From NCBI GenBank assembly GCA_009103225.1, contig RHPI01000810.1:372001-436000 (forward strand): a DNA stretch of 64,000 bases. Direction: 5' to 3'. A program made the position numbers and the translations under genes. Shown in pieces: positions 1 through 64,000 of the stretch (positions within the stretch are counted from its first letter, which is position 1; each line of letters begins with the position of its first letter). Source of the DNA: Chlorokybus atmophyticus. Lineage: Eukaryota > Plantae > Mesostigma and Chlorokybus algae. The notes under the pieces are model-generated. The model saw nothing but the letters and a program-made list of their open reading frames with translations, did not search any database and was not told where the DNA came from.

Positions 1-12734: not shown

Positions 12735-13665
12735 TGCACTGGCTTGCCAGCTGCTAATGCCTCCAGGTCAGGCATGAGTCAGGGTTGTGGCCCTTATGGA
12801 GTTACTTATAGAGTAGCCCCTCTGCGGTAAAAAGCTAGTCATGCATTGGTCATAGATCGCTCTTGCAATTGAGAGATAAACAACTTGAGTGCACACAGTG
12901 CGCCCAACCACGTATTAGTACTAATGTGAGCATGGCCAAAACCATGTTAGGGTTTCATTTAAGCATGGACTGCAACACAGCTTGGCAGCTGATCAAGCGC
13001 TGAAGCAGGGGTTGCGCTACACGCATAAAGGGCGGAATGGACAGCTTTGAACGACATTAACCACAACACTGTTGCAAGAACACTACACTCAATTGGAAAA
13101 CACCAACCAACAGCCCCACTGCCATGCAAGCAAGATTGCAACGACACATAACACGTACAACCCATAGGAACCAACCAGGCAATCCCATGTTGTGAATGAA
13201 GGTTTGAACTTTGCATTGCAGGCGCCCTGATGAGACCTACCCGTCGTATGGGATGTAACTTCGCCAGTTCCATACACCCACCCTTTCTGCCACGCCAACC
13301 TCACAGCCAACGCCGACGCCACCGTTGACACTAGCAGCAACAATCACGCCAAATTAGCAACCTTGCACGCAGAAACGTATCGAGGCAGGGTTTGATATCG
13401 CTTTCTTAAGGATATCATTGGCTATAAACCTAATAACTACACAACATGGATATCTTGCTTACCTGGTGGTCAGTCACGGCGCCCGGTACGCTTAGAGCAC
13501 GCAAACGCAGTTACTGTAACCGGTGTTTTGGGCCACGTGGAGGCGGCGGCGGCGGCGGCGGCGGCAGTGGAGCAGGAGGAGAAGCAGGGGGACTAGGACG
13601 AGAAGCATCAGTGGGAGAGGAAACTTAAGGTCATCTTTGTGACGGGAAGGTGACGCGGGGGAGTC

Positions 13666-14542
13666 ATGTCGCGGGAGCTCAGGAGGAGGCAGCTGCTGGA
13701 GGAGCAGCAGGATGAGGAGGAGCTGCCGTGGCCGACAATTGGCCTGGCCATAGCGCTCTTCTTGGTCGGCGGCGCCCTCCTCAGCGTCGGTATCCTGATG
13801 TGGCTCGGAGCTATTGACGGCGGCCTGGGCACAGGTAAGCAGCAACAATGCTATGGACCGGTTCATTTACAATTCACACATTCACGCCCACAACTTCTGA
13901 CCAAAACCCTAGCCAATCAGTGACCCTAGCATTACCACAATCAAGGCTGTCTTACTGTGCTTAGTTGCCCCCTGTAGCGTTTCATACACTTGCATGCTCT
14001 GCTTGTGGTAGATGCAACATGACAGCGTCCAGCACTAGCAAGCACTGTGCAAGCATTGTAGGCTGGCGGGTCTTGCACTTTACAACAATTATCTTTGCTC
14101 TCATGCTTTGCAATACAGGAAGGCATATTTAGCTGGCGGTGTTCAGTTTCCTTCGGTACTCACTGCTCGCCGCTTGCAGCATGATGCCCTATCAACTCCC
14201 ATTGAAATCCCGTGCATTGTCAGTAGCACCGGTAACTGACTGGATGCATTGGCGACGGATAATGCAGACTCGTGAAGCATGGTTATTGTTGACATGCCTC
14301 TGTGGAAACCAAGTACAGTATTGTAGTATTTGCACATGCTTGGCGCAAACAAGTAATGCTGCTTGCCAAATGATATTTTGCGGTGAATATCTATAGCAAT
14401 GTTTACACACAATCTTTCAGGTGTTGCCTTGACATTCCTCGGTGCGCTGCTGTTCATCCCCGGCTTGTGGGTTGTGCGGACAGCTTACTATGCGTGGAAA
14501 GGATATGACGGATACGACTTCCACGACATGCCTGAAGTTTGA
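13666..14542 (+). CDS. TMEM230: TMEM230/DUF872-family small membrane protein, 2 exons (13666-13834, 14421-14542)
   Basis: Spliced product ...LPWPTIGLAIALFLVGGALLSVGILMWLGAIDGGLGTGVALTFLGALLFIPGLWVVRTAYYAWKGYDGYDFHDMPEV*. The PW..I.LA and PG....R.AYYAWKG pattern is typical of the family. Confidence 0.85.
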
Positions 14543-15196
14543 GAATATGGACATCGCCCTCGCATCTCGCCTGTACAGTACTTGTTTATAGCCCAGCTCA
14601 ATAAGTGTTCACCCTGGGTACCATACCGCAAGCAACAGCGCTTCTGTAGAATACAAGTGTGCTGTAATATTCCCCTCCATAACTGGCTCCTCGGCTGAGT
14701 TACTCTGTTATTCAATGGCTGTTTGGGAGTTCAGGTAAGCATCACACGCTTGTGAACCTAAGAGAAAAAGGGTGTGGAAGCGTTTGCCGTCGTCCCTAGT
14801 CCATGCAAGCCAAGGCATGTCAACTCGAGGTGCGCTTCATCAGCATTTCCGCACTTCTGCGTACAGTGAGCTGTGTCAGAGCCAGTGTACATCACCACCA
14901 TACAGTGCAAACTGTACACATGACTGTATATGTGACTATACGCACGACTAGTCCTAAGCTGCCACTCCACAACGCGCTTTCAGAAGCACAGTCAGCTAAT
15001 CCAGACATGCACAACGCAGATCATCAGCAGCACTGTAGCACATAGGCAGCTGCAATGTACGTGTGCAACTAGTCACCAAGCAAAGACCATGTGGTGAACA
15101 AACACGGTAGGCAGTGCATATTGGCGTTACAAATAATAGTGATTGAGTATCTGTTGTGCAGGAACTACCTTTGCTAAACAGAGAACGTAGCAGTTA

Positions 15197-18100
15197 CTAC
15201 TTATGCGGCGATATAGGGTCCTCCCCATTCGCGCTGATGACATCTGCTTGCCGGTCGTCTGCACCAACCTGGCCGTTGCTCAATGGCCTTTCCAGGCCAT
15301 CAAGCGGGTCTGCTTGTCCTGTGCAACCACAGCAATCATAAGCAACGTTCAAACAGTACGCGACACAGTTGACAAGTACGACTCACCTGTATCTGTAGCA
15401 TTGGCAGCATGCGAGTGCTTTCCCGTGCGGGCAGCGTCCTGACCTCGGTCCTCATGGCAAGCAACCTGACCACACAAACATTGCTGTAACCGCTGACTTT
15501 AATTCTGACATATCATGATGATCATCGAACGTACTTCGGTACTTGAAAAGTGCGTTGAGTCTTTTCGTGACTGCTGCTCAGCCTCATCATGCACGCCTGA
15601 TTGTTGGATTTCTGCATGCCGGCCGTTGCTGCTCACTGGTTGATGAGTTTGCTCCATCGGTGCGGCTTGCACTACACTGGTGCAATTGGAGGTGACCGGC
15701 TGGCCCGCAACATCATCATCGCGCACAGGCGTATATGTCACAGCCATAGTGCAGCCCACATCTTGCGCAGTCAACTGCTGACAGACCACTGTTACGCACA
15801 ATACCCACAATGCCGGACAACCGTAACCAATGTGGTCAATAAACCACAAGCACACCTCATGACAGGAGTTGGTGGCAGCAGGAACAGGTTCCGGTCGCCC
15901 GTCTTGCACTACACGTCTCCATTGATAGCGAGAGAAACCTTCCCGTCCTCCCCAGTAAGAGCCTACAACCGTCAATGTCTGGCCTTCTACCGCCGCACCG
16001 GCGACGGTCACCGCTCGCACTGTCGGCAGCCCTGATGACAAATCCAAAACTGAACTGAGAGATAAGGCTTGCATACAACACGGCAGTGTACGCGCGGTCG
16101 AGCAAGAATGCATGCGCACGTGCTTGTGCGACCCACCTGCTGCCACAGTTGCTGTTGACTGGCTGCTGCTTGAAGGGCCTTCCACGCCGTCGCTGCGGCG
16201 CGGGATGCAGTGGAACGATACAAATCGTCCGACATCCTGAAGCTGCAGCGTGTAAGCGAAGCGGCCCTGCGCCTCCGGTATCGACTCTGGAGGTATGACA
16301 ACGCCCTGTTTTCGTCGGCTCCAGCCGTATGTGGACGCGCCCTCCGCACCACCAACATAACTATTACACCGTCTCAATGAGTTGACTTACACCTTCCAAC
16401 ACTTCAACGCTGTGTGCATGCACGTACGTGTATGAAGCGGTTAGTGTGGATCCTTCAACCATTTCTCCTGCGACAGCGATGTTGATGGCCTGTGGGGGTG
16501 CCGCAGTAACTGTGGCAGAAGACTTTGCGAGAACTGCTTTGCCGGCAATGCCGTCGGCCCTCACTGGCACATACTTGACGGCTATATGATGCCCGATAGC
16601 AGCAGCTGGTATACGCGCTCCCTGGTGCAGCCAACATAAGTTTCAGTTCAGCGACAGCATGTCTCGGTACCGTGCTTGCGTGTGAATAGCCGTTCCGTAG
16701 CAACTTCATGTTGCAGAGTATGCAATCTTCAAGTCTTGCGCATACAGGATGGGAACGTGCTGTGTAATGTACACACACATACCCTGCAGTTGTTTTTGTC
16801 TGGCGCCATGGTTTGCAGCTGCGCAAGGCTTGCACAATGGTACCTGCAGCATGACGCAGGGAGCAAGGTTGGCGTGCTCTGACAGCATTGCATGACATAG
16901 AATATAAGGTGGAGCCGATTGCTTGGTCAGTGGAGCCTTTCGAGAAACTAGAATGTAACTCAACTATAATCTCACCATTGCACGGTGCTGTTCCCTTCGC
17001 GCCCACCCATGTACACCCCCTTGGCTCGCACAACGCCGCCCTCAACCAAGTCGCCCTCAATTTCCAGGTTGACAATCTGTGGAGCAGCTGCACACCAAGC
17101 CACACAAATGTCACAAAGCTACCTTGCATTGGCTGCGTGTTTCATGTGGCAAGCATGAATGGATCCCAGAAGAGATGAGTGAACCACATCTGAATAGTTC
17201 AGCTCTGATCACATCAAGCAATAAGAGTGTTGGCATTGCTCCATGAGATTCAGCACATGAGTACCGCCTGGCTGGTAAGCTTGTGATGATGACAACTTAG
17301 GGTGTGGCGCATTCATGGATTATATCAGTGCTCTGCAGTAGTAGTCCTCTCCACTTACCAGCGTTGATGGTGGGCGTCTTGAATGACTGGGCAGTTCCAA
17401 CAGCACCTGCACGATACAATGGACTCAACCCGGTGACCATAGATTGAGGTTAACACATAGCCGGATATGTGGTTCATATGCATTGGCCAAGCTCAAAAAG
17501 CAGCGATGCCACTGCAGGGCTGCTTTTAACCTTCTGAGCTGACTGGCGTGTATGTGAATTTAATAGTTGCTCCGATATCGACATCCGACAATGTATACTG
17601 CCGCAAGCATGCTCCAGGTATGACTGCAAACTCCTGACTGCTGCTAGACAGGAGATACGTTTAGTGCAACTTTACGCAACACTGAACAGCAGGTTGGGTA
17701 CGACGATTGCACCTGGCGGGCGCACGATGCCAGGAGAACACACTCGTGCCCTCCATTCCACCAGAGTACGTGCCCTATGCAAAGGAGGTGATGTGATCTC
17801 TGACTGATAGATAAGTGTCAGAGGCAGAGGTAGAGGGCCCTTGATGAAAGCAAGGACTCACCGTGCCGGTCAACACGCATCCTGAGCTGCACTCGCCCTC
17901 CAACCCAACTTCCGATACACTCGGGGGGCCTGCAAACCAACACTGAGGTGATCACACACATGCAAAGGACTGTGTTGTTCTGCTTGTTGGTATGTACTGT
18001 TTACTCCAGCACCTGCTGCAACAGGGCCGGTCGCGAGGTCTTTGGCTACGCCAGCTGTGCCAGATTGTGTGTAAGGTGTGCATTGGAATACGAGGGAGCA

Positions 18101-20881
18101 ACCCACGTCTGCAAGCTGAGCACGGTACGTCGTGCCCTCGCCAACAGGCACCGGTCCCATGTGCCTCGGCAGACGGAACCACCTGCAGACACCATGCGTG
18201 CGGTTGCAGCGCAATGCCAGTATTGATATGGTAGTTGTTATCGGTATATGTTGTGAAATCAGCTGTTTACCTGCACTGCAAGGGTCCAGGTTGGCTACCG
18301 CACCAGGCAACATTAGCGATGCCTGTGACCGTTTGACCCTCTACCAAAGGTCCCTCAATCCGGAGTTGTGCCACCTTGGGGCGGCCATCACCTGCCAGCA
18401 GCAAGCCAACATGGCTGTTAGTCAACAAGTCCTGACAGCTAGCAGTATGATACCGTCAAAAGCAACTATACCTGGCTGCACGGGCTTGGTGCAAATACTT
18501 GTAGGTGCATGCATATGGTCCAAGAGGGTGATTTGACACTTGAGCAACATGCCGACATCTCTGTCGCACGGCGTGTACACCTGCACATGCGATCGCAAGT
18601 CTCACGCCAGCTGCAGTGCAGCAAGAGGTAAAGACAAAGGACAAAGAATCCGCACCTGCTGTTCTGCTTGTGGAATGAGTTCAAAGGTGGCGTAGCGGTT
18701 GACGGCTCTGTACCATGTAAAGCCAAGGCGGACAGCTTTACGCGGATCATACGCCGTTGGCGGGCTGATATCCACTGAACAACTGCACGGCTCGCCTTCT
18801 TTTGCGGAACTGACTCTGCAACTTCTCAGGGAAAACCCCTCCGGTAGCTGCTGCAAGGTCAGCCAGTGTTGGGCCACAGCGTCTGAAACAAAGAGGCTGG
18901 GTCAAGGTGAAGTCCAGGTTGAGGTGCGCCCTCTGCGTGCGCGTGCGCGCGTCTATATGTGACTGTGTCTGCGTGCGTGTAATAAAACACGTATGCATCT
19001 GCATTTGTTGGTTTGTCCATGTACGTATGCATGTATTGAACACGTTACCTTCAACACCATAGTCTGGTAGAAGCCAGCCGGACTGCAAGCATGATTCCAG
19101 TTGCATGGGCAACGATTCAGCTGCCTTTCGTTCCTCATCCAACACCTCTGCACACAACAGGTTGAGTGCGCTGTGACCATGCACTGGCGTGTCATGTCAG
19201 GTTACTCGTAAAAACCTCTACGTGTCAAGCAGCTTGGCAGTACCTGTGCCATCAAGCTTCATAAGGTTCGGCCCACCGAGAAGAACTGCAGCGACACGCG
19301 CCTTTGGCGAGCTCATGCACTCGTTGCCTGCCACGAGCAAAGTCTGCAATGCCTTTGCTTGAGATGTTAAACAAGAAAAGCATTGTGATAGAGGCGCTGA
19401 TATGTTACATTCTGGAACAAAAGCTGAACTGCTTACCACTAGCTGTGCTTGTGCAGGGAAGTCTGCGAAGCTTGCGATGCGATTATTTGCTACACTAAGG
19501 CCCTGCACAACAAGATGGCTGCATGTGCGATATACATATGATATCATAAATACAACCTGTGGATCAACTTGATAATGGCAAGTGCTCACCTGCAAGCTCG
19601 GCTGTGCGCTCAGCTTGAGATTTGTCAGCTGGTTGTGAGATACCGACAAAAACTGTGTTGCATGCGTAGTCAGGACTGCTACAAGTTGCTGCAGAACCAA
19701 TGCCACAATGTATACCACCATTTAAAGCTGCATACCTCAAGAGATGGTAGCGATGGCAAGCTCTCCAGACTCGTGATAAGGTTGCCGGCAAAATATGCTT
19801 GCTGTCAGCCAAAGGCAACAACAAGTGTCAGTCAGGACAGTTTCTAGTATGTGAAGTGAAAGATTGTCAATGCTCACCTGCAGCAGCTCACACCTCGCCA
19901 ATGCCGCCAGACAGTCGTCCATCAGATCATTGAAACTGAGATCAAGCACCTGATTATTAACACACTGTTGGTGAGCGCAAGTGCTGCTTGACAATAGACA
20001 GCACGCGCACGTGTGTTTCTATGCTAGCAGGTTGCATCATCACATCTAGCTACGCGTGATGATACAAGCTGCTAGCATCACGCCATGCAGTCAATCAACA
20101 GCGGCACGGCAAAGGATTATTGATAAATATGCACTCGGCAACTTGCCTTGATTTGCGCAAGGAGACTCGCTGGTTCCAGCGACTGCAGCTTGTTGTGTCG
20201 CGCATAACAAAACTGGGACACCCGTACAATGGCGGAGTTGCAATGCCATCACCAAGTCAAGAGCAAATGCAGTTCAACACAAACCTACTACTGTTATAGG
20301 AAAAGTCAACTTGCAAAGTCATTTTTGAACGAGCTAAGAGCACAAGGGCAATCCTTGAGCAATACACCACTGTACAAAGAAAACATACGCCGATAGTGTA
20401 TACCTCAACGTGCGCACCCACTTCAATGTTATGGAAGGACTCCAATCTCCGCTTGCTCACATCAAGTCGCTGCCAAGCATTTCAGCAATTTAACATTTAC
20501 ATGCCGCATTCCGTATGCACATGCCCACAGCAGCCAGTAACATACATACAAAGTGCAATGCTCCTACACTGCTAGCTCAATGTTCTGTTCTCACGCTGAC
20601 ATGCTTTCAAGTCCCTCACTCACGCTGTCGCTTGAGGCTTGCTTGCTGCTGCCTGTGGGCGTCGTGGGCATCGACCTGCGCCGGGGGGTCGTCTGCGGAG
20701 GCGTGGGCGGCTGCGCATGCTGCAGCTGCTCTGAAGCGAGGCTGCTGCGCTGAGCCGCCTGCGCTGCACGAGGATTGCTGCTGCTGAGCGGAAGAGCAGC
20801 AGAGTTCGCCCGCCGCCTCCCTGCCCCACCCTCGCCGCCGCCTGCTCCTCCCGCCCCGCCTCCAGCCGCCGCCGCCTTCAT
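15197..20881 (-). CDS. AIR9: AIR9-like microtubule-associated protein (low-complexity N-terminus, LRRs, A9/Ig-like repeats), multi-exon
   Basis: LRR exons LDLSFNDL, LSVSHNQLTNL, LSVANNRIASF, LLVAGNEC..PKARVAAV. A9 repeats VEGQTLTVVGSYWGGREGFSRYQWRR, YTLQLQDVGRFVSFHCIPRRSDGVEG and TYRAQLADVGCSLVFQCTP. The inferred stop follows ...PHK at 15197. Confidence 0.8.
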
Positions 20882-21691
20882 AGCTCCCCCGCCCCGCAAC
20901 AAATAGAAGGCGTTAACTACCGGAACCACATGACGAAGGACAAGTGCCGTGTGCTTCACACAAGACCGTGCTTGTCTCCAGCAAGTTTGATTAGAGTCTG
21001 ATTTCTCTCGCGGTGGATGGATGAACATGTAGTAGCGGCACCGGAGATGAAAGTGTTGGGTTGTCTTGTGTTGTGAAGGTCAGACGGTGTGAGCGCTGCA
21101 ATGCTGTTGGTTACGAGGTAGCTGGGTTGCCTGTGCATGCGCTGCAATGCCATGTGCGATGCCCGTGGTAGCACGATCACGACCCTGCACGACACAGACA
21201 GGTACCACGATGGCACACTGCGCCCGTGGTAGCACAATAGACTGCGCCCTTCCCCCACACACCACCACTACCACACACACTTACCATTTTGTCCACACAT
21301 ACACACACACAGCGAGAGAGAGAAAGAGCGCGCGCGCGAGCGCGTTGCCATTACCTGTGCACAAACAGAATCAAGTGCAGCTGTGCCGAGCGGATAAAGT
21401 TTATGTCATGAACTGTTGCGTGAGTGTGGTCATTCCACTGCAGCTTCGTGCTTGTTGGGATAACGTGTTTGGGTCAAGCTGAGTACATCCACAACAAGGC
21501 TAGCGGCATGTGTAGACTTGTGTCCTGCGCACTACCGGCAAGCGACCTCCTCCTTACAACCTTTATGATCATGGACACGTGCGTGTTGGGTGGTAGTGCT
21601 GCACCATGCCTAACCGCACACATCGCACAACATACGTAACATACAACCACACGTCACTACACTACCACGCTACACGAGCGCCGCGTCCACC

Positions 21692-22110
21692 TCAGTCGTT
21701 GAAGGGTCTTAGGGCACAGGACCCCAACCTGGCATCGCTGCCACCGCGCCCCACTCCAGTATTGCGAGCGACTGCTCCCGCTGCAAGGCGCATGCCGCGC
21801 TGCCGGCACATGCCAATTAAGCCCTCCAGGTGCCGTGGCTCTGCTCCTCGTACTGTGGTGATGTGGTGAGCAGACAAGCGCAGCACGTTCTGGAAGTCCT
21901 CATCTAACTTGCCATGTGTCCCCATCGCCGGCGGGTAGAAGGTACCCTCCGACGCGTGCTCACCATACTTGCGGCGCTTCGTCGCCCCCGCACTATCACG
22001 CCAGGTCGCTCTTTACACGCCGTGACGGTGATGTCCAGAAGCAGCATTTCACCGCACCCCGGCTCGGACGCCACCAGGACCCCTCCTCCTTAGTAGTCTA
22101 GCTCATGTTA
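21692..22110 (-). pseudogene. 3' fragment of a non-LTR retrotransposon restriction-like endonuclease (RLE) domain, frameshifted
   Basis: LLLDITVT followed, after a frameshift, by SAGATKRRKYGEHASEGTFYPPAMGTHGKL. This resembles the D-x-T-V...K..KY...F.P....T.G pattern of CRE/NeSL/R2-type RLE domains. Confidence 0.4.
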
Positions 22111-22697
22111 TATATACTGTGGCGGGACGGGGTTGTAATTACTTGGATCAGCGGGCCAGGTGCCTTCGTTGTTCATCCAGTGTAAAAGGCGTATGCTGCT
22201 GACAGCCTGACAGCCTGCAGCCTGCTGTGCACGAGTGCAGGTGAGTAGATTAGAGCACAAGTACACCATGCCACCATCATCCTCTTTATACTCAGAATAA
22301 CATTGGCACTAGCTGAAGGTATCTCCTGGTGTGCAAGGGTAGGCGTGGGCAACCCATGTGCCGCTATGATGCATGAACACAACAACAGCACTACTACAGC
22401 AGTAGCAGCAAAGTCAAACAGCAGTCCAATGCCCATACCTACTCAAAGCAAATCTCAATTAACCCAACCATCCACCCACTAGTACACGATAGTCACTGTC
22501 ATTGCTAACATAGGTTCTCTAGTTCCTAATACAGTCTTTCTACACCCGAAAATCGCTGCAGCAACATGTGCTCATTGCCGTGTCTACGTGCCTACGTGCT
22601 ATTCGTGTGGTGCGTTGCGCAGTATGAGGGCCTCGCCAAGAGAAAAAAGCGCAGTGATTGCCTCTTCACCCCTGGGTGCCGCCAGTCGGATGTTGCA

Positions 22698-25600
22698 TCA
22701 CCCTTCAAGACTACTCAGTGCAGTAATCTCGATAGGGGCAGCAGTAGCGTGTGCAATGCGTGGGAGCGTCGATGCCGCCACCACATTGTTCTGTACAGAC
22801 GCAACTTCTACTGTCCTCGCGTCATTGGAGGCAGGTAGCTCCTCCCCATTCACTGTGTCGTACTCATACATCAGCGCCTGACGCGCCAGCTCAAACATAC
22901 ACGCCATAGAGACACACTCCTGCAGACGCAACCATCCCATGCGGTTTGCCACAGATCAATGGGCAACCTTCACAACAATTACTGCCAACACCACTGTACC
23001 TGGTTCAGTATGCCAACCACCTTGCGCCGGTTGTTGTGCGTCACAACTGGGAGCTGGTGCGGTTTGCATATGTCAGACGCATAAACTGCCAGGGCACTGT
23101 ACTAATAGAGAGCGAACAAGCAGAAGCTGAGTTGTTACCTGGTGAACACCGCGCAGCTTGAGGTTCTCCCACGCAACAGCAAGAGGGGTATCAGGATACA
23201 CCACAATCAGATTGCGCTGAGGCGTGCAAATATCCACCACCTGAAAGGTATCACAATCTGTAAGGACATCAGGACAAGGTGCCATAACAACACAGACGAC
23301 ATCAATGCTTTCTTCAATTCTTGCACCTTGCATCCAAGCATGACTGAGATGCCTTTGAGATTGGCATGGGCAGCACATGGCAGTACAACTGGAACCCACC
23401 TTCTTGTTGAGACACAAAGGTCCTTGCTGATACTTAGTGTTGACGATGCTGTTGCGCAACACGTCGTCGAGAGTGATCAGCCCTAATGCCAGGCCTTCAT
23501 GATCACAGACCATGGCCAATCGCCGCCGGTCTTTCAACATTGATGATGCTGCCTGCAAACAAGTTTACTTTACTTCATGTGAAAGTGGTGTGAATTGCAC
23601 TTCTGCTCACAGTTTGTTTGGATGTCCGCATGTTACCTCATGTATGGGCATGTTCCCATCCACCCGGAGCACATCAATGGTCATTGCCGATGAAACTGTG
23701 AGAGTCTTCATCAGCTGCCTTTCGCGTATCAGATCCTCCTTGAAGATGAAATCCTCTTCAGGCCAGGGTGTTCCCGGACGCAAGTTGTCTCGTATCAAAC
23801 CCTGCAGCAAGTTAAGATGTCACCTTGCGTTCATGGTCAACCAACAACCAGTGTTGACGGAGCAAACCAAGCAAGCGTCAGCATGCAGACAGTACCCCAA
23901 CAGAGGCAATCGCTGACTCCCTCTTGGTTCGGAGCTCCGCAATGGCGTCCCCTTCCGATTGAATGGACTCCTTGCGCAGTTGTTTGGTTTCGGGCGTAGG
24001 CGCAACAAGGTAAGCTATCCCAACAGCAGCCATAAGCGGCAAGATAATGGTGTAGTCTCTTGTCAACTCGAACAGAAGAAGCACAGATGTGAGGGGCACA
24101 CGGCAGACAGCTGCCAGCGTTGCTGCCATCCCGACCAGTGCGTACGCCTATCAGCCAAAACAGCCATTGAACCCAACAACTTTTGAAGGTTGGTCTCATG
24201 CACACGCAGTGTGTTACGTACTCGTCACAGGCATATGACACGCGACCGCAGTGCTGTACCTGCGGTGCTGCTACGGTCACCACGCCACTGATGAGGCCAG
24301 GTGGGACGCCGTGTGCAGCAGCATAAGTGGCAAACGTTGCAACGCTCAGTGCTGCGAGCTCACCATATGCCACACCGACTGCCGCACCTATAAAAAGTGA
24401 TGGCGCATAGACTCCACCGACCAAGCCAGACCCCTTGCTGATTGCTGTCGTTACGAGCTTGAGAACCACGATCTGTACCAGTAGTGGCGGTGTAAATGTT
24501 GCCGCGCCGGCTTTGAGAATAAAATTGAAGTTCTTGAAACCCTGAAACCCAAGACCAACACGCGAAGTGTCGGAGCAGGACGTAGGCTAACCAAACAATC
24601 AACATGCAACCGGTGAACGCGAAGGCTGCTGCTGTCACACCAGCTTTGTGCTGCCATGTTTTACATGCAAACACTCCAGCACACATTAACATACCTGATA
24701 GAGCACTTCTGGCCAAACCAGCGCCACAATACCCACAAAGAGACCACCAAGGGAAGGATGAAGTGCTCGAGGGACACCAGCGCTTTCTACTTGTGCAAAT
24801 GTACTGGTGGCGGTTTGCGAAAACCGTGAGAACACTGTAGCCAGTCCACCACAAACTGCTCCGAGAAGCATGTACAGTGGAAGCTCTCCAAGAGAAAGAA
24901 GCTCGTAACTGGGTAACGAAAACGCCGGCTCCGTACCCAATCCTGCCTGTGGATATTACGCTGAGTGTTGGCCAGCTGTCACAGGTGGCGTTATCACAGG
25001 CCATTCTAAGCGCGATGAGACCTGCAACCTCAGCGATGGCAGCATGCAAATGCATTCATGGCATGTTGCAGTAGGCACCTGAGTGACTACAGCTGCAAGA
25101 ACAGAGCTGAGTAGGACCATCGCCATGGTTAGTGATGGTGCAGAGTCCTGTGATGACGCAGACCAGAGCTTGGACTCCACAGCAAAGAACACGCCGGCAA
25201 TTGGCGCATTGAAACCAGCAGAAAGACCTGCTGCCGCACCAGCAGCCTGCAGAGCGTGGCAAGTGCCATCAGCTGCGCAATAACATGCTTATGCACACTA
25301 GCGTAGCGTGCAACCAACTCCCAACACAATACCTGAAGTGACCTGCGGCGTTCGCGGCTACCCTGCAATGCAGATCCAAACATAGCTGCCACGTTTTGAC
25401 CAATCTCAACACTTGGGCCCTCAGGGCCAAGCGAGTTGCCAGTGCCTAGCGTGACAGTGGCCGCCACTGTTTTCATCAATCGCCGAACGCCAACTGGTAA
25501 TGCGTTGCTGGCGCGGCCTCCTGCAGCCCACTTCGGCAGCTTTGCCACTTCCTCCACCTCAAAGTTGACAGCAATGTATCGAAGGAGGCCGACCGCAATG

Positions 25601-27367
25601 CCTCCCAACACCGGCACTCCCACAATCTGCATGGTTCATATGGCAGATGTTGTCAGGCAAATGCTCTGCTGCACACTCAAAGATGACCGATAGTTGTCTA
25701 CATGTGCCATCAGCAGTTGATCTTACAGGTGTTGGAAACAGTCACAGCTTAACCACTGTACAGACAGTTGGGTGCATACAATGCCAGCTGCATGGTGACA
25801 ATTCTGAATACATATCTGGAGAGGTGTAGTTGACTGACTGCACCCGGCTTGGCCAAAGCTGTAGTGTAAGTGTGCACTCACCGTGGGCCATGCTTCAAAC
25901 TGGTCTAGTCCACGGCTCAAAGGGACATCCTCCCAAGCAATATGTTGTATGCTATGCACACCATAATTGAAAAGCACCTGCGCCAGAATTCCGACACCAA
26001 AAATTACTGGAAAAGGCTTTGCGGACACAGATGATGAACCATTTAATGTGTTAACAGCAGCAAACTTACCACTCCAACGCCGGACAGAACACCCACAGCA
26101 CAAGCCAACAGCAGCACACCCCCTTCACCACCGCCTATGGTGCTGGGGGCAAGTTCATCTACAGGCGGCTGCTTCTTCAGCTTCCCAGTAAGCGAACGCT
26201 TCCACAAGTAAGGCTTGCTGAAACCTTCTGGCTCTTCTTCATCCGAAGCAGCCCCATCGGCTACGACCATGCATCTCCTTGCTGTGATTACGGCAACAAG
26301 ATTAAGCTGTGCTTCAACTGATTGCAACAATCTGACCTCCAGTGTTGCAACGATCCACGATATAAGGGGCCCAGAAGGCGCTCAATACATCAAGCTGAGA
26401 CTGTCATTATGAGCACTAAGCAATGCATGCAAGGAGACTGGTACAGCAAGATAGTAACTGGACACCAGCTGTCCCAATGCCTAGCTAGCAGTACACGCGA
26501 AGTGCTGGCACAACGAGCGAATGACTCGCTGCAGCTTCTCCAGTCAATTACGCTTGCTATACTGAGACATTGACTGCTCCTGGTGTGTGCGATCTGTCAG
26601 TCATGATAACCGTTTGCTAAGTCACTCGAGACAATGACTACAACTTCCCACTTCCCATCCGCAATGACATCCGAACAGACCAATGCTTGTCCCCAAGCTT
26701 CGGTTGCAGCACAACAGACGGCACACCGCCATGCACCATGCACAGCGCTACATAGCGTGATCGCAAGCAAAAGGACGACAGTGGCACTGCATGATCAATC
26801 CAGCGACAACGCCACCCGTAACATGCTTCATGTACTTCACATGAGCTGTGGGACACACATCACAACGCACACATCACACCTCTGCGCGCAGGCTGTCGCT
26901 GCTTGTGTGACGAAGCATAAAACAGCCGTGCGGCACGCCTGGCTGAACCGGAAACTGAAGCGACCACTGCAGCAGCATTGCGGCGCTGCCGTGGCAAATG
27001 GCGTGATACTCTACCACTAGCACCAGCAACACTTGTGGAGCAGGTACACACACAGTCAGCGGCTGTGGACCTTGGGGCTGAGGCCATCAGTAGCAGTGAC
27101 CTTTCTTGTGCACGCAGAAGCCACTACCAGCACTGTTCACCATGAATGTAGCATGGCGGGCAGCTTCGCAGCAGCTAGACCAGAAAGCCACTCTAATGAC
27201 ACAACCAGACGACAGGGCAACCTAGACAATGCCTGCACCAAGCCGCTTTTGACGTCAACACGGCCGCAGCCGCCGCCCAAGCCGATTGTTCCACCAAGCT
27301 GCTGCGCAGTCTGCCGTGCATTCAAGACCCCACAACCTCCTCGCTTCACCGCCACCTCCGCACGCAA
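22698..27367 (-). CDS. CLC-f: Chloride channel, plant CLC-e/CLC-f type with C-terminal CBS domains, multi-exon (5' end uncertain)
   Basis: GTGNSLGPEGPSVEIG (gating Glu present), KLVTTAISKGSGLVGGVYAPSLFIGAAVG, AATLAAVCRVPLTSVLLLFELTRDYTIILPL, and CBS-like VYPDTPLAVAWENLKLRGVHQ. Confidence 0.9.
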
Positions 27368-28169
27368 CTGAAGTCAATGTTGCCGCCGTCACGAGCCTGG
27401 AACCACGGCGGCGACCACAGCGGCGACAGCCGCAGCCGCAGCCTCAACAGGCACCCTGTGATCAATTTACGACTGCTCTGTGAGTCCCTGAACAATTCAT
27501 GCCGGAGACAAAAGCTACTGTAAGCCTAAAGCAAACTTTTTACGACTGCATCGGACGGCGAAAGGGGTCGATCCAACGGCTGTATTCGCACTTCATCGCG
27601 AGGTCAAAGTCCGCCTGCCCGGCCAAGCAAGCAGCTGTGGTACAGAGTGAAGGGAGACGGCACTTCCCGCTCGGCCACGTCAGCCACGACTAACGTTAAC
27701 CTTCGAATGGTCAACATTCAACGCCGTCAGTGAACCGTCGTCTTGCAGCATCTTGTGCAGCGCCGTTTGCACTGCAGAGAGTCATTAATTGTGTCATAAG
27801 TTGTGAGTCATAACCGGTAAGTTACAGCTTTATAAATCATAACCTATCACCTGTATAGATGTCATCTGTGATACGTAGAGTCGTATCATATGTCACATGA
27901 CTGTACATGTGACATCTGACATCTCTGACCATGGTTAACAGTATTCCACAATCATATGGTATATTATATGGTAATACCTTAGGGCCAACACACTCACAAT
28001 CACGTCGCAAACGTTTCCCCTGCCGGCCGTTCAAATATTGGCAACGGCCGTGCACCTAAAAATACTTATTTACACTGTCGTGGCTCAGTTCCACCTGCAA
28101 TCTCCATACAGGGACCTAAGTACCTTTTCCGTCACTATAAGGCCCTTTTCGTTATAATTCAATGTTTAA

Positions 28170-28510
28170 TAATTGACTATGCCTAATTAACATGCACCTG
28201 TCAGGTACTTACCAGGCCTTAACAGGTGACTAGACCTAATTAACGAGCACCTTTCAAATTACCTATCGGGCCTTAACAAGTGACTTATTCTTATTTATGG
28301 GCATCTGTCAGTTTTCGATTAGGCCTTAACAAGTGACTATACCTAATCAACGGGCATCTATAAGTTACACATCAGGCCTTAACATGTGACTATATTTAAT
28401 AAACAGGCACCTGCAAGTTGCACATCAGTCCAACTTGATTGACTCAGCCTATGTGACAGACACTTGCAGGTTACACACCAGTCCGGCGCAGGCGACTGAG
28501 CCTGATTCAC
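28170..28510. repeat. Degenerate tandem array, about 53-bp unit, about 6-7 copies
   Basis: GGCCTTAACA(A/G/T)GTGACT recurs at about 28215, 28269, 28322 and 28375, with more diverged units on either side. Confidence 0.75.
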
Positions 28511-28900
28511 AAGCACCAATTAGGTAATTGTCGACAAAAAAAGGGATTCTTCCAGCAACTGAAGGTGATTGATGCTTAACTGTTGTTATACATATACATA
28601 TATGTAAGTATTTGAATAGCATGACTACACACGACTGTAACTAAATGCCAGCATCGTTATGTGCATGTGCTGTGTACAAGCACCTGAGGTGTGTACGGTG
28701 TCTTTCAGTCACTTGCCAAGGCTTATAGTTCGATTATGTGACTTGCGTTGCCTGCAGTTCTGTTGTATATCATAGGGATGCAAGTTGGTGAGTGCATGAG
28801 CATAATGACGATTGACTGAGCTGGTTTGTGATGCACAACATTAAGTCACAAGGAGCCTTGTAGCTGTGTACACCACCAGCTAAACGGACTATCAGCTGCG

Positions 28901-30870
28901 CTATAGCTCCTCCCCGTCATCGCCTTGCACATCATCATGAAACAAAGCACCACGCGCTAGGGAACGTAGATGAGATGCCAGATCTTGCTCTTCCTCCTCC
29001 TCAAACGGTTGCGCCAGCCAATCAAATGCCGCTTCTGCCTCAGCGAGTGAGTCACGAGCTGCTGTCTCTTGCGGCCGGCGCCGATTGGGATCTTTCAGGT
29101 ATTCGACACAAGATGCAGTGCGGCGTTTTACAGGGGTGAATGGTTGGAGGGCTGCGTACTGTTGCCTCTCCTGCTGCATTGACATGATCATGGTGCTGAT
29201 TTCGCTGAGGTACTCTTCATGTGTGTCGATGCTGACAGCTAGGAGAGGGTCTCCAACCTTGCCCTTTGGGATGCGCTCCACCGGCGTAATTTACAAGTAT
29301 GTCATAGTGGCATTGAAAGCACTATTTACTGCAGCGTGTCTGCAAGCTTGTAGTTTGGGGCTAGAGCTTTTATAAATTGCTAATGATTCAGTTCAGAGTG
29401 CTCACCGTGAGCAACAGGTATGCGAGGTGGTTGACTGTCAACTGGCGGCGACCATGTGTAGTGACCGCGTACGACCAGCATTGCACGATTATTTGCCAGA
29501 TCATGGGATTGCCCTATTCATGAATGTATCTCCGCCGCTCGAGGTCTCCATTGTCGGTCACCTAAATTTCCGCCATGACTTGTCTGCGAGAGTCATACCA
29601 ACAAGGCAGGTAGCCACGATAGAGATAGTTCAAGTTGAGCCTGCACTAGGCTAGATTAGTGCCTATGACTCACTTTGGAGCGCGTTGCGCATCTGGGCTT
29701 TTTGGGTCTTGGGATCCATTGGGGCGTCGATGTACCTGATTGAATCGGTTACAATAGACGAGATGCGTACGTGTGTATGGAGGCTTGAGGCTGAGTAAAA
29801 AGGCAGTGCTACATAGCAGAGATGGTGGTGAGGGACCCAACTCACTTGCGCTTGTTGCTGTTACACAATTTCCACTTGTATTGCTTTCAAGACATGCTTG
29901 ATCTTGGTAACGTTCTCAGATGCGACATGCGTAGCTTTCGCTAAGGCGACACTTCAGTGGAAGGGGCACTCCTTGGGCGTACATTACATCTTATATAGAA
30001 CTTGGCCACATCGGCCTCGTCGTCATGGTCGAAGCCGACTACCTGTCACGAGCAGGTTGGTCAGTGTCAGGGTGCAGTGAGGTTATGAAGCATTTACATC
30101 ACCTGACATATGACGTTACGAACAGTGTCCTTATTCGGATAAATGTGGCTCTCTACCCAGTGGCCATTCATGATTTCAACGACGGCAAGTGATGTCCACT
30201 GAAGAACAATTCGATACATACAGTGTCACTGTGTCACACAGTGCTCATCTCGTTGCCAATCTTCCACTTGCTTGGGGAAGGGTTGCTAACGGCCGAGGTT
30301 GCTACGTCACAGCCAAATGCGTTTGGGTTGGGGGTTCCAATCAACCCTCTGCAAGCACAACAACATGAGTCATGCTGCCAGCCATGAAAGATGCAACCCT
30401 CACAGTTGAGCAAGAAGTAACGTGCACAGTGTAACCAAAACGCATGCAGTGAGGCACTATGCCAGTTATAAAAGAAGCAAGCATCGAAGTTTGAAGTTGA
30501 GCAAGAAGCAATGTGCTCAGTGCATCAAGAACGCATGCAATTTAGCTTGCCCTTGCGGCTGCGGTGTCAGGTGAAGTTGTTGTTATGGGCTGGGCATAAG
30601 CGCAGGGTCTTGCTGCGATTGGTTGGCCAAAAGTGGTTGCTGTTGGTTGGCGTCGGTTGCCTGGTTGAACACTGGGGGCAATGTGGACTTGGGGCGCCGA
30701 CCTCCACAACGAGGTGCACCTACAGATGGACCACGAGGCATTTCTCAAACTGATAGTCGGGTGCCGCCTGCTTAGCTGATGGTGGCGCTGCCGCATCCAA
30801 CGCTGCCACTGTCAATTGGCCCGCCCAAGTGTACGAGGCGCGAAAACGAAAATGAGGCGATTTTGAAGGT
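28901..30870 (-). pseudogene. Spliced gene of unknown function with in-frame TAG/TAA stops (putative transposon cargo)
   Basis: Exon-like blocks with GT-AG edges: YIDAPMDPKTQKAQMRNALQ|KQVMAEI*VTDNGDLERRRYIHE*GNPMIWQIIVQCW... and a terminal ...ITPVERIPKGKVGDPLL...DDGEEL*. Start approximate. Confidence 0.45.
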
Positions 30871-30914
30871 GTAATGTCCCTCACTAAAGTCGCACTTGTA
30901 GTGCGTCCCCATCT

Positions 30915-31105
30915 CTTATGGTCGATGGTACGACTTATGCATTCGTACCATCCACGCTTCGTACAACCGGTTGGTACCAAGGGTAATAATGGCTTGGGCG
31001 TAACATTCATGGTACGACAAAGGCATCACTTGTCAAAACCCATCCATTGGCGTACAATAGCTCTGTCGTACCATTCACGACAGAGCTATTCATGGTACGA
31101 CAGAG
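30915..31105. promoter_or_regulatory. Second TCGTACCA/TGGTACGA motif cluster with hairpin, between divergent pseudogenes
   Basis: At least five copies of ATGGTACGA/TCGTACCA(T). Perfect 14-bp inverted repeat AATAGCTCTGTCGT-N7-ACGACAGAGCTATT at 31056-31090. Confidence 0.5.
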
Positions 31106-31189
31106 GCATTGCTCGACTAACCCTAATGGGAGTTAGCGTGCACTCATTCAAACAGCTTCATTAATAGCCGGATGATGGCGCGCAGGGGC

Positions 31190-34100
31190 ATCAAGTCGAT
31201 GACGAGGCGAATGTCAGGCATAGTGCACCTGGGTTCGATTAGGAAGTGGAGGACCGGGAGGAGTAGGAGGCGGCGGCGGCGGCGGCGACGCACATCTTGC
31301 GCGAAGTTGTGGTCGTAAGAGTTCAAGCAGCGAAGCCAGCAAATACCGGGCGCCACGTCATGGATCATGGCAGGCGTTAGCAATGGGGATGTCCAACATG
31401 CATCACCAACATTGCACAAACCAGCAGGCAAGCCATCAAAGACCTTCGTCACACAGACAACTGCTTGGTGGCTCGCTTTTTTCAACAAGGAGTGGATCAA
31501 GAGCTACAATCTTTGGAGCCCTTGATCAGAACCATGCAAGACCAATTGCGAATGTGAAAACAAGCACAAAGGAATGCAGAGGTACGATTAACAGTCACAT
31601 GCATTTCCTTGCAAAAGCGATTTGTTTTTTGGCGCAGTCCATGTGATACATGTAGCGTGGCTACAGGCCTCCACTATTCACTCATACCCACTCTACGATC
31701 AAGCCGACATTGCGGAAGCCAGTGCAGATTGACAGAGCTGGGCGGCGGTATGTTGATGCCAATCTCGCTGTGCATGTTGACTGCATGCACCTCCAATGCA
31801 TGCCTACCTTTGCATGCTAGGATGTGCGTGAGCGTGCGAAGTCCCGCGCGCGTGCCGAACGAAGTAGGCTGGGTTTGAGCACAGGAGCGCGTGGCACTTC
31901 GTCCAGCATTCAACCAGTAATGACGCAGTCCATGCAATCATTCATGCATCAACCAGCAATGCCGCAAGTGACTATTCAAAGCAACTAACTGATGACGGTG
32001 TGACGCAGTTGGTTATTGCAATTGCAGTGTCGCAAGCATGCAGCTAACCCATATGTGATTGATTGACAGCGCCACAGTGCACAAGATCCTGTTGGAGCTC
32101 CTATGCAGGCCTGGATTCAATCCCATCAAATGGTCCTTCAATCCCTCTTACCAATGGGCGCGGCGGCAATGCGGCATAGGTTTAACATGCATGTTGGCAT
32201 GTTCAATCCCAGTTACTCCATTGGGGCAGTGGCGCATCCTGTGCCCATGGCTCACGAGCTCCGTGATAAGTCTGCGATTGAGGGTGGCGGGGAGAGTGCA
32301 CCCAATACCACCTTGTCAGCCCCCATGACTTCCCATGCAGGCCCCCTTGCTGCATGCACAAGTGGTCTCACCTGCCGCACCTGCTCCCCTCGCAGCCAGA
32401 GCGCATCCACCTTTCGCGGCACTAGACTTTTATCCACTGCCGTCTCCTCCCCTTGCAGCCATAGTGCATCCACCTTCCGCGGCACTAGTTTTTCATCCAC
32501 TGCCGTCTCCTCCACGAGCAACACCAATGATTGTGGGGCAACAATCCTTATTGCCGCAACCGGTAAGACCACAACACAATGCAAAAACCGATGTGGCTTC
32601 TGCACCTACATTACCCCACCCGCTGCAAGTTGAAGCCGGCGGTCTGCCTAAAGCAGGTACTGCAACAGTCATTGTGACTGTTGCCGTCGACAGTTGGACA
32701 CATCGCGTGAGTGCTGTATGCGCATGCAGAAGGTTCACTACTTGCAAGCGAGCTATCAGAAGAGCTGGCCGCAATCCGTGTACAGCCATCAGTCATGCTA
32801 GGTGGCTAGCTCGCCTCATGGGACCACTTCAATGCGCCAACGGATGGTAATTGCTTCTTCCATTGTGTGTTTCGCTCCAGGCCATCCATAGCGCAAAGTC
32901 CTGGATGATCACAAGCGCCCTAGCTCGAGCAGATTTTGGGCCATGCTGGACACGATGGACGACAACGGCAGGGGGCCACTCTGCAAAATATCACCGCTAA
33001 GGCTGTCGATACACGCGTGGCGAGCACAATCCTAGACTTCTGCAATGCCACTGGTGCCGCGGGAGAGATGGCGCAGTATTACGACAAACTGCTTGCGACC
33101 ATGTTGGCTGATGTCAATTGCAACATTGACATAGCCATGGCCAAGGTGCGATAGATCATGCGGAGAAAAGATGTGTACGTGGAGCATCTGCAGATGACCG
33201 TATTTGCCAACAAGCTGGACTTGTTAATTGGCTGCGTAACCATTCATTGCAAGCATGGGGAGTGGGTGCCACAGCCCGATAGCGCAGTTTGCGTTGAAGA
33301 TAACAAAGCTCCCAACTCAGTCCTGGTGGTGGCCAACACTGCTCCTAATGAGCCCGAAGCACACTTTTGGCTCATCAAGCCTGCAAGCACCGAACAATGG
33401 TCGTGGCCTATACATGGAGTGCCACCGGAGGTAACAGACCTGATTGGAGAGTGGCAAAATGGCGTTGCCAATCCCCCACTACCACCGGCTGCTTCTCAAG
33501 GTGCTGCGCCAACGCCTTAGGCCTCGCCTTCGTGTGCTAGGCTAGAAGTAGCTGTCGGTTCTGCACATCCTGACTACCCTCAACAACAGCCACATGCTCG
33601 CAATAACAATTCAGCACCCTCCCTTCTTGCCGCTGAGACACTTGCCACCGCACTCTGATAGGAGGCATCTCCATTAAGAAGTAACGGTAGCTCGCCCTCT
33701 CCCTCCAAGCTTGCCACATTGATCCCAATTTGTCTTGTTGGTAAAAAGATTGATCGAGGTATCATGAAAGCTGCGATGAAAGGCAAAGGCTGCATGCTCG
33801 ACCTTATGGGGCAACATGAGGAACGGGATTCAACAAACAAGCGCAAGGCTATGGAACAAGAAGATAACGCCTTACCTCCTCTGAGTGACAATCTCACAAA
33901 TTGGGATAAATTGTGACAGACTTCACTCATGGTAGTGTCTTTTACTACCATAGCCTAGTGGTCCGGCCCATATTGTTACAATGGTAACGGAGCTTGACTC
34001 TCAGGTTCAATTCCCGTAGGGGACTCAGGCAGATTTAAGGCAAAAACATTTGGGGCAGCTTGCCCTAGGCTGGGCGCGGGATCACGACCTGCGCGCCGAG

Positions 34101-35319
34101 CCAGTTTAACATAAGGCCGCATGAGCGGTCGCGCGGCGATGGCAGGTCGCGCGGCGAGGATGGCCTTCAGTCGGTCATGACCGTTCGTGGGCCGGATCTA
34201 ACAGGCCGTGGGCAGACCAATCGTGGTACGGCCACGAACACGGCGACGTGGGCTAGTGCCTCATTGGATTATGAGGAACTCATGGGTTAAATTGAGGAGA
34301 AATGTCACGAATTGGGATAAGTTCTGATAGACCTCACTTATGGTAGTGTCTTTTACTACCATAGCGTAATGGTCGCGCCCCAATTGTTACAGACAATGCC
34401 ACGGAGAGCGCCAGCATGTGCACCGACCGCCACCATAAAAAGAAGAAGAAGGTTGTTGGAACAAGGGACACTGACAGGACTACAAAAGCAAAGGTGAGGC
34501 AGCGCTACAATGTAGTTAGAAGAAGCACAGCGCCTTGAAGCCTCACTGGGGCTGTGTGTCCTCAGTAGGCACATACGGGTTTACAGCGTCATGTGGCTAC
34601 TCAGCATTGTCCAGAGAGACAGCCGGTGCCTAAGCTCAAACCACCGACGCGAAAACGCTCTGAGGGGCTGACTCGTAGTGCAAAGGAGTTGATCGCCCTA
34701 CAATACGCACAAGACGCGCTGCATCACCGCATGCGGCATGCCTCGAGGTGGGTGAGGAAGGTATGGAATAAGTGGGAGCAAACATGGAGAGTGCGGGCAA
34801 ACACATCTCTGGGGATTGGTCGTGGTTGGAACCTCACACGACATGGCCATCCGTAGTACGTTGTTGCCCCTCGCCGTCTTTGATATAATGGTGTTGTTGC
34901 TGCCGCAGCAACCGAGCAATGTGCAAGAGCTATCCGCGGAGAAGAACTTCGACCTGCTGCAACAGATGTATTTTTTGATGTCAACTGATGCGGGTCGAGA
35001 TGTGTGCCACTACCTGAGCAAATATACTGGGTGGCAAGTAAAACCATTGGAGCTGTACTTGGCATGCTTTGGCTGGCAGTTGTATATCATATGGCACATC
35101 GAGATGATTATGTGGAAGCACGACGAAGACGATGCGGGCGAGTACACGAGTGATGACAGCCATGACAAGGGCCTGGATGAACGCATGCTGGATGAGACCA
35201 CTAAGACTAGCAGGTGGTGTATGGCGGCAAACGGGCGTCAGGTGATCGAGCAGGCAGTGGAGCATTTTATTACGCCATTCAGATGGGAGTTGCGCCTGCA
35301 ACGCGATAACAAAGTTTAA
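31190..35319 (+). pseudogene. Degenerate coding region(s) of unknown function (Pro-rich and acidic segments), interrupted by TRIM-1A; may be one or several genes
   Basis: Consecutive same-strand ORF blocks 32335-32850, 32936-33154, 33158-33520, 34593-34856 and 34816-35319, several separated by single TAG codons. No family recognised. Confidence 0.35.
33892..34391 (+). mobile_element. TRIM (miniature LTR retrotransposon) family 1, copy A
   Basis: 89-bp LTRs at 33892-33980 and 34303-34391 ending TGTTACA. PBS-like TGGTAACGGAGC follows the 5' LTR and purine tract GAGGAGAAA precedes the 3' LTR. 5-bp TSD GACAA on both sides. Confidence 0.85.
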
Positions 35320-35381
35320 TGGCAGAGGCAGCTTGCACACCCGCGTGCACCATGCGTGCTGAAAAATCGCATTGAAGAGCC

Positions 35382-35804
<423 letters not shown>

Positions 35805-38242
35805 TCGCGGATGGGGAGACGCCCTGTCGCAAGCAAGCGGTGTGCCATGGCTGCATCATATTACAGCAGAAGAACGTGGCAAATAAATCAAAGAAGCTAC
35901 AAGCGTGTCCCTGCTGCAAGCAACCCGTTCACCGTTTTCGTCGCCACGCCTGCTGCAAGACGCCAATGTGTCGCCGGTGATTTGGCCCCCACCTTGATGA
36001 CAATTGTGCATGTATTGTGATTTCGTATTGAACACCTGTATACCATGTGGGTACATGTATAGTTGTAGCATGGTACATGGTGCACCCGAGATCTGCTGTT
36101 GTTGGAAGCATTGGCTGTACATATGTATGATAACTGCCCGGCGCATGAGTCAGAGCATGGCTTGCGTACCTTGCTAGTTCAGAGCGGTTGGTTGACAGCA
36201 ACAAATTCGAACAGCGATCTGGGACTTGTGGAATGACAGCACAAAATTACTCTACAATCGTGGTAGTATGCGAGTATCCTTGTACTGTAATACCATTAAT
36301 GGATGAAGTACCATGCATGTTGATGTAGCATCATGCATGGTACTGTAATACTGTCCATGGTACTGTCGTGCTTGCACTTGAAAGTGTGACTCATTTAGGG
36401 TTTGTAAGCTAGCAACCCCAAATTGATGCCCATACCCTACAGGCTCGCTCAGTTTGTGGGCAGCCGTGCCGATTCATATCTTGCATGATGTCAGCGGCAG
36501 CAGTTGAATCCCCCTCACCTAGGAGACCATGCTTGGTGTGCCCACAATGCAATGTGTACGTATGTACCAATGGCCGTAGGCAGCAAATGCAAGCACACTT
36601 GACCGAATGCCAATGAGTGCAGACAGTGTGCCACGATTTTAGTGCTGCTTGCTGGCATCACACCACACACAATGTCGACATGTTTAATTGCCGCCTCGGC
36701 AAAGTGCTGTGCAAGGAACCCGAGTTTTTCTATTGCGTGTAGTGCGTGTGCAAATCGTGCTCGCGCTCATGCTTTAAATGGCGAGGGGAACCCATGCGCT
36801 TCTTCACATGGACAACACCGGGACATGTAGTTAGTGGACAGGTGGTGGATGCTGTGGAGGTAATTCGGCAAAGTGGACAGCAAGGTATCACTGCATGTTA
36901 TGTTGGGCGTATGCTGATCTCATGGATGTTGAAGCTGTTGTCGCATTCAGAGCAGTCTCCTACGGTGTGGGCGTGGGCAGTTTTCACCCCCTGACCGCTG
37001 TGGAGGAGGCAGACCATCGACCATTGGACATCGCACTGCATCGGCTGCGGAACGCAGTTAAGTTGGGATGGGAGCAGCTGATCGGTGTGAGTGTCGTGGT
37101 GCATTGGCCGCTAGATGGGGAATGGTATGCGGGCGTTGTGGAATTACTCAAGCAAGCGTCAGGTCAGCATCGCTTCTTGGCGTGCGAGATTGTAGACGCA
37201 TTGTATATGCATGGTGCAATGGAAATTGGCTTTGCAGGGCAGCACTGTATAATATTCGATGACGATGATCGACCACAAACCATCAACTTCGAAGGGCACA
37301 ACGTATTCGCGTACACATCAGTTGACGGGGCACGCTCTGTTCTACGCATCGGAGGGGAGAATGTCACTCGCAAAGTAAGCCCTGACGGCATCATTGTTAG
37401 TCCCTGGCCAGCACCATGGCCAGCCTTGACCACATACACGCCATTTAACAACAAGCTTTGACACACACGCAGACCAAGGGCACTCGACCTGTTCTGCGGC
37501 GGTGGTGGTGCTAGTGTTGGTCTATATCACGCAGGCTTTGACGTGATTGGGATGAACATAAGTCCCTCCTTTGAATACCCGATGCCCTTTATACACCGCG
37601 ATATATGCATCCTGAGTGCCGGAGAATTAAGCGGGTACGAGCTCATATGGGCCAGTCCACCATGCCAGGCCTATTCAGGTGCTATCCCAACACATTAACG
37701 GGCGGCACATGGCACATCTTTGAGACACCAGGATATGCGATCGCTCGTCCGAAATCTGCTGCTAGCAAGTTTGTCATTGAGAATGTGCCAGGAGCAGCTT
37801 CCTCATTTAGACCCAATCTGTCCCTTTGTGGCACGATGTTTGGCCTATCAACCTTCCGACACCGTCTGTTTGAGACACAGCCAGTGGTAGCTACCCCACC
37901 AGCACGCTGCTCGCGGCCAAGGCGGTTGGACTGCTATTAACGCACCTGTCCGCTAGTGCGAAGAAGACAATTGTGACATCAAACGCTCCACAATAAATGT
38001 ACCTAATCTATGGCCTTCAAAGCACCAGGGGCAGCATTGCTGCATGGCAAACAGCGCTGGGAATGCCATATATGACCTCGGCCGTTACTTTAGCGAATGC
38101 AGTTCCTCTCGCAATGGCGGAGTGCATATGGCGTTTTATGCTTGAAATAAAGGATATGCGCTGTGACTACCCTCTGTGTCATGAAAGTATGAGGCTTGAG
38201 TGTGGCGCTGTAACAATTGGGGTCCGACCATTAGGCTATGGT

Positions 38243-38764
38243 TGTAACGGGAAGGTACATTAAATTACCATAAATCGACCATAAAAGCACCAAGTCTTTT
38301 GTGGTCGAGTGGGCTGTGACATCGGTATCAGAGCTTGAGACTCGGGTTCAATTCCAAACTTGCACACGAATTCCGTGGTCGTTGTTTCTCAATCCAATAT
38401 CATCGTAAATGGTCACTTCATAAGTGCCATTATCGATGGGTTGCAACTTGCCTACTGGCAATCATGCCGGCGTTCAGTTGATGCGGCAGGGCGCGACCTG
38501 CCTGTCGCGATGCGATCTGTGGGGCCGGCAGCGGTGCGCTATGCGCGCGTTGACCGGTATGGGCCAAAATTGGCCAGTCCTTCGGCGGTGGGGCCGAAAA
38601 CCGACCCTATTCACACCCCTGGAATGATTCCCTAACTGATGGGAGCCAGCTGCCGAGGACGTTAGCGTTCTTAAGTTAGGGGGAATGTAACGGAAAGGTA
38701 CATTGATTTACCACAAATTGACCATAAAAGCACCAAGTCCTTTGTGGTCGAGTGGGCTGTGACA
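38243..38764 (+). mobile_element. TRIM family 2 copy forming the left end of a chimeric insertion
   Basis: 79-bp LTRs TGTAACGG...GGGCTGTGACA at 38243-38321 and 38686-38764. iMet-type PBS (C)GGTATCAGAGC and PPT GGGGGAA. Confidence 0.85.
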
Positions 38765-41700
38765 TTCTGCAAGATCAATGCTGGCAAACTGCCCATCAGT
38801 GATGCTGATCAGCTGGATATGTTCAGGCGTGGCTTGGACACAGATCTCGTGCAGCATGTGGCCGTCAACCCCGCGAGTTTGCAAGAGTGGGCCTCGACGG
38901 ACTTGCCAATGCTGATGTACATGGTTGCTGCTGTGGACAATGTGAAGCGCTCGCATGCAAACATGCAAACCACAGCCAAAGAGGCAGCCCCAGCTTCAGC
39001 TGCAAAGCGCCTGGTCACTGACAACAAACCTTTTGTGAAGAAGGCAAAAACATCTCAGCCTGCTGGCCCCTACAACGCGGCCAAATCCACCATCACTTGC
39101 AACTTCTGCAACATTACAGGTCATGTGGAGGCCAAGTGCTATGCAAAGCAACATGCACAGAAGGCCAAGCAGCAGAAGGACAAGAGATAGGAATTGTTCG
39201 TGGTTGCTAGCTTAGTCGAGCAGAACGACGTCAAAAACTCTGTACTTCTTGATAAAGTTTCCTCTCTTCGTGATGTATCAAGTGTATGGACTGAAACAAG
39301 CACACCACATGTGTTGACAAATGCAAACGGTTGTGTTTCAAGCAATGTTCCATTCTTTGAATTGGTAACTGCTGTTAAGCACTTACACGAGTTGCAATTA
39401 CAACATGCTGTCACTGCATGTGTAGTTATCCCTCGATATCACGGCCCGTGGTCGCGATTGTTAAAAGGGGGAGAATTAATCATGCAACTCTCACGCAAAG
39501 ATACAGGAACTTCACCGTTACAAGTGATCTTTATCAAGCCTGCTACCAATCGCTGCACTCCGACATTAGCTACATTTAATGGTCACTCTTTGCTACTCAA
39601 ATGGAGATTTGAGAGTCAACTTATGGGCACACCATGTACAGCATTGATTGATACAGGTGCAAACCATAACTTTGTTGAACAAGCTTGGGTGAAACGTAAT
39701 AACATACCTTTCACACCCGTCACGTCGTATGTACGTGCCGCTTGTTCCACCCTCAATGCAATTGGGGAGGTGAAGGGCGTTTTGTTATTAACAGCCACAA
39801 GACTCGATCAACTTTCATCGTGGTGGATATAGGTATCCCCGGGGTGGATGTTGTTTTGGGTGAACAATGGCACACCGAAGCAGGTTTGCAATTGAACTCT
39901 CGAGCAAATACGTGCACCCTTCGTAAGGGTAAACGTAAGGTGACGTTAACCGCACCTGTACTCGCACGTGTTGCTCGCGACAATGTTCCGCTCCTCTCTG
40001 CTATGCAACTGAAACGTTGCATGCGTGAACGTGAGGAAGTATATTTGATGCACTTACAACAGGTAGAGACACCTGTTGAACAGGCCGTATCTAACCCTGT
40101 GGTGCAAGAACTTACAGAACAATACGCAGATGTATTTCAGGATGAACTCCCAAAGTTGCCGCCTGATAGAAACAAACATCATATCATTCCATTGGAAGAG
40201 GGGGCAAAGCCACCTTGGCAGCCTATCTATAGGCTACGTCCCTTGAAACAACAAACGGAGATGGAAAAACAGCCCAGGGAACTCTACATTAACAAAGAGT
40301 TATTGGACATAGGTTTGACAACAAAGAGCATATTTCCTTTTTGTGCATCAATTCATTTTTGTGCCCAAAAATGTATGGCAAGCTACGCATGTGTATTGAT
40401 TACCGTGCGCTGAACAAGGTAACTGTGAAAAACAGATACCCTTTGCCTCGGATGACTTGATGATTTGTTAGATAAGCTGTCAGGTGCAACAGTGTTTAGC
40501 ACACTGGATTTCACCAGTGGTTAACATCAAATCAAAATCCACGTGTCAGATATACAAAAAAGCTGCATTTCGCACCCCAATAGGACACTTTAAGTGTAAA
40601 GTGTTACCATTTGGGTTAACAAATGCACCAGCTACATTTCAAGCAGCAATGAACGCGGTATTTGCTGATGAATTGTACAAGTTTGTTACCGGTATATCTT
40701 GACGACATTATTGTGTTCAGCAAAACCCGGGAGGAACACCACAAGCATGTGGAATTGGTTCTAGTTAAGTTACGCGAACACACATTCCATGCCAACTTGT
40801 GTAAATGCAAGTTTGCAAAAGATGAACTACCCTTTCTAGGGCATGTGATTGGCAAAGAAGGATTGAAATTGGATCCTCAAAAGGTGTGTGTGGTGAAGGA
40901 TTGGCCACCACCTAAGGATGTACATCAGTTACATGCTTTCTTGGGGCTAGCCAATTATTTCCGCAAGTTCATGCGAGCATATTCTAGCATGGCAAATCCT
41001 TTAACATCTTTACTGAGAAAGGATGTTAAATATGTGTGGACGGAGGCACATGAGGTTGCTTTTGCACGCATTGAGGATGCATTAACACAAGCCCCTGTGT
41101 TAGCCTTCCCCGACCACACCAAGCCTTTTGTGGTGATCAGTGATGCTTCCACCATTGAGTGTGGGGCAGTCCTTCTACAGGATGACAGACCATGTGCATA
41201 TGAAAGCATCAAGATCATTCCTGCTGAACGTAATTACACAACCACTGAGCAGGAATTGCTCGGGGTGGTGCACGCGCTGCGCACATGGCGTTGCTACTTG
41301 GAAGGTGTGGAATTTTCAGTGAGTATTGATCACAACCCGCTCACATTCTTTCATACGCAACAAAACCTGTCGAGGCGGCAAGCTAGGTGGAATGAATTCA
41401 TTTCTCGTTTCACTTTCACTTGGCAATACCATCCGGGTCGCACCAATGTGGCGGATCCACTAAGTCGTAGCCCTGCTCTTTTGGCACTTACGCGCTCTCG
41501 AAGTACGCGTCTTTTGCAACAGCCTGAAGATTCTTTCATAAAGGAAGTGTCCACAGGCTATAACTTGGATGATCGGTTTATCAGTCAAACCAACTTGCAA
41601 CAGCTTACTGCTGTTGGCAATCCGTGGTATAAAGGGGAGCAGTTGGCAATTCCCAACTCGGGCGACTTGCATAAGCAATGCTTGCAATCAGTGCATGATC

Positions 41701-43622
41701 CGCCGTATGCTGGGCATTTGGGGAAACACTCAAAGCTGCAACAGCAACAGTTATATATATTGGTGGCCGTTAATGCCAGCTGATGTGGATTAATATGTTT
41801 GCACATGTGACGTGTGTCAACGTAATAAGCCACTACGACAAAAACAATCGGATTGCTTAAACCATTGGCACCATAGATTAAATTTGGGATAGTGTCGGTA
41901 TGGAATTGATTATTGACCTACCTGAAACAGCAGCCAAATACACTGCATGGTGGTTTTTGTCGACCGTTAAACCAGAATGGTGCATTTTGCCCCGTGTTGC
42001 ACAACTGTGAGTGCACGGGACTTAGCACATTTATTTGTGTCCACGGTTTTTCGAGTTCACAGTGTACCGCGTGAGCTTATCACAGATCGTGCTCCTCGAT
42101 TTGTTTCCAAGTTTGGGAGAGAAGTATGTGAATTGTTGGGGGTAAAACAAAGCATGTCGACTGCTTTCCACCCGCAAATGGACGGACAAACTAAGCGAGC
42201 AAATCAAATACCGGAAGAAACGCTTCGCCACTACGTAGCTCCTAACCATGCTGATTGGGACAGTACTTGCCAGTGGCAGAGTTCGCTGTGAACAATGCGT
42301 GGCAGGAAAGTGTAAAGGAAACCCCATTTTTCTTGAAGTATGGGATTCGCCCGAACACACCAGCGTCATTGCGTGTACCTGGCAAAGCCATGACTGTACC
42401 AGCGGCAAAAGAATTTGCCACGGATATGCAAGAAAACTTGGCTCGAACCAAGCTATGTCTGTTAGAAGCACAGGACAGGCAGAAAGCTTATGCTAATACA
42501 TATCGAAGAATGTTCACTTTCATTATCGGCGATAAAGTTTTCCTTAACGCAAAGAACATGACCATCAAAGGTACGGGTGCTCGCAAGTTGCTGCCTCGAT
42601 AATTAGGTCCTTTCTCTATCACTGATAGAGTTAGTACGCACGCTTATCGACTGCAATTGCCCCCAAGTGTGCGTATACACAACGTGTTCCACGTGAACTT
42701 GTTGAAACCATACCGCTCAGACGGTAGAACACAACCTCCACCACCACCGGTTGAGGTGGACAGCGAGCTCGAATACGAGGTGGAAGCTATTTTGGACCAT
42801 AAGCTGACTAGTTGGGGAAGCGCAACCCGCTATTTGGTGAAATGGAAAGGGTATGGCCCGGAACATAACAGTTGGGAGCCCGACAGGCATCTTGCGCACT
42901 GCCGCGAGTTGCTTCGAGCTTATTGGGACACACGTCCTGACCCGTGAAACTGTGGGCTTGGTTGATGACAGATTGCCCGTGCAGTTTTATTACCACCCTG
43001 TCATTTCCTGCTATCTCACTAGGTTACAACTACTCGAAATCAAGCATGATCAGCTTGAGTTCAACGAGGACATTGAGAACGTAAGTGGGGGGGGGAATGT
43101 AACGGGAGCAATAATAATAGGGGTAGTATTGCTACCTAGATAACACATTCTGTATGAATAAGTATCTAAACATGCTTATTTATACCTCTTTTTTACGGTT
43201 CCTCGCATATTAAAGGCTATCATGCTTTAGCATAGCATAAATAAGTCTCAATAGGTGTAGAACCGCTTATTCAAGCCTATTTAGAGTCAAAATCGATAAA
43301 ATGTGACCACTATCTCGTTAGGCACCTTGCGATAGGTATCTTTCGATAGGTACCTTATCGATAGGTATCTTATCTGAGCTGTGATTGGCTCGCGCTAGAG
43401 TTCCTAACTACCCTATCTGTAGGGTCGATGTCTAGTTGTGGGTTAATTATCGCGAAATGTATATTTGATATACTCTTAATATAAAAGGTCACATCAAGAT
43501 GTAACCTCACTTTCAGCTCTCTGCTCAGTGGTGGCCACGCCGCTAAAAGGCTTGTTATAGGCGGTGTGGGTGTTGGGGTAGAGGATTGAAAAGGCATCAC
43601 CGGCGACGGTGGTGCTGTTACA
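38765..43622 (+). mobile_element. Ty3/Gypsy chromovirus, 5'-truncated and frameshifted (gag-PR-RT-RH-IN-chromodomain, 3' LTR 43098-43622)
   Basis: Zinc knuckle CNFCNITGHVEAKC, protease LIDTGANHNFV, RT VYLDD, RNase H SDASTIECGAVL...ELLGVVHAL, integrase HDPPYAGHLG/ELITDRAPRF, chromodomain YEVEAILDHK...YLVKWKGYGPEHNSWEP. PPT poly-G+AA, then a 525-bp TG...CA LTR. Confidence 0.93.
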
Positions 43623-44308
43623 ATGGTAGTAAAAGACACTACCATGAGTGAGGTCTGTCACAATTTATCACAATCTATCCCAATTCATGGCATTCCTCCC
43701 CAAGTTAACCCATGAGTTCCTCATAATCCAATGAGGCACTAGCCCACATCGCTGCGTTCGCGGCCGTACCACGGTCGGTCTGCCCGCGGCCTATTGGATC
43801 CGGCCCACAAACGGTCATGACCGACCAAACGGCCATCCTCACCGCGCGACCTGCTATTGCAGTGCAACCGCTCACGTGGCCTTTTGTTGAACTGGCTCGG
43901 CGCGCAGGTCGTGATCCCGCGCCCAGCCTAGGGCAAGCTGCCCCAAATGTTATTGTTTTTGCCTTGGATTTGCCTCAATCCCCTACGAGAGTTGAACCTG
44001 AGACGTCAAGCTCCGTTACCATTGTAACAAATGGGGCCCGACCATTAGGCTATGGTAGTAAAAGACACTATCATGAGTGAGGTCTGTCACAATCTATCCC
44101 AATTCGTGACAGGCGCACTGTATTGAGGCTTAATGCCACATAGCTAACTACCAGTGATTGTTAATGTTGCATTCAACTGTGGTGACGGTTGTGCAGTGAC
44201 AGCTGCCCGGTATTGTACACGTCCACATGCAAAAGTCTTAGCATACATTTAGCAATGCCTAACTGACCGATATGCTCGAAACTTAGAGTAGTGAGACAAG
44301 TACATGTG

Positions 44309-47300
44309 TCACATGGCAGTGCAGTAAACGTTCACCCAATACTTGCCCTCTTGTACACAAGCGCTGTCCTTGTCAAACACGGGGAGCAGCTGAACAATGC
44401 CTTTTGCTTGCTCTATAGTCACAATGCGGACCCCCTCGACGCTTTTCCCATTCCAAAGCGATGCACTTCGTGTCGCTTGTCACATCTAGCTTTGAATACC
44501 AGCAGATAAACGCGACCTTCTTCCACACACGCTCGCCGCTACCACCCCACACCACCACGCGCCCAACAAGGAGTGCCTGAGCCCACCACGTCTCATTTAC
44601 ACCGTCCTCATCACCTTCCCACTCAAGTGTAGAGAACCAAGGCCGCCCATGGAACATCCCAGTTGCGCGCGCCATGTTAACTCCTGATGTCATGTACACC
44701 ACTGCGCCTCCGTTCACCACGCGAACAGCACGCCACCCGTTGGCCAACTTCAATTGTTCCCTCGTCAACCAGCTGTTCAGGGTGGCAGGCAGCTTGTCGC
44801 AGAATGGAGTCAGAAGGGCAACTTGGCGGCTATGCGCAAAACTGCTCTAATTCTGGCTGAACTCCCTCCTTGTCAGCAAATCCATCCATAGCAACTTGTC
44901 CGTCTTCTCCATTACATTACAGTACTGCTGCCGCGCCTGCGCCATACCCGAGCGCAACTCGGGATCCACGACCATGCCATCCTCTCTCACGTATTCCGCA
45001 TAGCTCCATGCCTTCAGGATACGCGCATGGTAGTCCCCGTTGTTGCCACCACGCACCCATTGTTTGATATTTTGGGCGTGCGTCTGCTCCATGCGGTTGG
45101 CGCTGAATCAATTTGGGTGTCCACTGCTAACAATTGCCGGCCCAAAGTGAGTGAGCTGATTCATCTTCTCGATCTTCCAGCCTAACTTCTGTGCGGAATA
45201 TGACGACAGTAGCGGATGCAACACTGCAGATTTGAAGGCATTCAGCTCGTTGTCGGTTGTAGTCAGGGTTTCTCTTGTGTGTTCATGCGCCTTGAGCAAC
45301 TTCTTGTTCCACTGGGCAAGCAATGCTGCAGCAATAGTGAAGAAATCGTTGCCCTCACTGTTGAGCAGCAAACCGTCTGCAAGGACCGGTAGCAGCTGCA
45401 GCACCACCACTTTCTCCACCACCTGAAAGGAGTGGTCGGACAGGAAGAAATCTACTGTGCTTGTGGGTGCCTTAAAGTGCAAAACTCGTAGAGTCGCCTT
45501 GCATGCATCCAGCTTGTGCACATCTGCTTGTGAGCATGTGTCGTTGGCTTTTGTGTTCAACACAAAAGCAACACCAAAGACGTGCCTGGCCTGCAGAATC
45601 TGTCTCGTGGATGGACGCATGCGTTCCTTCGCAGCGTCGTACACAGCAGCAAGCAGGTGGTCAATGATGCCTCCCAGCACATGCATTACGTCAGGGGCAA
45701 GACGACAGTAACAGTCAGCTCCCGGCACTAGCGATTGTTGCCAACCCCACAATGCATTCTGTTGCCAAACCACATTGCCTGGTTACACGGAAAGCTATTC
45801 ATCCTCACGAATGCCGGTAAATTTCCCATTACCTCGTCGACATGCATCGAGTGCTGCTCTTTAAAAGCCTTGGCTGTCTGGCGTGCATTCCTAACACCGC
45901 TATGCAGGTCCGCCCGCAGCTGACGTATTGCTGGTGTGTAGAAAGCCTCGTTCTCAATTCCGCGTCCTCCATTTTCAACAGATCTGATTTGGTGACAAGA
46001 CAAACATCGCAAGGATGTCGTGTTTGATTGCCCGACACACTGCATGCGAGTGTGGCAGTCTACTGCAACACGATAAACTCAGATGCTCCATTAACAACAT
46101 CCTCCATAAGCTGTTTGCCGGCAGGCTGCATCCGGTTACAACCATGCATGCCCACTACCTGCAAGTCGCTGATGTAGTTGGCAAGTGCGGGAAATACACG
46201 ACGCTCGATGCCACTCAGGTCGATGAGCTGCAAACCTTCCAAGCTCGCCCGCTTCACATCCCCTAACACTACATTATTTAAAAGCGTCATGAAAAATCTC
46301 ATGTTCTTGAATTGGGAACGATTTCTTGCCCTGCGCCCAGGTGGGATGCTCGGCCACTGCGTGAACCACCGGCAGAAGTGCTATCATAACAACCCCCATG
46401 TTGCTAGCAGATTTGTCCCAACTGTGGTTGGCAAGTGATGCCATTAGAGGGTAGCCAGAGCGCTTGCCCGCGCTGTTCAGTGTGGTCTTGTCAATGTAAA
46501 AAACGGCAGGCGCCAAGTAGGACGCTTCCCCCAGCTCTCTCCTCAAGTCCACTACAACATCCTTCCACCAATCGCCCGTGGAAATATGGCCAACGCTGTG
46601 CTCGTCACCACTGTATTGGAGATTGAAGCCATTAGCGGCATGTGGATTGCCATATAACCGCGCGAGCCATACCTACTCTAACCAAGAGCATCAACAGCCA
46701 TGCTGGCCTCAAATTGGATACTGCATTTTACAAACCTTGGCCGGCATATATGTGACGCTGATGTCCTGATCCTCAGGGTCTCCAGGCTTGCGCAGGTCAG
46801 TCGTCACATAGTTCCAACACGGCAGCACACTCGCATGTGCATTTGTGACATGGCTCTGATGGTTGAAGCACATGCACCGCACACCGAGAACACCTTAGAC
46901 TGAGAGAAAGCAATTGTGGTCCGGAGGTAGCTGGCCACATGCACATTGGTCTCCCACCGGAGCTCTTCCGTCAAGAAATGTGCATTTAGGATGCACTCGA
47001 TGATCCGCCCCATGTCCGAGGCCAACAGGCCTTGGCCGTTGTTGCACTGCACGAATGCCACTGTAAGAGCATGCTCCAAGCCATCCTACCTGGATTCTGA
47101 CGCGTGCGAGGAGACGCCTCCACTTTCATGTTGGCGTGCCACAGGTTTCTCAGGCACACGCACACATCGAAAGCCCTCGTTCACTTCCTCCTCCTCCTGT
47201 TGCTGCTGTGCGTGTGTCTCCTGGAGGGGTTCTTCAGCAACAAGCATGTGCGCATCCTCGAATTTCCGGGTTCAACATGACCCGCATTGTACTGTAATGG

Positions 47301-47412
47301 ACGCTGGCCGACATGTAGCTTAATTTGCTTGCACCCTGCTGCTAACAATGTGCATGTAGACCAAGCTGCGTGTGGCGAAGCGCATGTGGCAATACGGACA
47401 AAGGACTCCCAT
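44309..47412 (-). pseudogene. Plavaka transposase, full span, multiple frameshifts and stops
   Basis: ATG at 47412 (MGVLCPYC...). Core motifs as in copy 1. C-terminal RATGMFHGRPWFS...ETWWAQALL...AFICWYS...GIVQLLPVFDK...YWVNVYCTAM* (TGA 44309-44311). Confidence 0.8.
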
Positions 47413-47887
47413 AGCTCACTGACGTCGACACAGGTGTCGCCAATGTAACCTGCATCATCATATCCAGCAACACGCACAGCTGCCGCCGCCGCCGCCGCCG
47501 CCGCCGCTACCCTTGCATGCCAGAGGCGGGAAACTTGGCCGCCATTCGCTGGCGTGATGGCTCCGTCGTACCAGTACTATGATACGATCGAGCCATTGCA
47601 CATCCAGGGTGGGGTGAGGTTGCATAGATATCCTGAAAGGATCGTTTCAATGGTACGAAGACGCAGTTGCCAAAAGGTAACATTGAAATGGTATCTTTGT
47701 ACAGTGGCAATGGCAATTTGTACCATTGACAAGTGTTGGCAATGCCAGTCCCTGCGCATGAAAACACCATTGATGGCTCCGCCAAGCTATGCCCTTACAG
47801 GGTGGTGATGCCGAGGGTGTGTGGCGTTTGGTGGGTCGTTGGTGGCGCTGCCAGGGGGCGTAGTGGGCGTTGTGGTCGAGGTCCAGG

Positions 47888-48729
47888 ATGAAGCTCATGT
47901 TCACACAGGGCGGGCAAAATGCCGGTGGGGTGTCCTTGGTGTCAAACCCCACCATGCCTACCGAGGGCACAGCCAATGACAACAGTAACTTGGGAGATAT
48001 CTTACCGTGCTCCCCCTTCGAGTGGGCAAAGGCACACCACAATATTGCCTCTAAGATCATCCGACCCACCAGCAGCTGCGACCACGGCAACATGATTGAA
48101 GGGACTAAACAAGACTGGCATAACCAAGGTGGGTTATGATGCACTGTCAATGACACATGCCAGGATTCTTTTATCTTGCACATGCACAGCCTCAAGTATC
48201 TTGCACATGACATACACTGTCAATACCACATGCACACCCTCATGCATAGCCTCCAGTGTCATGCACATGAACAGCATGACCTCTAACAAATGCACAGCCT
48301 ATTTCTACTTGCGGGAGCTCATAAGTCGCAAAAGAGAAGCTGCGGAGTACCACGAACGGGTAATCCATGATTCACGTCAATACTTCTAGCGGCAATTAAG
48401 CAGTATGCTTGCAAATTGCTATGTTGGTTAGAGTGAACCAAGAGCAGCGCGGCATGTTAACTGTCTGCCTAGCGGAGTGCAAAGTGGAAGGCAAGGTAAG
48501 CATGTATATGCTGATGGGCTAGTGCTCTGGCAGCACGCCATTCTTACAGCATTACCAAATGCAAGTGGTCACTCTCAAAGCGACCATCAAGCGCATGCGC
48601 GTGCACGGCGAGGTGCCGACATTCAAGCTGAAGGACGAAGTAGCCGCTGTATTGTCAGCAAGCGAGGCAGAAGATGACTCCAATGTTGAAGCAGAAAACT
48701 TGTAAGAGAAGGAACATGAGTGGGGTTGA
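47888..48729 (+). pseudogene. Degenerate copy of the Plavaka accessory gene
   Basis: Homologous to 2961-3816, including the VVTLKATIKRMRVHGE segment, with extra stops. Confidence 0.4.
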
Positions 48730-50350
48730 GGCGGAATTGAAGCAGGCACCACAGGTTGACAAACTGCACATGAGTGCGACAGCTTGACTCAATGTTGTAG
48801 GTAGTCTCATGCGCAAGTCGGTTGCTCAATTGCAAGTGGACATACTCTTACCACTGCCGGTATGATGTATATATTGTGGGCTTATAATTGCGAGACCAAA
48901 CAATCAATCCAAGGTTTGTACAAGCTGTTTGGCATGTTGGTGTTGGCTTACGGCAAGAGTTGTCAACTTTTATCAAATGATAATTGTCATATATCAACAG
49001 CAGTGTAACGGCAAGGAACGTTAGCCATCCGTAACTACCGGCTAACGGCCGTATGTGCACATCGATCAAAGGGTATTGGTTGACAACTCTCGGCCGATTA
49101 GTGCCACTAATCACCACTTTCGGCCCGTGGCTATCTGCGTCAGTCCACGTAAGCCAACGGCAAACCCAACATTCCCAAAGTAACTTTTCAGGCACCCGTT
49201 AGTCCCTCAGTCCTTAGTCAGTCACCATGTAAAATTTGCAATGCAGTACTTATAATGCTAAGCAACAAACTAACGACACTACCCGATGGGGCTGTTGCTA
49301 TGTGCTGTGTGACCAGCAAGTAGCGTGGCAGCGGCAGGTAGGCAAGACCAACAGCACCGCTCAGCTACCTGCAGAGGGGAGGAGAGGAGAGGCAAGTCAA
49401 GTTGTCTAGCTCCAGTGTCTGCATGCACAACACACGAACAACAAGGATGCTGCAAGTGCCAACGCCGCCCCCCTGCCCGAGTCACGAAGTTAGCAATGAG
49501 ATAGATGTGCTTACGCATAGGTCCATAGGTCAAGCCTCTTTAGCGATTGCTGCTTGCCTTGTTGGTTATCAATACATACTCATGTTTGCTGCGTATTTTG
49601 CTATAACAAATGGCCATTTGATTCTACCATATGATAACAATTTATGCATTAAGCTCATAACAAAACTCCCACATTATCGCATCTTTCTCTTAAACCACCA
49701 TCACCTTCAGCCTATGGAGGCTTTATTCCACGTGCACATTATGTTAGCAACATGCTCACATGGCATGTGAGCATGTAATTATTATGTGATATATGAAGCG
49801 TGACGCCCACATAAGATGTTAGACAGACCAAAACGCACTGCCTTAACATGTTTGTTGTGCAGAATATAAGGTTTCAAGAACTTATGATTTGCATTTACAA
49901 ATCGAATCATCTCATCATTAACTGCTTGGCATGCTTTTTTATAAGTATATAGGCAAAGAACATACTAGGATTGTAGAACTCCCAGAGTTTTAAAGTCCGC
50001 GTATGATGACGTGCTTGTCACATCACTGGTTTCCAGTGATATGACAAGCACAACAATTAAACACCAACAACTGCCACGATCGCACAGCACACACAGTCAG
50101 CACGATCAGTAAGTTAGCAATAGGCCAGCAGTTAAGTAGCAAGTACATGAAAGCAATGATGCGCTAGGCTCTTCAGCGCATCCATGGATGTAGCAAGCAG
50201 TAGTTGATGCCACGGGCTCACCTACACTCAAGCGCCCACAGTGAGTTCCCAACTGCCATGGGAGCAACCAATTACAGTGGTCTCCTGTTTTTTATCCCGC
50301 GCTATATAATATTCAATACATCACTTGAACAACTCCTGCATATATATGTA

Positions 50351-53300
50351 TGTTAGGGGCTGCCGAACTTGTTTTATCTGTTGAGTCTGCTGCCTTGCTT
50401 ATGATGAACATGAGGTCGATGAAGGTCTATTTGGCTAGCCATGTTGTTATTTATGCCGATTTTCCATGCTGTTATCCATGCTGTGGTGGTGCTATGAGGG
50501 GTGCTGACTTGTTATGACAAGGCTAACCACCGTCCTAACCGCTCCAACGCGATCTGCTAACATGATAGCCTGCAACCATTATTGTACAGGGTCTTCTAGA
50601 AAAACAACAGCAGTGGCGGCTGGGGGTCCAGCAAGTTGTCATTGCAATCATCAGCGTCTGCGTCGTGTTTACCCAAGCTGCTGTGCCCAAGCCCTGACCT
50701 AATTCTCGCGCCTCTCTACTGTGCAGGTTGTGCTTTAAACTTTCGTATCTGCATGCTCCTGGCCTACCCACGCCTGCCGGTCTGGAGGTCCGGTCCAAGT
50801 CTACGGCTATGGTAGAGTATTGTCTTGGCTTGGGTAGCTTGATGTTGAAAGGCTGTGGTTGGCCCCCCGTAAAATTGAGTGCTTGTGGGTGTTTGCTGCT
50901 ATGTGCTATGTTTTCACGTGCATGCAATTTTTAAAAGGAGTGTGCTTCGCGCAGCGTTTGAGTATGTTACGTGTTTAGCCCGGGATTCTAGTTGAGCCGT
51001 TGGTTTCGTCTAGAGGCCGATGATCCCCTTGCCAGGGCCGGCTTAGGGCAGGTCAGCAAGTGCCATTGCACTTGCATGTTTGCGTTGTTGTGCATGACTG
51101 CTGTGCATAGCATGCGGGGCCAAGCAGAGTTTGTAGCGTGTGTTAGGGTTTTGGTCTAGCATTCTTGCGATTGTGTCTAATGTCCCCGCTTAGGGCCCTG
51201 TAAGCTCACACTAAGGGTCTAGTGTGAGCTACAGGGCCCCAGCAAGCATGCCGAGCCAGGCGGACTGGCAAGAGCACCAGCGGCATATCACCCAAGTGAA
51301 TACCTACTGGAAGCTACCAATTTTGAATAAACTACGTGCGAAAGCATAGAGGTTTGCACCTACACCACATGCTGTGCATATTGCGGAGACCACATGTCAT
51401 ATATGTTATGTTCCAAACTATGCGAAGTAAAAAAGGTTATGTGGGTTTGATAAAAAACATTGCTTCTGTTAAATGGCAGCAGCACTAACTGTCAGCTGCT
51501 GTCAGTAAGGCTACAGACGTAGAAATAGGGATGCTACTAATAAGGCTTGATGCTTGGTCGATTTCAGCTGTGGAACAATTGCCAAAGTGTGACCCACCCA
51601 GACTTTAGCAACGACAAGCACGAGGACGATAGCGCAAGTAGATTTTGTACTTGCGCTCACACCAACCCTCCGGCTACAATGAAAACGCAAGGGCTTGGAA
51701 AGGTCACGCCCATCACACAGGCGTACTTGCACGCATGTGTGTGCACGTGTGTTGACAGGGCATCAAGCACTTGTGCCGAGTGGGTGAAGGACTTTTGCGT
51801 GCAGAGATCACACACGACATTTGCAGTATGCACATTGCATGCTGGCACTTTCACCGCACAGCAAATGCAGTGTTATAAACGTTGTGACCTCTATTGTCAC
51901 AGCCCACTCGACCACACAAAAGACTTGGTGCTTTTATTGTCGATTTGTAGTAATATAATGCACCTTCCCGTTACATTCCCCCACTTAAGAACGCTGACGT
52001 CCTCGGCAGCTGGCTCGCATCAGCTGGGGAATTATCCCAGGGGTTTGATTAGGGTCGGTCACCGGCCCCACTGCCCAAGAAACGGCCAATTTAGGCCCAT
52101 ACCAGTCAACGCGTGCATATCGCACCGCTGCCGGCCCCACAGGCTGCGTCGCCGCGATAGGCAGGTCGCGCCCTGCCATCGATGGGTCGCAACTTGCCCA
52201 AAGGCAGTCGGGCCGACCGAACTGGTTAGTTCGGCCCGACTGCCTTTAGGCAAGTTGCGACCCATCGATGATGGCACTCATAACGTGACCATTTACGATG
52301 TTATTGGATCGAGAAACAATGATCGCGGAATTCGTGTGTAAGGCAGGAATTGAACGCGGGTCTCAAGCTCCGATGACCAATGTCATAGCCCACTCGACCA
52401 CAAAAGACTTGGTGCTTCTATGGTCGATTTGTGGTAATTCAATTCTTAAGTGGGGGGGGAATGTAACGGGAAGGTACATTAGCACAAATCAACCATCAAA
52501 GCACCAAGTCTTTTGTGGTCGAGAGCTTGAGACCCGGGTTCGATTCCTACCTTGCACACGAATTCCGCCATCGTTATTTCGCGATCCAATAACTTCGTAA
52601 ATGGTCACTTTATAGGTGCCAACATTGATGGGTCGCGACTTGCCTAATGGCAGACGTGCCGAATTGACTAGTCGGCGCGGCAGGGCGCGACCTGCCTATC
52701 GCGGCGACGCAACCTGTGGGGCCGGCAGCGTTTCGCTATGCGCGCGTTGACCGGTATTGGCCTAAATTAGCCGGTCCTTTGCTGGTGGGGCCGGTGACCG
52801 ACCCTAATCAGACCCCTGGGATGATTCCCCAGCTGATGCGAGCCAGCTGCCGAGGACGTCAGCGTTTTTAAGTGGGGGGGAATGTAACGGGAAGGTACAT
52901 TAAATGACCACAAATCGACCATAAAAGCACCAAGTCTTTTGTGGTCGAGTGGGCTGTGACATCTATCATATGTTGAATCTAAATTACATATCCACTTCAG
53001 CCCAACTGCAGTTGATATAAGGTTACGCATCATCCATTCAAAGATCTCTACAGCTAGCGGTGCAGTTGACATATGTGAGGAGATCACGGGGACATGCAGG
53101 CAGCAACTTGATTATCCACCGCATTATCCCCCTTTCCCAAGTGCAGTGGCGGACATGCTCAACCTCCCGCAGCTTCTGGCTGATCCAAACCTCACAGCGC
53201 TGACACCAGGACTACGACAATAATGGCGCGCCCTAGTCATCCACTGGCGGTACAAGAAAACCCTGGGTCAAGTCATTTGCAACCGTTCTACCATTGCGCA

Positions 53301-55785
53301 GACCTCTATGCATGTCACTGAATGAGCAGCATGGTGTGATGCATGCTAAGTGTCTGTGTGCTGAGGACAGTTATGCACCCTATGTCCATGCTGTGTTGAG
53401 CCATGTGGTCACTTCCAACTATACTGTGCTACACTCAGCTTCCTTACGCTACTTGTTAGCTGCAGGCACCGAGTATTGCCCGCCAGCTGCTGCATGTGTC
53501 ATGGCATGTGTGTATGCCATTACACGTGGTGTGCATGACTATGCAGATGCGTGTGCAGAGCAACAAGGGTGCGACCAGTTGTTCATGACCTGGGCGGATG
53601 CTGTTGTCACTAAGATGAAAGCAGAGGCAGCAATCCTCAGTGTTGCTGCATTCATAGCAAACCAACGGGCCCCAAACTGCACTGCTTCAGACATGCATGA
53701 TACATTTGTTTACCGAAAATCGATAGATGTAATGGGGTGTATGCAATCTTGTGCAAGCATTGGTACTTCATTAGTACATCACGTTATTATATGCTGAACT
53801 ACCGACCCCGACATATGAGTAGGTGCAAGAGCTAAGGCCGCAAATCCTACAAACACATAAAGACTTCACCGCCAACTTGGGATATCGTCCAGTACAGCAG
53901 GCAGCAAGACGCCTACCACATTTGTACCCAACCTTGAACTGCACAAGGACCCCACAAGGCCCCATTTTATTGCTACTGCATACTGTACTTCACTGTCTAG
54001 GATCAGCATTCAGCTAACTCGCGTCTATAAGGTCTTGTCACCCTGTGTTGTGAGCGACTGTTGTGGCAATGCCCAGGGTTCGCAGTAGCTGGATCTTGCA
54101 AAAGATTCGTTGGGGATGCGACGCCTTCTGCAGCATTGGAATACAACTAAATCCACAACATTTAAGCACGTCAAAGTCCGCTTGGCAATATATGATTTTT
54201 ATAAATCTTTACACAATATCAATTATGCCAACTTGTTGCACTGCATGTCAGTGTCAGAGTTAGTGGATGAGCTGTTTGTCCATGCAGCTGCACAGCACCG
54301 TGGCAACTATGTGCTGAAGGTCATATACGTTAGTGGTGTCGTGCAGCACCTGTGGGTGCGACAGTCCACTACTCACCGAGATACACATGCAGTCAAGTTA
54401 TACACCACAGGCATGTGCATGCATTATTGCAATACCTCTTTGACAATCTGTTTATAAGTACTGCAGGTAACTAGGTGCACAAGCAACCGGTAGGCATTCC
54501 CATGGGAAACAATGCCGGGGTCTACGTGGCGAAGCTGTACTTGGGCTCCAAAGAGTTGCGCTTTGTGAAGTAGCTGAAGCAGCAAGGGCTGCATAATCAG
54601 CTGCAGCATTGGTGCACATCAGCTGTGAGGTATGTGGACGGCCTGCTCGTCGTGGGTCCGCAGAACTTTGCATCGTTTTTGTACACGGGTTTTGATGTGC
54701 TTGATGGAGGTAATTATCCATAAGACACACTCACCGTCACTGAGTCTGCACAGGGCAACAGCATTCACTTTCTGGACATGAGTCTTTTCAACTGGTAACA
54801 TTGGCCTAAGCATGAGGGTGTACCGTAAGTTGGATGACTTGCAGTTTGTGGGTATACCAAGGCGCAGAGCCCCACACCTTGGCACGAACATTGCCAAGCA
54901 GGTAAAGCTAGGTGTGATGGTTTCACAGTGAATATGGTTTTGAGGTTTAGTACTTACCAAAGGGCACTTTGTGACTCACAAGCCTGAGATGCTAAACAGC
55001 ATGATGCGAGAGGGCTATGCATGCAGTGTGATGTTGTCCAAGCTACGCAGGTGGATTTACAGACCGCGGGGAATGGTATATGATACGACCTACAAGCAAT
55101 TGTTTCAACTGATGTGCAAGCAGTTGAGGGACATGCAGAGGTAAGTGACAAGTAAGTCACAGGTAAGAAAGTGTGGGGAGCGAAAACGCTGCCCGCATGT
55201 ATGTCAGGGGCTGCCTAACTTGTATGATCTGTCGAATCTGCTGCCTGCTTATGGATGAACATGAGTTCGGTGAGGGTCTATTCTGTTAGCCATGCCGTCA
55301 TCCATGCTATGGTGGGTGTTGACCTCACGATAAGGCTAACTGTCCTAGTCGTTTTAATGCGATCTGCTTACATGATAGCCTGCAGCCATTGTTGTGCAGG
55401 ATCTTCTAGCAAAAACGCAGCGGTGGCGACGGGGGGCCCAGCAAGTTGTCGTCGCAGTCGTCTGCGACAGCGTCAGCGTCGTGTTCGTCAAAGCTGCTGC
55501 GCCCAAGCCCTGGCCTGACTCCCGCCTTTGCTGTGCAGGTTGTGCTTCAAAACTTCGTATCTGCATGCTCCTGGCCTGCCCCTGCCTGCCTATCTAGAGG
55601 GTCCGGTCTGAGTCTACGGCTAGGATAGAGTACTGTCTTGGCTTGGGTAGCTCGATGTCGAAAGGCTCTAGCTGGCCCCCCGTCTAATCAAGTGTGCTTG
55701 TGGGTGTTTGCTGCTGTGTGCTGTTTTTTTCACATGCATGCGACTTTCTGAAGGAATGTGCTGCGCGCAACTCTTGAGTATGTTA
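50351..55785 (+). mobile_element. Degenerate Penelope-like element (Naiad/Chlamys-like) with about 600-bp terminal direct repeats (50351-50970, 55202-55785)
   Basis: HVVTSNYTVLHSASLRYLLAAGTEY (pre-RT motif), YDFYKSLHNINY, QPVGIPMGNNAGVYVAKLYL (54480-54545), RYVDG (degenerate YxDD, about 54631), IHFLDM, MRVYRK and REGY. Both repeats begin AGGGGCTGCC and end GAGTATGTTA. Confidence 0.7.
51895..52961. mobile_element. Inverted (head-to-head) dimer of TRIM family 2 inserted in the Penelope-like element
   Basis: Minus copy at 51895-about 52440 and plus copy at about 52441-52961. Both outer ends are LTR 3' ends (TGTCAC... and ...GTGACA). TSD TCTAT at 51890-51894 and 52962-52966. Confidence 0.85.
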
Positions 55786-56846
55786 TGTATGTACAATTGA
55801 CAATATGTCATACTATCTTTGTCGCATAAGGCATAACAAATGTCACCTTGTCCAAACAGGCAAGTGTCGGGTCCGGTGAGACTGGCTTTTGCATGCTGAG
55901 ATGGAATACATTATTGTTACATGTTCATTTCATGTTATTCTACCATTCAATATCTCTATTAAAGACCATCTGATGAGAAGAGGACATAAAGAGCAACAAG
56001 AGGACTGCATATACTAGTTAGTAACCAATGACAAATGCGTGCACATTTAAACATTGTGCCTTATGAGTCAGTTGTAAGCTCACTACAAGCTGATACAAAC
56101 GTGCAAGTTAATGCAACGACAACAATAAATTTGTCGATAGGTGCTTACAATAACATAAACAATTCGCATCATTATTACAGATCTATCAAAGTAGCATACC
56201 AATTAAACCATGCACCATGCACGCTGATGTATTCATCATAGCGGCCGAACCAACACTGTAGAATGAGACACCACTGCACGAATGTGATGACAAGCAACCT
56301 CAGAATGCAGCTGAAACTGCACATCGTGCTGCGTGCAGGTAACATCGAAGTGTGCTTGTACGCGCATAAGCATAACTGAATGGTAGACAGGGCAGGACTA
56401 GAGCAAAGCCAATAGCAATCGCCACAAAGCCAACCCACAACCAAACCAACTCACAACCGGATGCGTGCATGACTAATGGGGTTGATGGTGTCGTAAGTAG
56501 TAATGGTGGTAATGGTAATAGTGGTCATGTACATAAGTCCGGAAGACCAATGTATACGGGGTGCTGCATCATGTATATAGAGACGGATGGTGAGTGTGCA
56601 TGGCTGCTGTTGGGACGCGCATTTTTGTTAGCTTGCACATAAATGTTGCTTTACTTACGTGCACACTATGCATATTTCATCTTTTGTACACAGCAAGTCT
56701 ACTTGTTTGGTCAATATCCTAGGTGGATGACAGTGTGCTACTCTGACAGAAATCCATGTCCCAAAAGGCTTCAGGCAAACTAATCATGGCGTCCAGCACT
56801 GACACGGCCTAGACAAACACCAATCTCTAAACAGAGAAGCTGCTGC

Positions 56847-59036
56847 TTATATCAAGTAGTCTCGGGGGTCAGCAACCTTGCCTGTCAATGCGGAGGCGGC
56901 AGCGGTGTATGGGGATGCAAGGAAAATCTCAGCCTCCTTGTGGCCCATTCTTCCAGGAAAGTTGCGGTTGGTTGTGGACACGCACGCCTTGGGCTCATTC
57001 ATGCGAGCATACGTGTCCTTTGGACCTCCCAAGCAGGCAGCGCATGACGGGGCAGCGATAGGGTCACAGCCAGCATCAATAAACACCTGTGCCATGGTCT
57101 TGCCAGACCCAGGCACCTCCATTGTGTGAACGTCCATCCAAACCTTTTGTGTCGCAGGTACCAAGAACGTCGGCACCTTCACCTGCCTGCTTGCCTTGTG
57201 AAACAACTCAGCGGCAGCCAAGAAGTCCTCGGTCTTGCCACCCGTGCACGATCCAATGTAGACCCTGTCTATGCTTTTGTCCTTACAGTCAAGGGCGCGA
57301 GCGCGGTTGTCTGGGGAATGCGGCTTTGCGACGACAGGCTCCAACTTGGAAACATCAAACCGATACTCCTCGTAGAAGCTGGCGTCGCCATCTGTGTACT
57401 GAGGCTCAAAGTCCTTGTCTGTCCTGGCCTTAACATAGGAGAAGGTCGTCTCGTCCGCCGCAACAATACCGTTCTTGCCGCCTGCCTCAATGGCCATGTT
57501 GCAGAGTGTCATGCGATCCTCCATGGTCATGGCTTCCACAGCGGTACCGCAGAACTCCATCGCTCTGTATGTTGCACCAGACACCGTAATCTCTCCAATG
57601 ATATGCAGGATCAGGTCCTTGGCCAGCAAATATGGAGGCATCTCGCCGTCCAAAACAAATCGCATTGTGGGAGGCACCTGCAATGGTGACACGAACAATG
57701 TTGAGGACAATGCCTGACTAATGGACCATGTGTTTAAAGACATGTTGGGCTGAATGCTTGCTTGCTTTGAAGCACTTTGCAGACGTACCTTGATCAACAA
57801 CTTGCCGGTCCCAAGAATAAAGCCTGCATCTGTGTTGCCAATGCCAGTAGCGAATTGCCCAAAAGCACCAGCATTGCATGTATGCGAGTCTGTTCCAAAC
57901 AGCACCTGCAACGTAGATAACGGTCAACATACTTGTCCGCGCGCGCACAGCTTCGATCTAAAGAAACAGTCAGCTGACGTCCTCACCTCCCCGGGTCTGC
58001 AGTGGCCTTCTTGAGCCAGCGCCACGTGGCAAACGCCCTTGTAATCTGGATTAACCTGCAATGTCCCCAAAGCCGTCGCTGACCATTCAGGATGAGGACA
58101 AGAGCAAAGCCTAGCCTACTCACTTTGCATCCTGACCAATGCGCACGTACAACCATGACATGCATTGATGCCCCCAGAATGTGTAACCAACATACCTTGA
58201 AATCGCTGAGGTCAGTGATATCATAAAAATACTTGATGCCCTGCTCGTGAGCAAACTCCCTCAAGATATCCACATTGCGGTTGGCTCGCGCATCAGCTGT
58301 AAAGATGTAGTGATCTGGGATGAGGACGACCTTCTCAGCATCCCAAACCTGAGAACACAGCAGTCACGTAGTGTTCACTTGGTCTGCTGCTCACAAGGCT
58401 TGATAAGGCTTGGGGAAGCCAAAGAATGGAGCCCAGACGAGATCTGATGACAAGCTATATGAACGATGCCGACGGCAGCTGCCAAGTTGAGTGTTGCTGA
58501 GCGATATCAACATGCTACGCAGTGACACACCTTCGCATTCTCTCCAAACTCCTTCTTGAAGATGCCAATGGTCCCTGGACCGCAGACGTCATGTGTCATC
58601 AACACATCAGTGTTCACCCACACGTTCTCTCCCGCCTTGACACTAGACTTCCCAGATGCCCGCGCCAAAATCTTTTCCGTCATGGTCATCGCCGACTTCA
58701 CCTGTCATGCACAGCGTGAGACAAGCATACAGGCAGACGCGAGGGCATGCGCTAAGAAGCAGGCAGAGCTGCCTACAACGCGGGGTTCAGCTGCAAGCAA
58801 GACAGCCGAGCCTTCCGCAGCATGGCAAGCAAAGCAACTGTCGCTTTCAAGCTACTGACCTGGCCAGTTTGCGCAACGTCCTTCTTTGGCGCCGGCGGAG
58901 CCATTGTTGCTTGCACAGGGCCAGCGCGCTGTTGCCGCCTGCGTGATGGCTGCCTAGTGCTGGCAAGCGCCTCTCCCTGAAACGACGACGATGACACGCT
59001 CGCCGTCCCACTGATCCTCACCCCGACAGCCGCCAT
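56847..59036 (-). CDS. leuC: 3-isopropylmalate dehydratase large subunit, plastid-targeted, multi-exon
   Basis: MTMTEKILARASG, DVLMTHDVCGPGT, GTDSHTCNAGAFGQFATGIGNTD, YIGSCTGGKTEDF, PSCAACLGGP, STTNRNFPGRMG, LASPYTAAASALTG. Transit-peptide-like N-terminus MAAVGVRISG... Confidence 0.95.
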
Positions 59037-59362
59037 ACTGCACGAGAACCGACAGCACCACCTCAACCAACCAACCCGCCGCCTGCCTACCGCTGCGCCC
59101 ACGCCGACGCCGCCGCCGCTGCTGCTGCCGCTACGTAGCTGGTCTACGGAATTGCAGCTTGATGACCAGCTGTTTGGGGATTTAAAGGCTAACCATGCAT
59201 CTCTTTGACTGACTCATTCGCCGTTTGCCTGCAAAGGCTTGTCCCGTTCGAACCAGGTTAGGCTTGGACTGCAGTCAAGTCGTACGACACTCGCGCTAAC
59301 CGTGCCCCTCGCCGCCTGTTGCGCTGCGCTGCGCTGCGGGCGGCGGCGGTGGCGGTGGTGGG
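59037..59362. promoter_or_regulatory. Short shared upstream region (probable bidirectional promoter) with a TGACTCA bZIP-type motif at 59210-59216
   Basis: 326 bp separate the two divergent ATGs. TGACTCA lies near the midpoint. Confidence 0.4.
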
Positions 59363-62300
59363 ATGGCCATGAGCTTTGCTGCAGCGAGCTCCAGCAGCCG
59401 TCTGGCACGCGTTGCTACCGCTGGCCAAAGCCGGCTGCAGCTTTCGCATGCGGCTGTGCAGACCGCCGCTAGCAGCAGGCCTGCGACGGGGAGGGAGGAG
59501 GCGAGGGGAGCTGTGTCGGCAGTGCTGCCTTCTCGCAGGGAGTTTTACGGAGCGTCTTGCTCTTGTGAGCCAGCACGCAGCGTACACTCCTCCCGAAGGA
59601 GCATTGGAAGCCACACGCAAACTGCCATTGCCGCCATTGTGGATGACGACGCCACCAGCAACAAAGTCTCACTTGTGTAAGCAATTGTCGTATTCTGCAA
59701 CAGCTTGGAAAGCCTGTCATATTTATAGCATTCTTTCCTGTGATTCCTGCTTGGAGACGAAACTCTTGCATGCATGTTGCACAGTAGAGCTCGCAAGTCC
59801 ATTTTGTACAGAAATGTCGCAGCCTTTAGAGGCGAGGAGCACGTTGAGTACCGAATGGCCCTGAGCCTGAAACGGCTTGAACAGTTACGGCATGCTCATG
59901 AGACTGGCCAGCACTTCCCATGACGTTATATGTCCGTCACTTGCACCCCAGGAAACAAAAGCAAGCCTTCTTCCACTTCCAGCCCATTTGTTATGCTACG
60001 ACCATCAACATTTCTTCTTTTAACAATCTCATAACGATCAGCCTGAGGACGAAAACGAACACCAACTTTCATCAACTATACATGGGCTAGCTCATATATG
60101 CTGCTTTAGGTCTGCATGATCTTGTCTGCCTTATAGCCAGCTGCATGTTGAAAATCCTTGATTGAGTGCGTGTTGGCAGTGTCCGGCAGCACACCATCAG
60201 TGTGTTCGTAGCTGATGAGAGTGGCATGATCAACCGTGTTGCTGGAGTCTTCGCCAGGCGCGGCTTTAACATAGATAGCTTGGCAGTGGGTCTGAACCAG
60301 GATAAGGCCGTTTTCACAGTTGTTGTAACAGGAGACGATCGCGTGACAAACCAGGTGAAAACATATGCAGCACTGCTCCTACTGCTCCTGCATGTCGCCG
60401 GTGCGATTAGCACAAGAGCCCACATGTTCCATGCATTACGCAGGTTATCAAGCAGTTGTACAAGCTGGTAAATGTTCGCAAGGTTGAGGATCTAACAGGG
60501 ACGGACCGCGTAGAGCGAGAGCTGATGCTTTTGAAGTGTACAGCTCCAGCGCAAACACGGTCTGAGGTACTTAGCTTGATTGGCTGATTGCACCTGACGT
60601 TGCAACACGCTGCATGTGTGGCTTGTTGCAACGTGGGGTGCATGTTTTCAATTTGAGTATGACTCCGTGTAGCATGCTGGCATAGTGCTGGAAAGTATCG
60701 ATGCAGCACATTGGTAGCTGATTTCCTAAGCAACATGCTGCGCTCGCTTCTGTGTTGTTGATTACATTCAGCGCATTTGTAGCTACTGGAGCTTGCTGCA
60801 ATTTTCCGAGCGCGCGTTGTTGATGTGGGCGATGAGACATTGACACTGGAGGTGATGCCACTGCAAGCATGTGCTTTGCTTCAACAACGGTAGGAACAAC
60901 CTTGTGATATGTGCAGCTTCTTGTGTTTGCAGGTCACAGGTGACCCAGGTAAGACTCTTGTGCTGCAGCGAGCGATGAGCAAATACGGCATAGTTGAGCT
61001 TGCGCGCACGGGAAAGGTTAGCAGCTGCTACACGTGAACATCTGTGAGGCAGGGAGTCAGCAAGGCACTTCTGCAAATCTCTGTCTTAGCCGTGTTTTGC
61101 TTTTTGCAGATTGCATTGCAGAGGGAACGAGATGCGAAAAGGTTACGACCTGAGTCTCGAGCAACTCGAGTACGCGAGAACTCCCCTGCCCTAGACGCAG
61201 ATTACCATCCGCCACATCCCCATGATCTGATACCAATCGCTGCGGCAGATGGACAAGATGCCTCCGAGGTATTGTGCCCCAATATAACCCTTGCGCCAAC
61301 CGCATATTGACGTGGCTTACGTCCAGGGTGACGTTTACCCATTGGAGGATGATGTCACTGGCGTGTGGGACATTCTTGACGTTGAACATGAAGACGTTGA
61401 GGTAAGAGCTGTGCTGAGTTCACTGTCGGTGACTGGAAGGCAGAGGCACAGTCCAGCCAGGCTTCATCTATTAGCATCTGTCACCAAGCTCATGTTGTGG
61501 TTGCAGGGGTTTGAACCACATGTTCTATCCCTTCTCGTTGACGATTCACCAGGTGTACTGAATCGCGTTACTGGAGTTTTTGCGCGGCGCGGTTACAACC
61601 TGCAGGTAGCTCCAATGTGACACATTTATCACTCCGTCACGACAGGTTTGCTTGAACTGATGTTGTTCGGTTCGCAGAGCCTTGCAGTGGGCAATGCGGA
61701 GTCACCTGGGGTTTCTCGCATCATCACAATATGCCCGGGCACAGATGAGTCTATCTCCAAGTTGCTGAAGCAGCTGTACAAGCTTGTCAACGTTGTAGAG
61801 GTGACAAATATGGCAGTTGACTACACATTAGAATGTGCTTGTCTCCTTCAATCTCTGAAGAGATTGTGATTCAATGGTTGTAAAGACATACTGCCAATTC
61901 CACCATACAGGCCAAGGATATCACACACGAGCCACACGTGTCAAGGGAGCTAATGCTCGTTCGCATTGGCGTTGGAGCATCACAGCGCAGGGAGGTTTTG
62001 GACATCGCATCCATTTTCAGGGCCCGCGCTATTGACATCTCACAAGATTCCTTGACCTTGGAGGTGATGTGTTCAATCTTGTTGCAATGAACATCAACCA
62101 TAGTTGCGTTGCACTGGTGCAGTTAGGTGGCGCTTTCATCCATGTTGCTTGTGTCATTGATAGTTGTTGGCTTGTTATTGCGCGCAGGTTACTGGCACGC
62201 TGGACAAGATGGCTGCCATTCAAGATTTGTTGCGACCATATGGCATTCTTCAGGTACTGCCTGCTGTGTCGCAATATTGTTGTGTCGTACATGCTGACGG

Positions 62301-62424
62301 TGTTTGTGTTTGATGCCAGGTTGCGAGGACTGGCAGGATAGCCCTGTTACGAGACTCCGGCATTGACTCAAAGTTCCTTGGGCGAGGCCTCGGTGTTGCT
62401 GCTCGTGCCGCTGCTCTTTTTTAG
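59363..62424 (+). CDS. ilvH: Acetolactate synthase small (regulatory) subunit, plant type with two ACT repeats, multi-exon
   Basis: [34 protein letters not shown] and [41 protein letters not shown] and VARTGRIAL. Stop TAG at 62422-62424. Confidence 0.95.
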
Positions 62425-64000
62425 TTGAACACGTATAGGTATATGTGTTCAATACGTACACAGAAGCGTCCTGATGCGTTTGTTCTACACGTGTGCTATG
62501 GCCCAAGTACACGCAGGTAGTGCATGCATGTTTAGTTGAAAGAATGCACTACACACTTTCTTAAGAGTATCTGGCACATGGATGTCACCAATGCATATGC
62601 CAGATATCAGAAAAGGCATATGGTTGAGCCTTGCAGTTGTTGTGAGTCTACCAACTACTTGTTGTCTGCGATACTAGCAGCTCCACTTTGGCAACTTCTT
62701 GCGGCCTTTCTCAAGCATTGCAGATGCAGTGCATCCATACAGCAACATCTGAGCAGCTAGTTGAGTTTATGCCGCTAGTCACAAAATCGTGCAATTGCTT
62801 GCTGCTGTGTGCCCTACGATCACCCACTTGGGAATTTGCCATGTGCAACCTTTGTCTGTGTGTGTGCGTGTGTGTTATATACTCAGGTGCAGACTGGAGC
62901 TGTGGTGATGTGCTGTGCGCAACAAGCCCAACAACCTATGGTGATATTGTGCAATGCTTGTGAAAAGTTTTGGCCCAACCCATGCGACAGTAACTTGCTT
63001 GCATGTTGGTGTTGTTTGCTTGTGTGCTAACTTGAAATGCAAGCACGCACTGTGTGTATGTTGGCGATTGCAATATGATGTTACGAGGTCGCGCTTCACG
63101 TGTACCAATGTACAAGAGATTATTGGCCTCATATGCTGCGTGCAAGAAGTGTCATTGACAACCATGCACACGGTGGCATTCAACCCGCGCATACTATTGC
63201 GCAGCACAGCAGCACCGCACCGCCCTTCGCCCAACCTTGTAGCTACTGCCTGTTGTGCTGTGCTGTTGCTGCTGCTGCTAGACCCTACTACTACCTCTGC
63301 TTACATGCGGTTGTAACCAACAGGTTCTTTGCCGCTAGTGCTTGCTTGCTGCCCCGCCTCCTACACCGCCTCAACCTCTCCACACCCAACCACTTAGCTA
63401 GCGCACGTAGTTGCAGCCCTATGTTGCCCCTGCCTTATGTCATGCCAAATACCCTTGCATGCCAGTCCTGCTCGAGCATGCCTACGTCCAGCCCCAAGCC
63501 CGGGCTACCTGCATGAAGACCGCGCGCGCCCCAGCCTACTGCTAGCTACTTCGTACTTCATGTAGCCTGTAGCTAGGGCTACTCTACAAACCTCTCGATA
63601 GGAACCGCGTGTAGCTGATCAGTTAAGAATCTACTATCAGCTCATGTGCTATATCGATTCTTAGGACATTTCCGTAGTAGCTTATGGCCTCGATGTGACC
63701 GTTGGCCTACTGCCCGCATGGCACTGCACAGTCATGATTTGACATGTACAAGTAGGAAGTCATGTCATTGGACTCGCTGGTGACACTGTGAGTGAGCACC
63801 AAGAGTAGAGACTCTGACTTTAAGAGCTTGTGAAGCGACTTGAATTGGAAGCACACCGTCCTGGTTGCCAAGGACTGCCTTACCACGTGAGACACAGTGT
63901 ATGCTCTTGTGCGCTGGGCTTGTCATTGCTGTGAGCTTGGCGGTGGTGTGTTTGCTGCATCGGTTAGGACATAGCATCTATGAGTTGTTTGTTCATTCAC

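Follow-up and report, generated by a model that had tools for sequence, protein, structure and literature searches.

A dead Tudor-C5 methyltransferase fusion gene in Chlorokybus atmophyticus, likely cargo of a giant Plavaka transposon

The stretch of Chlorokybus atmophyticus DNA analysed here (64,000 nucleotides, hereafter the window) raises the question of whether a chromatin reader and a cytosine methyltransferase are joined in one gene and, if so, where the enzyme came from and what carries it. A first-pass annotation had read 35805..44126 as one gene with PHD-like and Tudor domains fused to a phage-type C5 methyltransferase. More than two thirds of that range (38209-44111) is unrelated, nested LTR-element DNA, while the remainder does hold the fusion.

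Table 1. Features of the locus (window coordinates)
Feature	Position	Strand	Basis or remark
Poly-C run	35383..35804	.	422 nt of C, including one N
Putative Cys-rich exon (CxxC...CxxC, by eye similar to a RING tail)	35805..35976	+	Covered by relatives' contigs
Cys/His-rich putative exons, with a weak chromodomain-like half (36764-36859) at the end	36443..36859	+	No Pfam match
Tudor exon 1 (cage Trp, Tyr)	37069..37162	+	7de9 match (E 0.004-0.008) and register
GT-AG intron inside Tudor, 75 nt	37163..37237	+	Register with RDM15
Tudor exon 2 (Phe of the cage and two Asp; Pro in the place of Glu647)	37238..37290	+	Register
Open linker	37291..37458	+	May contain an intron, in or out of frame; candidate donors at 37311 and 37375
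TGA stop of the window copy	37459..37461	+	GGA in relatives
Compact C5 cytosine methyltransferase domain of the phrog_363 family, disrupted by two stops and four frameshifts	37462..38200	+	Profiles, motifs, homologs
Outer TRIM-like LTR element, small, inserted later; TSD GGCGC	38209..44111	+	Sister copy 33892-34391
Inner TRIM and chromodomain Gypsy chimera, TSD ATGGT	38243..43622	+	Pfam, repeats, TSD
Decayed gene for a Plavaka transposase, in convergent orientation to the methyltransferase gene	44373..47410	-	88% identical to window 1-4365
Transposase upstream region	47411..49239	-	Twin similarity stops at 49239, candidate element end

Reader and enzyme domains of the gene

The ORF at 36835-37461 and the methyltransferase motifs are colinear in one frame with the single TGA between them, as had been described, and the fusion stands at the DNA level. 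Relatives of the gene were taken as contigs from three public runs (X1, X2 and X3) of two studies, X2 and X3 being one sample, and one of these runs may be the window's own source. All five contigs covering the stop (two in X1, two in X2 and one in X3) have G at 37459 and encode Gly; hence the proposed origin of the stop from CGA by a C>T change does not hold. A stop conserved in paralogs between Tudor and methyltransferase, which the annotation had named as evidence against a fusion, is absent from these contigs. One X3 contig, of 2.5 kb, spans 36872-38205.

Removal of the intron proposed within the Tudor brings the sequence into gap-free register with residues 616-645 of the Arabidopsis RDM15/PDS5C Tudor (PDB 7de9; PMC8184781), which the unspliced sequence does not reach, and both this intron and the eukaryote-adapted nature of the gene are thereby borne out. 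The likeness consists of the aromatic cage and two Asp: Trp616, Tyr623, Tyr641, Asp643 and Asp645 are all matched without a gap (cage W, Y, F, D, D), with Phe in place of Tyr641, and Glu647, the residue for H3R2, is replaced by Pro. The profile search of the window ORFs for Tudor/Agenet and PHD returned no Pfam match to either; the Tudor is kept through its single PDB match together with the cage register, whereas the PHD-like domain is given up, with no Pfam or PDB PHD match on the upstream ORFs, where the exon structure is uncertain. A viral scan with the Tudor ORF gave five pattern matches and no relatives. The RDM15 cage is reported to bind H3K4me1 (PMC8184781), and the chances that the window Tudor would read the same mark appear about even.

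Further upstream, the poly-C run is likely an assembly artefact that hides the 5' part of the gene. The Cys-rich putative exon next to it has neither a Pfam nor a useful PDB match, and a likely GT-AG intron at 36560-36622 (63 nt) would remove the TGA at 36617. Two weak matches, CBX7 chromo for the chromodomain-like half (E 0.4 only) and TERB1 (E 0.26), were not counted as domains.

The enzyme, of about 230 residues, is of the phrog_363 type and displays all the motifs listed in the first reading in canonical order (I at 37486, the Cys of IV PPC at 37663, VI ENV at 37779, VIII RHR at 37857 and X at 38096), the catalytic Cys, ENV and RxR being intact. It matches phrog_363 at E 1e-15 and, in the profile check that had been advised, PF00145 at E 1e-5 (25.6 bits for a cut-off of 22), while the score for TIGR00675 is far under its cut-off. 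Of 120 homologs, all 120 matched the N-half, 108 the middle and 13 the C-piece. The single-sequence AlphaFold model of the window protein has a pLDDT of 33, too low for fold reading; that of the relative P0295 reaches 92 and matches HaeIII, DNMT1 and DNMT3 at 10-17% identity. None of the domain sets of DNMT1/CMT, DNMT3/DRM, DNMT5 or DNMT2/6 (BAH/RFD, chromo in the catalytic domain, permuted motifs, SNF2) was found, P0001 matched no DNMT1/3 chain at E<=10, and the family profile matches such chains at E 4e-4 or worse only. The profile and PDB searches thus agree with the view of a compact virus/phage-type catalytic domain rather than a DNMT1/3 one. The enzyme is predicted to write 5mC; a target sequence for phrog_363-type enzymes was not found in the literature searched.

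The window copy is dead, as had been stated, and carries more lesions than were then noted: three stops (TGA 37459, TAA 37696 and TAG 37954) and about five frameshifts, with 7 nt lost at ~37766, 4 nt at 37911 and one at 38173, one extra nt at 36983 and a shift near 38030 that is deduced from homologs. In 37462-37660, 11 codons differ synonymously and 8 non-synonymously (p 0.001-0.008), a sign of purifying selection on the gene.

Origin of the catalytic domain

Compact phage and prophage C5 methyltransferases of phrog_363 (Paenibacillus, Mycobacterium, Streptomyces phage) are ~39% identical to the window enzyme over the whole domain; the family-invariant SPxC, EN, R, E and P are kept and both have a tiny target-recognition region. 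These phage enzymes are stand-alone, intronless proteins of 200-240 aa or are fused to polymerase, HNH or primase, and none has a Tudor among the matches listed. A first FastTree of 217 rows was poorly resolved. In the tree, which holds no eukaryotic DNMT sequences, the window groups with the giant-virus-like and MBD clade (support 97/93), namely L162 (a GVMAG contig), P0149, P0292, P0295 and Pithovirus LCPAC201 A0A481Z4Z4. The branch leading to the window row is long (1.39), and neither a position among the phage-type rows (p 0.29) nor one outside the sub-clade (p 0.39) was rejected by AU tests. The segment after the catalytic Cys is common to sub-clade and window enzyme (post-PPC segment, 15.1 bits vs -0.6 bits); in the sub-clade members the variable region holds an insert, MBD or other, whereas the window enzyme is without insert and has an N-terminal Tudor instead. 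The MBD clade was not among the matches listed in a metagenome scan.

The nearest group is likely this giant-virus and MBD-insert sub-clade of phrog_363, and the comparison leans towards a giant virus or another eukaryote as the route of entry, with direct transfer from a phage less likely. Of the lateral gain from a phage or bacterial type proposed earlier, the virus/phage-type domain is retained; a direct phage donor is not demonstrated because giant-virus enzymes and enzymes with an MBD are among the closest relatives.

The carrier of the gene and competing readings

The LTR block is missing from the relatives, where contigs pass from 38205 into 44114+: in each of the three runs, contig ends left open at 38205 match the window from 44114 onward (22 of 24 letters), and the X3 contig extends ~1150 nt past 38205, the comparison covering its first 30 letters. 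Without the block, the methyltransferase gene ends ~265 bp from the transposase gene, tail to tail, and is therefore likely cargo of a Plavaka element. The transposase has a twin within the window, whose ORF 1084-1704 matches PF18759 (E 2.5e-23); the adjacent copy, which contains stops and shifts, is assigned through its identity to this twin. The gene itself is multi-copy, with 137 contigs aligned in X1 in identity bands of 5/30/49/53, contig depth not being copy number; neither this nor the convergent transposase figured in the first reading. Against its relatives the window copy is biased towards C>T/G>A changes (110 vs 34, X1), as is the adjacent transposase against its twin (97 vs 41). 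CpG o/e stays level across host and element DNA, at 0.72-0.76, and is uninformative. No terminal inverted repeat or TSD was found for the Plavaka element, whose kind has TGT..ACA or CATCA..TGATG termini and a TSD of 2-3 bp, and the window holds no inverted counterpart to the candidate right end. By eye, 53-bp repeats at 28166-28518 resembled that end; they were rejected with a score of 52 against a window mean of 48.

Several other readings of the locus have to be weighed. Tudor and methyltransferase could be mere neighbours, through an out-of-frame splice or a separate start: the good donor 37375 and acceptor 37472 would allow a 98-nt out-of-frame intron (37375-37472), and the linker differences (2 synonymous vs 3 non-synonymous) are too few to judge. 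However, the linker is open in the relatives, which show no indel across 37340-37720, alternative splice choices preserve the frame, and in-frame ATGs from 36985 to motif I occur only inside the intron, leaving the enzyme without a start of its own. This makes separate proteins improbable, and we judge that both domains are very probably made as one spliced protein. Equally improbable is that the region was left behind by an endogenous giant virus, its methyltransferase acquiring introns and a Tudor exon only afterwards. Such a remnant would fit the giant-virus MAG contig in the nearest tree group, the sub-clade member that among viral folds matches a Pithovirus methylase best, and the viral DNMTs already published from endogenous viruses; yet no viral marker occurs among the 50 ORFs of 27.8-36.9 kb, the flanks are intron-rich host genes and transposons, and the relatives from giant viruses are stand-alone enzymes with an insert that is absent here.

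The earlier comparison with DNMT-carrying retrotransposons fails since the Gypsy is a later insertion. The inner chimera (gag, protease, RT, RNase H and chromo, PPT ~43087-43095, 3' LTR 43098-43622) does lie immediately 3' of the gene on the same strand, and Gypsy-Dnmt3 elements of Klebsormidium offer a precedent (PMC5890265), but the block is enclosed by two sets of TSDs and its empty site in the relatives refutes Gypsy cargo; furthermore, the enzyme lies outside the LTRs and both TSD pairs, has introns and is not Dnmt3-like, so that this reading has next to no probability left. A further reading takes the gene as part of a host gene family or of a segmental duplication, with a Plavaka insertion next to it by chance; this would agree with the missing element ends, the spliceosomal introns and the purifying selection on the gene. 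Against it stand the many diverged copies, the 3' flank shared by all three runs, the decay bias common to gene and transposase and the tail-to-tail spacing, and we regard it as unlikely, though less so than the others. Plavaka cargo remains the probable status of the fusion gene.

Proposed function and comparison with known systems

Taken together, and with somewhat better than even confidence, we read the locus as a dead copy of a multi-copy, intron-bearing Tudor-C5 methyltransferase fusion gene, likely giant Plavaka cargo and predicted to encode an H3K4me1-guided 5mC writer. The Tudor would dock the fusion protein on H3K4me1 nucleosomes, where the tethered compact C5 domain would write 5mC; the element would thereby methylate its own transcribed body and come to resemble host gene-body chromatin. 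Such mimicry is the likeliest purpose we can name, though a doubtful one. More tentatively still in scope, if slightly less doubtful, a green-algal Plavaka family may encode its own reader-writer from a Tudor and a giant-virus-derived mini C5 enzyme, within an undescribed eukaryote/giant-virus sub-clade of phrog_363 that acquired readers on two or more occasions (a Tudor here, elsewhere an MBD within the target-recognition region) and was missed by standard surveys. Cut-and-paste elements are known with erasers (TET) and with methylases of adenine or of histones; a cytosine writer guided by histones, if true, would mean a transposon exploiting the host 5mC system beyond evading it, and would show the birth of a eukaryotic DNMT when a viral enzyme of small size, nearly devoid of a target-recognition domain, acquires a chromatin reader. 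Near-intact natural copies are present in the public runs, and activity, sequence context and histone binding are therefore directly testable.

Among known systems, RDM15 is described as recruiting RdDM (PMC8184781), whereas the window Tudor is fused directly to the methyltransferase. SymbioLINE-Dnmt, SymbioDIRS-Dnmt3 and KnitGypsy-Dnmt3 (PMC5890265) are likewise mobile elements with a C5 methyltransferase under purifying selection, for which self-methylation was proposed; they are, however, intronless retro-elements of Dnmt3 or orphan type, with no histone reader reported in the part of that source consulted. ChloroDNMT and the 'orphan' DNMTs (PMC12344493), compared by description only, are lineage-restricted and laterally gained like the window enzyme, and one Acanthamoeba orphan is Pithovirus-like; the orphans are described as mostly without companion domains and ChloroDNMT as carrying a PWWP reader, which had no match in a Pfam search of the window ORFs, where the enzyme has a Tudor.

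The closest parallel in arrangement is the giant Plavaka (CMCT/EnSpm clade) of Bostrychia, PAG1-3 (bioRxiv 10.1101/2025.02.11.637652), with a transposase beside a chromatin- or DNA-modifying gene as here. Those elements are given as 17-19 kb with methylase, SET or oxygenase cargo, against a candidate span of ~15 kb here without the insertions, and fungal Plavaka with TET/JBP cargo have been reported (PMC12730594). The literature searched yielded no Plavaka element whose cargo is a C5 methyltransferase with a Tudor reader. As far as these sources describe it, known Plavaka cargo is an N6-adenine methylase-SET, a 2OG oxygenase or a TET, whereas here it would be a C5 methyltransferase with a Tudor. 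Plavaka elements with chromatin-modifying cargo are already published from fungi and red algae, and the combination of C5 and Tudor would be the new part.

Reading frame, Tudor domain and decay of the window copy

The Tudor ORF (36835-37461) is colinear with the methyltransferase motifs and shares their frame, as the first-pass annotation had it, with the TGA at 37459 between them. In profile searches the piece at 37462-37695 matches PF00145 (E 1e-5), which bears out the methyltransferase assignment, and the read-through translation matches phrog_363, a compact phage-type C5 methyltransferase family (E 1e-15). Among 120 homologs the N-terminal half is covered in 120, the ENV-RHR piece in 108 and the C-terminal piece in 13. 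The best homologs are ~ 39% identical to the window enzyme across the whole domain, and the family-invariant residues of motifs IV, VI, VIII and X are kept.

The Tudor domain has no Pfam match in the profile search. In the PDB it matches a single entry, 7de9 (E 0.008 and 0.004), the Tudor of Arabidopsis RDM15, which binds H3K4me1 via Trp616, Tyr623, Tyr641, Asp643 and Asp645 (PMC8184781). With the intron spliced out, W, Y, F, D and D stand gap-free at the RDM15 cage offsets, whereas the unspliced sequence gives W, Y, A, E and V; Glu647 of RDM15 is Pro in the window. Since splicing restores the cage residues, this register supports, at sequence level, both the GT-AG intron proposed earlier and the Tudor domain itself. 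The Cys-rich upstream exons, by contrast with their earlier description as PHD-like, gave no PHD or RING match in Pfam and PDB searches, only a chromo-like half (E 0.4); a 422-nt poly-C masks the sequence 5' of them. Several candidate splice choices, one out of frame, are possible for the linker between Tudor and methyltransferase.

Relatives of the gene were taken from contigs of three public sequencing runs of two studies (X1; X2 and X3, which are one sample), one run possibly being the window's own source; each matches the stretch at a small share of words. Aligned to the window at 80% likeness, they cover 30/30 bins of 35800-38250. All five contigs covering 37459 read G, so that the codon is Gly in relatives and not the CGA, changed by one C>T, once supposed. 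Among the differences listed (40/221 substitutions, 12/15 indels), relatives hold extra bases at three places: 7 at ~ 37766, where a frameshift had been placed near 37765, 4 at 37911 and a single one at 38173. At 36983 they are one base short; no indels occur in their contigs within 37340-37720. The only in-frame ATGs from 36985 to motif I lie inside the intron. Over 37462-37660, the window and its relatives differ in 19 codons, 11 of them synonymously, against an expected synonymous share of 23-29% (p 0.001-0.008). The window letters are C>T/G>A-biased against relatives (110 vs 34, X1), hence the window copy decayed once selection had ceased. At DNA level the Tudor-methyltransferase fusion is real, and the copy in the window is dead, as first thought. 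Its TGA, its TAA at 37696 and the indels named above are absent from relatives; the window copy also has a TAG at 37954. X1 alone gave 137 contigs in identity bands of 5/30/49/53, from which, contig depth itself being no copy number, the gene may be read as a diverged multi-copy family.

Affinities of the methyltransferase

Homolog searches gave small stand-alone enzymes (968 from 2803 candidates), the 120 matches listed covering 21-37% of the query, and the top match corresponds to 329 phage records. In a second set of 2704 representatives, the best stretches among the matches listed all begin at residue 173 at least. The 120 longer proteins listed out of 7993 candidates include no fusion to a histone reader, a weak negative because intron-bearing genes are poorly represented; by accession names, their fusion partners are polymerase, HNH, primase and similar. 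Within the phage family, some proteins carry the domain twice in tandem and others join it to a family A DNA polymerase (P0122, P0123, P0432-P0487), hinting at replication-coupled methylation.

An MBD (PF01429) lies in the variable region of 9/120 enzymes among the matches listed. The MBD, in the target-recognition region, marks a coherent clade (P0149, P0134, P0292-P0301), possibly a 5mC reader-writer family; such a family was not found in the literature search. A second sub-group carries a different insert, with one member on a giant-virus MAG contig, L162, and 'giant-virus-like' is our own label for the others. The long-insert form is seen at L162:10004-11104 and L003:9881-11017, and an A32-like ATPase motif was noted by eye on L162.

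In a 72-row tree (48/250 stand-alone rows chosen by BLAST rank, short P0124, P0127 and P0303 omitted, no eukaryotic DNMTs) the window row groups with the MBD/insert sub-groups at 97/93, on a long branch; AU tests rejected neither alternative placement (p 0.39 and p 0.29). Against the profile of this sub-clade, the stretch that follows the catalytic Cys reaches 15.1 bits, vs -0.6 against the phage profile. The pattern R..HG..W is present in 13/20 sub-clade rows vs 0/118 others; the window holds R..HG and one relative's contig the Trp. A sub-clade member, whose predicted fold is good (pLDDT 92), matches HaeIII, DNMT1 and DNMT3 equally (10-17% identity); among viral proteins, a Pithovirus methylase matches it best (33%).

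Retro-elements and the Plavaka neighbourhood

The window is eukaryotic, intron-rich and of ~ 52% GC, with a HacA-like LeuC, a type that occurs in plants, and a chromodomain Gypsy; the Tudor of the fusion gene is plant-type. Taken together, the LeuC, the Gypsy and the Tudor suggest a green alga.

Mobile-element, repeat and intron features of the window
Feature	Position	TSD	Remarks
Outer small LTR element	38209-44111	GGCGC	
TRIM-Gypsy chimera	38243-43622	ATGGT	inside outer element's LTR; TRIM joined to 5'-truncated chromodomain Gypsy, single 5-bp TSD bounding whole unit
Second outer-TRIM copy	33892-34391, minus	GACAA	splits plus-strand gene (ORFs 32924-33890, 34393-35319)
Plavaka copies	1-4365; 44983-49239		88% identity; oriented alike; separated by 45 kb; first extends past window edge
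~ 53-bp tandem units	28166-28518		just past host chloride-channel-like gene; candidate subterminal repeats, likeness to right end not significant
Intron in Tudor	37163-37237		
Palindrome	51895-52962		1 kb, two inner-TRIM copies, inverted and nested
600-bp direct repeats	50346-50972; 55197-55788		76%, spaced 4.8 kb, flank ORF 53237-53797; possible old LTR pair
Two complex tandem arrays	6042-7750		units 200-250 bp
tRNA-like sequence	near 7745-7815		follows arrays; by eye

Carriage of the methyltransferase by a retro-element was considered and rejected, the LTR block being absent from relatives. Loose contig ends at 38205 in all three runs continue as window 44114 onwards, so that the retro-elements are later insertions and the enzyme is not their cargo. 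With the block removed, ~ 265 bp separate the end of the fusion gene from the stop codon of a gene on the minus strand resembling the first Plavaka copy, whose ORF matches Plavaka transposase (E 2.5e-23). The adjoining transposase is itself broken and, against its twin, shows the same decay bias as the fusion gene (97 vs 41). One X3 contig covers 36872-38205 and ~ 1150 nt more, a length that would reach into the transposase if colinear. No TIR partner for the candidate element end at 49239 was found within the window, and 50 ORFs in 27.8-36.9 kb gave no informative Pfam match. On this evidence, Plavaka cargo is the likely status of the fusion gene and no firmer. The plus-strand gene split by the second outer-TRIM copy may be further cargo.

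Proposed activity and known systems

C5 enzymes bind SAM at motif I, their Cys attacks C6, and Glu and Arg hold the flipped base. Given the minimal target-recognition region, the reader would supply targeting: the Tudor would dock on H3K4me1 nucleosomes and the enzyme would then write 5mC locally, its most likely target being the element's own transcribed body. This is proposed by analogy with DNMT retrotransposons, for which PMC5890265 proposes self-methylation.

A literature search, mostly at listing level and with subscription journals outside its scope, found no publication describing a compact C5 enzyme fused to a Tudor, nor any C5 enzyme carried by a Plavaka element. Bdelloids reportedly have a 4mC enzyme fused to a chromodomain. 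Orphan DNMTs and ChloroDNMTs have been described (PMC12344493), giant repeats are reported in Amoebidium (PMC11244446), a viral Mariner bears a C5 methylase (PMC3627910), green algae contain Plavaka (PMC13519894), and Plavaka elements carry TET/JBP cargo (PMC12730594) or, in red algae, methylase-SET and oxygenase cargo (bioRxiv 2025.02.11.637652).
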